The notes beneath the pieces were generated by a model, which had not been told where the DNA came from, made no database searches, and was given only the letters and a program-made list of their open reading frames with translations. The position numbers were made by a program, and so were the translations under genes. This document shows positions 1-64,000 of a stretch of DNA of 64,000 nt, one piece after another. Position 1 is the stretch's first letter. Every line of letters starts with the position of its first letter. This DNA comes from a phage. Location of the stretch: the sequence record PZ540767.1. One strand, written 5' to 3'.

Positions 1-185
1 CTATCACCTTCCAGACTTCTGGTAACCGTGTGAAGTTCGAGATCAACAGCCGCAAACCAGGTGAGAACATCGACCGTACTGACCCGTATGGCGAGACTGG
101 CTTCATCTCTATGCGCTGGTTCTATGGCTTCATGGCTCAACGTCCAGAACGCATTGGTCTGATCATGACCACTGCTAAGATGTAA
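1..185 (+). CDS. 3' end of a late structural gene entering from upstream (possibly major capsid protein, by position only)
   Basis: Frame 3 open from window edge to TAA 183-185 (...RWFYGFMAQRPERIGLIMTTAKM*); followed by terminator. Confidence 0.5.
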   Translation, partial: ITFQTSGNRVKFEINSRKPGENIDRTDPYGETGFISMRWFYGFMAQRPERIGLIMTTAKM

Positions 186-222
186 TACTGGTTTATTAAA
201 TCAGTTTGCATTAAGCTTAAAG

Positions 223-248
223 CCGGGGAATTCTCCCCGGTTTTTTAT
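223..248 (+). terminator. Intrinsic terminator
   Basis: ccgggga-attc-tccccgg hairpin (223-240) followed by TTTTTT. Confidence 0.6.
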
Positions 249-268
249 TAATTAAAGGTAGGTAAGAA

Positions 269-811
269 ATGTCACAGTACACTGAACAAGATCGTGAATT
301 ATTGGAAGCTCAAGCTAACCAACTGGGTGTAGATTTCCACCCTAATATCAGCTCTGAAAAACTGGCTGCACGTATTGCAGAAGTTATGGAAGGGCAAGAA
401 CCCCAAGAAAAAGAACGCCCTGTTAAAGGGGAAACCAAAGAACAACGTCGTCAGCGTAAGCATAAAGAAGCTATGGCTCTGGTTCGTTGTCTCATCGTCT
501 GTAATGACCCAAATAAACGTGAGTGGCCTGGTGAATGGTTAGGTGTATCCAATGGTGCTGGCGTCCAAGTTCGTAAATTGGTTCCGTATAACCAACCTGA
601 TAAACCATTCCACTTACCACGTATCATGGTAAACATGCTTCGTGAAAAACAGGTTCAGATCTTTGCTTCTAAACCTGGTAAATATGGCACTACTATTCGA
701 GTGCCTAAATCTATTCCAGCCTATACCATTACTGAGCTGCCTCCACTGACCCAAGCAGAGCTGGATGAATTGGCGCTTAGTCAGCTGCAACGTGGTGCTC
801 TGGACGACTAA
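269..811 (+). CDS. Hypothetical late protein (180 aa)
   Basis: ORF with ATG and upstream aggtaaga RBS; in late + strand operon. Confidence 0.6.
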   Translation: MSQYTEQDRELLEAQANQLGVDFHPNISSEKLAARIAEVMEGQEPQEKERPVKGETKEQRRQRKHKEAMALVRCLIVCNDPNKREWPGEWLGVSNGAGVQVRKLVPYNQPDKPFHLPRIMVNMLREKQVQIFASKPGKYGTTIRVPKSIPAYTITELPPLTQAELDELALSQLQRGALDD

Positions 812-820
812 GGATAAACC

Positions 821-2050
821 ATGGCCGATATCACTATTGATCAAGTAGTAGCTAAAGATCTTCACCTTGAGGATCTGACTACTATTGACCTTCAGGGATC
901 TGGCGTGTGGGATAAGATGCTGCGTAATATGCGTGTTCAACTCAACGATCAGTTTGAGAAGAATCGCATCACTGGCCCTACTTATGGGCAAGTATACGCA
1001 GCTACTTATGAGTCTACTCTTCAAGCTGCTATCACTTTACTTCTGGCTAAAGAACGTCAGGCATTAGAGATTAAGCAGCTTGAATTGCAGAACCAACTCA
1101 CTCAAGCTCAGATTGATCAAATCCATGACCAGATGCAGAAGACGCCTTATGAGATCGAACAGATTAAGGCACAGACAGAGAATATCAAAACTGAGACTGC
1201 ACAGACGCAGTACAATATTGATCATATTCTCCCACTTCAGGCTACTGGTTTAGAACTTGAAAACCAGACTCGTGAGTATAATCTCAACACTGTACTGCCT
1301 ACTCAGGTAGCTCAGACCGAAGCTCAGACTTCACTGACTAAATCTCAGGAAGAACAGATCCGTGCTGAGATGCAGAAAGTACCATATGAGATTGAAGTAC
1401 TTCAGTCCCAGGTGGATGAGTCTAAAATCAAGGTTCTGCAAGAGCAATATAACCTCGATAACCTCATGCCTGCTCAGCTGGGTCAAATCAATGCTCAGAC
1501 TGCTGGTGTGGTTAAAGAGACTGAACTTAAGGACTATCAACTGGTTAATCTGTACCCAGCACAGCTTGCAGGTACATTGGCCCAGACTGAGAATGTCCAA
1601 CAAGATACTGCTCTCAAAGAGTATCAGGTACAGTTCCTCTACCCTGCTCAATTAGCTCAGGCTAATAAGCAGCTTGAGTTAACTGAAGCTCAGATTGCTG
1701 TACAAAATAAGCAACTTGATCTACTTCAGGAACAGGTTAACCAGGCTAAAGCTCAGACTGATTACTATGCTCAGAAGGTTGTTACTGAGAAAGCTCAGAC
1801 TGATGCTACAGTGATTGGGGATGGGTCAGTAATTAATACCCAGGTTCAGCTGATGAATGCGCAGAAGGATGGGTATAAGCGTAATGCTGAACAGCAAGCT
1901 GCTCAGATTATGTCTAATACCTGGAATGTCCGTCGTCAAACTGATGAGGATACTTCTGCAAACAGTACCAACTTACTGGATGATGCTACTGTGGGTAAAA
2001 CCATTCAGACCTTGCTGTCTGGTGTAGGCGTAAATGTTAGCCCGTCCTAA
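821..2050 (+). CDS. Repeat-rich coiled-coil virion protein (409 aa)
   Basis: Seven or more tandem ~25-aa repeats of type Y(N/Q)L(D/N)xL(Y/M)PAQLAQT...; Q/E/A-rich. Confidence 0.65.
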   Translation: MADITIDQVVAKDLHLEDLTTIDLQGSGVWDKMLRNMRVQLNDQFEKNRITGPTYGQVYAATYESTLQAAITLLLAKERQALEIKQLELQNQLTQAQIDQIHDQMQKTPYEIEQIKAQTENIKTETAQTQYNIDHILPLQATGLELENQTREYNLNTVLPTQVAQTEAQTSLTKSQEEQIRAEMQKVPYEIEVLQSQVDESKIKVLQEQYNLDNLMPAQLGQINAQTAGVVKETELKDYQLVNLYPAQLAGTLAQTENVQQDTALKEYQVQFLYPAQLAQANKQLELTEAQIAVQNKQLDLLQEQVNQAKAQTDYYAQKVVTEKAQTDATVIGDGSVINTQVQLMNAQKDGYKRNAEQQAAQIMSNTWNVRRQTDEDTSANSTNLLDDATVGKTIQTLLSGVGVNVSPS

Positions 2051-2069
2051 TCGACTGGTATACTATATA

Positions 2070-2093
2070 GGGAGCCTTGTGCTCCCTTTTTTA
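2070..2093 (+). terminator. Intrinsic terminator/attenuator
   Basis: gggagc-cttgt-gctccc hairpin followed by TTTTTT; precedes RBS gaggt and ATG 2107. Confidence 0.6.
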
Positions 2094-2106
2094 TTATGAG
2101 GTCACC

Positions 2107-4854
2107 ATGGGACTCTTTAGCGGAAAGAAGAAAACGTACCGAGACTTTAGCTACTCTCGCCTAATTGAAGATGATTACCTGCCTGATGTTATGGGTCAGG
2201 CAGTTACTACGTATGTGCTGGATAAAGATAATACCAAATCACTTACTGATCTGATGCTGGAATATGGGTGGTCAGCTAACAATGTTAAGTGGGATGCTGC
2301 ATATCGCTGGGCCAAAAAAGGTAAGTATTTTTATGGCCTCCCTACTACCACTACTGTTACTGCTACTGACTTCACTGGTTCAGAGTCCTTAGAAGATGTT
2401 CTGCAATCACTCACAGGTCGTACAGATCTTACCTATGTATATAGTAAGTTTGTGCCTGGGAATTTCAGGCATGGTATGTGGCAGCAACTGATCTCAACTC
2501 AAAATTATAATGCCACTACTAATATCCTGGGATCTCTGACTTCATCTTTGGGCACTACGTGCTGGCTTCATAATGCTACTAACTATTTAACCAGTGAAAC
2601 CAGGGAAGCTGTAGAAGACACCATGCTGGAGCATTGGGGCTTGTCACCTAAGAGTGGAGCTACCAATATTCGAAGCCAGGATTTGAATGCTGCTGATACT
2701 CCTGATGGGGTTAGTGCCACTGGTTCCAATTATGTCCGTGTGGAGTATGCGTGTAGCTTTGCTGGGGTAGAACGAATTAAGACCGTGGAAACCACTAAGG
2801 TAACCACTACAATTAAAACCCCAGATCCCAATGAGGAAGGTAGCTACACAGAAGAGACTTCATCTACTTCTTCAGATACCACTACTAACACGACTAACTG
2901 GAATGGGGTAACTCTACCTAATAACGTGATCAGTGCAGTGGATGTAGGTACAGGTACTTCAGAGGTTACTGAAAGTGATCCTGTCGATACGCAAACTACA
3001 ACTGATGAAACTACTGGGGTAATTACAGAAGTCGTTACAGAGGTCACCAGAGTTATCACAACAAACACTGTTTCGATCAATGTTATTGCTTACTTCAATA
3101 TGTCGTTTGGGATCTATGACTACAACCCTGATTCTGAAACCATTGACACTACCACTGTGTTGGATGACCGAGATTCTGGGGATTATGATCCTACTGCTCC
3201 TCTGGTTCCAAGTGGGGAAGATACCGATGATTCCCCAGATTACTTCATGGTGTGTTATGAATATACCTCAGGGGGTACTCTCCATATTGGTTACTTTACC
3301 TATCAATATGGGTCTGGGAATTATCCTGCATTGGATGGGATCACAGGTACTGAGGTTGCCGACTTCGGACAACACTTCCCTCGTATGTATTTCCGTCTGG
3401 ATGGTAAACGCCTCATTTCAGATGAGTACTCACAAACTGAAGGCTATAAGACCAGTAAAAAGTTAGGTAATAAGCTGGACTTAGGTTGGTTAGATGTAGG
3501 AGAAGAAATTTATAATAGCTTGAGTTCTTTGGGCAAAATCAGAGATGTAATGATGATTCTTATGGTTCCTGCCAATACTGAAAATGCTATTGAACAGGAA
3601 TATCTCTATAACTATTTTCATACCCTCTGTATGTTACGTCCCCAGTACACTGAAAAAAACTGGACAATCTACTCAACTGAGTCTTCACAATCTGGTTCAG
3701 CTACAGTACCCCCATCAGATCTGGATACTTTTGATATGCGTTTAGGGGCTTTCATGGAGTCCTCTGACACATTTATTGCAACATCAAACCAGATGGACTG
3801 CCTGGGGTATGCTCGTATCACAGGCTCAATAGGTAACATTGGTGCCGTGGCTTCAGGGAGGGGTACAGGTAAGCTTCCCTTTAGATATGAATACAGACAG
3901 GATAATCAGCTTAAATACCGTTATGGTGTGAAAGATGTAGATTATCATTACTACAGAGTTCAGGTATCCAGCACTCAGTATGATGAAGTCAGGGTGTATA
4001 ACCTAAGCCACCAGGTTCGTGTAGGCGGTAAACAGGTTAACCGGAGTGGTTCCAGTGATGAACTCATGGTGCCTTTGGATCATGCTTTCAGAAAGCTGTT
4101 TAGTACTCATGAAAGAGAAACATTATATGCAAGGGCTGCTCAGATTTTAATCTGCACTGAGTATACAGTTAAGACTAAGTGGTATCAGACTAGCATTTTC
4201 AAGGCAATTACCGTTGTAATAGCTGTAGCTGTTTCTTGGTGGACTGGGGGAGCTTCTTTATCCATGATTAGTGTGTTAACTGCTGTAGCAACAACGGCAG
4301 CAACAATGATAGCTTTCTCACTATTGAGTAAGTATGTGTTCAGTAAACTGGGAAGTTGGGCTTCTATTCTGGCTACTGTAGTTGCTGTGGTCGCTGCTGT
4401 TTATGGGGGATATCTTGCTTATACAGGAACTACAGGCCCATATAGTTTAACTGCCCAAAATCTTATGCAGGCATCCAATGTTGCATTTAAAACTGCTGAT
4501 GCTTCCCTAAAAGGACAGCAAATAGCTATGCAGCAAAAGTTTGGATCTCTTCAGAAAGAGTTAGAAGAAAAGCAGGAAGTACTACAGCAAGCTCAAGATG
4601 AGTTAAACCAGGGTTCTAATACTATTTCTGACTGGATATTCCTACAGGCTACAAATGGCTATGTTAACTTAGGTGAAACACCTGATCAGATGATAACCCG
4701 TACTTTGAATACAAATATTGGAACACTGGCTTTACAGCTACCTGACGTATACCTAAGTCAGGCATTGTCTTTACCTTCACCTGTAGAGATCATGCAGTTT
4801 ATGCAACAAAAACTGTATACTGTTCCAGATGACGAACTCAATCCACTTACATGA
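2107..4854 (+). CDS. Large virion protein, Thr-rich with C-terminal transmembrane helices (putative ejection/internal protein)
   Basis: Track ORF 2077-4854 begins with TTG; first ATG at 2107 follows RBS gaggt; Thr-rich low-complexity region; two or more hydrophobic helices near C-terminus followed by coiled coil. Confidence 0.6.
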   Translation: MGLFSGKKKTYRDFSYSRLIEDDYLPDVMGQAVTTYVLDKDNTKSLTDLMLEYGWSANNVKWDAAYRWAKKGKYFYGLPTTTTVTATDFTGSESLEDVLQSLTGRTDLTYVYSKFVPGNFRHGMWQQLISTQNYNATTNILGSLTSSLGTTCWLHNATNYLTSETREAVEDTMLEHWGLSPKSGATNIRSQDLNAADTPDGVSATGSNYVRVEYACSFAGVERIKTVETTKVTTTIKTPDPNEEGSYTEETSSTSSDTTTNTTNWNGVTLPNNVISAVDVGTGTSEVTESDPVDTQTTTDETTGVITEVVTEVTRVITTNTVSINVIAYFNMSFGIYDYNPDSETIDTTTVLDDRDSGDYDPTAPLVPSGEDTDDSPDYFMVCYEYTSGGTLHIGYFTYQYGSGNYPALDGITGTEVADFGQHFPRMYFRLDGKRLISDEYSQTEGYKTSKKLGNKLDLGWLDVGEEIYNSLSSLGKIRDVMMILMVPANTENAIEQEYLYNYFHTLCMLRPQYTEKNWTIYSTESSQSGSATVPPSDLDTFDMRLGAFMESSDTFIATSNQMDCLGYARITGSIGNIGAVASGRGTGKLPFRYEYRQDNQLKYRYGVKDVDYHYYRVQVSSTQYDEVRVYNLSHQVRVGGKQVNRSGSSDELMVPLDHAFRKLFSTHERETLYARAAQILICTEYTVKTKWYQTSIFKAITVVIAVAVSWWTGGASLSMISVLTAVATTAATMIAFSLLSKYVFSKLGSWASILATVVAVVAAVYGGYLAYTGTTGPYSLTAQNLMQASNVAFKTADASLKGQQIAMQQKFGSLQKELEEKQEVLQQAQDELNQGSNTISDWIFLQATNGYVNLGETPDQMITRTLNTNIGTLALQLPDVYLSQALSLPSPVEIMQFMQQKLYTVPDDELNPLT

Positions 4855-4862
4855 GGTGACTA

Positions 4863-5288
4863 ATGGCTGGATTATCGATGTATCCAAGTCTGTGGGATCA
4901 GGGGTCTATGTCCCCATCTCTAGACTCTCTGAGTTCTGGTTTTACCAACTCAGCAAATACTTTTAACAATACGGCCCTTACTGGTTCAGGTGGTTCAGGT
5001 AGTTTCCTGGATAGTATCCTGGGAGGCTCTGGTGAAATGTCTGGTTTGCAGATGGGCCAGCTTGGTCTGGGGGGTGTAACCAGTTTGCTTAATGGTTATC
5101 TTGGTTTCCAGAACCTGGGCCTTGCTAAGAAACAATACCAGTCTCAGCTTGACCAGTTTAATAAGCAGTGGGATGCCAACAAGAAGTTAACCAATGCTTC
5201 TCTGGCAGACCGTCAGGCTGCTCGTGTTGCAAGTAACCCTAATGCATATCAGTCTGTTGATGACTATATGAAAAAATATGGGATCTAA
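4863..5288 (+). CDS. Gly/Ser-rich small virion-module protein (141 aa)
   Basis: ORF, tight spacing in late operon; GSGGSGSF low-complexity stretch. Confidence 0.55.
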   Translation: MAGLSMYPSLWDQGSMSPSLDSLSSGFTNSANTFNNTALTGSGGSGSFLDSILGGSGEMSGLQMGQLGLGGVTSLLNGYLGFQNLGLAKKQYQSQLDQFNKQWDANKKLTNASLADRQAARVASNPNAYQSVDDYMKKYGI

Positions 5289-5291
5289 ACC

Positions 5292-6368
5292 ATGGCTATT
5301 AGACTGCAACAAATTGCTGCACCTAACTTTGCTGGTTCTAACCAATTACTGCTGGCAGCAAACCAGCAGATTGGTAATGCTCTCCAGGGGCTACAAGGCA
5401 CCCTGGGGCAGTATCGTGATGAAGTAGTACGCCGTAATACAGCTCAGGCTGTAGGACTGCTTACTGGGGCTACAGATGCTAATGATCTGGCCCAGCGTCA
5501 ACAGCAAGTAGCACAGTTGGTTCAGCAAGGGGATATTGACCCCACTCGTGTATCTGAAGTGGCAGCAACCATGCCAGATACTTTGTTAGGACGTCAGACT
5601 AATCAGCTAAAGCTGAACCAGATTCAGACTGCACAGCATGATGCACCATTAATGGGTGCTTATATGCAAGCTGTTATGTCTGGGGATCAGAATGCAGCTA
5701 AAGGTATTTTGTCGCAATTCCAGGGGGATGCTTCAGATGCTCTGAAGTTTGCCTCTGATTGGGATATCAAAAACCAGCAGTTGAATCTTCAACGGTCTGA
5801 ACTGGCACAGCGTCAAGCTCAGTTTGCTGCAACTCAGGCAGCAGCTAAGGCAAGAGCCGGGCAGAGTAATGCACTGCTTAAAGCCTTACCTGGTTTGCTT
5901 AACACAGGTAATGATATTCAGGGGAAGGCTGAAGCCAGGGATTTACAGGCTAATGCTCAGGATGCTCAACAACGTGTTGCTATGGATCCTATAAACAACC
6001 CTAAGCTTAATGTTGCTGGGTGGGCTGATGCTAACAGTGATGTTTGGTTTAGGGGCTGGGGAAGACAGGCAGACTCTGACAGAATTTTTAATGCTCTGAA
6101 GGATCAACCAGCTTTTAAAGCACTTAATCCTCAACAGCAGATAAATATCCTAGACGGTGCCCTTGCTAATGAAAACTCCCGCGAAGATAAGGGAAATGTT
6201 TCTACTGTAAATGCTGCTACTAAGTATCTGACTGATGCAACGAAGCGCTTAAATACCCTGAAGATTACTTCACGGCAAGCAGAGGATGCAAAAGATCAGC
6301 AATCTGTTATGCAAGAGCAAAGGGATCGTTTAAATAAGCTGCTTCTGCCCTTACTTTTCCAACAGTAA
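5292..6368 (+). CDS. Gln/Ala-rich coiled-coil protein (358 aa), virion module
   Basis: ORF; stop overlaps start of the giant ORF (ATGA-type coupling geometry). Confidence 0.6.
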   Translation: MAIRLQQIAAPNFAGSNQLLLAANQQIGNALQGLQGTLGQYRDEVVRRNTAQAVGLLTGATDANDLAQRQQQVAQLVQQGDIDPTRVSEVAATMPDTLLGRQTNQLKLNQIQTAQHDAPLMGAYMQAVMSGDQNAAKGILSQFQGDASDALKFASDWDIKNQQLNLQRSELAQRQAQFAATQAAAKARAGQSNALLKALPGLLNTGNDIQGKAEARDLQANAQDAQQRVAMDPINNPKLNVAGWADANSDVWFRGWGRQADSDRIFNALKDQPAFKALNPQQQINILDGALANENSREDKGNVSTVNAATKYLTDATKRLNTLKITSRQAEDAKDQQSVMQEQRDRLNKLLLPLLFQQ

Positions 6369-9300
6369 TGAGGTTACAATCTGGGTACTCCACAATACTA
6401 AGGAATACTCAGATGGCTGGTAACTCATCTCCTCTGGACAAGTTTCTTGTCCCACAACAGGTAACAGGTCAGGAAGCTGCTCAGGCACTTCCTGCACCTA
6501 CCCAACCAACTATCGCCCAGCGTGTGAATGATGCTTCTACTCGTATCCTGAATAACCTCACAGGACAGGGTATGTATCCTACAGAAGAAGGCGAGATTGC
6601 TCGACTCAAACGAATTAATAACGAACAGTCGGCATATGCTAAAGAAGTAGCTGCAAAAGATTCAGATTACGGTTGGTCTTCTACCAACTTCTTAGATCCT
6701 GAAACGTCTTCATTGACTGATCGTACAGCTTCTACCTTTGTTAACTATGGCAAAGCTCTTACTGATGCTGTTAATGGTCTTGCAGGCAAAACAGATAAGA
6801 CTTTCAAAACACTGGGTAATGTGCTGGATCAGGCTTCTATTCCTAACGATGCACTGGATGCTTATCGTCGTGTGCAAGCTGGTAAAGGCACCGAAGCTGA
6901 TAATGCCCTGTTAGATCGTCAGGGTGCCTGGTGGACACAGCCTATTGAAGTAAATCAATATGGTGTACCAGAGATGGGTAACCAGACTCTTCGTCAACGT
7001 CTGGATGCTATCAACGAACGTCAGAAAACCCAAAACCAGAGTAGCTATGACAATCTTGAGAAACTAGCTAACCCTGTTCAAATGCAGCAAGCTGCTGCTG
7101 ATATTGAGAAATCAATTGAAGGTAAATCAGGACTTGATAAATTTGCTGCTGGTTTAGCTGCTATTGCTCGTAACCCTGGTGCTGCTGGTCAGACTATGGT
7201 GGAGTCTGCTCCATACATGGTTGGTGGTATCCCGGGTATGCTTGCTTCCTCTGCTATGCAGGGTGGCTCAGTATTGTCTCAGTATCTGGATACCCAACGT
7301 AAAGCTTCTGATGGTCAGATCCCTACAGCTAAAGATGTAGCTATCGGTACTGGTTTGGGTGTTGTTGATGGTGCTCTGAACTTTGCAGAAAGTATCATTA
7401 ACCGTACTGCTATGCTTCCAGGATCTAAAGTATTACCTGCCGGAGTTGCTGATCGTCTGGTGAACGCAGCACAGCGCATCGCACCACGCAGCTCTACGGC
7501 TGCTGCTGCTCTTGCGCGTGTGACTGCTCCTACCCTTGACCTTGCTAAGAATGCCTTAACTGAAGGTCTGGTATCTGGTGCTCAAAACCAGATTGAGGAG
7601 AACTATGCGAAGGGTAAAAATGAATGGGATACCAAAGGTAATGATGTTGCTTTCTTCCAGGGGATTGCTGCTGCTACTGGTTTTGGTGCTCCTCGTGCTG
7701 CACTTAGTACTGCTGGTGAAGTAGCTAATACTGCTGCTCAGGCTATGCAGAAACGTACTGAAGCACAAGATCCTGTAGGCCAAGCTGCTCGTAATACCAC
7801 CCCAGAAGACTTAATGAATCCACAGTCAGAAGGATATAACCCAGCTGCTGCAATTCGTCGTGCTGGTATGGAGTGGACTCGTAACACTGATGCTACTACT
7901 GATGAACAAAAGGCTGAGATTCAATCTCAGGCTCAGTCAGCTATGGATGCTGCACAGAATGATCACCAGAATAACCTGGATATGATTAACCAGAGGGCTA
8001 CTGCTGAACGTACTCTTGCTGACGCTGGTAAGTTTATTCCTGCTATTCAGGAGAGACTGGATCAACTTAGTAATGATCCTAATGCAGATCCTGATGCTGT
8101 TAATCAGTTACAAACCATTCTGGCTCAACAGACTGAAGCTCGTGATGCTGCACAGCAACAACTGGATGCTATGCCTTCTCAGGAGGAACTGGCACAGTCT
8201 GCTACCCGTTCTGCTGAAGTACTGGATCAGGCTAAGTCTGAGTTTGGTAAGTTCTCGTCAGCTACTGGTATGAATACCAATACAGCTAAACCAGAGAACC
8301 CAACAGCTTCTGACATTATCAGCCACCCAATGTCTTATACCAATGAAGACCTGCAAGAGTTTGTGCGTAATGCTCCTGCTAATGCTACCCCTGCTGAATT
8401 GGGTACGCTTCGTGCATTAGCTGATGCCAAAGTTGCAGAGAATGCTGTTAAGACTGGTTCTAAGGTTAATAGTGAGATCTTCAAATCCACTTCTAATAAC
8501 CTGTCACTGGGTGATTACCAACAGGGTATTAACACTGCTGTACAAGCTGGTGATACTAACCGTATCCAATCCCTGATGACTGGTATCAACAACTTTGAAA
8601 CTTCCCATACTGCTAAAGCAGATATTGCTCAACAGTACCTTAATGAAGCTAAACAGAATGGTAAGTCTTACCAGATCCTGAAAACTTCTAATGGCTGGGA
8701 GTTAAATACTGGCAAACGTCTGGATGCTAAAGCACAGGCTAAGAATGGTGGCTTTACTATCCACAAAGGCTCTACTGGTCTGGTTAACAATATTGTTAAT
8801 GAGGCCAAAGCTATTACAGCCACTCGTCAGTATATGGAAGGCATTGCTACCCCATCTACTAACCAGAATGTGACTGGCTCGACTGAGCAAGTAGCAAGCC
8901 CGGAGGCGCAGCCCGAGGGTGCAGCTACTGTAGCAGGAGAGACAGGAGCACAAGAACAACAAGCACAACCAACAATCAGCCCACTGACCACACGAGATAT
9001 TCGTGCAATGGATCAGGCAACGCTGGAAAAGGTTATGGCTACTACTCAGCAGGCTATGTCTTCTGACACTAATCCTGTACTGGCTCGTAACCTGGATGCA
9101 CTTGACCGTGAGTGGACTCGCCGTGCTGATGTGGCTACTAACCAGAATCGTGGTGTTGATGCTCCTCACCGTAAACTGGATGACTCCTTTAAGCCTAAAG
9201 CTCAGGAGAATGAGATCCAGCGTTCACAGGCTGAGACTACTACTCAAACTGAGCACACCCAGGCTGACATTGACAATGAGTCTACTGGTTCAGAATCTCA

Positions 9301-12300
9301 ACAAACTGCCCCAGTTAACGTAGATGATGTTGTTACCAACACTGATACTTTGACTGAGACTCAACAAGATAATGTAGCTCATGGTGCTCTGAGTATCTTT
9401 GGTAAAGTTGGTGAGTCCCTGAAAGCTCTGCGTGAGAAAGCTTTGGCTGAACCTAAAGGCTTACAGAACCTTGTGCTTACTGGTTTCAACCAGCGAGTTC
9501 GTCCAGGTTTTGGTAGCCCACTGGTAGCAGTGAAAGACTTTATCAATACTCTGAAAACTGCTGTGGATACTGGTAGCTTCACTGAAGTTAACCGTTTCCT
9601 GAAACAGCATATCAGTGAGTCGAAAGCTGAAGGTGCTAAACAGAAAGCTCTGCTGAAACAGTTTGTGGAATTCCATGATCACATCACAGCTAACCTGGAT
9701 AACATCATCCGTACTAAAGCCCCTGAGTATCGTTATCAGGACTTTGCTCAGTTTATCTTGGATGAGAATGGTAACTTTGACTCCAATACTAAAACTGGTA
9801 TTGCAGCAGGTATCTTCTCCTGGCTTGGTGAGAATGGGGATAAGATGTTCCTGAACCAGAGTGAAGTAGCTAAAACTCTGCGTATCAAAGAAGATCAGTT
9901 AACTCCACAAGCCATGTCTCGTATGGCTGATATTGGCTATCGCCAAGACTTGATCATGTCCCAACTTGGTCAACGTATTTATCAGGCTATGGGCTTTGCT
10001 AAACGTGCTGACGTTGATCCTAACCGTGCCAGCAAATTGCAGAATGCTCTGGGTGCTTATGCTCTCCATGCCATGTATTCCAATGGCTATATGGAACAGT
10101 CTTTAATGACTGCTAAAGAGTACTTCGATCTGCAAACCATGGGTCTGGATGAACAATCAGCTAAAGAAGCTGCACAAGCTTTCCAGAATGACTTTGGTGT
10201 TTCCCCTAACGATGCCAAGCACAAGATTGTGTTTAGCCGTCCTGCACGTAACTTTGATGCAGAAGGTAAACCAGTAGCTATTGAAGCTATCTCTGACATT
10301 AAGAATGGAATGAAAGATACCCGTTCTCTCATGTCTAAGCTGTTCGGTTATGATCCTGCTGTACGTGAGGTTCTGACCACTAAGCCTGCTGGTTTCAAAC
10401 AGAAAGTCTTCGGTAAAATGAATCGTGAAGTTCCTTCTGTTTTGGCTGCTCGTATCAGCAAAGCAATGCAATATGACTACACCATTGATCAGGGTGTAGT
10501 GAATGCTATGCGTACTATGTCCACTGTAGATAATGCTGCTCTGCAACATATCTTTGGTGTACGTACTGATGCTGATGTGCCCAATGAAATGGAGATCTTC
10601 AAGAAAGGACGTGAAGCCAAGAATGCTGATATCCAACGTTCTATGGAAATGGGTTTAGACTTTGCTAACCGTAGGGGTACTAACCCATTCTGGATGCCTA
10701 TGGAAGTCTGGACTAACCAACGTATTGGTGATCTGGCTTCAGAGTTCAACCCACAGGGTTCCAAAGTACACCGTGCTATGGGTGGCTTGAGTGCTCACCA
10801 GGTAGAGATTTCTGTAGCCCGTAATGCTCCTGTGCTGGACGCAGATGGTAAGCCTACTCAGTATGGCCTGTTCCTTGTATCCCTGGCTCAGGGTATGGAA
10901 GAAGCTCCTGTAATTGGTGCTGATGGTAAGAAACTGAAGTCTGTTGATAAGCAGACCTATGCTACCTTCTTACCTGCTTTCCAGAATTACCTGCGTAAAC
11001 CAGAGAACATTAAGGCTGTACGTGCTATGCAGAAAGTGATCGCTGGTTCAGCTACTACTGCTGATACCAACGTCATTAAGAATGCTGTGGCTGAGTATGG
11101 TATGAATGGTCAGTCTTTTGCTGCCCTGCATAACCTGGCTCAGTATGCTACTGCTCTGGAATCTGGTAAGTCTTCTGTTAAGCTGCTGGCTCAAATGGAA
11201 TCGGACGGTGTTACTAACGGCCCTATCCTGACTAACATCCTGAATGGCTCTGCTGACTTCGATCTACTGAAGCGTGGTGGTATTTATCGTGAAGGTGACA
11301 ATATTACCAACATGCCTACTTATCGTGAGTTGGGTGGTCAGGATTACTACGAGCTGCTGGGTGATGCTATGCGTCAGCATTGGGCTGATTACAAAACCAA
11401 TGCACCTGCTAGTCAGCAAGGTCAGATTCAGGCTCTGGAATATTTCTCTACTGGTTATGGTGCTCGTTCTAAGGCCAAGACTCTGGCTACCCCATTCAAC
11501 TACTCTGCTGGTATTCCAGCACTGAAAGCTGCTATGGGCCGAGCTACTGTAGAGGATGTTTACTCTAAGATTGGTTCCCTGATCCCACTGGCTAAAAGCA
11601 ATAACAAAGCAGACTTTGCCAAGGCTTATGCTGAGGTGAGTAAAAACCTTTCTGTACTCCTGGGTCAGAAAGTAAATCTGCCACGTACTGCTGATGGTCT
11701 GGTTAAGTTCAGCCTTAACCCGGCTCAAACTAAACGCATCATTGATGTGGATTCTCAGACTCGCGGTGTTGCTACAGAGACTGCTGTTAATGAGGTTGCT
11801 GCTGACTTCATTGCATCTCGTGATGCTAATACCAGTCTGGTTAACACAACCTTTACCCTGGCTAACCTTCGCTACAATGCTGCTAAAGCTGCACTGCTGA
11901 AGAAGCGTATTGCTGAGGGTAAAATCCCTGTGGATGCTAAAGGTGCTCCATTGGAAGGACTCACTCAGGCAGATCTGGATAAGCTATCCCGCATGATTCC
12001 TAACATGCCTTCTGCAACTGGTGTTCTGTCTGAGAATACCAAAGCTTCTGGTTACCCAATGGCTAAGGTGGAGAAAGCTTTTACTGCTAAGTCTCCTGCC
12101 ACCAGCATTGATATCTACTTCAAAGAAGCTGCTAACCCTAAACCAGCAATGGATGCTAATGGGATGCTGCTGAGTCAAGGTCTGGTAGGTGGATACAAAT
12201 CTACCCAGTCTACTGTGACTGAGACTAAGCTGACTAACCCTGGTGTTGCTATGGGTGCTAACGTTACTCAGGGTACTGATGCTGCAATCAGCTCTGATGT

Positions 12301-15300
12301 AATCAGCAAGATCGAAAGCCAGAACGTGCATGATGCTAACATCCTGTCTCCTGACAATGTGCTGAAAGGTGCTCGTATCCAGAACAAAGCTATGTTTGAT
12401 GCTGTGGTTTCTTATCATCCTCAACATCTGGCTGCTTCTGCACTGCTGACTGAAGTTCGTAGTCTGGCTGGTGCTAACCTGTCTACCAACGACAAGGTTG
12501 CAGCGAAGAAAGCTCTGGAAGCCATGAAGACTAAGATCCTGGGTAAAGACTTCAAGGGCAACATGAAAGCTGCTCTGAACACTATCCTTAACCAGGCATA
12601 TGATCGTGACATTAAGAAACTGGAGACTCTCTCTGAAGTCTATGCTGTTAACCAGTATGGTACTGAGGGGGGTGAATACCTGATCACTGATACTGATCGT
12701 AAGAAAATTGGTGATGAGATTGCACGTCTGAAACGTAGTCGTGCTGCTGGCTTACAACGTATCTCTGCTATGTTCTCTAAGGGTAATGCCCCAAAGGCTG
12801 AGGCCAACCAGTATCCTGATAAGATGAGACAATACCTGTATGAGGCTTCGGCCTCTACAGGCTCTGTGTCAGCTTCTGAGGTGATGGCTCGTACCAAAGG
12901 TAAGTTTGCTAACCCAGTATATAACGAACTCCACAATCTCATTTCTGGTTTGATTCCAGCTGATGCTGTGGTGAACGTACTGGATGGGCAGACTATGCCT
13001 AAGAATGTTAAGGGGCAGTCACTGCCCCAGAACCGTGATGCCATTGCATGGTCTTATCAAGATAAAAACACTGCACAGGTTAACCTGTCACTCAGCAAAG
13101 AGGCTTCACCTGAAGTCTTGCTGCATGAACTGACTCACATTGCTCTGGGACGTGCAATTGCTACTGCTGATTCAAATCCAAAAGTAAAAGCTGTACTGGC
13201 CCGTACAGAGAAGCTAATGGGTAGAGTGACCAAGCTGGTTTCAGCTGATCCTCAATTGACTCAGAAGTTTGCCCCTGCTTTGGCTAACGTGGATGAATTT
13301 ATCTCCTGGGGTATGACTAACCCAGAATTCCAACGTTACCTTGATACCATCACTGGTGTGCCTGAAATCTCAGGTCGTAACCGTGGATGGTTGGGTACTG
13401 CCTTTAAACAGTTTGTGGATCAAATGTCAGGCATCTTTGCTGCTGTAACTGGTCGAGCTATTAATGCTCGGGTTACTACTGCTCTGGAAGCTCTGACCTT
13501 CGATACTGCACATCTGGTTCAGGCTATTAATCCTACTGCTATTGAGAGTCCTGTATCTTCTATCAGCCACCCTATGAGCAACACTAACAGTGCTGCTGAT
13601 CAGGTAGCTAAGTTTAGCCATGTGGATATCTTTGATAACCTGGCTTCAACAGGTGGCAAGACTAACTCAGCACAGTTCACAGGTAACCTCCGTAATGTAA
13701 TATCCACTGTGGCGGATCAGCTTTACGGTGCTTTAGGCTCCAGAGTCACCCAGAATGCCAATGAGAATTATACTCCTGGTCAAGTCTGGAATGAGGCTGT
13801 AGCCACTGGGAAAGCCCCTGTCAGCACCGAAGCACTGAGCAATGGGTTTGTACTGACTAATCAGGAAGCCTTTGCTGTGGAGGCCATTGAGGCTGCTGTA
13901 TCTGAATCTCTGGCTTCTGGTTTCACTTCACCAGTTAACCGGGAGATTCGTCGTACTTGGCAAGCTGCTAAACAATCCCTGAAACCAGAAGACTTCCATA
14001 ATGGAAACTGGAATCAGGCAACTCAAGCAGAAAAACGAGCTGCTCAACAGAAATGGAATTATCTGTTTGATGTAACGAATGACTCTGGTGAGTCCCAGCA
14101 TCTGTCTCGTTTCGTTGCTATGGCTATTGGGCATGAAGACACCAGTAACTTACTTGGCTTCCAGATGGAAGATGGTAAGGACTCTGGTAATACTGCCTTT
14201 GAACAGGCTACTGCTTACTTTAACCAGGCTGTTAATACAGTCTCTGGCATGTTGACCAATACCCATCAAGGACAAGCTGCAAATGCTCGTGCTCAAGCAC
14301 TAGCTGAAAAGCTGATCCAGATTGAACTTAAGAACCGTGATACCACCATGAATATTCTTACTGGTGGGATCGACAAAGTAGAGAATGCCTTAGATACGGC
14401 TGCTGCTAAGTCTAAACAGTTCCTGGGTAAAATCGTTAAAGCTACTGGTATTGATCAGTCCTCCAACAATGCTCTGAATGCTATGGGCAAAGTTGCAGGA
14501 TTGGCTGCTCGTGATCAGCTGGGTAGCCTGAAAGAAACTATTAAAGAGTTCCGGGACTTTAATGCCCCTAGTACTCCAGAAGGTTCTCTGGCTTCCATTC
14601 TGACTGAAGCAACGAATGCTGATGATGTTCGTGCTCTGCATGAATCTCTGTTACGTTCTACTAAACGTATTGAACAGGATCGTGCAACCTTAGCTGCTGT
14701 TACTGCTAAGAACTTAAATGAGATGTTTGATAACAATGGTCAAGACCTGACTAAAGAAGATCGTACAGCAATGACTTACTCACTGCTTCGTACTGATCTT
14801 CAGTCTGTGTTGCACATTGAAGGTATGAACCTGAATAACTTACATAAACTGGTTTCTAATACTGGTTATCGTAAGCAGCAGATCAATAACCTTGAGAAAA
14901 CCATTAGCCAGTATGCTAACGGTAATGATAAGATCATTCGTGCCAAGGCTCTGGGATTCTGGATGGCTACTGGCAGAAATACCCTGGGACGTGATTTAGT
15001 TCTGAATGCAAAAGCTATTGCTACCGGAGCTGCTACTCACTATTCCACAGTAGGTATCGAACCGACTCTTGATGAAGTGAACGCCATTGATGCTCTGGCT
15101 TCAATGTACGCTCTAAGCTACACCAAGACCGAAAACCGTGTTCGCACTGCTGCTGTAATGGAACGTGAGCTTGCACGAGGTAAAGACAATGGCATTAAAA
15201 TGCTGATGGCTACTTATGCGAACCTGATTGAGGATTCTGCTAATACGCTGTTTGCTGGTAACCAGTTGTCTCGCATTAAAGGCTATTTGCCTGAAGATAC

Positions 15301-17050
15301 CAATCCTCATCATGACTTACGTGCGGTTGAGTCGGGGAGTGCAGATGAAGCAGCACTGGTGAACATGGGATACCAAAAAGTATCCCCACTGTCCCAGGAC
15401 TCTTTGTCAAAACACTCTGGACGTGTACTGTATGTGACCAAAGAGAATGGGTATCAACGAACCGTCTCTGGTACTTTCAGTTTAACTGGAAGCCAGCGTA
15501 AAGGTTCTTCCCTAAGTGGGGATCGTGCTGTTGCTGATCGTGTTCGAGCTGACGAGTTAGAACAGTTAAGGCAAGCGTCCTATGCAGACGTGCGAGGGCG
15601 TGAAGCACTGTCCCACACTGCCTTTGATCCTACTCAGATCCAGGATAACCATGTAGTGCCTGTATTAAGCACTGATGGTCATATCATGGACTTCCGTTAC
15701 ATGGCTACCCACAATACTCGTGACACGTTCCTTGATCGTAATAATGACTTTGCTGACCTTGTTGGTCGTCTGGCTGGTCAGAATATCGATAAGGGTGATG
15801 CCCCAAGCCAGAATGCTAAGATCCTGGAAGCTCTGCATGAAGACTCTAAGGCTAATATCCTGAAGAATCCTAATGCTTACTTTGAGATTGGGCCTAATGC
15901 ACCTACTGAGCGAGGACGTGAGATCTGGGCAATGATGCCTTATGAAGCACGTACTAAAGCTACTTCTCTGTGGGGTGCTGATCGTATGTATATTCGAAAC
16001 GATCTGGTTAACCTTACTTTTGGCTTCCGTAAGTATTCACTGGCTAACATTTTTGATGTTGATCCAGAACAGCGTAATATTGCTCAGGGTGTTGCTGCTG
16101 GTTTACTTGAAGCTGCTTTTGGTGATAAGGCTAAAGCTTATGTAATTAAGGGTGAGCGTGGCATTCAGGAATTTATGCAGTCCTATAAGGACGTGATCGT
16201 TATTCGTAACCTGAAAACCCAGTTCAGTAATATTATGTCTAATACTGCTCTACTGGCTGCTTATGGCGTTAACCCGGTACGTATGGTTAAAGATATCCGT
16301 ACTGCTCTGGTTGCTGGGATTGACTACCGTAAACAGTACTCGCTGCTACTCAAGTATCAGCAACAGCAACGTGCTGGTATTGGTAACTTTGCTCAGATGG
16401 AGTCCCTGATCAATGAGACGCAGGATCGCTTGAATGCTAACCCTCTGGCTAAGTTTATTCAGGCAGGTATGATGCCTACCATCGTAGAAGACGTTCAGCC
16501 TGATGCTGATGGTTACACTTATGGTTCTAAGATCCGTAAGAAATTTAATGAGGTATCTGCCCATCTGCCAGCTTCTGCTGTAACAGCTGCTCGCTGGGCT
16601 GTGATTGATAAAGGTACTGCACCTCATAAATTCTTAAGTGATGCTGCTCAGTTCAGTGACTTTGCTGCTAAGTATGCTCTGTATAAGCACCTGACAGAAC
16701 ATGCCCGAGATCGCCTGAGTCATACTGAGGCTTTACAACGTGCATCTGATGCTTTTGTTAACTATGACATTCCAGCTACAGCTACTCGCCAATATCTGGA
16801 TGATATGGGGATTACCATGTTTACGAAGTATCGTGTTCGTATCCAACGTGCAATGTTCTACTTGATGGATAAACGTCCAGCATCTGTTATGGCACATATG
16901 GCAATTACAGGGCAGTTTACTCATGCACCTGATGCTATGGAGCCACTGTTTGCACGTAACTTAGGTAACCCATTCACACCTTCAGTATTGCAGGGTGGGA
17001 GTTTGTTGAATGTCCCAATGCCTTGGAACTTATTCAGAATGGCATACTAA
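6368..17050 (+). CDS. Giant virion-associated RNA polymerase (vRNAP-like, 3560 aa)
   Basis: Single uninterrupted 10.7-kb ORF; size class matches N4 vRNAP (~3500 aa); sits at the end of the structural operon; followed by a strong terminator. Confidence 0.8.
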   Translation: MRLQSGYSTILRNTQMAGNSSPLDKFLVPQQVTGQEAAQALPAPTQPTIAQRVNDASTRILNNLTGQGMYPTEEGEIARLKRINNEQSAYAKEVAAKDSDYGWSSTNFLDPETSSLTDRTASTFVNYGKALTDAVNGLAGKTDKTFKTLGNVLDQASIPNDALDAYRRVQAGKGTEADNALLDRQGAWWTQPIEVNQYGVPEMGNQTLRQRLDAINERQKTQNQSSYDNLEKLANPVQMQQAAADIEKSIEGKSGLDKFAAGLAAIARNPGAAGQTMVESAPYMVGGIPGMLASSAMQGGSVLSQYLDTQRKASDGQIPTAKDVAIGTGLGVVDGALNFAESIINRTAMLPGSKVLPAGVADRLVNAAQRIAPRSSTAAAALARVTAPTLDLAKNALTEGLVSGAQNQIEENYAKGKNEWDTKGNDVAFFQGIAAATGFGAPRAALSTAGEVANTAAQAMQKRTEAQDPVGQAARNTTPEDLMNPQSEGYNPAAAIRRAGMEWTRNTDATTDEQKAEIQSQAQSAMDAAQNDHQNNLDMINQRATAERTLADAGKFIPAIQERLDQLSNDPNADPDAVNQLQTILAQQTEARDAAQQQLDAMPSQEELAQSATRSAEVLDQAKSEFGKFSSATGMNTNTAKPENPTASDIISHPMSYTNEDLQEFVRNAPANATPAELGTLRALADAKVAENAVKTGSKVNSEIFKSTSNNLSLGDYQQGINTAVQAGDTNRIQSLMTGINNFETSHTAKADIAQQYLNEAKQNGKSYQILKTSNGWELNTGKRLDAKAQAKNGGFTIHKGSTGLVNNIVNEAKAITATRQYMEGIATPSTNQNVTGSTEQVASPEAQPEGAATVAGETGAQEQQAQPTISPLTTRDIRAMDQATLEKVMATTQQAMSSDTNPVLARNLDALDREWTRRADVATNQNRGVDAPHRKLDDSFKPKAQENEIQRSQAETTTQTEHTQADIDNESTGSESQQTAPVNVDDVVTNTDTLTETQQDNVAHGALSIFGKVGESLKALREKALAEPKGLQNLVLTGFNQRVRPGFGSPLVAVKDFINTLKTAVDTGSFTEVNRFLKQHISESKAEGAKQKALLKQFVEFHDHITANLDNIIRTKAPEYRYQDFAQFILDENGNFDSNTKTGIAAGIFSWLGENGDKMFLNQSEVAKTLRIKEDQLTPQAMSRMADIGYRQDLIMSQLGQRIYQAMGFAKRADVDPNRASKLQNALGAYALHAMYSNGYMEQSLMTAKEYFDLQTMGLDEQSAKEAAQAFQNDFGVSPNDAKHKIVFSRPARNFDAEGKPVAIEAISDIKNGMKDTRSLMSKLFGYDPAVREVLTTKPAGFKQKVFGKMNREVPSVLAARISKAMQYDYTIDQGVVNAMRTMSTVDNAALQHIFGVRTDADVPNEMEIFKKGREAKNADIQRSMEMGLDFANRRGTNPFWMPMEVWTNQRIGDLASEFNPQGSKVHRAMGGLSAHQVEISVARNAPVLDADGKPTQYGLFLVSLAQGMEEAPVIGADGKKLKSVDKQTYATFLPAFQNYLRKPENIKAVRAMQKVIAGSATTADTNVIKNAVAEYGMNGQSFAALHNLAQYATALESGKSSVKLLAQMESDGVTNGPILTNILNGSADFDLLKRGGIYREGDNITNMPTYRELGGQDYYELLGDAMRQHWADYKTNAPASQQGQIQALEYFSTGYGARSKAKTLATPFNYSAGIPALKAAMGRATVEDVYSKIGSLIPLAKSNNKADFAKAYAEVSKNLSVLLGQKVNLPRTADGLVKFSLNPAQTKRIIDVDSQTRGVATETAVNEVAADFIASRDANTSLVNTTFTLANLRYNAAKAALLKKRIAEGKIPVDAKGAPLEGLTQADLDKLSRMIPNMPSATGVLSENTKASGYPMAKVEKAFTAKSPATSIDIYFKEAANPKPAMDANGMLLSQGLVGGYKSTQSTVTETKLTNPGVAMGANVTQGTDAAISSDVISKIESQNVHDANILSPDNVLKGARIQNKAMFDAVVSYHPQHLAASALLTEVRSLAGANLSTNDKVAAKKALEAMKTKILGKDFKGNMKAALNTILNQAYDRDIKKLETLSEVYAVNQYGTEGGEYLITDTDRKKIGDEIARLKRSRAAGLQRISAMFSKGNAPKAEANQYPDKMRQYLYEASASTGSVSASEVMARTKGKFANPVYNELHNLISGLIPADAVVNVLDGQTMPKNVKGQSLPQNRDAIAWSYQDKNTAQVNLSLSKEASPEVLLHELTHIALGRAIATADSNPKVKAVLARTEKLMGRVTKLVSADPQLTQKFAPALANVDEFISWGMTNPEFQRYLDTITGVPEISGRNRGWLGTAFKQFVDQMSGIFAAVTGRAINARVTTALEALTFDTAHLVQAINPTAIESPVSSISHPMSNTNSAADQVAKFSHVDIFDNLASTGGKTNSAQFTGNLRNVISTVADQLYGALGSRVTQNANENYTPGQVWNEAVATGKAPVSTEALSNGFVLTNQEAFAVEAIEAAVSESLASGFTSPVNREIRRTWQAAKQSLKPEDFHNGNWNQATQAEKRAAQQKWNYLFDVTNDSGESQHLSRFVAMAIGHEDTSNLLGFQMEDGKDSGNTAFEQATAYFNQAVNTVSGMLTNTHQGQAANARAQALAEKLIQIELKNRDTTMNILTGGIDKVENALDTAAAKSKQFLGKIVKATGIDQSSNNALNAMGKVAGLAARDQLGSLKETIKEFRDFNAPSTPEGSLASILTEATNADDVRALHESLLRSTKRIEQDRATLAAVTAKNLNEMFDNNGQDLTKEDRTAMTYSLLRTDLQSVLHIEGMNLNNLHKLVSNTGYRKQQINNLEKTISQYANGNDKIIRAKALGFWMATGRNTLGRDLVLNAKAIATGAATHYSTVGIEPTLDEVNAIDALASMYALSYTKTENRVRTAAVMERELARGKDNGIKMLMATYANLIEDSANTLFAGNQLSRIKGYLPEDTNPHHDLRAVESGSADEAALVNMGYQKVSPLSQDSLSKHSGRVLYVTKENGYQRTVSGTFSLTGSQRKGSSLSGDRAVADRVRADELEQLRQASYADVRGREALSHTAFDPTQIQDNHVVPVLSTDGHIMDFRYMATHNTRDTFLDRNNDFADLVGRLAGQNIDKGDAPSQNAKILEALHEDSKANILKNPNAYFEIGPNAPTERGREIWAMMPYEARTKATSLWGADRMYIRNDLVNLTFGFRKYSLANIFDVDPEQRNIAQGVAAGLLEAAFGDKAKAYVIKGERGIQEFMQSYKDVIVIRNLKTQFSNIMSNTALLAAYGVNPVRMVKDIRTALVAGIDYRKQYSLLLKYQQQQRAGIGNFAQMESLINETQDRLNANPLAKFIQAGMMPTIVEDVQPDADGYTYGSKIRKKFNEVSAHLPASAVTAARWAVIDKGTAPHKFLSDAAQFSDFAAKYALYKHLTEHARDRLSHTEALQRASDAFVNYDIPATATRQYLDDMGITMFTKYRVRIQRAMFYLMDKRPASVMAHMAITGQFTHAPDAMEPLFARNLGNPFTPSVLQGGSLLNVPMPWNLFRMAY

Positions 17051-17054
17051 TAAA

Positions 17055-17082
17055 AAGCCCCTCAATGAGGGGCTTCTTTTTG
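17055..17082. terminator. Bidirectional intrinsic terminator at convergence of + and - operons
   Basis: aagcccctc-aat-gaggggctt 9-bp stem, T-tract on + side (ctttttgg) and A/T-rich on - side. Confidence 0.6.
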
Positions 17083-17086
17083 GCTC

Positions 17087-17260
17087 TTATGAGTCACGCT
17101 TTTCCTGGATGACTGCTCCAATGAGGCAAGCAATAAAAATTACAGCCACAAAGAACCAGAAGAAGCTAAGTAACCAGAAAGCTACCTTCATTAAAGCCAG
17201 TACAGCAATGGCTGCAATCACACAGAACAGGCCAATAAAGCCATTAATAACGTGTCTCAT
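17087..17260 (-). CDS. Small hydrophobic membrane protein (57 aa), not in ORF track
   Basis: Hand-translated: MRHVINGFIGLFCVIAAIAVLALMKVAFWLLSFFWFFVAVIFIACLIGAVIQEKRDS*; ATG 17260 with aggtga RBS; two predicted TM segments. Confidence 0.4.
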   Translation of the reverse strand: MRHVINGFIGLFCVIAAIAVLALMKVAFWLLSFFWFFVAVIFIACLIGAVIQEKRDS

Positions 17261-17270
17261 AGATCACCTG

Positions 17271-17975
17271 TTAGTCGAAGTTAGCAAATGGGTCGTCTTC
17301 AGTATCTGCTGGTTTAGCAAAGCCAGCCTCACTGGTTTCAACTACTTTGGTTACCGGAGTATCTGCCTGAGCAAACAGCTCGTCACCTTCAGATGAAGCC
17401 AGCCCAGCGTCTGCGAATGGATCGACTTCTTCTGCTACAGCAGCATCTTTGGCTTCTGGCAGCAGTTCATTTTCAGCACGCAGGTTTGCACCTTCGTCAA
17501 TGTCGAATGGGGCAGCATTGTCTGCATCACTGGTTTCAGCAAAGAGATCTTCTTCACTTTCAGTTTGAGTTTCTGCTTCAGCTTTTACTTCAGCCTGTGC
17601 TGCGGCTTCTTCGGCAGCTTTATCAGCTTCGATTTCAGCTTTAGTACGACGTTTACGACGCTTAGGCTTATCGTCACCAGGTTCGTTACTGGTTTCCTCA
17701 GCTGAATCTTCTTCAGCCTCTTCCTCTTCCACTACTGGAGGCTCTGCGAAGAGTTGTTTAGCAACTTCAGACACAGAACCAGAACTAAGAGGGCCAGTTA
17801 AATCAGCAACAGATTTCAGGCGGAAGTTATCTTCGCCTACAGCTACAGCTGCCACGATCTGACCATCCAGAATACCTACTGTAACATCAGCCCCTTTAGC
17901 TGTAGGTACGAGACTGGAAAACGCATGTTTGGTCACCAGTTCGATCAGATCTTCAGTAGAAAGCAAAATACGCAT
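17271..17975 (-). CDS. Highly acidic protein with repeated D-P-F motifs (234 aa)
   Basis: ATG with aagga RBS; Glu/Asp-rich, KPKRRKRR basic patch; internal 'EEVDPFADAG' and C-terminal 'EDDPFANFD'. Confidence 0.6.
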   Translation of the reverse strand: MRILLSTEDLIELVTKHAFSSLVPTAKGADVTVGILDGQIVAAVAVGEDNFRLKSVADLTGPLSSGSVSEVAKQLFAEPPVVEEEEAEEDSAEETSNEPGDDKPKRRKRRTKAEIEADKAAEEAAAQAEVKAEAETQTESEEDLFAETSDADNAAPFDIDEGANLRAENELLPEAKDAAVAEEVDPFADAGLASSEGDELFAQADTPVTKVVETSEAGFAKPADTEDDPFANFD

Positions 17976-17977
17976 AG

Positions 17978-18541
17978 TTAATCCTTAGTAGCTAACATGG
18001 TTAGCATTTTGAAAGTTTCAGTTTTAATTCCAGCATGTACGGCTGCTACAGCGTCTGCCATGTGCTCTGCTTTACTGGCAATGATCTGGCCATTAAGTTT
18101 GGGCCAGTTAGCATCAGGATATAAACCAGATGCCCAATCAATACCTTGCTGCTTTGTTGCAGAGGATTTACCAGTGATTTCCATTCTGGTTTCAGTAGCA
18201 TTTACACAGATCACAGGTTTAGCACCATGACTGTTTCGTATGGCTGCTATTAACCCAATACAGGCACCTGCACCCAGTGAAGCTCTGGCATTCTGACTGC
18301 CATGAGGAACTTCAATACAGATGGCATCTATGTAAGGCATATAGCTCATTACCTTCTCAAACAGGTATTCAGCTCTGGCTAAGTCCTGAGAAGATTTCCG
18401 TACTTGCTTGGAATTATCTTTGGGTGGTTGGATAACATCCAGCTTGGCAACACTAAGAGATCTGGCTTCAGTGTCATATAACATTGCAGCCAGTCCCCAG
18501 TTACTAAAGCTTGGATCCATCCCCAGCAGTTTGAGTTTCAT
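17978..18541 (-). CDS. RuvC-like Holliday junction resolvase
   Basis: N-terminal 'LGMDPSFSNWG' resembles RuvC-family G(I/L)DPG motif; ~187 aa. Confidence 0.5.
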   Translation of the reverse strand: MKLKLLGMDPSFSNWGLAAMLYDTEARSLSVAKLDVIQPPKDNSKQVRKSSQDLARAEYLFEKVMSYMPYIDAICIEVPHGSQNARASLGAGACIGLIAAIRNSHGAKPVICVNATETRMEITGKSSATKQQGIDWASGLYPDANWPKLNGQIIASKAEHMADAVAAVHAGIKTETFKMLTMLATKD

Positions 18542-18827
18542 TAGGATCCTCTTCCATGGTGAAGGGCAGTTTTAAGAACTGGTTCAGAGCATACTCTACA
18601 CCCAGTTTAAATAAAGCACGTTCACGAGGATCAGTAATCAACTCAGGTTGATCAGCACCATCGAATTGGACGTTAAGATCGATATCGTCCGGGGCTTGAA
18701 TTACAGCCAACAGGTGATGGCCAATGTTACGATGCCAATCTGCTACCAGGAAACCTAACTGAAGGTGGTTCTCTACTGGCAGAATGTTTTCAGGTTGATC
18801 CTGTACTACGGTTGAATCTTGGGTCAT
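18504..18827 (-). CDS. Hypothetical protein (107 aa)
   Basis: ORF with ATG preceded by gaggt RBS; overlaps resolvase start by 38 nt. Confidence 0.45.
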   Translation of the reverse strand: MTQDSTVVQDQPENILPVENHLQLGFLVADWHRNIGHHLLAVIQAPDDIDLNVQFDGADQPELITDPRERALFKLGVEYALNQFLKLPFTMEEDPNETQTAGDGSKL

Positions 18828-18869
18828 GGTAACCTCAGAATAAGCCCCCTGGTTTAGGGGGCTAAGTTA

Positions 18870-19610
18870 TTACATGGTAAATGGATCATCACCAGTGGTG
18901 GCATTGTCAGATCCTGGGTTGAAACCAGCACCTGCAAAGTTACCACCCGGAGCACCAGCGTTACCCTGACCAGTCACTTCTTTGAAGCGATCCCATACCT
19001 GGCCTTTGTTAGCTTCGAGCCACTTATCTTTGAAAGTAGCGACTTCCTGCTTACCACGAATTTCCTGTTCAGTCTTATCGTCTTTACTACGGAAGACTTT
19101 TGCAATGGCATTGATCTCACGAGCTTCATTGATCGGCTCATACTGACCATCATCGTTGCGTTTCTGCTTGTTCTCTTTAATACGCTGGATAGCGAAGGTG
19201 ATCGGTTTACCACACAGATCCACCAGCATAGGAACATCAGTCGGAACTTCGGCTTTCTTCTCGAAGTTATACAGGTTGATGGTTTTGGTTTCTGGTTCCA
19301 GTTTAACCAGAGGCTTACCGCAGGCCAGCAGGCAGATCGAGTTTGCTTTCAGGAAGTTCTTGGTGTACTCGCCTTTATCGTTGACGACTTTACCCTGACC
19401 GTTCATGAACCAGATCTGCTCTTTGTAGATGCCGTGATCATCTTCGAATTCGATGTTCATGGCTTGAGCTTTGGACTTTTCCGACTTGGTGATGTAAGCC
19501 AGTTTGATGATGCCCGGATAGACGTCAGTGTCACGAATGCGCATACCAGTGCCCAGGGTATCTTTCTCTACTGCTTTTTCTGCATCATAGTTAAAATCAA
19601 AATAAGACAT
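18870..19610 (-). CDS. ssb: Single-stranded DNA-binding protein (phage SSB-like)
   Basis: 246 aa with Gly-rich linker (GNAGAPGGNFAGAGFNPG) and acidic tail 'GDDPFTM', reminiscent of SSB C-terminal tails; position in replication/recombination module. Confidence 0.5.
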   Translation of the reverse strand: MSYFDFNYDAEKAVEKDTLGTGMRIRDTDVYPGIIKLAYITKSEKSKAQAMNIEFEDDHGIYKEQIWFMNGQGKVVNDKGEYTKNFLKANSICLLACGKPLVKLEPETKTINLYNFEKKAEVPTDVPMLVDLCGKPITFAIQRIKENKQKRNDDGQYEPINEAREINAIAKVFRSKDDKTEQEIRGKQEVATFKDKWLEANKGQVWDRFKEVTGQGNAGAPGGNFAGAGFNPGSDNATTGDDPFTM

Positions 19611-19611
19611 G

Positions 19612-20142
19612 TTAGTTACCTTTTGTTTCTAGGCCATGGTTCTCATGGAAGCCTAATTCAATTAATTTCTCAGCCCGGCAGATAGCTGCTTCATTGGCTG
19701 TTTTGAAGGTACGTTGCCATACCTTCTTACGGTTCATCGTGATTTCTGCTACATAGCGATCACGACGTTTGCAGTACCAAATACCTTGGTGTCCAGTAAT
19801 GGTATTGCTGATTGCACCCCTGTTTCGCATATTCTGAAGCATCGTAGTGTCCTTCAGATTTACTGCCCTGTTGTCATCACGAATATGGTTATCGTGGTCT
19901 ACGTGCCCTTTAGGCCACTGCCTGTTGTGCATGTAGTAACAGATGATATGCTCTCCATAGGTAGTGCCGAAGATTGTTATATGGCGGTAGCCGCTAGCCT
20001 TGTGGAGACTCCCAGCGCGACTACCGATAACAATTCTCTTATTACAAGACTTGCTAATCCAAGTAAGATGTCCAGTAAGAGCATCATATTTTAGTACCTT
20101 TTCAAGCATTTCAAGGGTGAGATCTTTTTTGGGAATTTTCAT
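19612..20142 (-). CDS. HNH homing endonuclease with AP2-like DNA-binding domain
   Basis: 'HVDHDNHIRDDNRAVNL' HNH motif; C-terminal 'GIWYCKRRDRYVAEITMNRKKVWQRTFKTANEAAICRAEKL' AP2-like; free-standing between ssb and ATPase. Confidence 0.7.
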   Translation of the reverse strand: MKIPKKDLTLEMLEKVLKYDALTGHLTWISKSCNKRIVIGSRAGSLHKASGYRHITIFGTTYGEHIICYYMHNRQWPKGHVDHDNHIRDDNRAVNLKDTTMLQNMRNRGAISNTITGHQGIWYCKRRDRYVAEITMNRKKVWQRTFKTANEAAICRAEKLIELGFHENHGLETKGN

Positions 20143-20870
20143 GCGTAATACTCATGCAAACGGTCTAAGACCAACTGCATGTCATTATCGATGAAGGTTT
20201 CCTTGATATCAAATAAGTCCTCTGGGCCACGTAAACGCTCGTTAATGGTGTTCTTAGTAACCTGGGTCTGGTAAACATGCTTGTACCCGAGCATCTCCTC
20301 GCGCTCGTTAATGTGAAGTAACCCGTTCTGGTATTCTTCCAGATCCGTAAGCTTCACTTTCTTACAGGCAATAACCAGACTGAAGTATGACTCAATGCCC
20401 TGGTTCTTCAGTGCCCCTTTAACAGGTACACAGGTTTCACGAACCATGTCATCGTTAACTTCATCCTTCGTGTGAGCTAAGAAGATCACGTTCTTGGTAG
20501 ACGTGGCTACCAGCACCTGCATCAGGTGTTTGAACTGCTGGGCAAATTGGCCCCATGCAGCTTGGGTATTCGAGCTAGTAAGTACGAGCTGGCTCTCTAC
20601 CATGTCCATGTAGTACGTCAGTGAATCAACTACAATGGTGTGAATATTCGGCTGGGTTTCAGCCCACTGAAACGCTTTAGGGAGGATATCCCAACGTGCA
20701 ATGGTACGTTCCAGGAAACCTGATTTGAACGGCAGCTTTTTACCTGATTCACAGTTAAGGTACAGCACACCTTCCGGGTTCTTCAGGTTCTTCAGTGACC
20801 GTGATTTACCACTTGCTGATTTACCTACAAGCAGTACAAGGTTGTCATTAACGCTGATTTGATCGGACAT
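20139..20870 (-). CDS. RecA-fold P-loop ATPase (Sak4/AAA_24-like recombination ATPase)
   Basis: Walker A 'GKSASGKS', Walker B-like 'IVVDSL'; start set to internal ATG 20870 (MSDQ...). Confidence 0.5.
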   Translation of the reverse strand: MSDQISVNDNLVLLVGKSASGKSRSLKNLKNPEGVLYLNCESGKKLPFKSGFLERTIARWDILPKAFQWAETQPNIHTIVVDSLTYYMDMVESQLVLTSSNTQAAWGQFAQQFKHLMQVLVATSTKNVIFLAHTKDEVNDDMVRETCVPVKGALKNQGIESYFSLVIACKKVKLTDLEEYQNGLLHINEREEMLGYKHVYQTQVTKNTINERLRGPEDLFDIKETFIDNDMQLVLDRLHEYYA

Positions 20871-20939
20871 AATTACCTCTTTTGAAATGCCCCCGAAGGG
20901 GCAAACCCACAAAGGGAACGGAAGTTCCCCAACACACAA

Positions 20940-23099
20940 TTACTTAACTTTCTTGGCAATGGTGAGCATGATGCTGCCATCAATTTCACTCTCGTCCAGC
21001 TTACCGGGAAGCTTGTTGTTCAGTTCCTTCACCTGGCTTCTGATACGATCCAGAGAGAACCCTGCATCTACCAGTACCATGGCATAGTTGAACAGCTGCT
21101 TATTACGGTTACCATCACCAGTGTTGTTAAGTACCCAACGTTCCAGATTATCCAGTTGATGCTGATCAGTAAGCATTTGCTTACGATCCTCGTTCTTACT
21201 GGTTTTAGGAATGAAGGGGAGCACATCGAATAGCTGACCATCCGTATACTCATAATGCCCTTTATGTGTTAACCATTTCTTAGAACGGTGTGAACACTGG
21301 TCATCAGCTTTAAATGGCAAGCCTTCAAGGACGTTGTTATAAAACTCCTTGTAGTCTTTGGCATCCAGCTTCAGCTCATAGTTAATAGGCAAAATGATAC
21401 GGAAACGGTTAGTCTCTTCGGTATGTCGTTTAGTGGTGTAATACAAAGCCCTGTAGTCTTTCAGCAGTAACTTAGCTGTAGACAACTGACAGGTTCCATC
21501 CACATCAATAACCAGAAGGTTAAAGCCAGGAATGGCATTCTCTTCATTACGATAACCGTTCATCACTTTATGGGTCAGCCAGTGAAGATCAGGCTGATTT
21601 ACCAGTCTGTGCAGTTGATCGAATGGTACGTCTTTAGGTACGAAACCAGTGGTTAAATCCTTGCTGTATGACAAGATCATCTCATCAAGGTTAGTTGGTT
21701 TCAGAGATTCACCACTCAGGAATAAGATGCCATCAGTGTAGCTTCGCTTCACAATGATGTTGTTTTTATAACCATAAGCAATAGCCAGGTTAATCATCTC
21801 ATCCTTCTGGTTTTTACCACCACGGAAATAAGGCAGATCCTCATCCATGTCAGCCAAAGTAACGTCTGTGCCTACATCAGCTAAATACTTAGCCAACTTG
21901 GCATAGTTACGTTCAGGCGTAAGCAGCTTGGCAAAAGCTTCACCACATTCTTCAGTAAGCTTAATGGCGTTCTCCAGATGATCCTGAGAAAGCACAGGTG
22001 AACCATCTACGAAAGCATAAGCAGCAGCCAACTTCATGCACTTAAAGTAACGGTTCTCAAGTTCACCCTTTTGGATAGTTTGATACTCGTTTAAGTGTTT
22101 GGATTTGGCTTCGCAGTCCAGACGGTACTGCAAGATGTTACGTAGTACTTCGCGTGGGATAGTGATAGCTTTACGAAGGTTAGAGATATCTGCCAGCTTC
22201 TCCAGCTTCTTACCTAGATCGGTAATGAAGGTATCAGCATTGGCATCAAACATCTGCTTCATAATGTCATCAGCTGTAATCCCTTCTGGTTTCTTAGCTT
22301 TCAGCAGGAAACCAAAGTGACAACGACGTGCATAGCCCATCTCCAGCATGTCATACAGACGACGTTCAGTTACATCCCCATCAAACAGCTTGGTTGGAGT
22401 ACCAAACAACAACATGTTAGTTGGAGTACTACCTACCAGCTTCTCATGGCGAACGTTTTCAGCAGACGATTTGATCAGCTTATCTTTTACTAAACCGAGG
22501 TCATAGAGTTCCAGGAAAGTATCCAGTACCTCAGTCTGACCTACCAGGTTTGCACCGATTTCATCAATCTGCAAGTTAACAGCACCTGCATTACCCATAA
22601 GCAGTTTATGACGCATCTGCTTAACTGCTGGGGTAGTACCAGAGTCAAAGCTAAACAGAAGACTGCCTAAGCTTTCAAACTCTTTACGCACCTTCTCCAG
22701 CTCATCTTCTGGGTCAACCAGATTAGACGCTGTGGATTTACGTTGAGCACGTTTCTGAGCAAGCTCAAACATGTTCTGTTCAGCTACTGTAGGGAAAGTT
22801 ACTTCCAGGAATCGTTCACGGAATCCTGCAAGCAATTCACGTTCGATCAGGCTGGTGGAATAGCCTTTACCAGTACCTGACGGAGACAGGTTCAGAGCGT
22901 AGATATTGATAGGCAGATCGTTACGATCATATCCTTTAATGACTGCTCGCATAGACGAGGCCATTACACCCCAGTAGTAAGCCAGAACTACCCTGAAAAA
23001 GAGTCGTTCTTCGTTAAGGGTTTTAGCATTGAGAAAATCAACGATCTTCTCACTGGTGGGATGATATTTCATCTCACTCACTGGTTTGATGGAGATCAT
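20940..23099 (-). CDS. Large replication protein, putative primase (719 aa)
   Basis: 'LLVIDVDGTC' DxD-type motif and glycine-rich 'SPSGTGKGYS'; position in replication module. Confidence 0.4.
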   Translation of the reverse strand: MISIKPVSEMKYHPTSEKIVDFLNAKTLNEERLFFRVVLAYYWGVMASSMRAVIKGYDRNDLPINIYALNLSPSGTGKGYSTSLIERELLAGFRERFLEVTFPTVAEQNMFELAQKRAQRKSTASNLVDPEDELEKVRKEFESLGSLLFSFDSGTTPAVKQMRHKLLMGNAGAVNLQIDEIGANLVGQTEVLDTFLELYDLGLVKDKLIKSSAENVRHEKLVGSTPTNMLLFGTPTKLFDGDVTERRLYDMLEMGYARRCHFGFLLKAKKPEGITADDIMKQMFDANADTFITDLGKKLEKLADISNLRKAITIPREVLRNILQYRLDCEAKSKHLNEYQTIQKGELENRYFKCMKLAAAYAFVDGSPVLSQDHLENAIKLTEECGEAFAKLLTPERNYAKLAKYLADVGTDVTLADMDEDLPYFRGGKNQKDEMINLAIAYGYKNNIIVKRSYTDGILFLSGESLKPTNLDEMILSYSKDLTTGFVPKDVPFDQLHRLVNQPDLHWLTHKVMNGYRNEENAIPGFNLLVIDVDGTCQLSTAKLLLKDYRALYYTTKRHTEETNRFRIILPINYELKLDAKDYKEFYNNVLEGLPFKADDQCSHRSKKWLTHKGHYEYTDGQLFDVLPFIPKTSKNEDRKQMLTDQHQLDNLERWVLNNTGDGNRNKQLFNYAMVLVDAGFSLDRIRSQVKELNNKLPGKLDESEIDGSIMLTIAKKVK

Positions 23100-23107
23100 A
23101 CTTGTCC

Positions 23108-24082
23108 TTATACTTCGAGATGACCAGAACGAATTAGCTCATCTTTTTGTTTACAGATTGGAAAGGCTGGGCAGTATGCACAAGCTTTAACTTGACCAGG
23201 GTTATGTACGATCATACCCACGTTGCCATCGTCAGCTAGACGCTTATAAGCTTCAGCCTCAGTGTCAAAGTTTTTGGTTGATCGGGTCATGTTTGCCGGG
23301 TTCTTGTAGTACTTCCAGACCGGAGCATCACGCCATAACTCTTCATCGGTACATTCAGGAATGTCTTCGTCTTTGGCCTGTTTATATTTCTCATACAGGG
23401 CAATACGACCTTCAACATACTTCTGAGTTTCTTCCAGAGAGAGCAACTGATAACGCTTGGTTTCAGTCTTTCGCTGTGGGTAGTTAGGGTTAGCTCTGGC
23501 TTGAGCACGTTGCCAGTCAGTAAAGATAAACTGGATAGACATTACATCTTTAGTAATGATATCCGGGTTAAGCCAGCGATAGATACTACCTTGCAGGGCA
23601 TAGTCCAGATCCTTACTACCCTTCATATAGCTGAAGGTTGAGGTGGACTTAAAGTCCTCTAAGGCACCATTACCTACAAAGTCAAACTTACCAGTAACAC
23701 GGTAACCCATGACTTCTTTCTCAGATCGGATTTCCATATACACTGGGATATCCCCAGCCTTCAATTCCCATGGTTTAGGGTTCACCTTAACCTTGGCAAT
23801 CAGATCAGGTGAGTAACCTAGCTTCTCCATAGCTTTAGGGAAGTTTTCCGGTGACCAAGCCAGCTCAATACCCGAGTGAATAGCTGTACCCATACGAGAC
23901 GCTACCAGGTCTTCCAGGTCAGCTGTTTGCAGCTCTGGAGGAACACGGGGAGTCAGTATCAACTGACGAATAGGCTTCAGCAGTTTGGTTGCTGAGAAGG
24001 TTCCAGGGATATAATCGTAATGATCAGTAGCCAGGAACACTGCCATAGATAATGGGATCTTAGTGTTGTTTGTGTAAATCAT
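23108..24082 (-). CDS. PD-(D/E)xK nuclease with C-terminal Cys cluster (Cas4/RecB-like exonuclease)
   Basis: C-terminal 'CAYCPAFPIC' cluster; track start is GTG 24091, first ATG at 24082. Confidence 0.45.
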   Translation of the reverse strand: MIYTNNTKIPLSMAVFLATDHYDYIPGTFSATKLLKPIRQLILTPRVPPELQTADLEDLVASRMGTAIHSGIELAWSPENFPKAMEKLGYSPDLIAKVKVNPKPWELKAGDIPVYMEIRSEKEVMGYRVTGKFDFVGNGALEDFKSTSTFSYMKGSKDLDYALQGSIYRWLNPDIITKDVMSIQFIFTDWQRAQARANPNYPQRKTETKRYQLLSLEETQKYVEGRIALYEKYKQAKDEDIPECTDEELWRDAPVWKYYKNPANMTRSTKNFDTEAEAYKRLADDGNVGMIVHNPGQVKACAYCPAFPICKQKDELIRSGHLEV

Positions 24083-24193
24083 AACAACCACCCAGTAAGG
24101 TTTGTGATCAGTTTAGCTACACCAAAGTACATGAAGAAACCTGCTGTAGCTCCCCAGGCTGCAAATGCTGCAAACACAAAGGTAGACATTAAC

Positions 24194-24661
24194 TTACTTA
24201 GCATTGGCTGATTCCTCGCCCCATAAGGCTGCATATGCTGCCAGATCTTCAAAGTTATCCAGCTTAAATTCACCCTGGTTTGCACGGACAATTTTCAGTA
24301 GGACTTGAATGAGCCACCCATCAGCCGGGGTAAGATCCTTACCACGAATCTTATTGAACAGCTCAATGACCAGTGGAATGGAACGTTCACCTTCTGCATT
24401 ATCATAGGTAACTGCACGATCCTCTAAATGCCCAGCAGCAGCCAGTAGTACCTTGTGGGCACTGACTGTTGTATCTACTGGTTTAGGTTTAAGATCTTCA
24501 AGCTGTGCCTTTAGGTCAGTTATAGCTTGCTCATACTTTTTAACCTGGTTTCCCCAGTAAACTTTTTTATGCTCTGCACAAGACATACCTAAGTAGTTCT
24601 TAGCCTCATGCAGACACTTTTCTGCATAAGCAAGAGAGCGTTTTAATGATCTTTTACTCAT
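24194..24661 (-). CDS. Hypothetical protein (155 aa)
   Basis: Internal ATG 24661 preceded by aaggaaa RBS and a GC hairpin. Confidence 0.5.
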   Translation of the reverse strand: MSKRSLKRSLAYAEKCLHEAKNYLGMSCAEHKKVYWGNQVKKYEQAITDLKAQLEDLKPKPVDTTVSAHKVLLAAAGHLEDRAVTYDNAEGERSIPLVIELFNKIRGKDLTPADGWLIQVLLKIVRANQGEFKLDNFEDLAAYAALWGEESANAK

Positions 24662-24718
24662 TTGGATTTCCTTTGCAAAGAATTCACAGAGTGCCCGGAA
24701 GGGCACCCCACAAAACAC

Positions 24719-26449
24719 TTAAGCCTGACAGCTTAAGCATTCATCCTTAACAACCACACCACTTCGTGAGTAGACGTAGTAAACAGACAGGATTTCTTCA
24801 TCCAGTACACAACGAGTCATCAACTCTGAGATCAGATCTTCTGATCCATCTTCAGGTACGAAGAAGTTCAGGGACTGACCTTGGCAGATATGTTTCTGAC
24901 GTAAGCTGGCACGACGTAACAGGACTCGCTGATCCATTTCAAAGGCAGTCTTAAATACCTGCTTCTCGTGGTCATCAAGCCAGTCAACGTGTTGTACTGA
25001 GCCTACATGGTTAATGATATCGTTGATGGTTTCTGCTGAGTACACTCCACGTTCCTGCATGAGTTTGTAAATCTCAGGCACGATACGACTGAGCTGCCCA
25101 GCAGCAGAGCTGGCTTCAAATACCATTCCAGGATCCGGGAACCAGGATTCAGATACACCACCCATTAACAGGGCTGTGCTCTTGGTAGGTGCAATGGCTG
25201 TACGGTGAGTATTACGTACACCATGACCTTCACACCATTCTGGTTCACCCATGACTTCTGCCATCCACTGAGAAGCTTTGAGGCTTTCATCATGGATATG
25301 CTTGAAGATCTCTTGGTCGATAAATTGAGCTTCCAGTGACTCGTAGGGAATACGCTTCGATTGGAAATAGGTACTGAGTCCCATTACACCTAAGCCAATT
25401 GCTCGGCCTTTGATGGTAAAGTCTCGTACTTTTTCTAAGCCCTCAATACCATCACTAACTTCGATGAACTCTGAGCACAAGCAGTCCAGGAAAATAGTGG
25501 AATAGAATACTGCTTTGCTGGTTTTAATCTTATCCCAGTGAACCAGGTTCAATGAGGACAGAATACAGCTATAGGTCAGATCCTTGGATGAATGCAGCAT
25601 GATTTCGGTACACAGATTGCTTGCCTTAAGCATCAGGTCACGGTCTTTGTACATTGCAGGACGATGGCGGTTAGCCTTGTCTATGAAGTACAGATAACCC
25701 TTACCTGTCAGCATTTTGACATGCACAGCATCTTCGAATCGCTGGTTTGCTTCTGCATCACCAGCTTTCAGTTTCTCAACGAAACTATCTTTAATGATCC
25801 AGCCATAGTTCTTACCATTAGGATCGGTCTTCAGTGAGTTAAGGCACTCATAGAAATCCCCATGCTCGATATCGAGATAGGCACCAACAGAACCACGTCT
25901 GTTACCTCCCTGGCTTACCTTGCTGGTACAAGTGAAGAAGTCATCAATAACTTCCTTAGCACCATTAGCAATGCCACCAGTGCTGATCTTGGCACCACGA
26001 GGTCGGATATCCGAGAAGTCTGCTGAAGTACCAAATCCATATTTGGACAGGATTGCAGTCTCTCGTAAGGCTGAGTAGAAGCCATCAATGCTATCTGCCA
26101 CTACCTGCCCAGAGCAGGACACAGGCATACCACGATCGGTTCCTGTATTAGCCAGTGCTGGTGTAGCGGGTGACAAGATGCCATTCCACATAAGATCGAA
26201 GAATGCTTTTTCAAGTTCACCACGATAAAGCTGTGGTACATGACGTGCCAGAGTGTGTGCAATCTTCTGGTGACGTGCTCTTAATGAGCCTTCACTCTCG
26301 ACGATGTACTTACTCTTGAACATTTGCCATGCTTGAGTTGTATACCAATCAGGGAGTAATCCCTGTGCTTGTAACTTCTTACGCTCGGCACTAAGTGCTT
26401 CGAACTCAGTAGCGACTGAAGTTTCTACTCCTGTAGGTTTAAACGACAT
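24719..26449 (-). CDS. nrdA: Ribonucleotide reductase large subunit-like
   Basis: 'SNLCTEIML' active-site Cys motif; C-terminal CxxC (CLSCQA); adjacent to NrdB-like gene. Confidence 0.55.
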   Translation of the reverse strand: MSFKPTGVETSVATEFEALSAERKKLQAQGLLPDWYTTQAWQMFKSKYIVESEGSLRARHQKIAHTLARHVPQLYRGELEKAFFDLMWNGILSPATPALANTGTDRGMPVSCSGQVVADSIDGFYSALRETAILSKYGFGTSADFSDIRPRGAKISTGGIANGAKEVIDDFFTCTSKVSQGGNRRGSVGAYLDIEHGDFYECLNSLKTDPNGKNYGWIIKDSFVEKLKAGDAEANQRFEDAVHVKMLTGKGYLYFIDKANRHRPAMYKDRDLMLKASNLCTEIMLHSSKDLTYSCILSSLNLVHWDKIKTSKAVFYSTIFLDCLCSEFIEVSDGIEGLEKVRDFTIKGRAIGLGVMGLSTYFQSKRIPYESLEAQFIDQEIFKHIHDESLKASQWMAEVMGEPEWCEGHGVRNTHRTAIAPTKSTALLMGGVSESWFPDPGMVFEASSAAGQLSRIVPEIYKLMQERGVYSAETINDIINHVGSVQHVDWLDDHEKQVFKTAFEMDQRVLLRRASLRQKHICQGQSLNFFVPEDGSEDLISELMTRCVLDEEILSVYYVYSRSGVVVKDECLSCQA

Positions 26450-26451
26450 GC

Positions 26452-27516
26452 TTACTCTCCTGGTTTCAATAAAGCTGACAGATCACGGGCACCAGATAGC
26501 TCAGTAGCTAAGTTCTGGTTAAAGCCTAATTTATGCTTGGCCCAGTTACGGGTGTACTGCAACTGAGTACCAGCAAAGAAATCTGCAAACTTATAGGAAG
26601 ACAAGGAGGTATAGAACCAACTGGAGATAACGCCTGATTCCTGCTCGAACATGTTCGGCATACCCAGACGATTCAGCACCACGTTCACACGATCACGAAT
26701 GAAGTGCTGCATTTCTTCTTTGGTTACTACACGGATGGTTTCAGGAGCCTTGGCAAAGATACGTTCGATCATAGCGAACTCATGATCATGAACATCTTTA
26801 GCCATCTTCCAGATAGCATCAGCTAATGCTTCCTGTTTGGCTTCATCCATATTGCCAGCTTCAATACGTTCCTTTTTACAGGTGTTATGAAGCCAGGCAG
26901 AGAACATGCTGTGATAGTTTTCATCTTTGGCTGAACCGTCGATACCTGCCACAAAATGGGGGATCAACTTAAAGCCAGGACGGCTGAATGATTTGAAGAA
27001 TGCAAATGCTGAGAACAGCATCACACCTTCGAGGAATGCTAACGCTGCTGTAGCTTCCAGAGCATCACCAGAAGACGCTTGTTCGTCGATCCATGCAATA
27101 TGCTTGGACAGGTCTTCGTCACGCTTCCAGGTGGTGTAGAACTCATCTGTAGCCAGATCCAATGACTGATTAATCAGATCATAGAATGGGGCATGAGAGT
27201 TAAGCTCAACCATAGCGAATACAGCACAGGCACGTTGAACGTGAGGACGAGGGAACAGACGCTGGATACGTCCACCCCACATCTCTTCACCACCGATCAT
27301 TAACTCATACTGAGTCAGGACGGTCTGGAGAGTGAGGATACCTTCACGTTCACCTTCAGTTAGTTTGTTGTGGAAGTCACCAACGTCTTCCTCTACACCC
27401 AGTTCTTCAGCAGGCCAGAAGATAGCCATCTGGCTAGTGGCTGCTTCGATAGCTTGGGGGTAGTCGATGACGTAAGACTCTGTTGGAGTCTCAATACGTG
27501 AGAGAGGTTTAGTCAT
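26452..27516 (-). CDS. nrdB: Ribonucleotide reductase small subunit-like
   Basis: 'IFWPAEELGVEED' matches NrdB FWxPEE motif; E..H iron-ligand pairs. Confidence 0.6.
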   Translation of the reverse strand: MTKPLSRIETPTESYVIDYPQAIEAATSQMAIFWPAEELGVEEDVGDFHNKLTEGEREGILTLQTVLTQYELMIGGEEMWGGRIQRLFPRPHVQRACAVFAMVELNSHAPFYDLINQSLDLATDEFYTTWKRDEDLSKHIAWIDEQASSGDALEATAALAFLEGVMLFSAFAFFKSFSRPGFKLIPHFVAGIDGSAKDENYHSMFSAWLHNTCKKERIEAGNMDEAKQEALADAIWKMAKDVHDHEFAMIERIFAKAPETIRVVTKEEMQHFIRDRVNVVLNRLGMPNMFEQESGVISSWFYTSLSSYKFADFFAGTQLQYTRNWAKHKLGFNQNLATELSGARDLSALLKPGE

Positions 27517-27602
27517 AATTTACCCAAAGAATATTGAGTTGGTTGAAAAGGGTAGTGAGCATAACTCACTTCCCCGGATTCTGTAATCTGGTTATTTAAC
27601 CA

Positions 27603-28361
27603 TTATGACTTGGTGAGTGCTGCCCAGCTAACCGGGAACAGAGGTTCCACAATAGCTGCTACAGCATGGGCCAGATCCTGAATTTCCTGCTGTGCATGAG
27701 AATCAGAACGCTTGTTGAAGAAATTAGCAAAGGCCAGCAAGTTACCTGTCCAAATCCAGTTAACCATAGCACCTTGAGGCAGTACGAAACGTGCTTGCTC
27801 AGGGGCAACACCATCTTCAATCATCTTCTCATAAAGAGCTACTGCCTCTTGAGTATGGTAGATGTATTGGCGTTTCCAGTAGTCGTTTGCTTCATGGATA
27901 CCAGCACTACCTTGCTTGATTGAGCCTTCTGGTTTCTGGCGGAATTCAGGGATGAAGATCTCAGGAGTACTGCTGATATAACGACGAGACTCTTCATTCT
28001 CAACCAGTCCCTGCTTATGTTTGAAGCACTGGGTACGGATAGGAATTGGAGCCTTCATACGCAACGTGATTGCAGTATGGGCAAATGGTGTCCAGTGAAC
28101 AGCCTGATGACGGATACGATCATAAAGCCATTCTGCTTCTTCTTTGCCAGAAGTAGAGTAGTTATCTGATCCCTCTTGGATCATGTTGATAATTACAGCT
28201 TTATCTTTACTGGTTACACCATTAGCCAGGAAACGGATAAGACTGGCATCCTGTTCAGGGGTAGTGACCTTTTTCAGTGGGCCAAATGAAATACGAGCTA
28301 CATCTACTACACGTTGATCATCACCCATGTGATCAATGTACTCTGCTACTTGTTGGATCAT
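27603..28361 (-). CDS. thyX: Flavin-dependent thymidylate synthase (ThyX-like)
   Basis: 'EESRRY' and 'RSDSHAQQEIQ' resemble ThyX signature segments. Confidence 0.5.
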   Translation of the reverse strand: MIQQVAEYIDHMGDDQRVVDVARISFGPLKKVTTPEQDASLIRFLANGVTSKDKAVIINMIQEGSDNYSTSGKEEAEWLYDRIRHQAVHWTPFAHTAITLRMKAPIPIRTQCFKHKQGLVENEESRRYISSTPEIFIPEFRQKPEGSIKQGSAGIHEANDYWKRQYIYHTQEAVALYEKMIEDGVAPEQARFVLPQGAMVNWIWTGNLLAFANFFNKRSDSHAQQEIQDLAHAVAAIVEPLFPVSWAALTKS

Positions 28362-28443
28362 TATACTTACCTCAGTAAAGGGCTATGCTGCCCATTGTTT
28401 AAAAAACAGTTATCATGTCTGTATTCATATACAGGAGACTCCC

Positions 28444-29163
28444 ATGAATATTCGAACCACTAAGGTAGATGTGTACCTGGTTAATCCAGATGGATCGCCA
28501 GCTACTAATTTACGTTTTTACGTTAAACCATTGCGAGCAAGCTTCTGGTCAACCTACCCAGGGGTTGCTATAGATGTGGAGCTTTGTGAAACTACGGACA
28601 GTACAGGGCATTGTATTTTAGATCTCGTTGCTCTGCCTTATCCATATGAGCTTACCTATGATGACTCTGATGATTCAATCCCTGGTAGCTTCTTGTTCTA
28701 TGTCCCGGATGTAGACTTCACAGTTAATTTCCAGGATCTGATCGTTACCCGAGCTGATTCTCAGGATAAGTATGTAGATAATGCTCTTAACCAGATTATT
28801 GATGGTGTGGTTAAATCTAAGCATTATAGCGAAGTGGCTCAAGCAGCTTCTGAAGCTGCGAAGCAAGCGGAAGAAGCCATTGAGACACAAGCTCAAGTAC
28901 TCGCACCACAGATTACACAAACTGAACAGATGTTAACAGAAGCTCAAGAGGCTTTGACTGAAGTTCAGCAAGCCAAATCAGACTTTGAAAGTACCAATGC
29001 TTCCATTGTTACTGCTGCGGGTATTATTCAAAACAGTGCTATTACTGGAAAGTTACCTATTGGGGAATACACCCTCTGGGTTGATGCTGATGGATTACTT
29101 CGTATTATCCATGGCAACCCAACAGGGGACAAAGATGGGGTTGTTGTGGGATCTCAATCATAA
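28444..29163 (+). CDS. Tail-fibre-associated protein with coiled coil (240 aa)
   Basis: Internal ATG 28444 after aggag RBS; divergent from thyX; precedes tail fibre gene. Confidence 0.55.
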   Translation: MNIRTTKVDVYLVNPDGSPATNLRFYVKPLRASFWSTYPGVAIDVELCETTDSTGHCILDLVALPYPYELTYDDSDDSIPGSFLFYVPDVDFTVNFQDLIVTRADSQDKYVDNALNQIIDGVVKSKHYSEVAQAASEAAKQAEEAIETQAQVLAPQITQTEQMLTEAQEALTEVQQAKSDFESTNASIVTAAGIIQNSAITGKLPIGEYTLWVDADGLLRIIHGNPTGDKDGVVVGSQS

Positions 29164-29241
29164 CGGGTAATTTCGATAGCCTTATAGTAAGATCTTCCAT
29201 TAAGATTAGGGTAGTGACTTATTTTTGATGGGAGATCTTCT

Positions 29242-31479
29242 ATGTCTTGTAATTGCACCAACAATTGCAATTGTGGTGATCCATGTTCAGATACCCAGAT
29301 TCGTCGCATTGTTGATGATGCTGTAGCAGACCGCGTAGAGGACTTGGAAGGTATTGCTTCTGACGCCCAAGGTTCTGCTACTGCTTCTGCAAACTCTGCA
29401 AACCAATCTGCACAATCTGCTACACAATCACAGCAATTTGCAACCACTGCTGGTAACAATGCCACTTCTGCTGCCCAGTCAGCACAGCAAGCTGCTGTAT
29501 CTGCTACTGCTGCGGCTGAATCCGCGTCAGCAGCTGTTCAGGTTACTACTGGTTTAAAACAAGTAGCTGATGAGCTGACTGCTACTGCTTCTGGTTTATC
29601 TTCTAAGGTTGATCAGGCAAACCAGAATGCTGAATTAGCTGAGACTGCTCGTGATGAGGCTGTTGCTGCTGCTTCCAGTGCTCAAAATAGTGCTGCTACT
29701 TCCACAGCATCTGCCAGTGCTGCTAATGTGGCTGCTTCGGCTGCTGCTTCGTCGTCAGGCACTGCACAAACTGCTGCGGGTCAAGCAGGTGAGTACGCTG
29801 TACAAGCTGCTGAGTTAGTTTCTAATCTTGATACTAAGATTGATACTGCTGTATCTACTGCACTGGATAATGCAACCGAAGATGTAATTAATGCTGCTAC
29901 TGAACAGGCTACTTCAGCTGCAAACTCTGCATCTGCTGCTGCCAGTTCTTTAGAAACTATGTCCAGCACTCTCGCAGCTGCAACTACTAGTGCGGTTGCT
30001 CAAGCTACTGAAGATGCTGAAGCTGCACGAGATGCTGCTGAGTTAGCTCGTGATCAGGCTAATGCAATAGCAACCTCTGTGGGACTGGTGCCTGATGAGG
30101 CTACTGGTTTAGCAAATACCACTGAAGGGCAGTATTTTACTGTAGGTCAGGGTACAGAATCTGATGCTGCAACTATCACCTACCGTAATGTTGGCGGGGT
30201 TGCTGTGCCAGTATTTACTTCTGTGGGTACGGCTGCTTTTACCAAACTGTCTACTAAGTTCTTAAACCTGGTAACCCAGGTAGACTATGGAAATGCTGTT
30301 GCTGGTTTTATCGATGATGCAAACATGTCTCCTCTGTTTATTAATCCAGAAGGGTATGTGATCATTAACAACCTCAATTTCCTTGAGCAAGTGCAAGCTC
30401 TGCTTAATAAAATTGATGCTTTCTATAACTTCTTTAATAGCTATCCATCTGATGAGTATGTCCAGAAGGGTGGCTTTATTGATGATGAAGGCAAACTTCC
30501 CCTGTACTTTGACCAGTATGGGGATGTTTGGTTGGGTGATGGCCCGGTTAACCTCAGCAAATTTGTGCAGGATTACTCAGCACTGGTTACTAAGGTTAAT
30601 GATGCAGTTTATGAGATCAATGGAACAGGTAATATTGTCTGTCATGGTGACTCATTAACTGCTGGTGCAGGTTCTGCTACAGGTCGTGGGTATGTTGAAC
30701 GTTTACGTACTCGTCTTGCCCCACAGGGTATTACTGTAACTAAACGTGCTGTAGGTGGGCAGGGTGCCCAGGCTATCGCTACTCGACAAGGTGGTTATGT
30801 TAACCTGTTAACGCTGGAGAATAACATTCTTCCTGCTGCTGTTCAGCCAGTTAACATTGTATCCAGTTCCCAAAATCCAATCACCAGCCAAGGTGGTGGG
30901 CCTATCTCAGGTATGCTTAATGGTATTCGTGGTACTGTAGCTGCTACTTTCAATGGCACTACCCGCCTTACTTATACCTTTACCCGAGCAGAGGCTGGAA
31001 CTGCTGATGTCTATATTGATCCTGAATCTCCGTTTATCAAAACTGAAGACGGTCATGAATACGATATTGACATTATCTGGCTTGGTCGTAATAACACCTC
31101 AAGCCCTGACTTGGCTCAAATTTGTTTAGATGCTCTGGATGCTTGTGTTAAGCATCTTAAAGCTAAAAATAAACGTTTTGTGGTAATGTCCATCCTCAAT
31201 GGTGCGTACTCCACTGAGTACAAGGGAGGCGAGGTTTACCAGCGTATTATTAATGCAAACAATGCCATTAAGTACAAATACCCTGAGAACTATTTGGAAG
31301 TTCGTGGGCCATTGGTGCGTTCTTATAACCCATCTGTTCCTCAAGATGTGGTTGATTTTAACAATGATATTGTTCCTTCAAGTCTCCGTAATGATGCTAT
31401 CCACTTAAATGACAGTGGGTATGATATCCTTGAAGAACTGGTTTACAACTTTTTGAAAAGTAAAGGATGGGTAGCCTAA
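29242..31479 (+). CDS. Tail fibre/spike with C-terminal SGNH (GDSL) hydrolase domain
   Basis: Cys-rich N-terminus 'CNCTNNCNCGDPC'; long Ala/Ser-rich coiled coil; 'CHGDSLTAGAG' GDSL motif in C-terminal third. Confidence 0.6.
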   Translation: MSCNCTNNCNCGDPCSDTQIRRIVDDAVADRVEDLEGIASDAQGSATASANSANQSAQSATQSQQFATTAGNNATSAAQSAQQAAVSATAAAESASAAVQVTTGLKQVADELTATASGLSSKVDQANQNAELAETARDEAVAAASSAQNSAATSTASASAANVAASAAASSSGTAQTAAGQAGEYAVQAAELVSNLDTKIDTAVSTALDNATEDVINAATEQATSAANSASAAASSLETMSSTLAAATTSAVAQATEDAEAARDAAELARDQANAIATSVGLVPDEATGLANTTEGQYFTVGQGTESDAATITYRNVGGVAVPVFTSVGTAAFTKLSTKFLNLVTQVDYGNAVAGFIDDANMSPLFINPEGYVIINNLNFLEQVQALLNKIDAFYNFFNSYPSDEYVQKGGFIDDEGKLPLYFDQYGDVWLGDGPVNLSKFVQDYSALVTKVNDAVYEINGTGNIVCHGDSLTAGAGSATGRGYVERLRTRLAPQGITVTKRAVGGQGAQAIATRQGGYVNLLTLENNILPAAVQPVNIVSSSQNPITSQGGGPISGMLNGIRGTVAATFNGTTRLTYTFTRAEAGTADVYIDPESPFIKTEDGHEYDIDIIWLGRNNTSSPDLAQICLDALDACVKHLKAKNKRFVVMSILNGAYSTEYKGGEVYQRIINANNAIKYKYPENYLEVRGPLVRSYNPSVPQDVVDFNNDIVPSSLRNDAIHLNDSGYDILEELVYNFLKSKGWVA

Positions 31480-32255
31480 TGGGTAACTTCATTAAAATGG
31501 GCACTACGCTGAGTAATGCCAACCTGACTAAATTAACTGCTGATGCGACCATCGATAACAGCACTGTAATGCTGATTGACTTTGGGCGTAAAACTTCAGT
31601 GCCTAACCAAACAGATCTGGTTAACGGTGATACTGTTGGCAACCTGGTTGAAGGTCAAGCAGGGGGTTCTGTAATTACCGGAACCAAATTCCTCTTCTCT
31701 GCTGCTGGTAAGTACATTACTAAGCAAGAAGGCGATATCTCAACCCGAATCCAGTTGCCTGATGTTTGTAAGGTTAAATCTACTGATCGTAGCTTCCAAT
31801 TTAGCCTGTGGTTTACCCACATTGATAAAACGGATACTCAGGGTAGCCAAGCATTGGGTGGTTATGCATCTAACTCCAGTAACCAGATGCCTTTTGCATT
31901 TTACTGGTATGATGGTCAATACAACTTGGGTTGTGCTGGTTCACGTACTGCATTTGCTACTCCAGCGGCGGGAACAGTACACCAGTTGTCTGTTGCTTGT
32001 GACCTAGATCTGGGTATTCGTAAGTTCTATCACAACAATGAACTGATCCGTACTGAGACTAATATTGGTCTTAGTGAAATGACTCAGCCTGCTGCTGGAT
32101 CTCTGCCTTGGTTGTTCTACCTGGGTGGTGGTTTTAACAGCCGTGGTAACGTTAAGATGCACCGAGCATGGCTTGATATTAACGGTGGTGGTGCTAAGTT
32201 CGATGCAAAAGTAGCTGCGGACTACAACACCAACTACAGCCGATTTGCGGCTTAA
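31479..32255 (+). CDS. Beta-rich protein, possible receptor-binding/lectin-like partner of the tail fibre
   Basis: ATG overlaps upstream stop (TAATG); aagga RBS; Gly/Ser/Thr/Asn-rich. Confidence 0.5.
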   Translation: MGNFIKMGTTLSNANLTKLTADATIDNSTVMLIDFGRKTSVPNQTDLVNGDTVGNLVEGQAGGSVITGTKFLFSAAGKYITKQEGDISTRIQLPDVCKVKSTDRSFQFSLWFTHIDKTDTQGSQALGGYASNSSNQMPFAFYWYDGQYNLGCAGSRTAFATPAAGTVHQLSVACDLDLGIRKFYHNNELIRTETNIGLSEMTQPAAGSLPWLFYLGGGFNSRGNVKMHRAWLDINGGGAKFDAKVAADYNTNYSRFAA

Positions 32256-32272
32256 GTTAGTAACTTAGAACT

Positions 32273-32298
32273 AAGCCCCTTTATTAGGGGCTTTTTTA
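32273..32298 (+). terminator. Intrinsic terminator (partial), before lysis cassette
   Basis: aagcccct-ttatt-aggggctt hairpin followed by TTTT. Confidence 0.55.
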
Positions 32299-32313
32299 TA
32301 TATGAGGTTTATT

Positions 32314-32802
32314 ATGAAAATGTCGAATGAAGGACGCAAAGTAACTAAGTATTTTGAGTCCCTTAAATTACGTGCTTACCCTGATCCTGCTACTGGGGGT
32401 AAACCATGGACTATTGGGTATGGTCATACTGGCCCAGATGTTTATCCTGGTTTGGCAATTTCGCAAACCAGAGCTGAACAGTTGCTTGATGCTGACCTTG
32501 CTAAGGCTGAAGCAGAAGTAAACAAGTATGGGCATAACCTTACCCAAGGTCAGTTCGATTGCCTTGTGGACATGGTATTTAATATGGGATCTGGTTTTAT
32601 CCGGCCTGACAACATCAAGGGTGATTTTGATGACTTTGTTGCATCGGGTAATACTGCTGAGATGCGTAAACGTATTCCTCAATTCCGTATGGCCAACGGT
32701 AAAGTTATGAGAGGTTTAGTACGTCGTCGTGCTGCTAACCTTGCTACATGGGACGGTAAGTCTGGTGATGAAGCAATTAAAATAGGGGTAAATGCTGCAT
32801 GA
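32314..32802 (+). CDS. Endolysin, T4-lysozyme-like (GH24)
   Basis: 'ESLKLRAYPDPATGGKPWTIGYGH' matches the T4 lysozyme E-D-T catalytic region ([21 protein letters not shown]). Confidence 0.8.
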   Translation: MKMSNEGRKVTKYFESLKLRAYPDPATGGKPWTIGYGHTGPDVYPGLAISQTRAEQLLDADLAKAEAEVNKYGHNLTQGQFDCLVDMVFNMGSGFIRPDNIKGDFDDFVASGNTAEMRKRIPQFRMANGKVMRGLVRRRAANLATWDGKSGDEAIKIGVNAA

Positions 32803-33020
32803 AACTTGTAGAAAACTGGAAGTCAGCATGGAAGTGGTATTCTGTGCATATTATGGTAGTGATCGTTGCACTTCCTGAAATCTGGAGTTACTTTCCACAG
32901 GAGTTTAAGGATTCATTACCTCCACATGCTCTTGCTGGATTAACAACTTTCCTGGGTATCTCAGCGATTGTTGCTCGTCTGGTTTCTCAGGAGAAACGTA
33001 ATGATCAAGGATCTAATTAA
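32799..33020 (+). CDS. Putative holin (73 aa)
   Basis: ATG overlaps endolysin stop (ATGA); one or two hydrophobic helices; position between endolysin and spanins. Confidence 0.45.
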   Translation: MKLVENWKSAWKWYSVHIMVVIVALPEIWSYFPQEFKDSLPPHALAGLTTFLGISAIVARLVSQEKRNDQGSN

Positions 33021-33510
33021 ACAGTATGCTGTTTTGTTAGGTTCTGTTCTGGCCCTGGCTTTACTTGCCGGGGCTTGTTACTTAACCTATGTTGTAACAG
33101 ATAACCACTGGTCTGCTAAGTATTCTGGATTAGAACAGAAGTATAGTGATGCTTCTGCCAAAGCTACTCAGGAGGCCAGAGTCAAAGAATGGGAGTACCA
33201 AAACAATGTTGATGCAATCGCACAGCAAGGGGCTAAAGACCTCGCACAAGCTCGCTCTGACGCTGATATTGCCAATGCTTCTGTTAGCAGGTTGCAGCAA
33301 CGGATCAACCGTTTACTTGCCAACACCAGCTCCGAAGATTCCGGCACTACCCAAAGAGGCAAGACAGCCAGAGAAGCCCTCGATCTGCTTGCCAACGTGC
33401 TCGAAAAATCTCTCGAACGAAACAGACAGTTGGCTGACTACGCCGACAAAGCCAGTAGTGCTGGATTCACCTGTGAAAAAGCCTACGACGCCATCCAATC
33501 AGGCAAGTAA
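33001..33510 (+). CDS. i-spanin (Rz-like)
   Basis: Internal ATG 33001 after aggag RBS; N-terminal TM helix then coiled-coil periplasmic domain. Confidence 0.6.
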   Translation: MIKDLIKQYAVLLGSVLALALLAGACYLTYVVTDNHWSAKYSGLEQKYSDASAKATQEARVKEWEYQNNVDAIAQQGAKDLAQARSDADIANASVSRLQQRINRLLANTSSEDSGTTQRGKTAREALDLLANVLEKSLERNRQLADYADKASSAGFTCEKAYDAIQSGK

Positions 33511-33535
33511 TACTAAGTTGGTTTATTTCGTATAA
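33206..33535 (+). CDS. o-spanin (Rz1-like lipoprotein) overlapping i-spanin in +1 frame
   Basis: Signal peptide with lipobox 'LLAGC', Pro-rich mature region; embedded in or overlapping the Rz gene. Confidence 0.55.
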   Translation: MLMQSHSKGLKTSHKLALTLILPMLLLAGCSNGSTVYLPTPAPKIPALPKEARQPEKPSICLPTCSKNLSNETDSWLTTPTKPVVLDSPVKKPTTPSNQASNTKLVYFV

Positions 33536-33586
33536 ACCAGTAGAATGATGTACATTAACTAGACTTTTCATGAAGAGGAAACACCT

Positions 33587-34030
33587 ATGTCTAAAGTCCC
33601 CTCTATCGGTGCTGGTGTTATCACTACCGATGATGTGCTGGCACAAGGCTATGATTTTATCCCCCTGAAAATGGGTGGTATGGCTAAAGTGCCTGCTGAT
33701 GTAGCCGCTGCTCAATCTAAAGACGTCACTGGTGCTGCTTATACTAAACCAGCAGCTCTGAGTCTGACTACTGATCTGACTGCTACTAAATCTGTTGCTG
33801 AAGGTGCTGCCCTGGAACTGAAAGTAGTTCCTGCTGGCGGTGTTGCACCTTACAGCGTTACCTGGTTTAAAGGTGGCTCTGCTATCCAGACTCTGGGTAG
33901 TTCTACCCTTAACCTGGGTGCAGCTACTCTGGATATGGCTGGCTCTTACCATGCTGAAGTCTACGACGCAGCTGGTAAAGAGATTCAGTCTACTACCTGC
34001 GTAGTGACTGTCACTGAAGCTGGTGGTTAA
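33587..34030 (+). CDS. Ig-like (Big-type) domain protein, candidate capsid decoration protein
   Basis: gaggaaa RBS; 'YSVTWFKGGSAIQ...AGSYHAEVYDAAG' Ig-like signature; own terminator downstream. Confidence 0.55.
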   Translation: MSKVPSIGAGVITTDDVLAQGYDFIPLKMGGMAKVPADVAAAQSKDVTGAAYTKPAALSLTTDLTATKSVAEGAALELKVVPAGGVAPYSVTWFKGGSAIQTLGSSTLNLGAATLDMAGSYHAEVYDAAGKEIQSTTCVVTVTEAGG

Positions 34031-34048
34031 TAGCTACCAGCATGAATA

Positions 34049-34073
34049 AGCCCCCATTTGGGGGCTTTTTTAT
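34049..34073 (+). terminator. Intrinsic terminator
   Basis: agccccc-attt-gggggct hairpin followed by TTTTTT. Confidence 0.65.
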
Positions 34074-34254
34074 TACCCTGTTAAACCTAAAAGGTTATCA
34101 GGATCCTTTACCGCCGTATCTTTGATAAAGGCAAAGGGAACGATGATCTTCCCGAAATGGAAGGCATTAGCACTTTCTACAATTTTATTTGCTTTGAAAG
34201 TGAGTGCACCATTATTTCTGAAAAAGATAGTTATCTCAGCTGGAATTTTGTCTG

Positions 34255-34485
34255 TCATAGAGAGGCAATCCTGTGAGTTGCAGCCCTGATACGACTAATA
34301 CGCTTAGTGTGTATTGTCTCATTTCTGTCGTAGCCTCGGGCATTTCTACGAATGGTTTCACACTCTGCCCTATAGGCAGGAGTCTGAGTTTGTTTTTGTA
34401 GGATCTTAGAACATTTAGAGTGAACTCGTTTATTTCGTAAGATCCCACAGATTGGACATACGTTAAATGTTGGACTGAAAATCAT
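34255..34485 (-). CDS. Small basic Cys-containing protein (possible zinc ribbon), coupled to dam
   Basis: ATG overlaps dam stop (ATGA); 'CPICG...HSKC' motif. Confidence 0.35.
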   Translation of the reverse strand: MIFSPTFNVCPICGILRNKRVHSKCSKILQKQTQTPAYRAECETIRRNARGYDRNETIHTKRISRIRAATHRIASL

Positions 34486-35288
34486 GGTTTTAGTACAGCA
34501 ATGATATCTTTGGCTACTTCTCGTGATTCAGCTTTAGCTGAGATGCTACGAGTTGCAGTTAATGGGTGAATGTCAAAACCAGCTTTGGTATAGAGATCAA
34601 CTAAACGTGGAGCACTACTATTTGTAATGACCACTCTTACACCTCTGGCTTTAAGCTCAAGAGCTTTACCTACCAGACGTTTCTGATCTCCCCACTTAAA
34701 GCTGGTGCCACTATAGCTTGTGAACCCCTGATGTTTAGGCATAGGCTCATAAGGTGGATCACAAAATACAACATTACCTTCCTCAGCAGTGTTCATAAAT
34801 AACATGAAGTCTGTATTTGCTACTGTTGGTTTCAAACCAGAATTGATGAAATCTCTGAGTTCCTGTTCAGGGAAGTAAGGTTGTTCTTTCTGGCCCCAAG
34901 GAACATTGAATTCCTTTTTCTTGTTGTAACGACACAGGCCATTAAAGCCAGTACGATTGAGCACCAGGAAGAACACGGCTTTAGACAGGGAATTGAACTT
35001 ACCACTGTTAAAGTTAGCCCTGAGCTGATTGTAGCGAGCTTCTGAGTTACACCACTCATGCAGTTTCTTTGCCTGGTTCAATACATAATCACCATTATGG
35101 ATGAGGGCTAAGTAGAGCTGGCATAGATCAGGATTTACATCATTGATAGCCACCTTATCGAAACCAGCATTCATAAATACTGATCCTGCACCCACAAAAG
35201 GTTCAATGAGACGATTACCAACTAAGAATGGTTGGATTTGAGGAAGCTGGCGATACTTGCCACCTGCCCACTTAAGCCAAGGTTTCAT
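34482..35288 (-). CDS. dam: DNA N6-adenine methyltransferase (Dam-like)
   Basis: 'KWAGGKY' N-terminus, 'EPFVGAGSVF' AdoMet motif, 'FCDPPY' catalytic motif. Confidence 0.8.
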   Translation of the reverse strand: MKPWLKWAGGKYRQLPQIQPFLVGNRLIEPFVGAGSVFMNAGFDKVAINDVNPDLCQLYLALIHNGDYVLNQAKKLHEWCNSEARYNQLRANFNSGKFNSLSKAVFFLVLNRTGFNGLCRYNKKKEFNVPWGQKEQPYFPEQELRDFINSGLKPTVANTDFMLFMNTAEEGNVVFCDPPYEPMPKHQGFTSYSGTSFKWGDQKRLVGKALELKARGVRVVITNSSAPRLVDLYTKAGFDIHPLTATRSISAKAESREVAKDIIAVLKP

Positions 35289-35397
35289 TTGAGCACCAAT
35301 GCTAACAGGTTCATAACGAGTTCATTGGCTTGATAGGCCAAGAACCAGAAGGCACCCAGCAGTATTGCCAGTATGCACCACACTTTTCCGCGAAAGC

Positions 35398-35736
35398 TCA
35401 TAAAATTCCTATCCTCTTTTTGAGTAAAATTTCAGCAGTTAAAGGGACTGATACTTGAACTTTGATGGGTAATACAACATCATCATAGATATCCCAGGCA
35501 TCCCCTTCAGTAAGTGCTATCGTCCCTTCCCCTAACTCATTTAATACAATGACTTGATCATGAGGGCAGTACCAGCTATCACTACGTTCTCGGAACATAA
35601 TTACTGTTTTTTCTACTTCAATGAATTGGTCATTGAATATTGTAAAAGTGTCGTCTACCTCTACTCCTACTTCCCTGTTATTTAGCAGGATGATAATACC
35701 TGTAATAGTAGTTAGATCCATTGCAGTAATCTGCAT
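35398..35736 (-). CDS. Hypothetical protein (112 aa)
   Basis: Track start is TTG; first ATG 35736 follows ggaggg RBS. Confidence 0.45.
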   Translation of the reverse strand: MQITAMDLTTITGIIILLNNREVGVEVDDTFTIFNDQFIEVEKTVIMFRERSDSWYCPHDQVIVLNELGEGTIALTEGDAWDIYDDVVLPIKVQVSVPLTAEILLKKRIGIL

Positions 35737-35748
35737 GATCCCCTCCAA

Positions 35749-35773
35749 TGAAAAAGCCCTCCGAAGAGGGCTT
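35749..35773 (-). terminator. C(UUCG)G tetraloop terminator/attenuator
   Basis: On - strand: 8-bp stem with UUCG loop then UUUU, immediately followed by RBS of next gene. Confidence 0.5.
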
Positions 35774-35777
35774 GAGG

Positions 35778-36101
35778 TTACTTAGGTGAACCTGTGTAGG
35801 ACGTCTTGCCTTCAAACAGCCTTTCTACATACTGGAAGATCTTAATCCCCAGATAGGCAGATGCTGAAGTGAATATGGGTTGCGTAATCCCAGTAGGCAA
35901 CTGACTTGCCACTACAGGGTAGGCATCCCATGCCAAATAGCCTGCGAGTAGAGCTGCTGACATTTCTGTAGCTGCTGCAACGAAGGTTACCTGACCATAG
36001 CGTAGGATTCGTCTCCCAACGGAGATTGCACCACTGACAGTACTAATCAGGAGAGCACCCAGTAGCTGAACATAAAAGTTCTGTTGCTGATCTGGGGTCA
36101 T
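35778..36101 (-). CDS. Membrane protein (107 aa)
   Basis: ATG 36101 after ggag RBS; two or three hydrophobic helices. Confidence 0.45.
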   Translation of the reverse strand: MTPDQQQNFYVQLLGALLISTVSGAISVGRRILRYGQVTFVAAATEMSAALLAGYLAWDAYPVVASQLPTGITQPIFTSASAYLGIKIFQYVERLFEGKTSYTGSPK

Positions 36102-36146
36102 GACACTACTCCAATTCACTTACATGAAATGGATTGTAACGTTAAT

Positions 36147-36521
36147 TTACTTTGAATGCTCAGAATTATCTGACCATAAACTAGCAAATTTAGCGTTGAT
36201 CGCTTTCATGAACCCTTTCTGGTTATGGTTACGAAGACGTAGACGACTAAAGTTAATCTCATGAAGACCTTTAGTAATCCCTTTAAGGTTCTCAACAAAG
36301 ATAGCCTTGTCAGGTTCTTCTTGTACCAATGTGACTTTCTGGTTTAGAAAGTACAACTGACCATTAAGCAACGTCCAGAAACCAGTGCATTGATACACAC
36401 TCTCAGCCACTGGAGCACCCATAATTATCTGGCTTGCCAGTGATGTGATGCTCTCAGGGCATTCAAGGTATAACCCTACCTCTGGTTTAAGGTACTTGAG
36501 TTCAATGTTAAGTTTTACCAT
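36147..36521 (-). CDS. Hypothetical protein (124 aa)
   Basis: ORF with ATG; overlaps upstream gene end by 7 nt. Confidence 0.5.
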   Translation of the reverse strand: MVKLNIELKYLKPEVGLYLECPESITSLASQIIMGAPVAESVYQCTGFWTLLNGQLYFLNQKVTLVQEEPDKAIFVENLKGITKGLHEINFSRLRLRNHNQKGFMKAINAKFASLWSDNSEHSK

Positions 36522-37015
36522 GGATCCTCTACGCTAAACTTGGGCACCAAGATAGCGCTGACGTTAGGCAGGTATTTTCTGACTTTATTAATGACAGATT
36601 TGTCATCATCGATCAGGAAAATTTCTACTTTATCCATCGTAGTCATGGCACCCATGCAAAACATTGGGATCAGTGACAGCAATGCTTCCAGTTTGAAGTT
36701 AGCTGCACTTCCACCCAGATTTTCACTGCGGTTATGGAGTAAGTCGAAGATAAGATTACCTTCTTCTTTGAAACGATCGTTTGTTTCTTTATCCAGAACT
36801 TTGCTACGGTTAGACAGACTAATCAGAACTGAATCCTGATTAATCAGCGATTTAACCATTTCAATACCTTTATGGTTCAAAGGCTCTAAGATCCAGGCTT
36901 TATGCCAATCAAGCCACTCGTGCTGGTTTGATGGGTCTTTGGGGATGTACTGCTTTCGAAACTCACTGTTACCGTTTAGAACTCCGTCCAGGTCACAGAA
37001 GATCAGTCTACGCAT
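36515..37015 (-). CDS. HAD-superfamily phosphatase-like protein
   Basis: N-terminal 'FCDLDGVLNG' (HAD motif I DxDG). Confidence 0.5.
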   Translation of the reverse strand: MRRLIFCDLDGVLNGNSEFRKQYIPKDPSNQHEWLDWHKAWILEPLNHKGIEMVKSLINQDSVLISLSNRSKVLDKETNDRFKEEGNLIFDLLHNRSENLGGSAANFKLEALLSLIPMFCMGAMTTMDKVEIFLIDDDKSVINKVRKYLPNVSAILVPKFSVEDPW

Positions 37016-39632
37016 GTGATGCCTCTTTTTGTTTTAGCTTATCCAGTGCTTTAGCCACAAAGGGCTTTATATCATCTTCTGCGAGGTTGTTAGGCAGAGT
37101 GATAGCATTGGCCCAGTTGGGATAATACAAGTCCAGTTCAGCTGGCAGAGGGATTCGTGGATCAGCAATTTCAGGTAAACCTTTCCATGCCATACACTCG
37201 ATCAAGTTGTCATTAACAAACTTGATTACCCTTACGTTGTTACGCATCAGCACATAGATAGCATCATGAATCAGAGCCACAGGCAGAATGTCATAACGAA
37301 ACTCTGAAGCCCACACACGCTCCATGAACTCATTAGCAGCACGGTTGGTTAACAGACCATAAGACTGACCTGAGATAGCATTGCCTAATGTACGTCCCTC
37401 AGCTTCAGCTTCACGTAGCGTCTTGGTGGTATCCAGGATCGAACGTGCAAGGAGCGGGGTACGAATACGCAGCCCAAAGGCAGCAGTGGCATAGCCGTCA
37501 TTACAGGCTTGTCTGATGCGTTCTTTAACCCATTCACCCGATACAGCATAGAGTGCATGGAAACTGGCTTCAGTTTCTTTGGCTTCCTCTTCAGAGAAAC
37601 CACAGTTCTTAACCAGGGTAATCCAGGTGCCTTGATACTGAAGTGCAAAGCTTGGTGCTTTAGACTTATTACGTAGCGGGTAGTATGGGTGATCCTTTTC
37701 AGCTATCTGGTTTACAGAAGCTGGATCATTAATGTCGATATCCGGCATTAACTTGGCACCCCAATAGCCCACAGCACGTAACGAGTGACCGTCGAAGCCA
37801 TCCGTGAACACTTTGACCTTGTTAGGATCTTGTGTTAACAGTGCATTGATACGATCTTCCAGAGCATTAAAGTCTGCTCCACCGAATACCCAACCATCGG
37901 GTGCAGCAAAGCATTTCTTGATGAGTTTACCGAAGGTACTCCCAGAAGGTAGCTGCTGTAGGTTTGGATCCGATGAGCTTAATCGCCCTGATACTGTACC
38001 ACCCAGGTTGAAGTTACCATGAAGGTAAGATCTTCCATTACCTTTGTTGAAGGCATTTTTAAAGGTGGGTATAAAACTGGTGAGGATCTTCTCACCGTCT
38101 CCAAACTCACGAAGAGTTTTGAGTACTATCTTTCCACTTTCAGTAGCATGGTTTTCCAGCTTCTTAAGTGTTGCACCAGCCGTAGATGGCTGCTTGGTTT
38201 TGGTTCTGTCCAGCACAGGAAGTTTCATCACTTCATAAAGTAAAGTGATCAGATGGTTGCCACTATTAGGGTTAAACTTAAGGTGACTGAAAGCACTGAG
38301 AGGGTACTGTTTAGTCTTCAGAGTGGCATTCTTAGCTTCCATTGCTCTGGTTTGAATAAGCAATTCTGCTTTCTGAACCAGGGGGTGTGCATACAAAGTT
38401 TTAAGACTTCGATCATGCAATTCCTGTAATTGCTTCTCTGCCTTATCCACCATAGCGGGGATCATAGGCATACCAGTAAGTTCAATCTGGGTGATTGTCT
38501 TCTGGCTTGGCATCATCAGGTATTTATACAGCTCAAGCTGCATATCACGAACCATAACAGGGTAATACTTGTTATAGACGTACCAGGTAGACATGGTATC
38601 GATGATGTTATAGCGGAGCAGTTCAGGCAGGGGGATCACCAGGATATTGGTAATATCAGACATAGCCCAGTTACCTGCAAATTCATGAGCAAGCTGTTTC
38701 AAGCTCAGTTCATTTTTTGCAGTATTGTTCAGTGCGAGATAAGCAATGATGCGAGTATCATCACAATCTCGATAGAGACAATCCAGGCCACGCAGTAAAC
38801 CTTCATTATCCAGGGGATCTTTCATCCAGAGGTTATAGATCAGGACTTTGGTATCAAAGTTAGCCCTGTGGAATTTCAGGTTACCCTTATATTCCTCAAA
38901 GAACTTACGCAGCTTAATACGAAAGCCTTCGTTAAACCAACGGTAGTTTTCCCCTTCACTTACTGCAAGGTCACAGGTAAATGCTATACCGCCTGTATTA
39001 TCAGGGCTGAAAGCAATAGTACCAATGCCAGCAGTAAAGATATCAAGACTGAAAGTTTCGATATCACAGGTCAGCTTAGGGTAAGACATTAACTTGGCAA
39101 ATGCCTCGTCAATTTCCTTTTCAGTCTGGGGATACAAAGCCCATTTCAGGATATCAGCACCCAAAGCTTTATAGCTGTTGGTTACCTTACCTGCTAAGGC
39201 TTGCACAGACATTTCCAGTTTATCTGCCTGGTTTGGGTTATAGAGTAGAGCCTGATAGTTAATACCTACCAGTATTTCAATATCCTCGTACCCCGGTATT
39301 GAACAGGGAGTGCCATAACCGATCATTGCATCGATCTTGGCATTCTTAACCAGACACTTAAAGTAAGTGGAGTCAGCACAGTAAATGTACTTAACACCCA
39401 TCTTCTTAAGCTGAGGGAGAATTTTAGCCAGATAATCCTTACAGAACTTGGCTGGAGCTTTACCATTGGATTCATACTCTAGCGAAAACGCCAGAATGTT
39501 CTCTTTGGCATAGCCAGCTTCGACTAAAGGATTAACGTAGTGACGCTCAATCTGATCCTGATAGAAAGCAGACTCTTTGATGAGTATTGCTGTCTCGAAT
39601 TCAGGTTTATGAGCGAACATGATATGACGCAT
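37008..39632 (-). CDS. DNA polymerase, family A
   Basis: 874 aa; exonuclease-like 'CDIETFSLD', polymerase region with 'LIHDAIYV'; N4 gp39-like position. Confidence 0.8.
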   Translation of the reverse strand: MRHIMFAHKPEFETAILIKESAFYQDQIERHYVNPLVEAGYAKENILAFSLEYESNGKAPAKFCKDYLAKILPQLKKMGVKYIYCADSTYFKCLVKNAKIDAMIGYGTPCSIPGYEDIEILVGINYQALLYNPNQADKLEMSVQALAGKVTNSYKALGADILKWALYPQTEKEIDEAFAKLMSYPKLTCDIETFSLDIFTAGIGTIAFSPDNTGGIAFTCDLAVSEGENYRWFNEGFRIKLRKFFEEYKGNLKFHRANFDTKVLIYNLWMKDPLDNEGLLRGLDCLYRDCDDTRIIAYLALNNTAKNELSLKQLAHEFAGNWAMSDITNILVIPLPELLRYNIIDTMSTWYVYNKYYPVMVRDMQLELYKYLMMPSQKTITQIELTGMPMIPAMVDKAEKQLQELHDRSLKTLYAHPLVQKAELLIQTRAMEAKNATLKTKQYPLSAFSHLKFNPNSGNHLITLLYEVMKLPVLDRTKTKQPSTAGATLKKLENHATESGKIVLKTLREFGDGEKILTSFIPTFKNAFNKGNGRSYLHGNFNLGGTVSGRLSSSDPNLQQLPSGSTFGKLIKKCFAAPDGWVFGGADFNALEDRINALLTQDPNKVKVFTDGFDGHSLRAVGYWGAKLMPDIDINDPASVNQIAEKDHPYYPLRNKSKAPSFALQYQGTWITLVKNCGFSEEEAKETEASFHALYAVSGEWVKERIRQACNDGYATAAFGLRIRTPLLARSILDTTKTLREAEAEGRTLGNAISGQSYGLLTNRAANEFMERVWASEFRYDILPVALIHDAIYVLMRNNVRVIKFVNDNLIECMAWKGLPEIADPRIPLPAELDLYYPNWANAITLPNNLAEDDIKPFVAKALDKLKQKEASHA

Positions 39633-39649
39633 AGCCTACCTCTCTAGTG

Positions 39650-39679
39650 GCATACGAAAGAAAAGGGGCCGAAGCCCCT
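39650..39679 (-). terminator. C(UUCG)G tetraloop terminator/attenuator upstream of DNA polymerase
   Basis: On - strand: aggggc-uucg-gcccct followed by UUUUCUUUC, then RBS and ATG 39632. Confidence 0.5.
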
Positions 39680-39684
39680 CGGTA

Positions 39685-41562
39685 CTACTTAAGCCAGGTT
39701 TTCAGTTCATCACTGACTTTCGGATCAAGTCCGAATGCTTTTGGCCCTTTCTTACGAGAGGACATGAAGAACTGGAGTTCCCCTGCTGCATCTTTGGTGT
39801 CAGCACGGTTACCTTTGGCTTTAGTCTCTTTGAAGACACGATACAGCTCTTGTGCCTGCTCTTTGACTGTCATAGCCTTACCTTCTGGTTTAGCTGGAGA
39901 TTCAGCTTTTGTTTCAGGAGTAGTGACTTTGATATCACTGGCTTCACGAATGGACAGGATCAGCTCTGCATCTTCATCAGAGATGCCCAGTTTAGCCCAG
40001 CCTTTCTTAGCTTTCTGTTTGGCAGAGATTAATTCCTCTGCAAACTTCTGGGCAGTAGCCAGATCTTCAGCCAGATAAGCAGCTTCAAATTGCTCCCAAA
40101 GGAGGTCAATTTTAGTCTTCTTGATTTCAGGGGCAATAACTGGGGCAGGTTCTTTCAGATCAGCAGCCAACACTGGCGATACTTTTTCAGTAGGTGCTGC
40201 TTCTGACAGATCAGATTGTTCCAGTGTTTCCTTAACCAGATCTACTTTTACTTCTTCAGCTTTTGCTGTTTCAGTATTTTCGACCTTGGTATAGGTTACA
40301 TTGCTGCCATTGTGACCACCCACTTCAACCAGTTCAGTAATGCCCACATGAGCACCACGCAGAACTTTGTTCAGCAGCTCTTTACCCTCTGGGATAGAAG
40401 AAATAGAGCCACCACTGTTAACGTGGTTACGCAGCGATTCAGGCAGTACAGCAAGGATGTGGTAACCACATACACGCATTTTAGTGCGGCTGTATTCTGG
40501 TACAGCAAAGACGTCTTCAGGACGTACTTTAGCCATCACAGTGACGTTACCAGGGAAGCTGCTGAGATAGCCCAGGGAAGCTACATGGAGGCCATTAGAG
40601 CAGTCCTGACGGCGGTTAGGATCTACCAGACCTGGTTTCATGAAGACATAGGAACCCACATTCTGTTTGATGTTCCCGGAATGAACATCCACGAAAGTTC
40701 CATGCTTCTCTTTGAGACGTTTGTAGATAACGATACAGCCGTCATCTGCAATAGGAAGATCACCATGTTCGATGAACTTCATCAGGTCTTCAGCAGAGTG
40801 ACCACGATCTTTCAGAACAGGTTCCAGACGGTTCAGGAAGTTTACGAAGCCACGGAAATCCTTCAGCTTACTTGCTGCTTTCATCTGAGATGATAGCTTG
40901 TGAGCATGAGGAATCACACTACCTGTCTTGGTGTTGACTGCCACAATGGTATCAGGATCTTCATCCGTGATAGGTTTGTGGAAATCAGGATCATCAACAG
41001 TACTACCTTTGCCTGCAAGCTCGCGCATACGGGCTGTAGCCAGATCGATTTTCTGATCATTGGTGAGTTCTGCTGGTTTGGTTACCTCATTTGCAGGGGC
41101 TTCAACTACTTCTTTCAATGCTTCTAGGGCTTCTTCTGCTTCTACTGCCGCAGATGGAGCTTCCAAAGCATAAGTGAGGTCATCAGCTTCCTCTACATCC
41201 AGAATGGTCTGGCCTGGCTTGATACCCAGTTCCAGTGGCGAGATGTGAGCAACACTCTCATCCACCTTTTCAGGGGATTCAGTGTCGATGAACTTTTTGA
41301 CGAAACTTTTGGCAACACGGAAGAACTTGATAAGTCCCCCAGTGCCTTCTTCAGTTTCTTTGAACTCATTGCGTACCTTGATAGGTTCTGCAATGTCTAC
41401 AACCGCAGAGCCATCCACAGGGATGTACTTTTTGGCTGTTTCGACGATGTTCGGCAAACGAGGATCACCCTGTGCAATGGTCACAGTACTGCCATCCTCT
41501 AAATAGAGGACAGCATTCTGAGCATCGACAGAGATTCCTACGATGGTCACTAGTTTTTTCAT
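39685..41562 (-). CDS. rIIB: rIIB-like protein (by position downstream of rIIA-like gene), 625 aa
   Basis: Start overlaps rIIA-like stop; acidic/Lys-rich C-terminal half; no catalytic motif recognised. Confidence 0.4.
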   Translation of the reverse strand: MKKLVTIVGISVDAQNAVLYLEDGSTVTIAQGDPRLPNIVETAKKYIPVDGSAVVDIAEPIKVRNEFKETEEGTGGLIKFFRVAKSFVKKFIDTESPEKVDESVAHISPLELGIKPGQTILDVEEADDLTYALEAPSAAVEAEEALEALKEVVEAPANEVTKPAELTNDQKIDLATARMRELAGKGSTVDDPDFHKPITDEDPDTIVAVNTKTGSVIPHAHKLSSQMKAASKLKDFRGFVNFLNRLEPVLKDRGHSAEDLMKFIEHGDLPIADDGCIVIYKRLKEKHGTFVDVHSGNIKQNVGSYVFMKPGLVDPNRRQDCSNGLHVASLGYLSSFPGNVTVMAKVRPEDVFAVPEYSRTKMRVCGYHILAVLPESLRNHVNSGGSISSIPEGKELLNKVLRGAHVGITELVEVGGHNGSNVTYTKVENTETAKAEEVKVDLVKETLEQSDLSEAAPTEKVSPVLAADLKEPAPVIAPEIKKTKIDLLWEQFEAAYLAEDLATAQKFAEELISAKQKAKKGWAKLGISDEDAELILSIREASDIKVTTPETKAESPAKPEGKAMTVKEQAQELYRVFKETKAKGNRADTKDAAGELQFFMSSRKKGPKAFGLDPKVSDELKTWLK

Positions 41563-44036
41563 GGTTTAGTTCCGTTTTTGAGTGCACTTAAAACGATGGT
41601 TTTCAGAGCAGAAGCTCGCTCTGGGTATTGAATGAGCCACTGAAGGACACTTCCGTCACCATGCCCAAGGGCACGTAACATAGGGTCTTTACGCAGCACT
41701 TTCAATTTCTTGATAAAGGGTAACTCTTCCAGCCTACCCCGCATGATGGTTTGGATAGGATCCCAGTTTTCATCTGCGTTGAGTTTCTCATACTCTTCTG
41801 GAGTATAAGCATAGACAGCCACCACAGACGGAGTAAGAGTGAGAATACGCTCAAAGTAAGGATCATACCGTAGTTTCTCTAAACCAGGCAGTTTAATGCC
41901 GAGTTTAGTACACAGCTTGATATCCTGAGATGAGATACGATGCTGAGTAGCCAAGGCTTTCTGGCGTTCTTTGGTAACATACTTTGCAAATGCTTTACTC
42001 AATACCACTTGTTTAACACGCGGTATAAAATAGGCATCTACATCGATAGCACCACGGTTCTCAGCCATACGGCGTTCGATACCATTACGAACAACTACCC
42101 CATCAAACAAGTCCTCTGGTGTAGCATCCTTCAGATGAATAAAGCTTCCCAGCATACCCCCATGGATATCATCAATAGAGATGAAATACTTAGGGTTTTG
42201 GTTCACCTGGGTTGGCTCTTTACAGGCAGTAATTTCACCTTTAAGTTTCCAGTTACCGTTTTTCAGATAAGCAGAGACAGTACCCAGATTATTGCCTGGT
42301 TTTTCAGCTTTAATCTTGGCTTTTTTCTCACGCTTTTCCTTTGCTTCAAGGATTTCTTGATAGGCAGGATCCCATTCTACACCTGGGGTTAGATCCACTA
42401 CAGTAAACCCAAGCTTTTCCAGTTTTGCTGTGACAGCAGCAATCTCAGGAGCTTTAGCTCGTGGATCCACTTTCAGTGCCCATGCAGCATTGGAAGTTCC
42501 CTGAACATAACCCTTATATGCTGACTTACTCGCAGCAATACCTTTCAAACGGGAAGTAAGAAACACTACCTGGTTTTCAAGGTAAGTTACGATTTGAGTT
42601 CCTGAGAATGGAATACGACGCATAAAGCCATCGCTATAGACATTACGGCCCCACCAGGTATTTTCCTGGGTACTAAAGCGTAAACTCTTAACCGAGATAA
42701 AATCAGCCCCAGCAATACCTCGCATAATACGTTTGATAGTATGTTTGCGAAGGAATGCATAGATAGCTTCACGGGTTCTGTGAGTGCCATATGTGGTAGC
42801 TTTACGTAAATCCCACAGAGCCTGGTTAGCATATAGCCATTCTGGATTAGTAAACTGGTATAACTTTTTGAAGCCAACATGTTCGGCTTCTTTGAGTTCT
42901 TTCCAGTACTTCATACGAATAGAGGATCCCAGGTTACTACCAAGATAGCGTTTAACTACGTTAGGTTGGATTTCCTCCAGAATGTTGGCAGTACTGCCAA
43001 TAGCAGGTTGTCCCTTATAAAACTTACCTTCACGCATACGCTTGCAAGTAGCAGCAATAGAAGAAGGAATCTGAGCAATGATATCCTTTTCCATGGTTGC
43101 AACTAATTGCACACAGAGATCGGTAAGACCATCTTCAGTCAGTTTCTGACTGGAGAGGGCTTCACGAGCTGGGGTTAATGCCAGAGTATCAGGGGCTGCT
43201 TGAACCAGCAGACGTTGAATACCAACGATCTCCATAAACTCTGAGAGCATTCCAGTGGCTTTGCTGGTGGCTTCTGTAAACAGCATTGGGTAGATGACAG
43301 CACCATAACGCACAAAGATTCTGTGGTTACCCATGTACTTGTTGTACCAGACTTCATCATCTGTATTCCATGAACCAGGCTCCTGGGACATACCCAGTTT
43401 AGCCATAGGCTCAAATTCGCCACCCATCCAACTGAGTTCTGCATTCATTTCACCATGCATAACCAGATACTTCAGGTAGGTATGAGCTGTCTGGGCCTGA
43501 TCCAGGGTTAAACGAAAGCTGACAGTTAAACCAGAGCGGGTAGTAGGGACGCTAACCATAGGTGTAATACCTGGTTTGCCCCGGTTCTCTACTACTGAAC
43601 GAGCCATGTTATAGACTGTCTTCGTTCCGTTGTGCTCAGAAGTCACACGGAAGGCATCCACAAGTGCCCATGGAGCTTTACTACCCAAACCAAAGCCACC
43701 GGTAGTCTTACTGTCGTTACGCTTGGTGGAAGCACCATAGGTGCCATAGATTTGGGCGATCTTCTCCGGGGGAATACCCAGACCGTTATCCTGAATGATC
43801 AGTTCACCATCAGTGGTGATGGAGATCTTCAGGGGTTGATCGGTAGTACCAGCTTCGATATTAGCATCCCATGCATTACACAGTGGCTCACGAATAGCTG
43901 CCAGCAGCTGGTTTGAATACAGGTTAGATGACAGCATCATCAGAAATGCAGCATCCTCTACCATAGATACAGCGAGAGTTTCCCCAGCACCCAGAGAGGC
44001 AGAGGTCGATTTGTTTTGCATATCCGCAACTTGCAT
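41559..44036 (-). CDS. rIIA: rIIA-like protein with N-terminal GHKL (Bergerat-fold) ATPase domain
   Basis: 'EPLCNAWDA' (N-box), 'DNGLGIP' (G1), 'GGFGLGSK' (G2) in the first 130 aa; 825 aa. Confidence 0.6.
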   Translation of the reverse strand: MQVADMQNKSTSASLGAGETLAVSMVEDAAFLMMLSSNLYSNQLLAAIREPLCNAWDANIEAGTTDQPLKISITTDGELIIQDNGLGIPPEKIAQIYGTYGASTKRNDSKTTGGFGLGSKAPWALVDAFRVTSEHNGTKTVYNMARSVVENRGKPGITPMVSVPTTRSGLTVSFRLTLDQAQTAHTYLKYLVMHGEMNAELSWMGGEFEPMAKLGMSQEPGSWNTDDEVWYNKYMGNHRIFVRYGAVIYPMLFTEATSKATGMLSEFMEIVGIQRLLVQAAPDTLALTPAREALSSQKLTEDGLTDLCVQLVATMEKDIIAQIPSSIAATCKRMREGKFYKGQPAIGSTANILEEIQPNVVKRYLGSNLGSSIRMKYWKELKEAEHVGFKKLYQFTNPEWLYANQALWDLRKATTYGTHRTREAIYAFLRKHTIKRIMRGIAGADFISVKSLRFSTQENTWWGRNVYSDGFMRRIPFSGTQIVTYLENQVVFLTSRLKGIAASKSAYKGYVQGTSNAAWALKVDPRAKAPEIAAVTAKLEKLGFTVVDLTPGVEWDPAYQEILEAKEKREKKAKIKAEKPGNNLGTVSAYLKNGNWKLKGEITACKEPTQVNQNPKYFISIDDIHGGMLGSFIHLKDATPEDLFDGVVVRNGIERRMAENRGAIDVDAYFIPRVKQVVLSKAFAKYVTKERQKALATQHRISSQDIKLCTKLGIKLPGLEKLRYDPYFERILTLTPSVVAVYAYTPEEYEKLNADENWDPIQTIMRGRLEELPFIKKLKVLRKDPMLRALGHGDGSVLQWLIQYPERASALKTIVLSALKNGTKP

Positions 44037-44242
44037 TTGAATATCCTCAAGTAAGATTTACTAAGACTTTTAATAAGAAAAAGCCAGAATAAATCTGGCT
44101 TATTTGTTAGGCAGCTTGATTTAAGGCTTCAATACCTTGTGGTGTGAGGTGCCAGCCATACATCTGATTAAACTTGATAAGGCCAGCTTTAGCTAAAGCA
44201 GTCCCTGTACGGTTTTTATTAGAACGAGGGGCAGTACCAGAC

Positions 44243-44611
44243 TTAGCCATCTTGAGGAAGACGACTTGTTGCTTCGAGAGCGGCATTTCTTTTCCTTTCA
44301 AAACGTAGGTTTTTGAGTCCTCCCGGATAGCTATCAGCTATACGTCTGGCAAGACGATGGGAGATATTAAAGTGAGCTTCGGCCTGTTCCAGCGTGTGAT
44401 CAAAGAGATAATCCAGGATTTTAATTCTGGTTTCATCTCTGATCTCTTTACGCAATTCAGAAAGTCCAAGCACCCTGATTGCAGAGTCTATTGAGTTAAT
44501 AGATCTCCCCAAACAGACAGCAAGTCTTTTAATGGGCATACCTCGTAGGTAGTTATCAATCAGGAAGCTTTTTTCTTCTTTAGTCCATGGCCTCCTAATT
44601 GATGAGGCCAT
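44243..44611 (-). CDS. Putative HTH DNA-binding protein (122 aa)
   Basis: 'IKRLAVCLGRSINSIDSAIRVLGL' helix-turn-helix-like. Confidence 0.4.
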   Translation of the reverse strand: MASSIRRPWTKEEKSFLIDNYLRGMPIKRLAVCLGRSINSIDSAIRVLGLSELRKEIRDETRIKILDYLFDHTLEQAEAHFNISHRLARRIADSYPGGLKNLRFERKRNAALEATSRLPQDG

Positions 44612-44976
44612 TAGTCAGGCTCTTTAGGCAACTTGCTTGCCATAGCTTGCAGGGTGAATACAGCCATATCAGATGCCTGATCATCGCTGATTTCAGCTAA
44701 ATCAAAGTCCCAGGATTCATCCCACTCTTCAGCGATTCGTTGAACTTCACCTAGACCGGCATTCACCATGTCTTTGGTAGGCTCTATCCAGAGCTTTTCC
44801 AACTGTTCAATACGATCCAGCAAGACTGTGATCATTGCTGGTGAAGTGAGTTCACGCCATTGACTGATAGCTGTAACACGCTCATCCAGTTTCATGGTTT
44901 GAGTACTCAATGCCTGTTCAGCTACTGGAAGCAGCTTACGAAGGTCATGCATAACATCTTTGACTACTGGTTTCAT
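44611..44976 (-). CDS. Hypothetical acidic protein (121 aa)
   Basis: ORF with ATG; start/stop overlaps with neighbours. Confidence 0.45.
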   Translation of the reverse strand: MKPVVKDVMHDLRKLLPVAEQALSTQTMKLDERVTAISQWRELTSPAMITVLLDRIEQLEKLWIEPTKDMVNAGLGEVQRIAEEWDESWDFDLAEISDDQASDMAVFTLQAMASKLPKEPD

Positions 44977-45494
44977 ATGATTGATCCTTTGTTAACCCCA
45001 ATGCTTTCCATCGTTTTACGACGTTTAAACATTGAGATTGCTTTTGCATGTTCTTTACGGAATTCTACGATTTGCTCTGAAGATACCGAAGTGGGTTCAT
45101 CATGAGCTTTTAATCCTATTGACCTGATAGTTTCATGCATAGCTTCAGGCAGAAGGACAAAAAAGTCAGATAGACTGCCACTATTAGCTACGAGATCCCT
45201 CAGAAGGTATTCGTAGTAATTACCCTCAAGTTCTTCCATTTGACGTAACTGGTCATACCGTTCGTCAAAGGCTTCACATAATGAAGGGTGTAGTTGAACT
45301 ACAGGGGCATCCTCTATTACGTAAGTTGGGTGATGCTCCCCATTTCTGGTGAAATACTTAGAACCTGTTAAAGCTGTGTGTTTAGGCACTATCTCTTCGA
45401 ACACCCAAACTTTAAAGTCTGTTTTGGCTTTATCAAACATAGCCTGTTTGAAACACCGACAAAAAAGATCCATTTCAGTGGTCTTAATTATCAT
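44973..45494 (-). CDS. Hypothetical protein (173 aa)
   Basis: Track start is TTG; first ATG 45494 after ggggga RBS; stop overlaps next gene. Confidence 0.45.
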   Translation of the reverse strand: MIIKTTEMDLFCRCFKQAMFDKAKTDFKVWVFEEIVPKHTALTGSKYFTRNGEHHPTYVIEDAPVVQLHPSLCEAFDERYDQLRQMEELEGNYYEYLLRDLVANSGSLSDFFVLLPEAMHETIRSIGLKAHDEPTSVSSEQIVEFRKEHAKAISMFKRRKTMESIGVNKGSII

Positions 45495-46888
45495 GGTATA
45501 TCCCCCGTAAGTACTACCTGCAAACGAGCACGAGAAATAGCTACGTAGAGCAGGCGACGAAGCTGATCGATATCCCGGCAACGATTGAGGTCACCCAAGT
45601 CCACATAGACACGACGGAAGGTGGAACCTTGTGCTTTATGGATAGTGCATCCGAACACTGGACGTAGATCGATCCAGGTACTTTTAACCTTATCCAAGGC
45701 ATTTTTGATTGCGGTGAACTCTTCTGGGTTTTCTGCGAAAACCATTCCCTGAAGCTTCTTGGAGTAACGTCTTAACAGCTTATCTTTGGCCTTTTTATCA
45801 TTAGGCATAAAATAAGCTTGAACTTTCTCACCTGATTTAAAATCCTTTGAACCTTTACGGTTACGGTCGGTATAAACCCAGTGCCCTTCTTCCCCCAACT
45901 GTTTACCTCGTTCTAAACCAGTAAGGTAAACGAGACGGTCTGTGCCAATAGCAGGTAGGACATTCTTAATGCCCCCTACATAGCTGTTACAGATCGCATA
46001 GTCACCTTCTCTGAGCGTCTGAGAGCCAGTAACCTGAGAATAAATCTTATGGTTTACTTCGTTCACACGCTTGTTGGTAAAGGCCAGGAATTTGCTGGTG
46101 GAGTATTCCCATTCATCACGGGACATATCCCTGATCATCCCTGCTTCGAACTTACTACGTTCTACCCAGATGATGTTCTTACCGTCCACATTACATGGAG
46201 GAGTAGGGCCACCTTCAAGCACCCATTGACGAAGACGCTTAGATAACGCCTGTACAGGGTTATCGTCAGACTGTCTCATGATCTGGGTTAACTCGACCAT
46301 GGGGAAGCGTCCTTCTTCGAATACAGGCAAGTCACCTTCAGCAGTCTTACATTGGGCTTTGTCACCCATGAAGATTACTTTGGTGCCTTTACCCAGCTTC
46401 ATATAGATATGCTCTAACAAGGTCATATCGATGTAGCTGGCTTCATCAACAAAGACGAAGGTATTCCACAGCAATTCATCTGGTTTATGGGATACGAGAA
46501 CATCCTTATAAGTCTTAGGATCTTCTTCCATACCCAACCGAAGCAAGCTATGGATCGTCTTTGCAGTACAACCCATAGCATGTTCGAAGGCTTCAGCAGC
46601 CTTATTGGTGGTAGCTGTGAATTCGACGCGGGGATTACGCTGTACTTTAATCCCCAGTGCTTCCATCGTCTTTTGTACTTTTTCCAGATGTTCAAGCACA
46701 TACTTAATGACGGTGGTTTTCCCTGTACCAGCAGCACCAGATAAGACCATTACCTGATTACTGTTGAATATCATGGGATCTTCATCCCCCTTAAAGCGGG
46801 GGACATAGATATCATGAGGTTGATGTTTGTTAAGCAGAAAGTCCGTGATGAACTCACAGGCTTTCTGTTGACCTTGGGATAGCTGCAT
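45491..46888 (-). CDS. SF1 DNA helicase (Dda/RecD-like)
   Basis: Walker A 'GAAGTGKTT', 'VFVDEASY' Walker B, C-terminal 'TIHKAQGSTF' motif. Confidence 0.8.
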   Translation of the reverse strand: MQLSQGQQKACEFITDFLLNKHQPHDIYVPRFKGDEDPMIFNSNQVMVLSGAAGTGKTTVIKYVLEHLEKVQKTMEALGIKVQRNPRVEFTATTNKAAEAFEHAMGCTAKTIHSLLRLGMEEDPKTYKDVLVSHKPDELLWNTFVFVDEASYIDMTLLEHIYMKLGKGTKVIFMGDKAQCKTAEGDLPVFEEGRFPMVELTQIMRQSDDNPVQALSKRLRQWVLEGGPTPPCNVDGKNIIWVERSKFEAGMIRDMSRDEWEYSTSKFLAFTNKRVNEVNHKIYSQVTGSQTLREGDYAICNSYVGGIKNVLPAIGTDRLVYLTGLERGKQLGEEGHWVYTDRNRKGSKDFKSGEKVQAYFMPNDKKAKDKLLRRYSKKLQGMVFAENPEEFTAIKNALDKVKSTWIDLRPVFGCTIHKAQGSTFRRVYVDLGDLNRCRDIDQLRRLLYVAISRARLQVVLTGDIP

Positions 46889-46912
46889 AAATGCTCCTGG
46901 TTAAGGGGGCTT

Positions 46913-48094
46913 CTATACAAGCCCTTCCATTGTAAAGTGAACCACTTTGCCAAATTTTGGTACAAAGTTGGGGTTATCATAAACGAACCAGATTACAGGA
47001 CGTTTAGGATCTACCAGATTGTGCTGGCTGAGGTAACCATCAGTCAGGATAAACATCCCCAGTGATGCTTTATCACGGGCGAAGTCTTCGATGGTACTGT
47101 CGATGCAAGTACCGCCACCACCACTGAATTTAACATTGAGCAGATCACGTACTGTACATATACGAGAGATATCCTTGATATCAGTATCAAACTGATACAG
47201 CTTTATCTCGTCTGGTTTAAACAGTTTCAGTACCTGATAAACACCACCTAAGAAGATGGTGAACTCTTTCTTGCCAATGGAACCAGATACGTCAATAGCC
47301 CATGAAATACGTCCCAGGGACTTACCACGGCGTTCTGGAGCAGTGATATCGTGTACCAGCATACGACGACGAAGACGTGACCATGTACGGCCAGGCTTAC
47401 GTGTGACCTTCTCACAGAAGATCTTCAGATAGTGCTGCCAAGGAATTGGAGGATTCAGGAGATCCTCAATACGGCGAGCCATATCCTTAGTACCACGCCC
47501 AAACTGTTTACCAGTCTGGTTTGCCTCAGCCATTTCAGCTGCCATGTTAGCACCCAGTAAGATGCTATCAATTTGCTGCTTCTGGCTATCCTGTTCTTCT
47601 TGGGTCAGGGACTGTTTATTGAAATCAGGCATAGGGTTTTTACCCTTGTGAGTGCCTGGTTTCTTAGCCTCTTCCTGTTGAAGAATCCGGTATACCTGCA
47701 TGGTGGTCATACCATCAAAGCGGGAGTCTACCAATACCTTAATAGTTGTAGGCATTGGCATTCCAGACTTTTTCAATTCCAGGTTGATTACATAGTCACC
47801 AGCCTGGTTCCACAGATCTTCATCCAGATCGGCAGGGAAAGTAGTGCAGTGTTCATGCACAATATGCCCAACTTCATGAGCCACCACAAAAGGGTGTTCA
47901 GCAGGTTTGAGCATCTCCATGAATTTCTGGTTGTAATACACGGTTAAAGAATCCGTGTAAGCAGAATCACAAGGGTGCCCAGCGGGCACTTCCTTATGTT
48001 TTAATCTGAGGATCATTGAAGCCCAGAACACATACTTCTCATCCAAAGCCAGGGTAGTAAAGGCTTTGTCGAGGATCTTCTCAAGTGGTGACAT
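46913..48094 (-). CDS. vWA-domain protein with N-terminal HExxH metallopeptidase-like domain
   Basis: 'HEVGHIVHEH' zinc-binding-like motif; 'IDVSGSIG' MIDAS motif. Confidence 0.6.
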   Translation of the reverse strand: MSPLEKILDKAFTTLALDEKYVFWASMILRLKHKEVPAGHPCDSAYTDSLTVYYNQKFMEMLKPAEHPFVVAHEVGHIVHEHCTTFPADLDEDLWNQAGDYVINLELKKSGMPMPTTIKVLVDSRFDGMTTMQVYRILQQEEAKKPGTHKGKNPMPDFNKQSLTQEEQDSQKQQIDSILLGANMAAEMAEANQTGKQFGRGTKDMARRIEDLLNPPIPWQHYLKIFCEKVTRKPGRTWSRLRRRMLVHDITAPERRGKSLGRISWAIDVSGSIGKKEFTIFLGGVYQVLKLFKPDEIKLYQFDTDIKDISRICTVRDLLNVKFSGGGGTCIDSTIEDFARDKASLGMFILTDGYLSQHNLVDPKRPVIWFVYDNPNFVPKFGKVVHFTMEGLV

Positions 48095-48103
48095 TGTAAT
48101 TCC

Positions 48104-49156
48104 TTAGAAAAGTTCGTCAGCGTGGCGAGTACACCAGTTGCTTACCTCAGCATTACTGCCGAGTTTAGGGTTACGTGCAATGATGCTGCGCATTGAGATT
48201 ACCTGGTAGGACGCTGGCATACGCTCAATGAAGGTCATTGCTTTAGCAATGTTATCTTCAGCTACACCACGAGCCAGTACACCAGTCAGCGCATACATCC
48301 AGGATGGTTCATTAGTAGGGATACGAGCACCTTCAGGATCTTTGAGGATCTGTTCCATAGTTACTACTTTAGAGAAGTAGGTAACGAAGGTACGGAAGCT
48401 ACGTCCAGTGGCTACACCTACAGTGCCGTCGATCATCGGTTCCCAGCCTTCAATAGATTCCAGCGGGGTGATGAGCTTGGACAGCATAGACCAGGTACGA
48501 GCACACGCATGGGTATACTCGTTGGCATCCGGGTTGAATTTGTTGAATGCATCTGGCTCGTAGTTGAGGAATGCCACAATACGAGGATCCAGAGTTGCAG
48601 TGAACAGTTTCAGCCAGTACTTCAGGTTTTCTTTGATGGTCAGGTTGACCACACGAGAACCCAGAGCAGTACCCAGAGAGGATGCAATTGCACCATCATC
48701 TTCACGGTTACCAGCAGCCATGATCCACATACGTTTGTGTACGTGTTTCTGGCCTACTTTCTTGTCCAGAATGAACTTGTAGCTTGCAGCTTTGGTGTCG
48801 TCAGCAGCAGAGGTCAGTTCGTCCAGCAGTACCAGGAAACCAGCGTACTGCTTGCCAGTTTTAGGGTTAACCGGGATAGGATCACCTTCCAGCGGGATTT
48901 CATCCAGAGGGATGTATTTACCCTTGGTTTTGTCATCGTTGAAGCCCAGTACGCCATTCATGTCTACTGGTTCCATACCAGCCAAACGCAGGTCGATCAG
49001 CAGCAGGTTGTAAGTATCAGCTACTTCCTGCGCAATAGAGGATTTACCGAAGCCAGGAGCACCATACAGCATTGGTACAAGACCCTGCTTCATGATGTGG
49101 GCTACGGTAGTAGCAGCTTTGGAAATGTCGAGCGGAGTTGTCAGAGTCGTTGCCAT
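48104..49156 (-). CDS. MoxR-like AAA+ ATPase
   Basis: Walker A 'GAPGFGKSS', Walker B 'LVLLDELT'; adjacent to vWA gene. Confidence 0.6.
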   Translation of the reverse strand: MATTLTTPLDISKAATTVAHIMKQGLVPMLYGAPGFGKSSIAQEVADTYNLLLIDLRLAGMEPVDMNGVLGFNDDKTKGKYIPLDEIPLEGDPIPVNPKTGKQYAGFLVLLDELTSAADDTKAASYKFILDKKVGQKHVHKRMWIMAAGNREDDGAIASSLGTALGSRVVNLTIKENLKYWLKLFTATLDPRIVAFLNYEPDAFNKFNPDANEYTHACARTWSMLSKLITPLESIEGWEPMIDGTVGVATGRSFRTFVTYFSKVVTMEQILKDPEGARIPTNEPSWMYALTGVLARGVAEDNIAKAMTFIERMPASYQVISMRSIIARNPKLGSNAEVSNWCTRHADELF

Positions 49157-49157
49157 G

Positions 49158-49397
49158 TTAGATAGTCTCTACTTTAGATGCGGTGAATTTAATACGGTCG
49201 CCTAAGCTACCGTCTTTATTGATCATATAACCAATACCCTTACCACCTTGGGCAAGGATCTTGTTTGATACAGCAGACATTACTTCAGCAGTAATGACTT
49301 GAGGATCCATGATAGGCACACCATCAAGGATCACTTGAACAGTAATTTCTGGGGTAGTGTCGGTAGTGACACCGATTGCTAATGCAACATCGAACAT
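49158..49397 (-). CDS. Hypothetical protein (79 aa)
   Basis: ORF with ATG, tightly packed upstream of MoxR-like gene. Confidence 0.45.
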   Translation of the reverse strand: MFDVALAIGVTTDTTPEITVQVILDGVPIMDPQVITAEVMSAVSNKILAQGGKGIGYMINKDGSLGDRIKFTASKVETI

Positions 49398-49406
49398 GTG
49401 AATTCC

Positions 49407-50090
49407 TTAGCAGGAGCAGGAGAAGAAGTTAGGTTTCTCAACATTAGTGAGATCACGATTAAGCAATACAGACATTGCTTCCCAAAATTCAGCAGAAGGT
49501 CGTTCACCTTCCATAGAGGAACCACCCACCAGGTAGTTATATCCGTTAGGATCCTCAATGGCTTCTAACCCCTGATCAAAAAGTTGTTCAGCAGTTATGT
49601 CACCCTCATAGTCTGAGAGTTCTTCAGCATAGTTTTCCATGAACTCCCATGCTTTACCTAACTCAGTACCGATAGCTACATGGGTTTTACGTTCAGCATC
49701 ATTGAGATCATCCCATGCTTTGGATACTGCTACTTCATGGCTGGTTTCACGAGAATCAGGAAAATCAGGATGTTCCCAGACGTGGCGAAGGGAAGTGATC
49801 ATACGTGGGGCCATGACGAACCAAAACGCTTCCCCTGGTAATGGGCCTTTAGGAAGGAATGGGTCAACAATACCGTGATACGGTACAATTTTACCATCCC
49901 ATTCAATACCAGTGGCATATGCATGACCGTCAATAATGCCAATACGCTGACCTGGGTATAGGCCAGCACTTGCTGCTATTACTGGCTCAACACCCAAGTG
50001 AATAGCATCACGTTTTTCATCGTGTTGATGGATCATGCCCAGAGTTTCCAGAGCATCAGTATGGGGAGTACGTTTGTCATTATGGGACAT
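49407..50090 (-). CDS. Hypothetical protein (227 aa)
   Basis: ORF with ATG; no recognised motif. Confidence 0.5.
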   Translation of the reverse strand: MSHNDKRTPHTDALETLGMIHQHDEKRDAIHLGVEPVIAASAGLYPGQRIGIIDGHAYATGIEWDGKIVPYHGIVDPFLPKGPLPGEAFWFVMAPRMITSLRHVWEHPDFPDSRETSHEVAVSKAWDDLNDAERKTHVAIGTELGKAWEFMENYAEELSDYEGDITAEQLFDQGLEAIEDPNGYNYLVGGSSMEGERPSAEFWEAMSVLLNRDLTNVEKPNFFSCSC

Positions 50091-50114
50091 GATTAATTCC
50101 TTAATAGGTTGAAG

Positions 50115-50300
50115 TTACTTAATAGGTTTAAACGCATTAGCAGGTAATTTTTTAGCTCCTGCTACAGCATTCTGAATTGCTTTGATTCTCCCAAATAGGG
50201 TGTCAGGTTCACCTGGATAGGATCGGGCAAATTCAAAGCCAGAATGTTCAAGTTGCCCCTCTTTGGTAACAACCATGTATCCGAATTTAGTTACGATCAT
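50115..50300 (-). CDS. Small protein (61 aa)
   Basis: ATG preceded by strong ggagga RBS. Confidence 0.45.
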   Translation of the reverse strand: MIVTKFGYMVVTKEGQLEHSGFEFARSYPGEPDTLFGRIKAIQNAVAGAKKLPANAFKPIK

Positions 50301-50384
50301 TAATCCTCCAGATTTTCTGAATAATTAGGGAATAGTGTGAATAACTTTCACAAACCTGGCTTACATGAAACCAGGTTTAGGAAG

Positions 50385-51221
50385 TTACTTAACAGGGACG
50401 AAAGGTACAGAAGCACCTGGCACCATAGTGGTAGGCATTACACCGTTCCACTTAGCAATGGCATCCAGTTGAATTACGTTCGGGTTAGCAGCGAGTGCTT
50501 CACCACGCAATTTGATAGCATCAGCTTCACCTTGGGCACGGATACGTGCAGAGTCGGATTCACCACGAGCTTTCGCACGTTCTTTCTCCGCTTCAGCTTC
50601 AGATTGTTTGATCTCTTGTTCACGCTGCAATGTAACCTGGTTTGCAGTTACTTTGGCGTTAATGGAAGCAATGACGGTTGGTGGGTATTCAGGCTTGCCC
50701 ACATAGGACAGACTGATCACCTCAATACCAACTGGGGTCATTTCAGCCTGGATCATACTGAGTGCTTGGGTCAAGAGATCAGATTTACCACCATCAATGA
50801 ACTTGTCAGTAGTCATACGTGAGGCCAGACGGTTCAGGCTGTCAGCAATCTTCTGTTGCAGATCGCTGTCGGTGATTTCATCCACACCTTTACGATAGGT
50901 CTGGAAGACTGTCGCTACTTTAGTCGGGTTGACTTTATAAGCCACACCGATGTGATAGCCGATGGTTGTACCGTCAGACATTTGGAACGTAAAGATCCCG
51001 TCGTAGGTTTTCATCTGCTTGAAGGTCGGGAACGTGTACAGGTCTTCGTTCCAGCCGATCCAGTAACGGCCTACACCTTTCACTTGCTGTTCAACACCCT
51101 TCTCGTCACCGAGACGGTTAACGATAATACCCACGTTACCTGGTTCGACACGCTCATAGCAGCCTGTCAGCGAGGTCATTGCAACGACTGCCAGAATGCA
51201 GCCCATGATAAATTTACGCAT
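50385..51221 (-). CDS. SPFH/band-7 (stomatin/prohibitin-like) lipoprotein
   Basis: Start at internal ATG 51221: signal peptide with 'LTGC' lipobox; SPFH-like core and Ala/Glu-rich coiled coil (QREQEIKQSEAEAEKERAKA...). Confidence 0.6.
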   Translation of the reverse strand: MRKFIMGCILAVVAMTSLTGCYERVEPGNVGIIVNRLGDEKGVEQQVKGVGRYWIGWNEDLYTFPTFKQMKTYDGIFTFQMSDGTTIGYHIGVAYKVNPTKVATVFQTYRKGVDEITDSDLQQKIADSLNRLASRMTTDKFIDGGKSDLLTQALSMIQAEMTPVGIEVISLSYVGKPEYPPTVIASINAKVTANQVTLQREQEIKQSEAEAEKERAKARGESDSARIRAQGEADAIKLRGEALAANPNVIQLDAIAKWNGVMPTTMVPGASVPFVPVK

Positions 51222-51417
51222 GTTTGATCTTCTTTTTGATTTGACGATAAACGAAAGTGACCACCAGAGCAGGCCACACCAGAGCACCAGCAATGCCGAT
51301 GAACACGAGGATGGTATCTTTAGCTGATACCAATGAAGGCAATATGCCTCCATACAGGACACCTGACAGGAGTAAGATCACTACTCCATACAGGTAGAGT
51401 TTCAGATATTTATTCAT
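51214..51417 (-). CDS. Small two-TM membrane protein, partner of SPFH protein
   Basis: 67 aa, two hydrophobic helices, KKKIKHA tail; stop overlaps SPFH start. Confidence 0.45.
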   Translation of the reverse strand: MNKYLKLYLYGVVILLLSGVLYGGILPSLVSAKDTILVFIGIAGALVWPALVVTFVYRQIKKKIKHA

Positions 51418-51736
51418 CTGTTTTGCGATTCCTTAAACCAGGGATTGTGTAGGCTTTGGAGATATACTCCCCAATATAGAAATACTCATGAATTTCACTT
51501 TCAATCATTCGTACTTCAGAGCCTGCATCAGTCAGTACGGTGTAACAGGGTTCTGGCTTAAAGTCGGCAATGCTCATTGTGGATCCGATTTTGGTAATGA
51601 AAGCATTACCTAACCGACGTCCATCTTTTGTGCATAGCTGACGATGTAATTCCAGAGTCCCGGACGGATCGTAACGTTCAGCCCAGTCAGGCAGGACTTC
51701 ACGTTTAAACTGTTCGTCATACTCTTCGTCTGTCAT
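51410..51736 (-). CDS. Hypothetical protein (108 aa)
   Basis: ORF with ATG; stop overlaps next start. Confidence 0.45.
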   Translation of the reverse strand: MTDEEYDEQFKREVLPDWAERYDPSGTLELHRQLCTKDGRRLGNAFITKIGSTMSIADFKPEPCYTVLTDAGSEVRMIESEIHEYFYIGEYISKAYTIPGLRNRKTDE

Positions 51737-52098
51737 GAAGCCTCCTTTAAAGCTTTGTCACGACGCTTACAGTTTTCTTTCTGGCTTACCATTTCCAGAT
51801 GTGCAGGGTTACAGCACAAGCGATTACGACACTTATGGTCTATCTGCTTCTTGGATGGGATATAGCCATAGAAGTGGGTATATACAACGAGGTGAGTAGC
51901 TACAGTCTGGCTATTGAGACTCATACGCCCATAGCCTCCACCACGTCCAGTCCCTGAATCAGGGCCAGTCCATATGAAGCAAGGGCTAGGTAAGCCTTCA
52001 AGTTTAAAGCCCAGATCTCTGATATCTACTCGTTCGAATACACGCTGGAGTATTTCTTCCCTACGATTGGGAAGTTCCTCCAGTATCTTGTCGAGCAT
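51733..52098 (-). CDS. HNH endonuclease
   Basis: 'QIDHKCRNRLCCNPAHLEMVSQKEN' HNH/zinc motif. Confidence 0.65.
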   Translation of the reverse strand: MLDKILEELPNRREEILQRVFERVDIRDLGFKLEGLPSPCFIWTGPDSGTGRGGGYGRMSLNSQTVATHLVVYTHFYGYIPSKKQIDHKCRNRLCCNPAHLEMVSQKENCKRRDKALKEAS

Positions 52099-52232
52099 TG
52101 AGCATCTCTTTGATCAGGGTATTGTGGTAGCACATGACAGCAGCATGTACATCGTTAGGGGAACAACCATACAGACTGGCTTTAGCACGATTCATTGCAT
52201 CGTCCAGACTGTCGGCTGTAGGGTAGAGGCTA

Positions 52233-52775
52233 TTAACTACTGGCTTCATCTTTTCCATAATAGCGTTTTTGCAGTTCGTTCATCCCTACCTGAAGCAAAT
52301 ACATCAGATCTTCATCTTCCAGGTGTTGGACGTAGGTTAATGGGTTAATGGAATCGACTACTTCTTTAGCCTTTTCCAGTGATTTTTTAGCAGCCAGAAT
52401 GGCAGCAGTATCCTGAGCTACTTTCAGATACTCCGTAGGAGTCAGCTTAGGCTTTGCTGGTTTAACTTCTGGGTTACCCCAGGCATTTTCACCAGAAGCC
52501 ATAAGAGCATGGATACGTTCTTCCAGCTTGCCATAGTCCATAGGAGGCACTTGAGGGTACTGCCAGGCACGAGAAGCCAGAATTGCAGGGTTATGGGACA
52601 ACTGACGTTTAGTAGGTGACAGATGCAGGGCAGCATCAAATTCACCATTCTGGTTTGCAGCACGGAGAATGCCCCGTACAGTTTCCAGTTTAACCCCAGA
52701 TACTGTAGAGATCTGGTGGATACAGTAGCCTTCACGAGCCATAGCCAGAAGTGCAGCAGATTTGATAGCTGTCAT
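52233..52775 (-). CDS. Hypothetical protein (180 aa), possible N-terminal HTH
   Basis: ORF with ATG; N-terminal 'CIHQISTVSGVKLETVRGILRAA' HTH-like. Confidence 0.45.
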   Translation of the reverse strand: MTAIKSAALLAMAREGYCIHQISTVSGVKLETVRGILRAANQNGEFDAALHLSPTKRQLSHNPAILASRAWQYPQVPPMDYGKLEERIHALMASGENAWGNPEVKPAKPKLTPTEYLKVAQDTAAILAAKKSLEKAKEVVDSINPLTYVQHLEDEDLMYLLQVGMNELQKRYYGKDEASS

Positions 52776-52962
52776 TTGGATTCCTTATTTTCTAACTTTT
52801 TCAATAAGCACTCAGCATCATTAATGTCGAGTACTGCGTTTTTTACTTTATTAGACAAGTGAGCTAATTCCCTATTGGGAGGGTTAAACTCACATGCCTT
52901 TTGAAGAAGTTCATCTTTGTAAGTAGTGAGTAGCTTCTTCATCAGAGTAATTTCTGACTTTT

Positions 52963-53625
52963 TCAAAAAGTCCCCCACACTTTAGGGTTGATCAAATACT
53001 GTTCCCAGACCTTATCGAAATAGCAATTGTCTGGGGCATTTTTGAACATAGGAGCAATGTCGCTGTCTTTTAAGCCAGCAAGACCACACCCCACACGAGT
53101 GACCATGAAGTTCAGTTCACCATGTTCCCGTGCATAAGCCAGGAAGGTATCCACATACTCATGGATCACTTGACCACGTAGGGTGCGTAAGCCAGGAGAC
53201 TTAGTGGGCAGAGCGTAGCTATTGCCATAGTGACCATGACCTTTACCCAGTACAGCACCATAGAGCTGTAGGGCTGTTTTAGCAGCACCAGCACCGTGGA
53301 TACCTGCTTCATTGGACCCGAATACGAATACCATTGGTTTGCCTTCAAGGCAGCGTTGAATAGTCACTTCGACTGTCTCCATTGGAAGAGTTTCACGGTG
53401 AGGTTTACTTCGGTACACCTCAATACCATCTTCCCAGTGCATACCCCATTTACCTTGTCGCCATAGAGTTAATGCCTGTGAAGCATTCCGTTTAGCTAAT
53501 AACAGGCGAGGTGATCCTCTGAACCCTGGTTCATGCTTGGTATAAGAATTACTCTGGCTTATGGATCGGCATTCAGGAAGGTAGGCATGGGTTTCAGGAT
53601 CACGATTGATCCACCATGTCTTCAT
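52963..53625 (-). CDS. Hypothetical protein with Gly-rich motif (220 aa)
   Basis: 'VFVFGSNEAGIHGAGAAKTALQLYGAVLGKGHG' looks like a conserved nucleotide-binding-type loop; family not recognised. Confidence 0.5.
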   Translation of the reverse strand: MKTWWINRDPETHAYLPECRSISQSNSYTKHEPGFRGSPRLLLAKRNASQALTLWRQGKWGMHWEDGIEVYRSKPHRETLPMETVEVTIQRCLEGKPMVFVFGSNEAGIHGAGAAKTALQLYGAVLGKGHGHYGNSYALPTKSPGLRTLRGQVIHEYVDTFLAYAREHGELNFMVTRVGCGLAGLKDSDIAPMFKNAPDNCYFDKVWEQYLINPKVWGTF

Positions 53626-53908
53626 TACTGGATTCCTTATTATTTAGGGAATGTAAATAACCCTATCGTGTATGACATTGCACTTTGAAGCCCTACAACA
53701 TAGGGTACTTCCCAGTGTAAGAAGGTGAACACCAGGTAACTAATGAAGATTGAAGCACCATTAATTAGTACAGAGATCATCACTAGTTTCCTTATTCAGG
53801 TTGTATTGATTGATGAACTCACGACGAAGTTCTTGCAGACGAGCTACCTCAGCCTCTGCTTTGTCGATAGCTTCGTCGAAGTCTTTCATCGTTTCATTGA
53901 TTTTGTCT

Positions 53909-54157
53909 TTATCCATTGTACATACAGCTCCAGACAAGGGCACAGATGAACGCTGAGATTCCCCAGAACCCGTGCCACATTTGTTGACGGTGAAGTTTTG
54001 CCTCATAACCACAGAGACGTAAGTGAGCTTTGACTGTCTGGGTAGCTTCGTACTCATACTCAGCTTTCTCCAGTTCAGCTTTTGAGATCCTTACCAGGTG
54101 TGTCCACCAGATAAAGTTGATGCAGCAAATGGCTAAAGCAATTAATACGTAGATCAT
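53909..54157 (-). CDS. Small membrane protein (82 aa)
   Basis: ATG; N- and C-terminal hydrophobic helices with central coiled coil. Confidence 0.4.
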   Translation of the reverse strand: MIYVLIALAICCINFIWWTHLVRISKAELEKAEYEYEATQTVKAHLRLCGYEAKLHRQQMWHGFWGISAFICALVWSCMYNG

Positions 54158-54412
54158 AGGAGCCTCTTTAGGATATAGGTTAAGACTGTCTTAAACCCCG
54201 TTAGCCTATAGGTTACTTTAGTCAAAATGGGGATTTTTGGTAAATTTAGAATATAGGTTGAAAGCGTACTAGTAGTACTAAGAAGTACTACCAGAACACT
54301 CTGAACTACTAAAAATGAGGGGAGACTAGCTCCCCTGCCAAAGGCATAGATAAGAATTAAGTGATGGTAATGAGTCGAGCGACTCACAGAAGTGACCGGA
54401 GGTCACAAAGGC

Positions 54413-54697
54413 TTAAGCCCACTTCAGCATATACTTGTGGAAGTTGTCAGCAGTAATGCCACACAAGATGATATGTGCTGTACCTACTCCTCCTTTCTGC
54501 TTACCGAGAAACTCAATACCTTTTGAGACATCAGTTATGGCTTGAACACCACTGGCATCGACTGTGCCTTTGGTTGGGTAATACATGAGTTTACCAGCCC
54601 AAAATACTGATTTAACTGCTACATGCCCTTGAGTAGGCACTTCTGCTGTAAAACCAGGGAATTTATTGATGAAATCTGCTGCTTCAGATGCGTTCAT
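54413..54697 (-). CDS. Hypothetical protein (94 aa)
   Basis: ATG after agagga RBS. Confidence 0.45.
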   Translation of the reverse strand: MNASEAADFINKFPGFTAEVPTQGHVAVKSVFWAGKLMYYPTKGTVDASGVQAITDVSKGIEFLGKQKGGVGTAHIILCGITADNFHKYMLKWA

Positions 54698-54748
54698 AAG
54701 ATCCTCTTTACCGTTGATGGAAACACTCGCAAAGATGCCCGGAGGGCA

Positions 54749-55156
54749 TCAACGCTTAGTATTATCGCTATATATTTTATTGAAGAAGTTAAAAGCATCA
54801 GCGATATCAGATGTACTTTTAGGTTCCTGAATAGACCGATCATAGATAAATTGTTTAGGGTTGTTTATTTCCTGTCTTCTGAGCACTTCCTCTAGCATCT
54901 TACGTTGAAAATCTTTCATAGAGTTGTACACAGGTTGCTCCTCATTGCCTGGTTTCCAGTAGATCCAGCCTAATGGGGCAGACTCTAAGTCCATTTCAAT
55001 TCCTGGGATGGAATTTTTATGAATGACTTCAAATTGCCCTTCTACTGCTGCTATGACAGTAACTGGTTTCAGCTCCAGTTCTTGTATGCCTATGGCATTA
55101 GCTGTTTTGATTCTCTTAACAGTGCCCCTTGGCACCATGTATTTTATTGTGTCCAT
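54749..55156 (-). CDS. Paralogue 3 of 'KxIKTxxAIG' family (135 aa)
   Basis: N-terminal 'GTVKRIKTANAIGIQELELKP'; first ATG 55156. Confidence 0.5.
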   Translation of the reverse strand: MDTIKYMVPRGTVKRIKTANAIGIQELELKPVTVIAAVEGQFEVIHKNSIPGIEMDLESAPLGWIYWKPGNEEQPVYNSMKDFQRKMLEEVLRRQEINNPKQFIYDRSIQEPKSTSDIADAFNFFNKIYSDNTKR

Positions 55157-55392
55157 ATTGCAGTCCACTTTTTAAAGATAGTTGGCACATCAGATACTAG
55201 TTCAACCCTTGTCATGGTTTGCCAGACTTGGATCCCTTTGGGTAAATCAGCTTTGAAATAGAGTCCCATTTTACAGTTAGAAGGTACTTCAATTTCTGTT
55301 CTGGTTAACCCTATAGCTTTGCTGGTTTTGATCAGTTTAAACAGGGATTCCGGGAATAAAGCTTGGGTATCACCTACCCCTGTTATGGCCAT
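55144..55392 (-). CDS. Paralogue 2 of 'KLIKTxxAIGL' family (82 aa)
   Basis: 'LFKLIKTSKAIGLTRTEIEVP'. Confidence 0.5.
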   Translation of the reverse strand: MAITGVGDTQALFPESLFKLIKTSKAIGLTRTEIEVPSNCKMGLYFKADLPKGIQVWQTMTRVELVSDVPTIFKKWTAIWTQ

Positions 55393-55604
55393 TTAGCCTC
55401 CCATATGATCATGTTAGTTTTCATGCTCCTGTGAGCACTACAATGGGTTCCTGGGGGTACACCTTGAGGTACTGTAGGATTCGTTGGATCATCATAGGGA
55501 ATTTCCAATCGTGCTTCTTTAAGCCCAATAGCTGCTCTGGTTTTGATTAACTTAACCAGCTCTAGTGGTACATACCGCGCATTGGGGGTGTTGAAATTAG
55601 CCAT
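55383..55604 (-). CDS. Paralogue 1 of 'KLIKTxxAIGL' family (73 aa)
   Basis: 'LVKLIKTRAAIGLKEARLEIP'; ATG 55604 after gagga RBS. Confidence 0.5.
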   Translation of the reverse strand: MANFNTPNARYVPLELVKLIKTRAAIGLKEARLEIPYDDPTNPTVPQGVPPGTHCSAHRSMKTNMIIWEAKWP

Positions 55605-55610
55605 AGTATT

Positions 55611-55642
55611 CCTCAAAAAATAAACCTACCCCGAAGGGTAGG
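55611..55642 (-). terminator. C(UUCG)G tetraloop intrinsic terminator after RNAP II genes
   Basis: On - strand: 7-bp stem cctaccc/gggtagg with UUCG loop followed by UUUAUUUUUU. Confidence 0.6.
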
Positions 55643-55649
55643 TGTTTGG

Positions 55650-56924
55650 TTAGCTTAATGCATAGTTGGAACCACGGATTTTATCTCCGAGGTTGTTAGA
55701 CAGTTTGGTATATACCCCATCAGTGCTTCCATACAGCTGGTTCATCAGGGATTGCAGAATGGTGCTATCAGCGAATTCTGCCAGCATCTCTTTGTACCAG
55801 TACCGTACTTCATTACAGTTGTTTGGATGGGAACCAAAGGCATCGTGAACAGTAGCCACAGGGAATGGTTTGTAGGTCAGCATGAAGTTAACTTTACGCA
55901 TTACATCACGAGCTAAGTCGATAGGTAACTGCATGTAGTTGCTCCAGTTGATATCGTTGAGAATAACCATAGAAGACTGCTTATTCTCATTCCACAGACG
56001 GATACGACGTACCATATCACCAGTAGCTTCTTCAGCCTGCATACCCATGCTATTAGCCAGCAGACGTGCTTCCAGCATCTTCTGCACCTCTGCTACCAGT
56101 TCTGGATCGTAGTTGCACAGACGCTCCAGCTCACGCAGCAGATAGGCATCACAGCAGTGAATGGTATTGGCTACGTTAGCTCGGCCTTTCTCTGTACCCC
56201 GGTTCTCTTTGTATTCCATGGTGAAAGTAGCGTGATCAAGCTCATCTACTTCAATTCTGGTTTCCAGAGTTTCCATGACTTTCATCTTAGCGATGAAGCC
56301 ATCAGGCAGCTCCAGAACGTGTTCCAGAGCATACGGACGCCAGGAACCCAGGAGTTCATCCATGAGGTTGAACGCACCAGGAGCGATGATGTGGGCTGCT
56401 TCGTAGAAGTAGTCCAGCATCTCGCCCTCACCGAATACCTTCTTAGGCACAGCCTTAGAACCGTAACCAGAGGTCATTACAGCTTGTTTGATATGGCTAC
56501 GAGGTACTTGGATACTATCCAGACCTTTACGCTTCAGAACGCCATTCATGGCGTCTGTAGTGTTGCTGTAGGCATCCATACGCTTCTCTGGGTCAATACA
56601 ACCAGTGTTGTATGCACCTCTCTCACAGCCTGTGAGGGCACTCATAATCTGAATTCCAGAGCAGCAACCATCCCAGTAGGTGATGTTGCCTACAGCTTCC
56701 CCACGCTGTACACGACGTAAAGTCATAACAGCTTTGTGGTACAGCTCAGGGGTTTCAGCATCTTGAACCTTAGATTCCAGATCCTTGATGTTGTCGTATA
56801 CCCACTGAATACGTTCTTCGAACAGTTTCTTGTCCAGACCGTAATAGTTGGCTACGTCGATGCACATGTATTCCCAACCAGACATATATTTGAAGTTTGG
56901 GCCATAAGCGGTGTTGATTACCAT
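55650..56924 (-). CDS. Phage RNA polymerase II, large (catalytic) subunit; T7-like single-subunit RNAP C-terminal half
   Basis: 'DGCCSGIQIMSALTG' (T7 RNAP motif A-like DGSCSGIQ) and 'VHDAFGSHP' (motif C-like HDSFG). Confidence 0.85.
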   Translation of the reverse strand: MVINTAYGPNFKYMSGWEYMCIDVANYYGLDKKLFEERIQWVYDNIKDLESKVQDAETPELYHKAVMTLRRVQRGEAVGNITYWDGCCSGIQIMSALTGCERGAYNTGCIDPEKRMDAYSNTTDAMNGVLKRKGLDSIQVPRSHIKQAVMTSGYGSKAVPKKVFGEGEMLDYFYEAAHIIAPGAFNLMDELLGSWRPYALEHVLELPDGFIAKMKVMETLETRIEVDELDHATFTMEYKENRGTEKGRANVANTIHCCDAYLLRELERLCNYDPELVAEVQKMLEARLLANSMGMQAEEATGDMVRRIRLWNENKQSSMVILNDINWSNYMQLPIDLARDVMRKVNFMLTYKPFPVATVHDAFGSHPNNCNEVRYWYKEMLAEFADSTILQSLMNQLYGSTDGVYTKLSNNLGDKIRGSNYALS

Positions 56925-56941
56925 TAGTTAAGTCTCTCTAT

Positions 56942-57949
56942 TTAAAGTTTAAATTCATCAGGCACACCAGTTACTTGCTCTTTATTGGCAAAGTTTAAAC
57001 TGGCTTTCTTGAAGGGAGTGCCTTGAAGGTTGATGTGATAACCCTGGGTATACAGACGTCCACGTTTGTCAGGTTTATTGCCAAAGTAGAACTTATTACC
57101 CTGGTTTACCATCAGGCTATAGAAGTAGTACGACTGACGTTTGTAACGCATCCAGTTGTCTTTCTGTTTACGTACCAGATCAGCCTTCTCCCACGGTGTG
57201 AGAGGTTTCTTACGGTGTTTCTGGAGCTTCTCTTCATCGATCTCATTGAGATCAAATGTAGGTTCTTCTTCGTAGTTACAGAGGAATTCTACGTCCAGAG
57301 AGTAAGGCACAGCATTACGGCTGTTGATTACATCCAGACAGATATCCTCATTATGGTGATTGAATGATCCCCCTAGAATAAGGCTATCAGATGAATAAGT
57401 AAGGTAAGGAGTATCCATGTTATGGGTAAGCTTCTTGGGTGGGCAAACCAGTGGTGGTAGATAACACGAACGCTCAATGAATTGAGCCAACTGGTCAGGC
57501 AACCCAATATTGCTAACGATATACAGAGATGCTTTAGGATGAGGCTTGTTAATGTCATATACATCAGTATCCGTAAGGACAGCAACGATTTCAGCCATAG
57601 TCTGAATGCTGTCACGTTTATCATCGAAACCCAGTCTGGAAGCCAGCTGGCCTACTACGTTGACCATTGGAGTAGGTTCAGGGAAATACATAATTCCCAC
57701 GAACACTTCTTTCACAATAGCTTCCAGATCAAGGGATTTGAGGTGGTTAAGGCGTACAGCTTTAGAGTCGTAATACTCACCCTCAAGCCACTGGTTTAAC
57801 AGAGATACACCCTGTTCTACCTTGTCTAACAGGTTGCAATCAGGGTCTTCAAACAGCTCTTTACGGATATAACCATCAATATGTTTCCTGTTGAACTGAC
57901 GTTCATTGATGGCCTGAAGTTCCTCAACTGGTAACCATTTATGCTGCAT
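56942..57949 (-). CDS. Phage RNA polymerase II, small subunit (N-terminal half of split T7-like RNAP)
   Basis: Immediately upstream of catalytic subunit in same orientation; 335 aa; N4 gp15/gp16-like split arrangement. Confidence 0.65.
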   Translation of the reverse strand: MQHKWLPVEELQAINERQFNRKHIDGYIRKELFEDPDCNLLDKVEQGVSLLNQWLEGEYYDSKAVRLNHLKSLDLEAIVKEVFVGIMYFPEPTPMVNVVGQLASRLGFDDKRDSIQTMAEIVAVLTDTDVYDINKPHPKASLYIVSNIGLPDQLAQFIERSCYLPPLVCPPKKLTHNMDTPYLTYSSDSLILGGSFNHHNEDICLDVINSRNAVPYSLDVEFLCNYEEEPTFDLNEIDEEKLQKHRKKPLTPWEKADLVRKQKDNWMRYKRQSYYFYSLMVNQGNKFYFGNKPDKRGRLYTQGYHINLQGTPFKKASLNFANKEQVTGVPDEFKL

Positions 57950-58251
57950 TAGTTAGTTCCTCGTATTACTCGTAATTGCCATTCACAGCCAGGTTCATTG
58001 ATCCTGTTAGCTATTATTCTTGGTTTAGAACTGGCTATTCCTTCAGGGAAGTAACCAGTATTAATCATGTACTCACTGTTGGTTTTATATTTACCCAACA
58101 CCCCTGGAAGCCTGAGTAAAGGTTCCTCAATGCCCAGCATATATTGGGTACGTAGCTGTTTAATCCATGACTCTTCAAGGACGATATAAACATGTCCATC
58201 AAAGCCAGCAGTAATGCTCTTGCCTACAAGGGCTTCCCATGAATCATTCAA
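57949..58251 (-). CDS. Hypothetical early protein (100 aa), TTG start
   Basis: No in-frame ATG near 5' end; gggag RBS 8 nt upstream of TTG. Confidence 0.4.
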   Translation of the reverse strand: MNDSWEALVGKSITAGFDGHVYIVLEESWIKQLRTQYMLGIEEPLLRLPGVLGKYKTNSEYMINTGYFPEGIASSKPRIIANRINEPGCEWQLRVIRGTN

Positions 58252-58594
58252 GATAGAACTCCCATACGTCTTTGTTGATGTACTTGGCAGATACCCAGAT
58301 ACTCTGGTTTATTAGCACATTGGGCATTGGGTATTTAGGTAGCTGCTCACCATTACAGGTGATCATCTTGTTCAGTCTAAATTCCTTTAATCCCAGTGCT
58401 TTACGCATGAGTATCTGCTTAACCAGAGTCTTAGTGATAAGTACACAGAGACTGCTATTACTGCCTTTGCTGGCAATATGGGTAGAGGTATCAGTATCCT
58501 GAAACTCTTTAATACTCCAACGATATCTGGAGCCTCGTCTACGTGATTTAGCTTCATTACCCCAACGATCATTCCAGTTCTTTTCTTTAGCCAT
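58244..58594 (-). CDS. Hypothetical early basic protein (116 aa)
   Basis: ATG after gagga RBS. Confidence 0.45.
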   Translation of the reverse strand: MAKEKNWNDRWGNEAKSRRRGSRYRWSIKEFQDTDTSTHIASKGSNSSLCVLITKTLVKQILMRKALGLKEFRLNKMITCNGEQLPKYPMPNVLINQSIWVSAKYINKDVWEFYLE

Positions 58595-58640
58595 GGTATA
58601 TCCTCAATTAAATAGCCCAGCACTAGGCTGGGCATATGAA

Positions 58641-58931
58641 TTACAGTTCGAAGTTTTCGAGTGCCTTGGCATCACCGAAGGTGACTGACAGACGCTCTCC
58701 CAGAGCCTCTACGCCGTGCTCACGAATGAAGGCCAGTACTGCACCTTCAACCGGGTGATCTTCACGCAGAGCGATGCCACGGCCACCCTGACCCAGGCGA
58801 CGAACCTGACCGTCACGGCCTTTGACGCCGATGTTCAGATAGCCACCAATGTTACGCTCAACAGGAGCAGCAGCATTGTTAGCAGAGGAATTGGAAGTGT
58901 TGTTTGCAGCAGTGTTTTTCTGATAAGCCAT
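58641..58931 (-). CDS. Early protein (96 aa), first gene after a hairpin promoter; possible RNAP II cofactor by position only
   Basis: ATG 58931 (MAYQKN...) after gaggt RBS; Asn/Ala-rich N-terminus, Gly/Arg-rich core. Confidence 0.45.
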   Translation of the reverse strand: MAYQKNTAANNTSNSSANNAAAPVERNIGGYLNIGVKGRDGQVRRLGQGGRGIALREDHPVEGAVLAFIREHGVEALGERLSVTFGDAKALENFEL

Positions 58932-58992
58932 GATAAATACCTCGATAGTTAATATGAAATGAAGAACGAACAGGCAGGATTGCCTTTGCATT

Positions 58993-59011
58993 CATTGCCC
59001 TGTGGGCAATG
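58993..59011 (-). promoter_or_regulatory. Hairpin promoter candidate (N4 vRNAP-type), instance 1
   Basis: + strand gcaTTCATTgccc-TGT-gggcaatg: 8-bp stem, 3-nt loop; ~60 nt upstream of ATG 58931. Confidence 0.5.
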
Positions 59012-59014
59012 TTT

Positions 59015-59275
59015 TTACAGAAGAAAGATGGACGAGATAACATCTTCATAGGCAGCATGTTCTGCCGGATCAGAGATAATGAGAGCCTGATATTCATGAA
59101 GAGTATCAATACAGTCTTCAGTGAGGATTTCAGCTACTACATTGAGTGCTTCAGCCTCACCCACATTTGCACACAAATGGCTTACAGCACGGGTGAATAG
59201 CTTCAAAGCTAACTCATCCATACCACCTTCATAAGCCAGTTGGCATTGTTCCAGAGTAATATTTACATCGATCAT
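59015..59275 (-). CDS. Small strongly acidic early protein (86 aa)
   Basis: ATG; 16 Asp+Glu versus 2 Lys+Arg. Confidence 0.45.
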   Translation of the reverse strand: MIDVNITLEQCQLAYEGGMDELALKLFTRAVSHLCANVGEAEALNVVAEILTEDCIDTLHEYQALIISDPAEHAAYEDVISSIFLL

Positions 59276-59565
59276 GAGAATGAGATCCGTTGTTCAAGGA
59301 TAACTGGGACTCCAATGGCTACTTTAGCCATCAGAGCTTTAATTTCACGCATATCTACTTTGATAGTGAAGTTCTTTTTATAAAAACCATCTAGCGAAGC
59401 TGGGAAGTCTACCACTGCAATACGTGGAAACTTCTCCAGTGCTACATTGAATTTGGTAATAGTGATAGTGGCATTAATGCCAATGTTGAAGTCACTATAA
59501 TAAGATATAGTACCTTCACCCAGCATCTTAGAATGCCAGTTAAATACTTGGTTAGAATTGGTCAT
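59272..59565 (-). CDS. Hypothetical early protein (97 aa)
   Basis: ATG after ggaga RBS. Confidence 0.4.
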   Translation of the reverse strand: MTNSNQVFNWHSKMLGEGTISYYSDFNIGINATITITKFNVALEKFPRIAVVDFPASLDGFYKKNFTIKVDMREIKALMAKVAIGVPVILEQRISFS

Positions 59566-59806
59566 CGTCTAGTTTCTCCAGACACAGATACTGACCTTTG
59601 CTCATAATTGCATAGTCAATACCATTAAGAGTTAGATAGTCTTCAGTCCCCAGATTTCTGCTACCATCACGCATCTTGTTCTGTAGTCTTATGTCCTCTG
59701 GTTTAATACCAATGGCTAGTTTAGTTTGAATAGTTTTAGCTTCAGCTTCATCTACCCTAACCATCAATGAGGGATGAATATCCCCAAATACAGCATAGTA
59801 GCTCAT
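59552..59806 (-). CDS. Hypothetical early protein (84 aa)
   Basis: ATG; acidic. Confidence 0.4.
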   Translation of the reverse strand: MSYYAVFGDIHPSLMVRVDEAEAKTIQTKLAIGIKPEDIRLQNKMRDGSRNLGTEDYLTLNGIDYAIMSKGQYLCLEKLDDDQF

Positions 59807-59939
59807 GTTACCCCCATACTGATATTAACCAGTCATACTCCTCCTGGGTTAATACAGGTTTATATTGCTCAATTACATTGAGTGCATTATTGAAGTTCTC
59901 ATTGCAGAAGAATGAGATGATTGCAAAGTATTTCATTGG

Positions 59940-60278
59940 TTATACCTTGGGTAAGTTTTGGATGCTTCCAGCATTACTTGACCAACGCCCACTAACTACG
60001 CCATGGAGCCTCTCTTTAGGTACATACTTCTTAAATTCCCACATACCATTTTTATTAAGGAATACATCAAATCCCATAAACATTTCATCAGCATGACCAC
60101 GATTGGTAGAAGTATGTTTTTGGTTTTTACGTTTAATACGAGAACCATCAATACAGTACCCATCAAGGGTACAGCCAATGGCTAAAGCCATCTTTACTTT
60201 CTTGAGCCATGCATCAGTAACACGGATATGAATACACTTTTGCATAGCAGGTGCATAGACATAGATTATTTTACTCAT
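59940..60278 (-). CDS. Hypothetical early protein (112 aa)
   Basis: ATG; downstream of hairpin promoter instance 2. Confidence 0.45.
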   Translation of the reverse strand: MSKIIYVYAPAMQKCIHIRVTDAWLKKVKMALAIGCTLDGYCIDGSRIKRKNQKHTSTNRGHADEMFMGFDVFLNKNGMWEFKKYVPKERLHGVVSGRWSSNAGSIQNLPKV

Positions 60279-60344
60279 AGTAATCTTCCCATAATAAATA
60301 GAGGATTAAGATAAAACCAGATATGTAAGCAAGCAATAACATAT

Positions 60345-60566
60345 TCATTTATTGTCCTGTGGACAATATACCTCCCAATCTGTCCATTTTTGAGCTAGGA
60401 AGCCTTCTACAGTATCTGTGATAGTATGGCCATCAAGAAATCTTACAAGTATTATACTATCCTGGGACAATGTTATATAAGAACCACTATCCCATACTGA
60501 TCTTTTTATCTTAGCCCCTAGTTTCAGCATTAATAATGCTTCTTTAGCAGTCATATAATGTACCAT
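60345..60566 (-). CDS. DUF2829/Tad2-like small protein, copy 1
   Basis: N-terminus 'MTAKEALLMLKLGAKIKRSVW'. Confidence 0.5.
   Translation of the reverse strand: MVHYMTAKEALLMLKLGAKIKRSVWDSGSYITLSQDSIILVRFLDGHTITDTVEGFLAQKWTDWEVYCPQDNK
60350..60368 (-). promoter_or_regulatory. Hairpin promoter candidate, instance 2
   Basis: + strand ataTTCATTtattgtcc-TGT-ggacaata; overlaps 3' end of the preceding small ORF; ~75 nt upstream of ATG 60278. Confidence 0.5.
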
Positions 60567-60742
60567 TCATGTGATTCATCGAAGAATGAACAGAATTCAG
60601 ATACTTTAATAAGCCCAGGTGGGATAGTGTTATCACAACATACATTATCCCCTTTGATATAATAAAAGAGTTCTGGTTTCATCCAGTCAGCTCTGATCTT
60701 ACATCCGATCTTCATTGCTAACAGGGCTTCCTGAGTCGTCAT
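60551..60742 (-). CDS. DUF2829/Tad2-like small protein, copy 2
   Basis: Start at internal ATG 60742: 'MTTQEALLAMKIGCKIRADW'. Confidence 0.5.
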   Translation of the reverse strand: MTTQEALLAMKIGCKIRADWMKPELFYYIKGDNVCCDNTIPPGLIKVSEFCSFFDESHEWYII

Positions 60743-60938
60743 ATAATTTCCACTCCATATCTGCATATTCTTCAGTAAACTTATTAACAGCACAGGCTAG
60801 ACTGACAAAGTTTAATGGTTTATGTACATAGCAAATACAGTTGCCTTGTAAATCATAATAGTTAGTATAATCAGTCCAGGTAGCAGGAATAACCTTGCAA
60901 CCTATTTTCATTGCAAGCAATGCTTCAGCTGTTGTCAT
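60699..60938 (-). CDS. DUF2829/Tad2-like small protein, copy 3
   Basis: 'MTTAEALLAMKIGCKVIPATW'. Confidence 0.5.
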   Translation of the reverse strand: MTTAEALLAMKIGCKVIPATWTDYTNYYDLQGNCICYVHKPLNFVSLACAVNKFTEEYADMEWKLYDDSGSPVSNEDRM

Positions 60939-61128
60939 TGAATAACTCCCAATTATCTACGTCACCATAACAAGGTATATAGTCTTCAAGTACCAAATGG
61001 GGAGTACCATCTTCATTAACTGTTATATCATCTATAGGATCATATTGTACCCAATCACCTGGTGCCCATGTTTCCCTTCGTACTTTGCATCCTAGTTTAA
61101 GAGCTAGTACTGCTTCTTTGGTTTTCAT
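60925..61128 (-). CDS. DUF2829/Tad2-like small protein, copy 4
   Basis: Start at internal ATG 61128: 'MKTKEAVLALKLGCKVRRETW'. Confidence 0.5.
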   Translation of the reverse strand: MKTKEAVLALKLGCKVRRETWAPGDWVQYDPIDDITVNEDGTPHLVLEDYIPCYGDVDNWELFNDNS

Positions 61129-61174
61129 CCCCTGTCTCCAGTAGACCGATTCACAAGAGTGTTCGGAGAACACG

Positions 61175-61204
61175 TTAATAAACTAAGCCCTCCAGTGAGG
61201 GCTT
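61175..61204 (-). terminator. Hairpin, terminator-like, upstream of the paralogue array
   Basis: aagccctc-cagt-gagggctt 8-bp stem; U/A-rich downstream on - strand. Confidence 0.4.
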
Positions 61205-61208
61205 TTGT

Positions 61209-61481
61209 TTAATATGAATATTCAATACGTTTCCAGTGCTCAAGGTTGAGTACACCACCATCTTTGATATGTTTGAGCATAGTAAGCAGTAAAACATACA
61301 GCTTATCTTTCTCACCTTTAATCTCTGATTTAACGTGATAGAACTCTTCACCCATGATGGTTATTTCAATACGATTGACATACCACTGCTGACCTAAATG
61401 ATCTTGAATCAGTCTACGAGTGATATGAGGATATGATGCTTCTTTGACAGCTTTACGATGCAGCTCTAATTCAAGATCCAT
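61209..61481 (-). CDS. Hypothetical early protein (90 aa)
   Basis: ORF with ATG. Confidence 0.45.
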   Translation of the reverse strand: MDLELELHRKAVKEASYPHITRRLIQDHLGQQWYVNRIEITIMGEEFYHVKSEIKGEKDKLYVLLLTMLKHIKDGGVLNLEHWKRIEYSY

Positions 61482-61670
61482 AGTTATAGTCCTACATTTA
61501 CCCAGCCTACACTGGGTATAAGAATTGAACGGATATTTAATGTTTTCAGAGAGCGTATGAAGTAATGGTTATCCCTCAACTTATACGTCTCATAGATATG
61601 AAAGTTCATGATATTTCTAACACGTGCAGCAAAGTGATCATACCCTTTACCTTTCTTAATCATAAATACC

Positions 61671-61922
61671 TCAATTGTAGTTTTCGTACATGTCGTAGCA
61701 CACTTTGAAGTGTTTACGAGCTTTACGTATTTGCTTACGAGTAGGCTTAGTTACAAACGTATAATAACGTTCGTAGGGCAGACCATAGTTATGATTAGTT
61801 ACCGATTGTTGACTGAATACCAGTTGCCAGAAACTTGGCACTGATTCAATGATGCCATTACCAATACTAAACTTGTATGCGGATACAAATACAACATCGG
61901 TATAGATTGTAGTAGTGCTCAT
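61671..61922 (-). CDS. Early protein, paralogue A of 'TKPTxKQ(I/V)R' pair (83 aa)
   Basis: 'YTFVTKPTRKQIRKARKH'. Confidence 0.45.
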   Translation of the reverse strand: MSTTTIYTDVVFVSAYKFSIGNGIIESVPSFWQLVFSQQSVTNHNYGLPYERYYTFVTKPTRKQIRKARKHFKVCYDMYENYN

Positions 61923-61935
61923 AATTACCTCTGGT

Positions 61936-62127
61936 TTAATGTACTGGGATTACTAAAGTATTATGACCAGCAAAGCTGACTTTATTACTATCTTTGATGA
62001 GCACACAGTTATGGTTATCACCATCTTCTGTGGCTTTCTGCCATACATTACGGTCACCATATGCCCATGTCTGAGCAAACATGAACTGAGCACCATCTTC
62101 TAATTCATGGAATTTAATTACTTGCAT
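61936..62127 (-). CDS. Hypothetical early protein (63 aa)
   Basis: ATG after agagga RBS. Confidence 0.4.
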   Translation of the reverse strand: MQVIKFHELEDGAQFMFAQTWAYGDRNVWQKATEDGDNHNCVLIKDSNKVSFAGHNTLVIPVH

Positions 62128-62192
62128 GATTTAATCCTCTAATTCAGCATATTGATTAATAGCCCTGGTTTCACAGGGCTTATTAAATAGGG

Positions 62193-62477
62193 TTAGAACC
62201 AATGTGGGTAATCAGCCATGAACTGGGCTAATTCACGCTCATGCTCACTGATAGCTGTACGCTTACAACGACGTACTTGCTTAGCTGTAGGCTTGGCTGT
62301 AAATGCATACTGGTGCATTGATGAGGACATGGGATTGTTATCCACTACCAATTCAACAGCTACACACCATTGAGCAGGTTGAACCATATCATCAGGGAAA
62401 CCGCTACGTTTAGTGATTTCGTTAACTGCACAAGGGTCAGCAGGTAAGAACATTACGGAGGTTTTAATAACACGCAT
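62193..62477 (-). CDS. Early protein, paralogue B of 'TKPTxKQ(I/V)R' pair (94 aa)
   Basis: 'YAFTAKPTAKQVRRCKRT'. Confidence 0.45.
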   Translation of the reverse strand: MRVIKTSVMFLPADPCAVNEITKRSGFPDDMVQPAQWCVAVELVVDNNPMSSSMHQYAFTAKPTAKQVRRCKRTAISEHERELAQFMADYPHWF

Positions 62478-62529
62478 AGTTAATACTCCAATAGGTTATA
62501 TACCCTGGCTTACACCAGGGCTTGAGTGA

Positions 62530-62745
62530 TTAGAATGGGCAACCAGTTTCAGCTTCGAGCTTGTCCATGAAGTAGCCTTCATTGTGCAAGCGAGCGTGCA
62601 GCTCTACATGACTTTGCATACGATAGTTATCGAGTAATGACAGGAAGTCTGCATACTCGGTATCAGTTGCCCTACGAGCATTACTCATGTCTACAGGCTT
62701 AGTGCTAAAGCAATTCTCAATCATACGAATGTCAGAAGTACGCAT
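62530..62745 (-). CDS. Hypothetical early protein (71 aa)
   Basis: ATG after ggag RBS; ~40 nt downstream of hairpin promoter instance 3. Confidence 0.45.
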   Translation of the reverse strand: MRTSDIRMIENCFSTKPVDMSNARRATDTEYADFLSLLDNYRMQSHVELHARLHNEGYFMDKLEAETGCPF

Positions 62746-62782
62746 AGGTATATCTCCAATAGATTAAGTGGACACTTCTATT

Positions 62783-62800
62783 CATTGCCTGTAGGCAATG
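62783..62800 (-). promoter_or_regulatory. Hairpin promoter candidate, instance 3
   Basis: + strand cttctaTTCATTgcc-TGTA-ggcaatg; 7-bp stem. Confidence 0.5.
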
Positions 62801-62930
62801 CATGGTCGTAGTACTGTCGCTGTCGCTTCGTACTACTCCCTGTGTAATACCAGTGTTCATTAGAATGGCTTACAGAGACTGTGACTATTAGTTATTATTT
62901 TAAAGGCAACCCGTTAGGGTTGCCTCTATT

Positions 62931-63152
62931 TCAAAACGGAATCTCATCACTGAATCCTGACAGATTCACTGGATAAAACTCATGCCAGTAATAAGACTGA
63001 TCATGAGCCTCAATGGACTCTGCACGGATTTCCTTATACATACCACTGTTACGAACTTCTTGCAGGGCAGCTTCCGCTTCCTCAAGAGTTCCAAAGGTAT
63101 CTACAAAGGTATCTGCATAGAGATCCCCAGGTACAACAGTAAGTAAGAACAT
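62931..63152 (-). CDS. Acidic early protein with SSB-tail-like C-terminus (73 aa)
   Basis: ATG after ggaga RBS; ends '...NLSGFSDEIPF'; first gene after hairpin promoter instance 4. Confidence 0.5.
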   Translation of the reverse strand: MFLLTVVPGDLYADTFVDTFGTLEEAEAALQEVRNSGMYKEIRAESIEAHDQSYYWHEFYPVNLSGFSDEIPF

Positions 63153-63203
63153 AATATGTTCTCCAAATCAATGATAGGACACCATGTCCTATCTCTTCTA
63201 TTC

Positions 63204-63220
63204 ATTCTCCTGTGGAGAAT
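63204..63220 (-). promoter_or_regulatory. Hairpin promoter candidate, instance 4
   Basis: + strand cttctaTTCATTctcc-TGT-ggagaat; 7-bp stem, 3-nt loop; ~52 nt upstream of ATG 63152. Confidence 0.5.
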
Positions 63221-63769
63221 ACCACTGATGCTTAAGTGCAAGAGAACTACGTAGTAGTTCTCCTTGCATACTTCCACTGAAGGTATAGGTACACTTTGTG
63301 TGTAAGATATAGGTTGGTTTAGGTATGAGGTAGGTGGATGATAGGATATAGGGTGAGTATAGAAACATTACCAAAGTAGTAATTTGACACTCAATTCCCA
63401 TCATTTCCTATATAAGTTAACTGGTCACGGTACTGAGTGATTAGGTTATCGGAGTACACCGTTAGGGTGTACGGAGATAACTGGTGATTCTACATAGAAT
63501 AGATCTATAGCTATGTGATGACTGAGGGTGGGTTAGTGAGGGATTGTGTTAAGGGATTGAGTGAGATAGTAACACTGTGTCAAGTGGTTTGTCTTATATC
63601 ATTTTGTTATAAGCATATTCAGAATTGATATATAGATTAATCTGGACTGGTTTATCAGTAACTTACTGTATACAGGAAGTAGTACAGAGTTAGACTGACA
63701 TACGCCAGAGAGTAAGTTTGCCACAAGTTTTGAAACGGAGTAGCGCACCTGTACTGTCATGTAGCACAG

Positions 63770-63801
63770 TGTGTATTGTGTATGATGTGTATTGTGTATG
63801 A
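63770..63801. repeat. Perfect 16-bp tandem duplication (tgtgtattgtgtatga x2)
   Basis: Read directly: 63770-63785 identical to 63786-63801, in non-coding C-poor region. Confidence 0.8.
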
Positions 63802-63840
63802 GTCGAAGACACCGCAACACCGAAGCGAAGCGAGTGTGTA

Positions 63841-63871
63841 AGGTAATTAAATAGCTCACCCGAAGGTGAGC
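63841..63871 (-). terminator. C(UUCG)G tetraloop terminator after the partial gene at window end
   Basis: On - strand: gctcacc-uucg-ggtgagc followed by UAUUUAAUU. Confidence 0.5.
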
Positions 63872-63878
63872 ATATTTA

Positions 63879-64000
63879 TTACTTATCATCATCATCCAGT
63901 GATACACCAAGTGCAGCCAGCTGATTCTCCAGCTGCTTCTTGGTGCTGATGTATTCAGCTTTATCCTTCAGCTCTACCATCTCACTGAAGCGCTTGGCTT
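63879..64000 (-). CDS. 3' end of a minus-strand gene entering from beyond the window
   Basis: Hand-translated open frame ...AKRFSEMVELKDKAEYISTKKQLENQLAALGVSLDDDDK*, stop at 63879-63881. Confidence 0.45.
   Translation of the reverse strand, partial: AKRFSEMVELKDKAEYISTKKQLENQLAALGVSLDDDDK

What the first reader, a model, noticed from the sequence alone, without database searches (positions are those of the whole stretch)
34255..35288. Dam methyltransferase translationally coupled to a small Cys-containing protein
A Dam-like N6-adenine methylase ('FCDPPY') is followed by an ATGA-overlapped 76-aa basic protein with a CPxCG...HxxC pattern. Phage Dam enzymes often serve anti-restriction or packaging roles; the coupled zinc-ribbon-like protein could be a specificity or regulatory partner.
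Basis: partly seen in the sequence, partly recalled or inferred. Interest (0 to 1): 0.35.

Follow-up and report, generated by a model that had tools for sequence, protein, structure and literature searches.

The report
Phage Dam methylase plus zinc-knuckle protein
A Klebsiella N4-like phage carries an ordinary GATC-type DNA adenine methylase whose stop codon overlaps the start of a small, real, zinc-binding basic protein of unknown function; that small protein also occurs in phages with no methylase, so it is probably an independent accessory gene, not a methylase partner.

Summary
There is a 268-aa Dam (34482..35288) and a 76-aa basic protein (34255..34485), joined by an ATGA stop/start overlap.

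**Dam:** it is an orthodox orphan Dam-family enzyme. It has a full-length D12/TIGR00571 match, DPPY, and the EcoDam GATC-contact residues. GATC is not avoided in this genome, whereas the two related phages checked that lack a Dam avoid it.

**Small ORF:** it is a real gene (dN/dS 0.06-0.25) with no Shine-Dalgarno sequence of its own, so it is probably translated by reinitiation after Dam. It belongs to a small phage-only family (PHROG 6887, function unknown) with invariant C-x2-C-x8-H-x2-C-S-x3-Q. The predicted fold is a zinc knuckle plus basic helices. It is not a zinc ribbon, and no solved structure resembles it.

**Linkage to Dam:** adjacency is confined to one syntenic N4-like lineage.
- In Cbunavirus, other genes lie between the two.
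- In Erwinia phage Ea9-2, they are 16 kb apart.
- In Gamaleyavirus and Kuravirus, the small gene sits among early genes of genomes that encode no Dam.
- No fusions to larger proteins were found.

**Verdict:** the Dam reading is supported. The "specificity or regulatory partner" idea is not supported, though it is not strictly excluded. This is an ordinary finding of low interest.

The parts
34482..35288 (-). Orphan Dam-family (D12 class) N6-adenine DNA methyltransferase, 268 aa, predicted GATC-specific
   Evidence: Pfam PF02086 3.3e-47, full length. TIGR00571 219.7 bits, above the 114.85 cut-off. EcoDam PDB 2g1p/4gol E 4e-50. K6, F115, N116, L118, R120 and P130 correspond to EcoDam K9, Y119, N120, L122, R124 and P134. 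The best PADLOC hit is an orphan MTase. dN/dS 0.01-0.16.
34749..34760 (-). Catalytic motif IV, DPPY (Dam residues 177-180)
   Evidence: Read directly from the sequence.
34255..34485 (-). 76-aa basic CCHC zinc-knuckle protein, PHROG 6887 family, function unknown
   Evidence: PHROG 6887 E 9.6e-13; all 19 aligned family members match it. dN/dS 0.06-0.25. The AlphaFold2 model (pLDDT 91) shows a knuckle, helix 23-34 and helix 36-75. pI 10.9.
34411..34458 (-). Codons for the invariant metal-ligand motif C10-x2-C13-x8-H22-x2-C25
   Evidence: C10, C13, H22, C25 and S26 are invariant in 19 sequences that are 29-79% identical to the window protein.
34482..34485 (-). ATGA stop/start overlap between Dam and the CCHC gene
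   Evidence: Sequence. The upstream 20 nt have no Shine-Dalgarno complementarity (+0.9 kcal/mol). The overlap is kept in every Efbeekayvirus-lineage locus that has enough flank, down to 53% Dam identity.
35285..35401 (-). 38-aa hydrophobic ORF, ATGA-coupled upstream of Dam; it carries the strongest ribosome-binding site measured among the four coupled starts from here to the 61-aa gene
   Evidence: dN/dS 0.00-0.26. Shine-Dalgarno duplex -6.6 against -2.8 for Dam. Annotated as a separate gene in several relatives.
35398..35748 (-). First gene of the cassette (about 112-116 aa, no family match); its stop overlaps the 38-aa ORF start
   Evidence: ORF list. No Pfam, PHROG or NCBIfam match. Annotated in relatives. 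The exact start codon is uncertain.
34073..34258 (-). 61-aa ORF, ATGA-coupled downstream of the CCHC gene; last gene of the cassette
   Evidence: dN/dS 0.03-0.24. Counterparts follow the CCHC gene in metagenomic relatives L008 and L012. Weak similarity to the 61-aa gene that follows Dam in Cbunavirus.
35754..35773 (-). Terminator-like hairpin upstream of the cassette
   Evidence: A terminator is annotated at the same place in FBKp27.
34048..34067 (.). GC-rich hairpin between the convergent cassette and the Hoc-like late gene; a likely bidirectional terminator
   Evidence: One search detected it on the + strand only. FBKp27 has terminators annotated on both strands at this place.

Best explanation
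The window comes from a Klebsiella N4-like phage of the genus Efbeekayvirus. On its minus strand, at the end of the replication (middle) gene block, sits a five-gene cassette flanked by terminator-like hairpins: 116 aa, 38 aa, Dam, 76 aa, 61 aa. All five genes are joined by ATGA overlaps.

Dam (largely shown). It is a self-sufficient orphan methyltransferase that most probably methylates the adenine of GATC on replicating phage DNA. I infer that this spares the phage whatever selects against GATC in relatives that lack a Dam. Recalled candidates for that selection are enzymes that cut unmethylated GATC, and MutH or SeqA acting on un- or hemimethylated sites.

The 76-aa gene (existence shown, function inferred). 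It is a separate accessory gene of a small phage-only family. A C-x2-C-x8-H-x2-C site, probably binding zinc, holds a short hairpin against the start of a basic helix that carries invariant Ser and conserved Gln, and a long charged helix follows. I infer that it binds nucleic acid, or possibly a host protein, during early or middle infection, independently of Dam.

The link between the two (inferred). The link is one of expression only. The small gene has no ribosome-binding site, so it is made by ribosomes that terminate on Dam and reinitiate. That ties its amount and timing to the cassette.
For: Identity of the phage: 92-94% nucleotide identity to Efbeekayvirus genomes.

Dam:
- Family membership.
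- DNA-contact residues known from EcoDam structures (PMC4417163) are conserved.
- GATC observed/expected (Markov): 1.16 in the window, 0.96 in Ea9-2, which has its own Dam, and about 1 in Cbunavirus loci. In Dam-less Bp4 it is 0.13 (30 sites in 72.6 kb) and in SU10 0.46.

Small gene:
- It is under purifying selection.
- The family is small and phage-only: 17 representative clusters among 1.8 billion proteins, all 49-78 aa apart from one low-complexity 175-aa match that I judged spurious and left out of the alignment.
- The motif is invariant, the model is confident, and pI is 9.7-11.2 throughout the family.

Independence from Dam:
- Cluster tally: 6 clusters have a Dam within 1 kb upstream, and all 6 carry a Dam 53-100% identical to the window's; those with enough flank to read gene order show the same N4-like synteny. 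10 clusters have none.
- SU10 and Bp4 have no Dam and no [DNS]PP[YFW] ORF anywhere in the genome.
- In Ea9-2 the two genes are 16 kb apart.
- In Cbunavirus, intervening genes separate them, and the small gene is coupled to an 89-aa gene that looks like a helix-turn-helix protein by eye.
- Short 46-59 aa versions lie beside RecT/YqaJ, helicase and NinB genes in environmental phage contigs.

Coupling: Shine-Dalgarno energies and the run of four ATGA junctions.
Against: - No experiment bears on either protein. GATC specificity, metal binding and nucleic-acid binding are all inferred.
- The Dam-to-CCHC ATGA junction is the most persistent junction of the cassette. It is kept while the small protein diverges to 36-42% identity. 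All 33 GenBank phage records whose Dam is at least 54% identical also hold a family member; in those whose positions I checked it lies within about 700 bp downstream of Dam. A functional tie within this lineage therefore cannot be ruled out.
- The cultured family-bearing phages found here infect enterobacteria, which I recall to be Dam-positive. The phages without a Dam therefore do not exclude a role connected with host GATC methylation.
- Fold searches gave no analogue, so the nucleic-acid-binding inference rests only on charge, the exposed Ser and Gln, and the knuckle-plus-helix layout.
- The GATC comparison covers few genomes.
Confidence: 0.62

Rival explanations
1. The 76-aa protein is a dedicated partner of the phage Dam. 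It would bind Dam or its DNA substrate and alter specificity, processivity or timing. Translational coupling would then ensure matched amounts.
For: - The ATGA overlap with no Shine-Dalgarno sequence is conserved through the Efbeekayvirus lineage down to 53% Dam identity.
- Every phage record with this Dam clade also has a family member, which lies in the same operon tail in those whose positions were checked.
- The protein is basic and likely to be DNA-binding.
Against: - The family occurs in genomes with no Dam (SU10 and Bp4) and 16 kb from Dam in Ea9-2.
- In Cbunavirus it is separated from Dam by one or two genes and is ATGA-coupled to another gene.
- Family members also lie beside recombination and replication genes in environmental phages.
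- No Dam-CCHC fusion turned up in 1.8 billion representative proteins.
- Dam is full-length and keeps the EcoDam DNA contacts.
- Dam and the small gene have different recombination histories within the genus (Dam dS 0.15 against small-gene dS 0.50 versus HS106).
- Co-occurrence inside one syntenic block is inherited, so it is not independent evidence.
Confidence: 0.1
2. The 76-aa protein is a host-takeover or anti-defence factor that works by binding a host protein rather than nucleic acid. It would sit next to Dam because counter-defence genes tend to cluster.
For: - In Gamaleyavirus, Kuravirus, Johnsonvirus and an N4-like metagenomic contig, the gene lies among small early genes. I recall that host-takeover genes usually sit there.
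- Dam is itself a counter-restriction function.
- The gene exchanges as a module between related phages.
- The C-terminal helix is variable and is absent in the short versions, as expected for a fast-evolving interaction surface.
Against: - There is no match to any known anti-defence or defence-related family (one search covers defence models only).
- The uniformly high pI and the basic cluster around the conserved helix fit nucleic acid better than a protein surface.
- No experimental data exist.
Confidence: 0.2
3. The small ORF is a chance reading frame or a remnant, and the overlap with Dam is meaningless.
For: It is short, has no Pfam family and no ribosome-binding site.
Against: - dN/dS is 0.06-0.25 with many synonymous changes.
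- Homologues at 29-79% identity keep an invariant motif.
- The structure model is confident.
- It matches PHROG 6887.
Confidence: 0.01

Closest known systems
Escherichia coli Dam (EcoDam) and orphan phage Dam methyltransferases (D12 class, TIGR00571)
   Same: - Full-length alignment to EcoDam structures (E 4e-50).
- The FxGxG AdoMet motif, DPPY, and the GATC-contact residues K9, N120, L122, R124 and P134 are conserved.
- No restriction enzyme gene lies nearby.
- The genome tolerates GATC.
   Different: - It scores below NCBI's equivalog cut-off for cellular Dam (217.7 against 441 bits).
- EcoDam Y119 is F and Y138 is K.
- The gene sits in a five-gene translationally coupled cassette of an N4-like phage.
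- Activity has not been tested.
PHROG 6887 (with 10699 and 17140): small phage proteins of unknown function, e.g. Bp4 gp9.1, annotated as similar to phiEco32 phi32_122
   Same: The window protein and all 19 aligned relatives match PHROG 6887. They share the C-x2-C-x8-H-x2-C-S-x3-Q signature, their length, and a basic pI.
   Different: Only in the Efbeekayvirus lineage does the gene overlap a Dam gene. In most other phages it is an early-region gene with other neighbours.
Phage Mu Com/Mom (a small zinc-finger protein encoded next to a DNA-modification gene)
   Same: A small Cys-rich protein whose gene overlaps that of a DNA-modifying enzyme. This rests on recalled knowledge of Mu.
   Different: - As I recall, Com is encoded upstream of mom and activates its translation. 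Here the small gene is downstream of Dam and depends on Dam's translation.
Treble-clef and zinc-knuckle DNA-binding modules (GATA or nuclear-receptor type) and the retroviral CCHC knuckle
   Same: A CxxC knuckle is followed by two ligands at the start of a basic helix. The CCHC ligand set matches that of the retroviral knuckle.
   Different: - The spacing is x8 and x2, against C-x2-C-x4-H-x4-C for PF00098 or x13-17 for the treble-clef modules.
- There are no Pfam, PDB-sequence or Foldseek matches.

Membership tests
Dam family, D12-class N6-adenine DNA methyltransferase (PF02086 / TIGR00571) | Full-length profile match above the curated thresholds | tested here: met
   PF02086: 161.8 bits (cut-off 22), profile positions 1-253 of 253. 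TIGR00571: 219.7 bits (cut-off 114.85).
Dam family, D12-class N6-adenine DNA methyltransferase (PF02086 / TIGR00571) | Catalytic motif IV (D/N)PP(Y/F) and AdoMet-binding motif I (FxGxG) | tested here: met
   DPPY at residues 177-180; EPFVGAGS from about residue 29.
Dam family, D12-class N6-adenine DNA methyltransferase (PF02086 / TIGR00571) | Residues that read GATC in EcoDam: R124, L122, P134, N120, K9, and an aromatic residue at 119 | tested here: met
   R120, L118, P130, N116, K6 and F115 align to them (residue roles from PMC4417163). Y138 is replaced by K134.
Dam family, D12-class N6-adenine DNA methyltransferase (PF02086 / TIGR00571) | m6A methylation of GATC in vivo or in vitro | not testable with these tools
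   Indirect support only: GATC is not avoided in phages that carry a Dam but is avoided in the Dam-less relatives checked.
Cellular Dam equivalog (NF008152, E. coli-type housekeeping Dam) | Score above the equivalog cut-off | tested here: not met
   217.7 bits against a cut-off of 441. It is a family member, not the cellular orthologue.
   The second ligand pair is HxxC at the N-terminus of helix 23-34 in a model with pLDDT 91. The window protein has no Pfam hit at E<=1. Only 1 of 19 members touches Zn_Ribbon_1, at E 0.04.
Retroviral-type CCHC zinc knuckle (PF00098) | C-x2-C-x4-H-x4-C spacing and a profile match | tested here: not met
   The spacing is C-x2-C-x8-H-x2-C. No Pfam match.
PHROG 6887 (phage proteins of unknown function) | Profile match over the whole length | tested here: met
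   E 9.6e-13, residues 1-71. 19 of 19 aligned relatives match, best E 9.7e-41.
Methyltransferase accessory, specificity or controller proteins | Consistent co-occurrence with, and adjacency to, the methyltransferase across independent lineages | tested here: not met
   Adjacency is found in one syntenic lineage only. 10 of 16 informative clusters have no Dam within 1 kb. SU10 and Bp4 have no Dam at all. In Ea9-2 the genes are 16 kb apart.
Methyltransferase accessory, specificity or controller proteins | Physical or functional interaction with the methyltransferase | not testable with these tools
   The structure tool offers neither complex prediction nor interface scores. No fusion proteins were found.

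The most novel reading that the evidence does not exclude
The CCHC family could be a reader or modulator of GATC methylation. It would bind GATC-containing DNA, or Dam itself whether phage or host, and so tune methylation or shield un- or hemimethylated phage DNA. That would explain why it is hard-wired to Dam translation in one lineage yet is also useful to Dam-less phages of enterobacteria, which I recall to be Dam-positive.
Probability: 0.07. Interest if true: 0.55.

Novelty: new member of a known kind. Interest (0 to 1): 0.2.

Why it matters
It matters little. Orphan Dam genes are common in phages, and this one looks conventional.

Three modest points have some value:
- PHROG 6887 can now be described as a minimal CCHC knuckle-plus-basic-helix module. 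It spreads across N4-like, phiEco32-like and environmental phages, has no structural analogue in the libraries searched, and is left unannotated in several deposited genomes.
- In the few genomes compared here, N4-like phages with their own Dam keep GATC, while the Dam-less relatives checked are depleted of it.
- The five-gene ATGA-linked cassette is a handy natural case for studying chained termination-reinitiation.

If the small protein turned out to act on GATC methylation, it would be a new kind of methylation accessory factor. The present evidence points the other way.

Tried and rejected
Searches on the small protein that gave nothing useful:
- Sequence search against PDB chains: no hit for the single sequence. 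The family profile picked up only the generic rubredoxin CPxCG knuckle at E about 0.4.
- Foldseek with the pLDDT-91 model: nothing in the PDB below E 8. In BFVD, only its own FBKp27 orthologue.
- Pfam, NCBIfam and PADLOC: nothing significant.
- The word-indexed homologue search found only close relatives. The exhaustive profile search was needed to reach the wider family.
- The search for related loci with the diverse alignment failed for lack of a conserved stretch.

Candidate relationships considered and rejected:
- A programmed frameshift fusing Dam to the small ORF: I saw no slippery heptamer at the junction and no fused homologues exist. By-eye judgement only.

A correction made on the way: I first thought that Cbunavirus phages CB4 and Kc283 lacked the small gene. 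A search with the MIF8 homologue showed that it is present but unannotated, two genes downstream of Dam.

Literature: searches on Efbeekayvirus, FBKp27, phiEco32 and N4-like Dam, and the four papers searched for relevant terms, turned up nothing on the small protein and only a generic remark on the methylase.

Not attempted: co-folding Dam with the small protein.
Full report
**What is there**

The finding lies on the minus strand. ORF listing and direct reading show a 268-aa ORF at 34482..35288 and a 76-aa ORF at 34255..34485. The TGA of the first and the ATG of the second form ATGA at 34482-34485.

The window is 92-94% identical in this region to Klebsiella phages cp20, pKP-BM327-1.2, P19-618 and FBKp27. 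FBKp27 is classified in Schitoviridae, genus Efbeekayvirus, so this is an N4-like phage.

The two genes close the minus-strand block that starts with DNA polymerase. They face the convergent Hoc-like, spanin, holin and endolysin genes.

**The methyltransferase**

The 268-aa protein is a Dam-family enzyme on every test I could run.
- It matches Pfam PF02086 over the whole model (3.3e-47).
- It scores above the cut-off for TIGR00571 'dam' (219.7 against 114.85 bits).
- It scores below the cut-off for the cellular Dam equivalog (217.7 against 441 bits).
- It aligns end to end with EcoDam crystal structures (E 4e-50) and with DpnM (E 2e-38).
- It has EPFVGAGS (motif I) and DPPY at residues 177-180.

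The EcoDam residues that read GATC are R124, L122, P134, N120, K9 and the intercalating Y119 (roles from PMC4417163). They correspond to R120, L118, P130, N116, K6 and F115 here. EcoDam Y138 is K134.

None of the neighbouring ORFs tested matched any protein family, so nothing nearby looks like a restriction enzyme. The best PADLOC model is an orphan methyltransferase.

Indirect evidence fits GATC as the target.
- The window holds 382 GATC sites. Observed/expected is 1.57 from base composition and 1.16 from a Markov model.
- Bp4 (Gamaleyavirus) has no Dam and only 30 sites in 72.6 kb (O/E 0.13). SU10 (Kuravirus) has no Dam and O/E 0.46.
- Ea9-2, which has its own Dam, shows O/E 0.96. The short Cbunavirus and MIF8 loci show 0.9-1.1.

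As I recall, depletion of GATC in enterobacterial phages that lack their own Dam is a long-known pattern. The sample here is small.

**The small ORF is a real gene**

Against five relatives, the 76-aa ORF has dN/dS of 0.06-0.25 with up to 34 synonymous differences. For comparison, Dam gives 0.01-0.16, the 38-aa ORF upstream 0.00-0.26, and the 61-aa ORF downstream 0.03-0.24.

The small protein matches PHROG 6887 (unknown function) at E 1e-12. A profile search of 1.84 billion representative proteins found 17 clusters at E<=1e-3. All were 49-78 aa apart from one low-complexity 175-aa match that I judged spurious and left out of the alignment.

In an alignment of 19 members that are 29-79% identical to the window protein, C10, C13, H22, C25 and S26 are invariant, and Q30 is conserved in at least 90% of sequences.

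All 19 members match PHROG 6887, 14 match PHROG 10699 and 11 match PHROG 17140. No Pfam family is shared among them. Every member is basic, with pI 9.7-11.2.

**Structure of the small protein**

AlphaFold2 with this alignment gives mean pLDDT 91.4. The model has a short hairpin carrying C10 and C13, helix 23-34 starting at H22/C25, and a long helix 36-75.

This is a knuckle-plus-helix zinc site, not a zinc ribbon. The spacing also differs from the retroviral CCHC knuckle.

- Foldseek found nothing in the PDB (best E 8). In BFVD it found only the FBKp27 orthologue.
- Sequence and profile searches of PDB chains gave only the generic rubredoxin knuckle.

Versions of 46-59 aa from freshwater and marine contigs keep only the knuckle and the first helix. 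I take that 30-residue module to be the functional core. The conserved basic residues, together with the invariant Ser and conserved Gln of helix 1, make nucleic-acid binding the most economical reading. That is inference only.

**Translational coupling**

The 20 nt before the small ORF's ATG have no complementarity to the 16S rRNA 3' end (+0.9 kcal/mol). The other values are:

| Gene | Duplex energy (kcal/mol) |
|---|---|
| 76-aa CCHC gene | +0.9 |
| Dam | -2.8 |
| 61-aa ORF | -4.1 |
| 38-aa ORF | -6.6 |
| DNA polymerase, 166-aa, 124-aa, Hoc-like, lysozyme and holin genes | -5.6 to -7.7 |

The small gene is therefore probably translated by termination-reinitiation.

The coupling is not particular to Dam and the small gene. 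The 116-aa, 38-aa, Dam, 76-aa and 61-aa genes are linked by four consecutive ATGA overlaps. They lie between terminator-like hairpins at 35754..35773 and 34048..34067. In a crude gene model, 9 of 74 same-strand junctions in the window have a 4-nt overlap, and four of those nine are in this cassette.

**Is the small protein tied to Dam?**

Within the Efbeekayvirus lineage, yes, as gene order.
- The junction is ATGA in every locus with enough flank (26 of 26).
- The same holds in metagenomic relatives whose Dam is 72%, 70% and 53% identical and whose small protein is 36-42% identical.

Outside that lineage the tie loosens step by step.
- Erwinia phage MIF8: the small gene follows Dam after a 6-nt gap and has its own GAGG. 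In Enterobacter phage SABI the hit coordinates put it about 9 nt after Dam.
- Cbunavirus (CB4, Kc283, EK8; Dam 59-60% identical): a 61-aa gene lies between the two, and in CB4 and Kc283 an 89-aa gene as well. I judged the 89-aa protein to be helix-turn-helix-like by eye only. In CB4 and Kc283 the small gene is unannotated and is ATGA-coupled to the 89-aa gene.
- Erwinia phage Ea9-2 (Johnsonvirus): the small gene is an early gene at 3.0 kb, and a Dam that is 38% identical lies at 19.2 kb.
- Gamaleyavirus Bp4 (gp9.1) and Kuravirus SU10: the small gene sits among small early genes. Neither genome encodes a Dam, nor any ORF over 120 aa with a [DNS]PP[YFW] motif.
- Environmental short versions: they lie beside RecT/YqaJ, a helicase, NinB and DUF1376 genes.

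I grouped all loci into clusters at 60% identity. Six clusters have a Dam within 1 kb upstream. All six carry a Dam 53-100% identical to the window's, and those with enough flank to read gene order share the same N4-like synteny. Ten clusters with adequate flank have none.

Within the genus the three genes also have different histories. Against HS106, dS is 0.15 for Dam, 0.50 for the small gene and 2.0 for the 61-aa gene. Against pKP-BM327-1.2, the values are 0.20, 0.06 and 0.42. Recombination therefore shuffles them as separate modules.

**Conclusion and caveats**

The Dam identification stands.

The small protein is best seen as an autonomous accessory gene. In this lineage it happens to ride on Dam's ribosomes. 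The proposal that it is a specificity or regulatory partner has no positive support beyond inherited adjacency. It is contradicted by the family's distribution.

It is not strictly excluded, for two reasons.
- The cultured phages found here that carry the family infect enterobacteria, which I recall to be Dam-positive.
- The junction is notably persistent in one lineage.

I give the partner reading about 0.1. I give a protein-binding host-takeover or anti-defence role about 0.2. I give the reading above (independent, probably nucleic-acid-binding) about 0.6.

Nothing here is surprising to a specialist. The interest lies mainly in tidying the annotation and in a clear description of PHROG 6887.

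Noticed in passing
window 34073..35748 (-): Five genes (116 aa, 38 aa, Dam, 76 aa, 61 aa) are linked by four consecutive ATGA overlaps between two terminator-like hairpins. In a crude gene model only 9 of 74 same-strand junctions in the window have a 4-nt overlap, so this is an unusually tight coupled cassette. The 38-aa ORF's Shine-Dalgarno sequence is the strongest measured among the four coupled starts from there on.
   Followed up: partly
window 34073..34258 (-): The 61-aa ORF after the small gene is under purifying selection (dN/dS 0.03-0.24). It is not annotated in RefSeq FBKp27, where ATA replaces the start codon, and it is truncated in Halo_KS_7. Counterparts follow the CCHC gene in metagenomic relatives. 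A weakly similar 61-aa gene follows Dam in Cbunavirus. No family match.
   Followed up: partly
window 35285..35401 (-); L001 3105..4004; L006 1605..2504: FBKp27 and Halo_KS_7 annotate Dam as 299 aa. In the window the Dam frame allows only 268 aa, and the EcoDam alignment starts at residue 3. The overlapping 38-aa hydrophobic ORF is conserved (dN/dS up to 0.26). The 299-aa gene models therefore look over-extended.
   Followed up: partly
whole window; L035+L036 (SU10); L037+L038 (Bp4); L051 (Ea9-2): GATC observed/expected (Markov) is 1.16 in the window and 0.96 in Ea9-2, both of which have their own Dam. It is 0.13 in Bp4 (30 sites in 72.6 kb) and 0.46 in SU10, neither of which has a Dam.
   Followed up: partly
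whole window: CTAG is strongly under-represented: 40 observed against 157 expected (O/E 0.26). GCGC (18) and CGCG (13) are far below the 155 expected from base composition.
   Followed up: no
L002 4001..4225 (SU10); L047 and L048, about 3763..3990 (CB4, Kc283): Homologues of the small CCHC protein are present but unannotated in the deposited genomes of Kuravirus SU10 and Cbunavirus CB4 and Kc283. In CB4 and Kc283 the gene is ATGA-coupled to an 89-aa gene that looks helix-turn-helix-like by eye (no profile search was run on it).
   Followed up: yes
window 34073..35288 compared with L004 and L007: Divergence is mosaic. Against HS106, dS is 0.15 (Dam), 0.50 (small gene) and 2.0 (61-aa gene). Against pKP-BM327-1.2, it is 0.20, 0.06 and 0.42. 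This implies recombination breakpoints at or near the gene boundaries.
   Followed up: partly
L062, L066, L067, L091, L072, L063, L061: Versions of 46-59 aa with only the CCHC knuckle and the first helix occur in freshwater and marine phage contigs. In the contigs whose neighbours were scanned (L062, L072, L090, L091) they lie beside RecT/YqaJ, an intein-containing helicase, NinB, DUF1376 and LPD38 genes. That extends the family beyond enterobacterial phages.
   Followed up: partly
L009 188..694; L047 1992..2504: In some relatives an HNH_3 homing-endonuclease gene sits immediately upstream of Dam and overlaps it by 4 nt. In the window the 116-aa and 38-aa genes occupy that place.
   Followed up: no
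L053 1281..1505: A 74-aa copy of the CCHC gene, very similar to the one on IMG/VR viral contig L017, lies on a contig binned into a GTDB genome titled 'MAG: archaeon isolate PL23a_bin.95'. This is probably a phage contig that was mis-binned.
   Followed up: no

What the first reader, a model, noticed from the sequence alone, without database searches (positions are those of the whole stretch)
39685..44036. rIIA-like GHKL ATPase with a 625-aa downstream partner
41559-44036 has clear Bergerat-fold ATPase motifs at its N-terminus as in T4 rIIA; the coupled downstream gene is about twice the length of T4 rIIB, with an acidic/Lys-rich C-terminal extension. rII proteins are linked to exclusion and lysis-inhibition phenomena whose mechanism remains unresolved, so an enlarged rIIB-like partner may add a function.
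Basis: partly seen in the sequence, partly recalled or inferred. Interest (0 to 1): 0.35.

Follow-up and report, generated by a model that had tools for sequence, protein, structure and literature searches.

The report
Ordinary N4-type phage rIIA–rIIB gene pair
This is the standard rIIA/rIIB gene pair of an N4-like Klebsiella phage, already annotated in near-identical published genomes; the "double-length" rIIB is normal for this phage family, not a special enlargement.

Summary
There are two minus-strand ORFs with an ATGA stop/start overlap: 41559-44036 (825 aa) and 39685-41562 (625 aa). The first has an intact N-terminal GHKL (Bergerat) ATPase and is an rIIA. The second carries the conserved rIIB core (aa ~246-378), which matches the C-terminal 130 residues of T4 rIIB.

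The window is an N4-like podophage (Schitoviridae, Efbeekayvirus), about 93% identical in DNA to Klebsiella phages FBKp27 and P184. Their RefSeq records already label these genes RIIA and RIIB.

The long rIIB is not an enlargement peculiar to this phage. N4 gp34 is 696 aa, and 125 N4-type homologues span 461-712 aa (median 614). The extra length consists of:
- a disordered acidic linker;
- a conserved segment just after the core;
- two copies of a ~55-aa helical "KKGW..LGF" module separated by disordered linkers.

This module is found almost only in N4-type rIIB and always ends the protein. In 15 of 125 homologues a canonical HTH takes its place, of the kind T4 rIIB carries at its N-terminus.

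Published knock-downs show that N4 RIIA and RIIB counter lambda RexAB. The molecular mechanism remains unknown, and Foldseek found no solved structure resembling the rIIB model. Verdict: real, correctly interpreted, already known, low interest.

The parts
41559..44036 (-). rIIA gene (825 aa), orthologue of N4 gp33.
   Evidence: ORF. PHROG 2979 RIIA E 4.6e-185 over aa 1-741, and T4-type PHROG 612 E 6.3e-52 over aa 14-382. BLASTP to T4 rIIA gives 34% identity, E 2e-16. 36% identical to N4 gp33.
43467..43949 (-). GHKL/Bergerat ATPase domain of rIIA (aa ~30-190), with E50, N54, D57, D83xGxG87, G113GFGLG118 and K120.
   Evidence: Pfam HATPase_c_3 E 4.9e-10. Aligned to TopoVI-B 1z59/1mu5. Motif residues are invariant across 8 rIIA proteins including T4.
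44044..44048 (-). Shine-Dalgarno-like GAGGA, 7 nt upstream of the rIIA ATG.
   Evidence: Read directly from the sequence.
44081..44101 (-). Terminator-like hairpin plus T-run immediately upstream of rIIA; it closes the preceding transcription unit.
   Evidence: Scan. A terminator is annotated at the equivalent place in NC_068555.
41559..41562 (-). ATGA overlap of the rIIA stop and the rIIB start (translational coupling).
39685..41562 (-). rIIB gene (625 aa), orthologue of N4 gp34.
   Evidence: ORF. PHROG 2886 RIIB E 9.5e-165 over aa 1-536. 41% identical to N4 gp34. AF2 model with mean pLDDT 79.8.
41278..41562 (-). rIIB N-terminal domain (aa 1-95), conserved in N4-type rIIB (QGDPR ... FFRV).
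   Evidence: Alignments A1 and A2. pLDDT 80-96.
41068..41265 (-). Disordered acidic linker (aa ~100-165, net charge -14); an indel hot spot.
   Evidence: pLDDT 41-53. Charge. 9- and 26-aa deletions here in phages that are >90% identical.
40273..41067 (-). Structured central region (aa 166-430): helical part, rIIB core and a post-core segment specific to N4-type phages.
   Evidence: pLDDT about 77-95 per 10-residue block, mostly around 90. Invariant residues include D259, K281, D292, D314, R317, C321-S-x-G-x-H326, E349, D350, K361, R363, G403 and G419.
40429..40827 (-). Universal rIIB core (aa 246-378), homologous to T4 rIIB aa 179-312.
   Evidence: BLASTP 31% identity, E 7e-17. hhalign probability 98.8%, E 9e-17. 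tblastn finds this stretch in 2900 phage records.
40114..40272 (-). Disordered linker (aa 431-483).
   Evidence: pLDDT 40-44.
39934..40113 (-). C-terminal helical module, copy 1 (aa 484-543; ...AKQKAKKGWAKLGISDEDAELI...).
   Evidence: pLDDT 90-93, three helices. Module HMM domain at aa 474-537, E 2e-13.
39688..39867 (-). C-terminal helical module, copy 2 (aa 566-625; ...SSRKKGPKAFGLDPKVSDELKTWLK); it ends the protein.
   Evidence: pLDDT 93-97. Module HMM domain at aa 552-624, E 3e-13. K604, K605 and G611 are invariant in 7 N4-type phages.
39663..39680 (-). GC-rich terminator-like hairpin plus T-run, 5 nt after the rIIB stop codon.

Best explanation
This is the rIIA-rIIB operon of an N4-like (Schitoviridae, Efbeekayvirus) Klebsiella phage, orthologous to N4 gp33/gp34 and more distantly to T4 rIIA/rIIB. 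It is a bicistronic, translationally coupled unit set between two terminator-like hairpins, inside the replication-gene block (helicase upstream, DNA polymerase downstream).

Shown:
- rIIA has a catalytically complete GHKL ATPase head.
- rIIB has the universal rIIB core.
- The N4-type family adds an N-terminal domain, disordered linkers and one to three C-terminal 'KKGW..LGF' helical modules; this protein has two.

Taken from the literature: knock-down of N4 RIIA or RIIB lowers plating on E. coli expressing lambda RexAB and has no effect without it. The most likely role is therefore conditional counter-defence against Rex-like abortive-infection systems of prophages in the host, not lysis inhibition as the database label suggests.

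Inferred, not shown:
- The two proteins act as one complex; natural rIIA-rIIB fusions exist.
- rIIA works as an ATP-driven dimerising clamp, like other GHKL proteins.
- rIIB supplies targeting through an accessory binding element. This is an HTH in T4 and in some N4-type phages, and the C-terminal modules (net positive on average across the family) in most N4-type phages, this one included.
- The likely target is DNA or another polyanionic surface, so that the signal sensed by the DNA-binding RexA-type sensor is masked or removed.
For: Identity:
- PHROG and Pfam matches.
- BLASTP and hhalign to T4.
- Foldseek hits to rIIB models only.
- 93% DNA identity to phages whose genes are annotated RIIA/RIIB.
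- The same gene order in N4, PW7, PWJ, OLIVR1, Axy24 and Piffle.

ATPase competence: invariant E50/N54/D57, DxGxG and GGFGLGxK, aligned to TopoVI-B.

Operon structure: ATGA overlap and flanking hairpins.

Complex formation: PHROG 609 (1055 positions) matches rIIA at its N-terminus and rIIB at its C-terminus, and RB43 has a fused 'RIIA-RIIB' protein of 1049 aa.

Function:
- N4 RIIA/RIIB knock-down sensitises the phage to RexAB (PMC11879866).
- T4 rII insertions are depleted only in the presence of RexAB.

Accessory-domain argument:
- 108 of 125 homologues end in the module.
- 15 of the 17 without it end in an HTH_23/28/29-type HTH; the other 2 end in Lys/Ala/Pro basic tails.
- T4 rIIB has the same HTH type at aa 7-50.
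- Modules are on average net positive across the family (+3.7 terminal, +2.4 internal).
Against: - No experiment exists for this phage or for any Klebsiella host. Which defence system it meets there is unknown.
- The anti-Rex data come from N4 in E. coli with a heterologous lambda system. N4 is only 36% (rIIA) and 41% (rIIB) identical to this pair.
- Nothing demonstrates binding by the C-terminal modules. Module 1 of this protein is net acidic (-5).
- Profile comparison of the module with the T4 HTH found no homology, and no Pfam family matches the module.
- T4 rII proteins are classically described as membrane-associated (my own knowledge). A membrane rather than a DNA target is therefore equally possible. 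No transmembrane segment is present.
- Foldseek found no solved structure resembling the rIIB model, so the core's activity is unknown.
Confidence: 0.7

Rival explanations
1. The pair is a lysis-inhibition system, as the database product names ('RIIA/RIIB lysis inhibitor') imply. It would delay holin triggering to raise burst size.
For: PHROG and RefSeq labels. N4 shows natural lysis inhibition (bioRxiv 10.1101/2025.11.12.688109).
Against: The N4 lysis study attributes lysis inhibition to holin regulation. It reports that all rapid-lysis mutations found so far lie in membrane proteins (SAR endolysin, gp63 pinholin), not in rII. For T4 it lists the holin, rI, rIII and spackle as the lysis-inhibition components. 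Neither protein here has a transmembrane segment. N4 rII knock-downs have no phenotype without RexAB.
Confidence: 0.07
2. rIIB is chiefly a transcription factor that modulates the phage transcription programme, as Iyer et al. proposed for jumbo phages. rIIA would be an ATP-dependent cofactor.
For: T4 rIIB and 15 of 125 N4-type rIIB proteins carry a canonical HTH. PMC7824862 calls rIIB a specific transcription factor.
Against: This protein and 108 of 125 relatives have no recognisable HTH. The universal part of the family is the non-HTH core. Knock-down is neutral without RexAB, which does not fit a needed regulator.
Confidence: 0.1
3. The pair is an accessory of the replication machinery, for example a GHKL ATPase handling DNA topology or tethering replicating DNA. 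The anti-Rex effect would be a by-product.
For: The genes lie between the Dda/RecD-like helicase and the family-A DNA polymerase, and next to replication genes in other N4-type phages. The nearest solved GHKL relative is topoisomerase VI-B.
Against: Only the ATPase head resembles TopoVI-B. No Toprim or DNA-cleavage partner is present. The genes are dispensable in N4 and T4 on hosts lacking Rex.
Confidence: 0.1
4. One reading: this rIIB was specifically enlarged, and its C-terminal extension adds a new function absent from ordinary rIIB proteins.
For: The protein is twice the length of T4 rIIB. The C-terminal module matches no Pfam family and Foldseek found no solved structure resembling any part of the rIIB model.
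Against: The extension is the family norm across Schitoviridae. It is interchangeable with an HTH of the kind T4 already has. N4, which has the same architecture, shows the same anti-RexAB phenotype as T4.
Confidence: 0.08

Closest known systems
Klebsiella phages vB_KpP_FBKp27 (gp42/gp41) and vB_KpnP_P184, genus Efbeekayvirus
   Same: 92-93% DNA identity over the whole 4352-bp stretch. Same two genes in the same order and with the same overlap, annotated 'RIIA lysis inhibitor' and 'RIIB lysis inhibitor' in RefSeq. rIIB proteins are 93-94% identical.
   Different: Their rIIB is 616 aa. The 9-aa difference (EEALEALKE) lies in the acidic linker.
Escherichia phage N4 gp33 (RIIA, 841 aa) and gp34 (RIIB, 696 aa)
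   Same: Same architecture for both proteins, including the rIIB N-domain, core, post-core segment and C-terminal KKGW-type modules. The genes are adjacent. This is the only N4-type pair with functional data (anti-RexAB).
   Different: 36% (rIIA) and 41% (rIIB) identity. N4 gp34 has a roughly 90-residue insert in the first linker that is absent here. In N4 the pair lies upstream of the helicase; here it lies between the helicase and the polymerase.
Escherichia phage T4 rIIA (725 aa) and rIIB (312 aa)
   Same: GHKL head with identical catalytic motifs. rIIB core with the CSxGLH motif. Adjacent genes in the order A then B.
   Different: In T4 the rIIB core is the extreme C-terminus, and an HTH sits at aa 7-50. 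T4 has no KKGW modules, acidic linker or post-core segment. rIIA similarity to the T4-type family profile (PHROG 612) is detectable only to about aa 380.
Fused RIIA-RIIB proteins (Escherichia phage RB43, 1049 aa; PHROG 609)
   Same: They contain both the rIIA GHKL head and the rIIB core, which supports the idea that the two act together.
   Different: One polypeptide instead of two coupled genes.
GHKL ATPases such as topoisomerase VI-B, MORC, Hsp90 and MutL
   Same: Bergerat-fold ATP site with the N-box, G1 box and ATP-lid.
   Different: Similarity is confined to about 130 residues. All NCBIfam scores are far below their family cut-offs. No topoisomerase or mismatch-repair partner domains are present.

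Membership tests
rIIA (T4 rIIA / N4 gp33 family) | N-terminal GHKL ATPase with a complete N-box, G1 box and Gly-rich ATP-lid | tested here: met
   Pfam HATPase_c_3 E 4.9e-10. E50/N54/D57, D83xGxG87 and G113GFGLG118-K120 are invariant with T4 and N4 and align to TopoVI-B.
rIIA (T4 rIIA / N4 gp33 family) | Sequence homology to bona fide rIIA beyond the generic GHKL fold | tested here: met
   PHROG 2979 E 4.6e-185 (aa 1-741) and PHROG 612 E 6.3e-52 (aa 14-382). BLASTP to T4 rIIA E 2e-16. Shared YG..YP and P-x-RE motifs at aa 244-250 and 289-292.
rIIA (T4 rIIA / N4 gp33 family) | Encoded immediately upstream of an rIIB gene | tested here: met
   ATGA overlap with the rIIB ORF.
rIIB (T4 rIIB / N4 gp34 family) | Conserved rIIB core domain (~130 aa, with the CSxGLH and PEDV motifs) | tested here: met
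   BLASTP to T4 rIIB aa 179-312, E 7e-17. hhalign probability 98.8%. PHROG 2886 E 9.5e-165. C321, S322, G324 and H326 are invariant in 125 sequences. Foldseek matches to rIIB models down to E 7e-40.
rIIB (T4 rIIB / N4 gp34 family) | Helix-turn-helix domain as in T4 rIIB. Present in some members and not universal, so not strictly defining. | tested here: not met
   No HTH family matches this protein at E <= 1. T4 rIIB and P0146, P0201 and P0208 do match HTH_23/28/29.
N4-type (Schitoviridae) rIIB subfamily | N-terminal QGDPR...FFRV domain, a post-core G-x-H segment, and a terminal KKGW..LGF module | tested here: met
   Alignments A1 and A2. Two module copies, at aa 474-537 and 552-624.
rII counter-defence function (anti-RexAB) | Required for growth on hosts carrying RexAB-type exclusion and dispensable otherwise | not testable with these tools
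   Shown for T4 and N4 only (PMC11879866; bioRxiv 10.1101/2025.11.20.689424).
Topoisomerase VI-B / MORC / other cellular GHKL families | Whole-protein match above the curated family cut-off | tested here: not met
   The best NCBIfam hit is TopoVI-B at 37 bits against a cut-off of 274. PADLOC finds only weak matches to the GHKL head of TmtA and to a type II restriction enzyme model.

The most novel reading that the evidence does not exclude
The C-terminal 'KKGW..LGF' unit may be an undescribed, self-contained three-helix domain.
- It occurs in one to four copies, as counted in the representative-library search, and almost only in N4-type rIIB.
- In this set it is mutually exclusive with a terminal HTH or a Lys/Ala/Pro basic tail.

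If it is a polyanion-binding (DNA-binding) domain, then rIIB would be the targeting subunit that brings the rIIA GHKL ATPase onto phage DNA or replication intermediates. That would give a concrete, testable mechanism for how rII proteins blind the DNA-binding RexA-type sensor, a question open since Benzer.
Probability: 0.25. Interest if true: 0.5.

Novelty: already known. Interest (0 to 1): 0.15.

Why it matters
This instance matters little. The gene pair is a conserved, already annotated feature of N4-like phages, and its nearest relatives are published.

Its modest value is comparative. The analysis shows that rIIB is a modular protein. A universal core of unknown fold is combined with interchangeable accessory elements: an HTH at either end, KKGW repeats, basic tails, or an L7/L12-like insert. 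That narrows where to look for the still-unknown mechanism by which rII proteins defeat Rex-type abortive infection and trigger bacterial gasdermin/CARD defence.

For Klebsiella phage therapy, the pair is a candidate determinant of plating on lysogens.

Tried and rejected
- Homology between the C-terminal module and the T4 rIIB N-terminal HTH, which looked plausible by eye: hhalign gave no match (E 0.65, 4 columns). A profile of the C-terminal HTH variants hit the T4 N-terminus only weakly (E 0.058 among 309 sequences). I therefore claim functional interchangeability only, not homology.
- Pfam scans of the module found nothing consistent, either in this protein or in 33 family members.
- PDB searches for rIIB found nothing significant, by sequence or by Foldseek on a good AF2 model.
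- The first two large protein searches returned almost only relatives at >=86% identity. A third search from a sparsely sampled clade (OLIVR1) was needed to obtain a diverse alignment.
A single-sequence run was not attempted because it would be uninformative.
- A PADLOC scan found only weak GHKL-head matches.
- I considered a Zn or catalytic role for the nearly invariant Cys at position 293. This protein has Val there, so it is not essential.
- No transmembrane segments were found that would explain the classical membrane association.
- No tRNAs are present in the window.

Full report
**Observation.** The stop codon of the first and the start codon of the second share the four bases ATGA. A GAGGA Shine-Dalgarno-like motif lies 7 nt before the first ATG. 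Terminator-like hairpins followed by T-runs lie just upstream of the first gene (44101-44081) and 5 nt after the second (39680-39663). The pair therefore looks like a self-contained bicistronic unit.

**What the window is.** The 4.35-kb stretch is 92-93% identical to a group of Klebsiella podophages (cp20, FBKp27, P184 and others). These are classified as Schitoviridae, genus Efbeekayvirus, and the RefSeq records of FBKp27 and P184 already label the two genes 'RIIA lysis inhibitor' and 'RIIB lysis inhibitor'. The window also contains a 3560-aa ORF, which I take to be the giant virion RNA polymerase typical of N4-like phages (N4 gp50 is so annotated). The neighbours of the pair are a Dda/RecD-type helicase, a DUF2201 metallopeptidase/VWA protein and a family-A DNA polymerase.

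**rIIA.**
- Pfam finds the GHKL ATPase domain at aa 46-154 (HATPase_c_3, E 4.9e-10).
- PHROG 2979 (RIIA) matches aa 1-741 at E 4.6e-185. The T4-type RIIA family PHROG 612 matches aa 14-382 at E 6.3e-52.
- BLASTP to T4 rIIA gives 34% identity over aa 15-137, E 2e-16.
- In an alignment with six N4-type rIIA proteins and T4 rIIA, the catalytic residues are invariant: E50, N54, D57; D83-x-G-x-G87; G113-G-F-G-L-G118 and K120. Two further motifs are also invariant (Y244-G ... Y249-P, and P289-x-R-E292).
- A residue-level alignment to the solved TopoVI-B structures puts these residues on the N-box, G1 box and ATP-lid.
- The remaining ~440 residues are poorly conserved even within Schitoviridae. This agrees with the published description of a highly variable rIIA C-terminal region (PMC7824862).

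**rIIB.**
- BLASTP to T4 rIIB aligns aa 246-378 with T4 residues 179-312, which is the very C-terminus of the T4 protein (31% identity, E 7e-17).
- A 125-sequence family profile gives hhalign probability 98.8% (E 9e-17) over the same core.
- PHROG 2886 (RIIB) matches aa 1-536 at E 9.5e-165.
- tblastn finds the core in 2900 phage records, but near-full-length coverage in only 177; the high-coverage records listed were N4-like phages.

**Structure of rIIB.** An AlphaFold2 model built on the diverse alignment is good (mean pLDDT 79.8, pTM 0.62). It divides the protein as follows:

| Region (aa) | Description |
|---|---|
| 1-95 | N-terminal domain |
| ~100-165 | Disordered acidic linker |
| 166-430 | Well-ordered helical-plus-core region |
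| 431-483 | Disordered linker |
| 484-543 | Three-helix module, copy 1 |
| 544-565 | Short disordered linker |
| 566-625 | Helical module, copy 2; ends the protein |

Foldseek found no PDB entry with E <= 0.001. The viral predicted-structure library gave 29 significant hits. All those with an informative name are rIIB proteins apart from one labelled 'Transposase', and they include the fused 'RIIA-RIIB' protein of phage RB43.

**Is the length unusual?** No. rIIB is 696 aa in N4, 678 in PW7, 668 in Piffle, 599 in OLIVR1, 594 in PWJ and 530 in Axy24. It spans 461-712 aa (median 614) in 125 homologues from public data. Relative to T4, the extra ~313 residues are the acidic linker, a conserved post-core segment (G403, H405, V412 and G419 are invariant in seven phages), the second linker and the two terminal modules. 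Among near-identical Efbeekayviruses, the length differences (599-627 aa) map to indels in the acidic linker.

**The C-terminal module.**
- The unit has the consensus ...T-K-x-E-x-A-R-x-L-Y...L-x-x-F-K-K-x-x-K-K-G-W-x-x-L-G-F-x-x-x-E-I-x-x-I.
- I used it as a profile against 1.84 billion representative proteins. It found 458 proteins at E <= 0.001, with one to four copies each.
- The long hits have typical N4-type rIIB lengths. Most of the 40 shorter ones I inspected look like C-terminal fragments of such proteins.
- In the 125-sequence set, 108 proteins have one to three copies, and the last copy always ends the protein.
- Of the 17 without a module, 15 end in a canonical helix-turn-helix and two end in Lys/Ala/Pro-rich basic tails.
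- The three HTH-ended proteins that I scanned match Pfam HTH_23/28/29. T4 rIIB matches the same families at its N-terminus, aa 7-50.
- Direct homology between the module and the HTH was tested and not supported. No Pfam family matches the module.
- Across the family the modules are net positive on average (+3.7 terminal, +2.4 internal). In this protein, copy 1 is -5 and copy 2 is +5.
- I infer, without proof, that the module is an alternative accessory binding element and not a new enzymatic function.

**Function.** The open literature in the library gives direct evidence for the N4 orthologues. [quoted passage not shown] Transposon data confirm the same conditional requirement for T4.

Other relevant reports:
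- The BASEL study notes the rIIAB locus of N4-type phages.
- T6 RIIB expression alone triggers a bacterial gasdermin/CARD defence system (PMC10312443).
- The recent N4 lysis study places lysis inhibition in the holin/SAR-endolysin system, with no rII involvement reported. The 'lysis inhibitor' product name is therefore historical and not mechanistic.

**Mechanism: what is shown and what is inferred.**

Shown here:
- orthology to the N4 and T4 rII pairs;
- intact ATPase motifs;
- translational coupling of the two genes;
- the modular architecture of rIIB;
- the family-wide distribution of the long rIIB form.

Taken from the literature: a conditional anti-RexAB role for the N4 pair.

Inferred:
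- The two proteins form a complex. This is supported by natural fusions.
- rIIA is an ATP-driven clamp.
- rIIB's terminal element targets the complex to DNA or another polyanion.

Neither protein has a transmembrane segment.

**Verdict.** The finding is real and the family assignment is right. However, this is an ordinary, already annotated member of a known gene pair, and the 'enlarged rIIB' is the norm for its phage family. The only mildly new point is the description of the repeated C-terminal module and its mutual exclusivity with an HTH. That is a property of the whole N4-type family, not of this window.

Noticed in passing
L007:2989-5025 (Klebsiella phage PW7 rIIB), P0121 aa 159-211, P0296 aa 45-83; not in the window: Some N4-type rIIB proteins carry an insert resembling the ribosomal protein L7/L12 C-terminal domain (PF00542, E 1.6e-5 to 1.5e-4, just under the gathering score). 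In PW7 and P0121 it sits in the linker before the core; in P0296 it sits between two C-terminal modules. N4 gp34 has an insert at the same place as PW7, but that insert did not reach Pfam reporting.
   Followed up: partly
window 46913-48094 (-): This 393-aa ORF is a DUF2201_N metallopeptidase (HExxH) plus a DUF2201 VWA-like domain (E 2.5e-31 and 5e-17). The gene of the same length (1182 nt) at the same position relative to the helicase in RefSeq NC_068555 (gp48), and N4 gp25, are labelled 'HNH endonuclease'. This looks like a propagated mis-annotation.
   Followed up: partly
window 41098-41175 (-), rIIB aa 130-155: The acidic linker of rIIB is an indel hot spot among phages that are >90% identical. 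A 9-aa stretch (EEALEALKE) and a 26-aa stretch are present here and absent in FBKp27-like and P0113-like proteins.
   Followed up: yes
window 6368-17050 (+): A 3560-aa ORF, presumably the giant virion-encapsidated RNA polymerase typical of N4-like phages. I did not scan the ORF itself.
   Followed up: no
window 48104-49156 (-), 44973-45581 (-), 44611-44976 (-), 44243-44611 (-): Four ORFs near the rII pair (350, 202, 121 and 122 aa) have no Pfam match at E <= 0.001. Going by gene order and length, the counterpart of the 350-aa ORF in FBKp27 is annotated 'ATPase'.
   Followed up: no
all N4-type rIIB homologues (P0001-P0249): Pfam accession PF26926 is precomputed on every homologue, but the local Pfam copy gave no such hit. 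Its name and boundaries could not be checked. It may already describe part of the rIIB architecture.
   Followed up: no
window 40600-40617 (-), rIIB aa 316-321... and aa 293: The Cys in the 'VDCHSG' motif is conserved in >=90% of N4-type rIIB and in T4. It is Val in this phage and in PW7. The invariant C321-S-x-G-L-H326 motif is retained.
   Followed up: partly

Follow-up and report, generated by a model that had tools for sequence, protein, structure and literature searches.

The 64,000-nucleotide stretch of record PZ540767.1 that was analyzed here, referred to as the window, belongs to a Klebsiella N4-like phage (Schitoviridae) and is 94–97% identical to published genomes. It includes the ORF of the giant virion RNA polymerase (3560 aa, 6368–17050) and two ORFs at the position where the near-identical phage Tribble_ER49 has its RNAPII subunit genes, and the late region lies only partly inside it. 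On the minus strand, a gene for a MoxR-class AAA+ ATPase is followed, 9 nt after its stop codon, by a gene for a protein with an N-terminal zincin-like metallopeptidase domain and a C-terminal vWA domain, and a Dda-like helicase gene starts 24 nt after the stop codon of the latter (Table 1). A search for terminators between the ATPase, peptidase, and helicase genes identified no convincing one. Genes for rIIA/rIIB and DNA polymerase lie further downstream, and a gene for an SPFH lipoprotein lies upstream. An earlier reading of the locus, based on the sequence only, had proposed a MoxR-like ATPase paired with a vWA protein inside a phage replication block. Both ORFs are present on the minus strand with exactly the boundaries that it gave, all four motifs that it quoted occur in the two proteins, and its description of the genomic context was broadly right.

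The sequence-only reading had also pointed to two genes without assignment (49158–50090) and a small ORF upstream of the pair, which are present. These ORFs of 79, 227, and 61 aa had no matches in Pfam, NCBIfam, or PADLOC. The 79-aa ORF was rejected as a part of the module, having no family match and no similarity to N4 gp21 or gp23. The 227-aa ORF was likewise rejected because its family, phrog_11912, was found in no more than 66 phage records; many of these belong to phages that are not N4-like, including jumbo phages, and the ORF is often split in two.

Table 1. Coordinates of the gene pair, its domains and motifs, and the ORFs upstream of it
Feature	Position in window	Strand	Basis or remark
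MoxR-class AAA+ ATPase, N4 gp24 orthologue	48104..49156	(-)	350 aa; phrog_1297 'ATPase', E 1.4e-96
AAA+ alpha/beta core, aa 8–185	48602..49135	(-)	AF2 secondary structure
Walker A GAPGFGKSS, aa 32–40; K38 and S39 invariant	49037..49063	(-)	29-homologue alignment
Walker B LLDELT, aa 110–115; D112 and E113 invariant	48812..48829	(-)	29-homologue alignment
Sensor 1 MAAGN (N150 invariant) and putative arginine finger ALGSRV (R168 invariant)	48650..48721	(-)	29-sequence alignment
All-alpha C-terminal region, aa 186–350: lid, putative sensor 2 R220 (CARTW)	48107..48601	(-)	AF2
vWA-zincin fusion protein, N4 gp25 orthologue	46913..48094	(-)	393 aa; phrog_1314, E 2e-93
N-terminal zincin-like metallopeptidase domain, aa 17–247	47354..48046	(-)	PF13203
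Predicted zinc-binding/catalytic motif HEVGHIVHEH (HExxHxxxxH), aa 73–82	47849..47878	(-)	Prediction; homologue alignment
Second conserved peptidase motif WNQAGDYVIN (N96, A98, D100, N104)	47783..47812	(-)	Alignment
Compact vWA domain, aa 265–386	46937..47302	(-)	Complete MIDAS
IDVSGSIG, aa 267–274	47273–47296	(-)	MIDAS segment
Small upstream ORF	49158–49397		79 aa
Second upstream ORF	49407–50090		227 aa; phrog_11912
Further small ORF	50115–50300		61 aa

Orthology with N4 gp24 and gp25

The ATPase shares 34% identity with N4 gp24 over aa 18–341 (E 4e-70), and the 393-aa protein shares 26% identity with N4 gp25 over its full length (E 3e-31). N4 gp25 also carries the identical pair of Pfam domains, DUF2201_N and DUF2201. 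Full-length reciprocal similarity and conserved synteny identify the two genes as the orthologues, in this Klebsiella schitovirus, of N4 gp24 and gp25, a long-known core pair that the sequence-only reading had not named. In both phages, the pair has the same gene order and lies in the middle-gene region, between the SPFH lipoprotein gene and the genes for rIIA/rIIB, helicase, and DNA polymerase. The two loci differ in their low sequence identity, in the small upstream ORFs, and in the gene that follows the pair, which is the Dda-like helicase in the Klebsiella phage and a dCTP deaminase in N4. The genes gp24 and gp25 are two of the 14 N4-like core genes, among which they are entered as 'unknown', and their transcripts in N4 belong to the middle class (PMC4193335).

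Near-identical genes (94–99%) are present in the published Klebsiella phages FBKp27, P184, Tribble_ER49, and GADU21, and the GADU21 annotation of the pair reads 'putative metallopeptidase domain protein | putative ATPase'. The label 'HNH endonuclease' is widespread for a protein of this pair, including in the RefSeq record of N4, and is wrong.

Domains and conserved motifs of the two proteins

The AF2 model of the ATPase has a pLDDT of 90.8. The protein itself scores below the curated Pfam cut-offs of both AAA (19 bits against 21.2) and AAA_5 (17 bits against 22), and for this reason its MoxR-type assignment rests on profile, fold, and family-level evidence. Relatives above the AAA_5 threshold include the ATPases of a Desulfuromonas chromosome (locus L010, 40.7 bits), locus L011 (31.9 bits), and the jumbo phage PA5oct (24.0 bits), and several homologues have precomputed PF07728 matches. 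Judging from these scores, the family belongs to AAA_5, and the window member is too divergent for the Pfam model. Single-sequence searches of solved structures gave nothing useful for either protein, and profiles were required; with a profile of 29 ATPase homologues, the AAA_5 modules of midasin were the best match (E 4e-11). In a Foldseek search with the ATPase model, NorQ/NorQ-NorD and the 'MoxR AAA+' CbbQ2 shared the top E-values with MCM. The best superpositions were those on NorQ chains, with TM-scores of 0.59–0.68 when normalized to the target and 0.44–0.52 when normalized to the query (NorQ has about 250 aa), whereas the target-normalized TM-scores against MCM and Lon were 0.17–0.30 and those against dynein were also poor.

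The model further places strands between helix 2 and the Walker B strand (aa 69–72 and 79–82) and before sensor 1 (aa 137–139 and 143–149). Read from this predicted secondary structure, these strands may represent the helix-2 insert and the pre-sensor-1 hairpin typical of the MoxR/dynein/midasin group of AAA+ proteins. The roles of sensor 1 and the arginine finger are probable assignments, made from the general order of AAA+/MoxR motifs. From aa 178 onward the protein consists of helices only, R220 within this part is invariant among the 29 homologues, and roughly 90 extra residues of the C-terminal region have no counterpart in NorQ. The catalytic motif set is complete, which was confirmed for an AAA+ ATPase of the MoxR/AAA_5 class.

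The 393-aa protein was modeled with a pLDDT of 88 and a pTM of 0.63. Both of its Pfam domains score far above their curated cut-offs: the zincin domain DUF2201_N (PF13203) with E 2.5e-31 (109.8 bits against 23.2) and the VWA-like domain DUF2201 with E 5.1e-17. The N-terminal domain also has a weak match to Peptidase_M48 (20.7 bits against 20.3), and a profile of the peptidase matched the solved structure of the minigluzincin MJ1213 (E 2.6e-4) and, weakly, M48 and BepA. Among 207 homologues, the HExxH residues are kept almost throughout (H73 in 202, E74 in 201, and H77 in 205), as is H82 (200), whereas H80 is not conserved and is usually replaced by Y, L, or F. The alignment suggests H82 as the third metal ligand, with D100 as an alternative. 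Within the second motif, D100 is kept in 205 and N104 in 204 of the 207 sequences. The vWA domain dominated the matches in the fold search with the 393-aa model, and the N-terminal zincin fold was compared only in that mix. The protein has the Rossmann-like vWA fold, and structural matches of the model include NorD and the MIDAS domains of MDN1 and Rea1. With about 130 aa, the vWA domain is unusually short. Its MIDAS is formed by D268-x-S270-x-S272, T329 (GGGGT), and D352 (LTDGY), each of which is kept in 206–207 of the 207 homologues.

These results agree with the sequence-only reading in its three main points, namely a MoxR-like ATPase (midasin profile match; NorQ and CbbQ2 superpositions), a HExxH metallopeptidase-like domain (DUF2201_N and MJ1213 matches), and a MIDAS-containing vWA domain (DUF2201 match; five MIDAS residues). 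Conservation of the three histidines H73, H77, and H82 spared it from the objection that it had itself named, that these histidines might vary among homologues. Assignment by HMM succeeded for the peptidase; for the ATPase, it stayed below the Pfam cut-offs but was obtained with phrog_1297.

Inteins interrupt some of the homologues. In the ATPases of loci L003–L005, Walker A is interrupted directly before its GKS by an intein that contains an HNH_3 domain, and the peptidase homologue P0104 has an intein exactly between NQA and CDYVIN of the NxAxDYVIN motif. Such insertion sites may be counted as a sign of the importance of these motifs.

Distribution of the pair and comparison with known systems

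The two genes were found together in at least 20 loci of different lineages. The fetched loci span N4-like phages, Vequintavirinae, the jumbo phages PA5oct and G, a Rhizobium phage, prophages, and bacterial chromosomes, and the carriers comprise podoviruses, myoviruses, and jumbo phages. In all fetched two-gene loci, the ATPase gene precedes the vWA-peptidase gene on the same strand, except in FFH2, where the two are on opposite strands. A tblastn search with both window proteins recovered the jumbo phages PA5oct, Atu_ph07, SCTP-2, RCIP0023, and phage G, and a Pfam search verified the pair of PA5oct. At locus L011, the pair is situated between a primase-like gene and a gene for 5'-nucleotidase (NT5C), and in the Rhizobium phage two small genes separate it from the DNA polymerase I gene, which lies about 1.5 kb downstream. 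In Syntrophotalea (L020) and Desulfuromonas (L010), the two genes form a stand-alone module in a housekeeping region of the chromosome, where phage genes are absent from the surroundings, and the module therefore makes sense without virion genes. A third, DUF3150-like gene accompanies the pair in some phages and prophages; an HMM search of the window and of N4 did not find it.

The same combination of a MoxR ATPase and a vWA protein with an N-terminal metallopeptidase has been described in group 2.2 jumbo phages (Iyer, Anantharaman, Krishnan, Burroughs, and Aravind, 2021; PMC7824862). The domain architecture and pairing are identical to those of the Klebsiella pair. The jumbo-phage genes are often separated by other genes or homing endonucleases, whereas the Klebsiella genes are adjacent, and the role proposed for the jumbo-phage pair is in virion assembly, whereas the Klebsiella pair lies in a middle, replication-phase block. 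The annotation by the sequence-only reading is correct and the feature is already known; because both the architecture and its occurrence in phages are published, the finding in itself adds no new biology.

Among the cellular MoxR-vWA systems, the N-terminal domain of the vWA partner confers specificity, the VWA 'finger' of NorD enters the NorQ pore, and the MIDAS binds carboxylates of the target (PMC9976466; PMC13036017). The partner N-terminus is target-specific and non-catalytic in NorQ/NorD, CbbQ/CbbO, and RavA/ViaA, whereas that of the phage partner is a zincin peptidase. The phage pair also differs from NorQ/NorD-type pairs in its minimal vWA domain, the C-terminal helical extension of its ATPase, the lack of a metalloenzyme client gene nearby, and an identity of 12–15%. 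Midasin/Rea1 shares with the phage pair the logic of a MIDAS-held client pulled by an AAA_5 motor, but is a eukaryotic giant that has six fused AAA modules and the MIDAS in one polypeptide and lacks a peptidase. On the peptidase side, MJ1213 shares with the phage protein the segment leading into and including the HExxH helix. In contrast to M48 peptidases, minigluzincins, and SprT-like proteins, the phage peptidase has an apparent third ligand His five residues further on and the family-specific NxAxDYVIN motif; it is soluble and fused to a vWA domain, and its only firm family assignment is to DUF2201_N. FtsH and Lon are functional analogues only, in which an AAA+ motor is coupled to a peptidase (in FtsH, also a HExxH zincin). 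They belong to other AAA+ clades, and the phage system has its motor and peptidase on separate proteins, a vWA/MIDAS adaptor that would bridge them, and no membrane anchor.

The vWA-MoxR-VMAP ternary conflict systems (PMC7159879) were considered and rejected, as Pfam, NCBIfam, and PADLOC detected no VMAP component or effector domain in the small ORFs next to the pair, and the genes that follow are those for the helicase and the SPFH lipoprotein; metallopeptidase effectors are rare in those systems (Kaur et al., 2020; PMC7159879). In PADLOC, the ATPase matched IetA and DolB over the length of the P-loop only (about 30 residues, E 6e-4 to 6e-3), and the vWA-peptidase had no match. An anti-phage defense system was rejected because the PADLOC and NCBIfam matches were at the level of the P-loop only.

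Possible function of the gene pair

The pair may constitute a two-component module in which a MoxR-class ATPase acts with a partner whose active zincin is joined to a minimal vWA/MIDAS domain. In this module, the ATPase would form a hexameric ring on which the vWA domain of the partner would dock, as NorD does on NorQ; NorQ and NorD, which the models also have among their best structural matches, offer a possible precedent for such docking. A conserved Arg-rich hairpin at about aa 236–255 (W..RxRR...P), which directly precedes the first vWA strand, is a candidate for an element that would protrude into the pore. The Mg2+-loaded MIDAS would capture an acidic residue of a specific target protein, ATP hydrolysis would remodel the adaptor and/or the target, and the attached HExxH peptidase would cut the target, so that the pair would work in effect as a split, adaptor-targeted AAA+ protease. 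Its site of action would be the infected cytoplasm and its target a non-virion protein, either of the host or an early or middle protein of the phage, rather than the substrate of a classical late prohead protease. Such a target is the most likely one because the pair is apparently co-transcribed with middle genes, from which we also infer its timing in this phage. A search of the literature by family names, Schitoviridae MoxR, and N4 essential-gene or CRISPRi screens found no experiment on any member of the family. Overall, we lean modestly toward the module acting as outlined here.

The only published functional proposal is that of Iyer et al. (2021), who suggested that the pair takes part in assembling the virion and that its peptidase processes structural proteins; their analogy was Acidianus two-tailed virus, which requires MoxR/vWA proteins to develop its tails (PMC7824862). 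Applied to the Klebsiella phage, the pair would help structural, tail, or ejection proteins to fold or assemble, and the peptidase would trim them. Several observations are consistent with this role: in the PA5oct record, the ATPase EST35_0335 is marked 'ESI-MS/MS' in the same way as the proteins annotated there as structural; in N4-like roseophages and LIT1, the homologues of gp24/gp25 have a 'second structural module' close by (PMC4193335); and the head-decoration protein gp17 of N4 is encoded a few kb upstream of the pair. A position in the middle block may also be compatible with action on late proteins. However, the middle rather than late transcription of N4 gp24/gp25 argues against a role in assembly, as does their absence from the virion proteins listed for RPP1/RLP1 and N4 (PMC4193335), and the KP8 table has no structural-proteome value in the rows of either protein. 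Moreover, the same two-gene operon occurs in bacterial chromosomes free of surrounding phage genes, and the podoviruses, myoviruses, and jumbo phages that carry it have very different virions. We therefore consider an assembly role somewhat unlikely. In a more specific version of the split protease, the MIDAS would recognize a host protein such as a defense effector, a regulator, or a factor of the nucleoid or of replication; once extracted or unfolded by the ATPase, this protein would be destroyed by the peptidase at an early stage of infection. Such a function would fit the middle-gene position next to the rII-type genes and the SPFH lipoprotein, which deal with the host. The spread of the pair over unrelated virulent phage lineages would fit as well, and that bacterial proteins can be targets of the module is shown by its cellular homologues with their housekeeping surroundings. 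Yet the pair is a strictly conserved core in N4-like phages of very different hosts (PMC4193335 for the core set), anti-defense genes are usually variable and accessory, and PADLOC gave no match beyond the P-loop, which leaves host takeover or counter-defense an unlikely purpose.

The two remaining explanations change what the peptidase domain does. As a pure MoxR/vWA chaperone similar to NorQD, CbbQO, or CoxDE, the pair would remodel a metalloenzyme of the phage or the host, for instance one of nucleotide metabolism, so as to insert or release its cofactor, and the HExxH motif would merely bind a metal or the target. Its best structural relatives are indeed metal-insertion or activase chaperones, and nucleotide-metabolism genes are common neighbors (dCTP deaminase in N4 and KP8, NT5C in L011), but none of the metalloenzyme genes recurs as a constant neighbor from locus to locus, and the general base E74 is kept as strictly as the metal ligands, as expected of a hydrolase and not of a mere metal site. 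A function without proteolysis is accordingly very unlikely. Clearance of DNA-protein adducts by a SprT/Wss1-related zincin and an AAA+ motor, in the manner of Cdc48 with Wss1, is suggested by the Desulfuromonas pair (L010), which is immediately downstream of a gene for an SOS-response-associated peptidase (SRAP), by a precomputed SprT-like match (PF10263) in the homologue P0345, and by the helicase or polymerase genes adjoining the pair in several phages. The idea rests on one neighborhood: the SRAP gene is absent from Syntrophotalea L020 and all other examined loci, and adduct clearance was rejected as a general explanation for this reason. Pfam detected no DNA-binding domain in either protein, and we regard this function as extremely improbable.

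Returning to the split, adaptor-targeted protease, a more far-reaching form of it may be considered, in which gp24/gp25 would represent a distinct class of adaptor-guided AAA+ proteases. The pair would cleave a defined host or phage protein of the replication phase, as an obligatory middle-phase step in all Schitoviridae and many other virulent phages, and the DUF3150-like third protein would serve as a substrate or specificity factor in some phages and prophages. We put this forward as a speculation that is doubtful at present.

Few gene sets are universally conserved in N4-like phages, and this pair is among them; such phages are now isolated widely for use in phage therapy directed at Klebsiella, Pseudomonas, and E. 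coli. A profile of the vWA-peptidase matches 33,732 cluster representatives, and therefore an experimental answer would provide the annotation of a large family in one step and reveal whether a protease can be coupled to MoxR-vWA chaperones. If the reading as a protease class is true, two unexplained core genes of a model phage would gain a function, and more than 30,000 sequence clusters would gain a biochemical role.

Gene layout and relation to the N4 gp24/gp25 module

The ATPase and vWA-peptidase genes are the already known gp24/gp25 core module of N4-like phages, here carried by a near-identical relative of published phages. A dozen published Klebsiella N4-like podoviruses, pKP-BM327-1.2, Tribble_ER49, FBKp27, P184, and GADU21 among them, match the 4.4 kb surrounding the pair at 94–97% identity, and the region in these genomes is ordered as N4-type RNA polymerase II subunits, SPFH lipoprotein, ATPase, vWA protein, helicase, rIIA/rIIB, and DNA polymerase. 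The window also contains a 3560-aa ORF matching the N4-type virion RNA polymerase in size. On the minus strand, the order is a 227-aa ORF, a 79-aa ORF, the ATPase, the vWA-peptidase, a Dda-like helicase, small ORFs, and rIIA. The genes around the pair are tightly packed, with one base between the end of the 79-aa ORF and the ATPase start codon, 9 bases between the ATPase stop and the peptidase start, and 24 bases, including an AGGAG, between the peptidase stop and the next gene. A terminator search between these packed genes found none that was convincing.

The 350-aa ATPase is 34% identical to N4 gp24 (E 4e-70) and the 393-aa protein is 26% identical to gp25 (E 3e-31), both aligned over nearly the whole length, and gp25 has the identical two Pfam domains. 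In N4, gp24 is a “putative ATPase, AAA superfamily” and gp25 a “vWFA super-family” protein, with the function of both entered as unknown (PMC2784036). Both are counted among the 14 genes that form the core of N4-like phages, and N4 expresses them as middle transcripts (PMC4193335; PMC10783043), and the Klebsiella N4-like phage KP8 has an “ATPase” and a “Metallopeptidase” annotated at the corresponding position (PMC6950046). Moreover, Iyer et al. (2021) described a MoxR AAA+ ATPase–vWA chaperone–cochaperone pair in group 2.2 jumbo phages, in which the vWA cochaperone carries a fused N-terminal metallopeptidase domain (PMC7824862). The domain architecture of the pair is hence not new to phages. 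A literature search found no experimental work on members of the gp24/gp25 family.

Several neighboring genes and annotations deserve comment. The family phrog_1314, to which the vWA-zincin protein belongs, is labelled “HNH endonuclease”, and this label has been copied into many records, including RefSeq N4 gp25, KpS8 gp108, and Tribble_ER49. Pfam detects no HNH domain in the proteins so labelled, only DUF2201_N and DUF2201; homing endonucleases or inteins in or beside some members may be the source of the label. An SPFH gene and a 67-aa ORF lie directly upstream of the block holding the pair. The GTG start at 51362 listed for the SPFH ORF is probably too far upstream, because the gene is annotated as 837 nt in a related phage and a signal-like segment follows an internal Met. 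Similarly, a 202-aa ORF (44973-45581, minus strand; TTG start at 45581) shares 91 nt with the 3′ end of the helicase gene (45491-46888, minus strand), and its true start is probably an internal ATG, since Tribble_ER49 annotates a shorter gene of 519 nt. A 220-aa ORF (52963-53625, minus strand), whose counterpart in a related phage is a hypothetical protein, has a stretch rich in glycine (FGSNEAGIHGAGAAKTA...GNSYALPTK) resembling a Rossmann-type motif for nucleotide or ligand binding. The 227-aa ORF (49407-50090, minus strand) belongs to phrog_11912, has no Pfam or PDB relative, and is present in only 66 phage records, several jumbo phages (GAP32, XbC2, phiM12, and CcrColossus) among them. It is split in many N4-like phages, where phrog_17232 and phrog_17762 are its N- and C-terminal halves, and its distribution is independent of the ATPase–peptidase pair.

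Features of the module, its neighbors, and homologous loci fetched for comparison (L numbers)
Feature	Position	Strand	Remark
MoxR-class AAA+ ATPase ORF, 350 aa	48104-49156	-	ORF listing of window
GAPGFGKSS	aa 32-40 of 350-aa protein		
LLDELT	aa 110-115 of 350-aa protein		
vWA-peptidase ORF, 393 aa	46913-48094	-	ORF listing of window; concerned by HNH mislabel
DUF2201_N (“putative metallopeptidase domain”)	aa 17-247 of 393-aa protein		Pfam E 2.5e-31
HEVGHIVHEH	aa 73-82 of 393-aa protein		
DUF2201 (“VWA-like domain”)	aa 265-386 of 393-aa protein		Pfam E 5.1e-17
IDVSGSIG	aa 267-274 of 393-aa protein		
SPFH/Band 7 protein	50385-51362	-	Pfam E 1.7e-29; phrog_200 “lipoprotein”; position of N4 gp20 (“lipoprotein”)
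67-aa hydrophobic ORF	51214-51417	-	position of N4 gp19 (“membrane protein”)
vWA-zincin protein, N4	L002 6165-7307		concerned by HNH mislabel
vWA-zincin proteins	L015, L016, L017		concerned by HNH mislabel
Third gene of cassette	L007 522-1349		
Third gene of cassette	L008 2737-3621		
Third gene of cassette	L009 4017-4979		
Third gene of cassette	L013 4892-5764		
Third gene of cassette	L021 4114-4977		
Third gene of cassette	L022 4031-4888		
Third gene of cassette	L023 3695-4624		

Fold and conserved sites of the two proteins

A sequence-only reading had identified the pair as a MoxR-like ATPase and a vWA protein with an HExxH domain. Both minus-strand ORFs and all four motifs it quoted are present, and its observation and identification are well supported as correct. 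The 350-aa protein alone falls below the Pfam thresholds for both AAA and AAA_5, and a single-sequence search against solved structures found no relative. It is placed in phrog_1297 (“ATPase”) at E 1.4e-96. A profile of 29 homologues matches midasin AAA_5 modules at E 4e-11 and CbbQ weakly, and relatives from other loci exceed the AAA_5 threshold. The AF2 model (pLDDT 90.8, pTM 0.83) superposes best on NorQ, both free and complexed with the NorD VWA, and on CbbQ2, which its depositors call a MoxR AAA+ ATPase; target-normalized TM scores are 0.59–0.68 for those NorQ chains that superpose well and 0.46 for CbbQ2. MCM, Lon, midasin, and dynein come next, at similar E-values but with poor TM scores. 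The model predicts strands at the positions expected for the helix-2 insert and pre-sensor-1 hairpin of this AAA+ group, and about 90 additional helical residues beyond the lid. K38/S39, D112/E113, N150, R168, and R220 are invariant among the 29 homologues. Based on the profile, superposition, invariant motifs, and AAA_5-passing relatives, “MoxR-like” is warranted for both fold and family, the family being its own divergent branch.

For the 393-aa protein, the two DUF2201 domains are accompanied by a marginal Pfam match to Peptidase_M48 near the HExxH helix, and a profile of 36 homologues matches solved structures of integrin I domains (E 6e-6), the minigluzincin MJ1213 (E 2.6e-4), and M48/BepA peptidases. 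AF2 gives a confident model (pLDDT 88), whose pTM (0.63) fits two flexibly connected domains; matches to the vWA domain, not the N-terminal domain, dominated the fold search throughout. Among 207 homologues, the peptidase residues H73 (202), E74 (201), H77 (205), H82 (200), and D100 (205) are kept, so the HExxH histidines do not show the lack of conservation that would have spoken against the sequence-only reading, and the MIDAS residues D268, S270, S272, T329, and D352 are kept in 206–207. The middle histidine H80 is variable, and the peptidase motif is therefore HExxHxxxxH together with a family-specific NxAxDYVIN.

Distribution, gene order, and selfish elements

The tblastn matches to the vWA-peptidase come from 569 phage records and those to the ATPase from 816. 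N4-like phages of many hosts account for most; the others are Vequintavirinae, jumbo phages (PA5oct, Atu_ph07, SCTP-2, and G), Campylobacter phages, a cyanophage, and a Rhizobium phage. An exhaustive search with the vWA-peptidase profile yielded 33,732 cluster representatives at E ≤ 1e-3, of which 15,979 reach E ≤ 1e-30. The ATPase gene is upstream of the peptidase gene on the same strand in all fetched loci bearing both, except FFH2, where the two are on opposite strands. The pair by itself also occurs in ordinary chromosomal neighborhoods, flanked in Syntrophotalea carbinolica by a GntR-type regulator and hydrogenase/NADH-dehydrogenase genes, and in Desulfuromonas sp. CSMB_57 (L010) by transporter and Fe-S protein genes and an SRAP (SOS-response-associated peptidase) gene (3385-4065) immediately upstream of the operon. 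In a Thermovenabulum mobile element it is flanked by a primase-like gene and a 5′-nucleotidase, and in Rhizobium phage RHph_TM3_14A a DNA polymerase I gene lies ~1.5 kb downstream.

Seven (pro)phage loci that are not N4-like form a three-gene cassette, in which a conserved gene for a protein of ~285–310 aa, a weak relative of DUF3150, lies between the ATPase and vWA-peptidase genes. No PHROG family covers this protein and no solved structure is related to it, and HMM searches did not find its gene in the window, N4, or the chromosomal two-gene operons. A DUF3150-like gene also adjoins the ATPase gene of cyanophage Pra-JY27. The protein could be a substrate or specificity factor.

Both genes of the pair are repeatedly targeted by selfish elements. 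An intein with an HNH_3 domain splits the ATPase directly ahead of the Walker A GKS in three homologous loci (L003-L005, 3857-5944), and another, in a 701-aa peptidase homologue (P0104), falls precisely between the NQA and the CDYVIN of the peptidase’s second conserved motif. Free-standing homing endonuclease genes occur within or between the pair’s genes in phages Pollock, phiTE, and PA5oct. The inteins sit at the most conserved motifs of both genes. It is a general characteristic of inteins that they persist at the most constrained sites of important enzymes, and these insertions are signs that the catalytic sites of the pair matter.

Possible function of the pair

The nearest studied systems to gp24/gp25 are MoxR–vWA chaperone pairs. 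Cryo-EM and mutagenesis of NorQ/NorD revealed a hexameric ring whose central pore is entered by a VWA finger, and a MIDAS needed for engaging target carboxylates and dispensable for ATPase binding (PMC9976466; PMC13036017). By analogy, we infer that a ring of the phage ATPase would hold its partner’s vWA domain, that an acidic client residue would be captured by the MIDAS site, and that ATP hydrolysis would go on to remodel either adaptor or client. Because the N-terminal domain is zincin-like and its general-base Glu is intact, the expected outcome would be cleavage of the client by this domain, and the two proteins together would constitute a split, adaptor-guided AAA+ protease. A chaperone acting without proteolysis is unlikely, since E74 is strictly conserved. 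A role on DNA–protein adducts would rest on the one SRAP neighbor in Desulfuromonas, but this adjacency is not conserved, being absent from the S. carbinolica locus and all other loci examined.

A serious rival is the role in virion assembly with peptidolytic processing proposed for the jumbo-phage pair (PMC7824862). In the PA5oct record, the ATPase EST35_0335 (L018 984-2099) carries an “ESI-MS/MS” note like those of annotated structural proteins, which suggests its detection in the particle proteome, and structural genes are near the pair in some roseophages (PMC4193335). We nevertheless lean towards a cytoplasmic, non-virion target for the putative protease, because the module sits within a block of middle genes here and is transcribed with the middle class in N4, and because it is also present in cells and mobile elements that have no virion genes.
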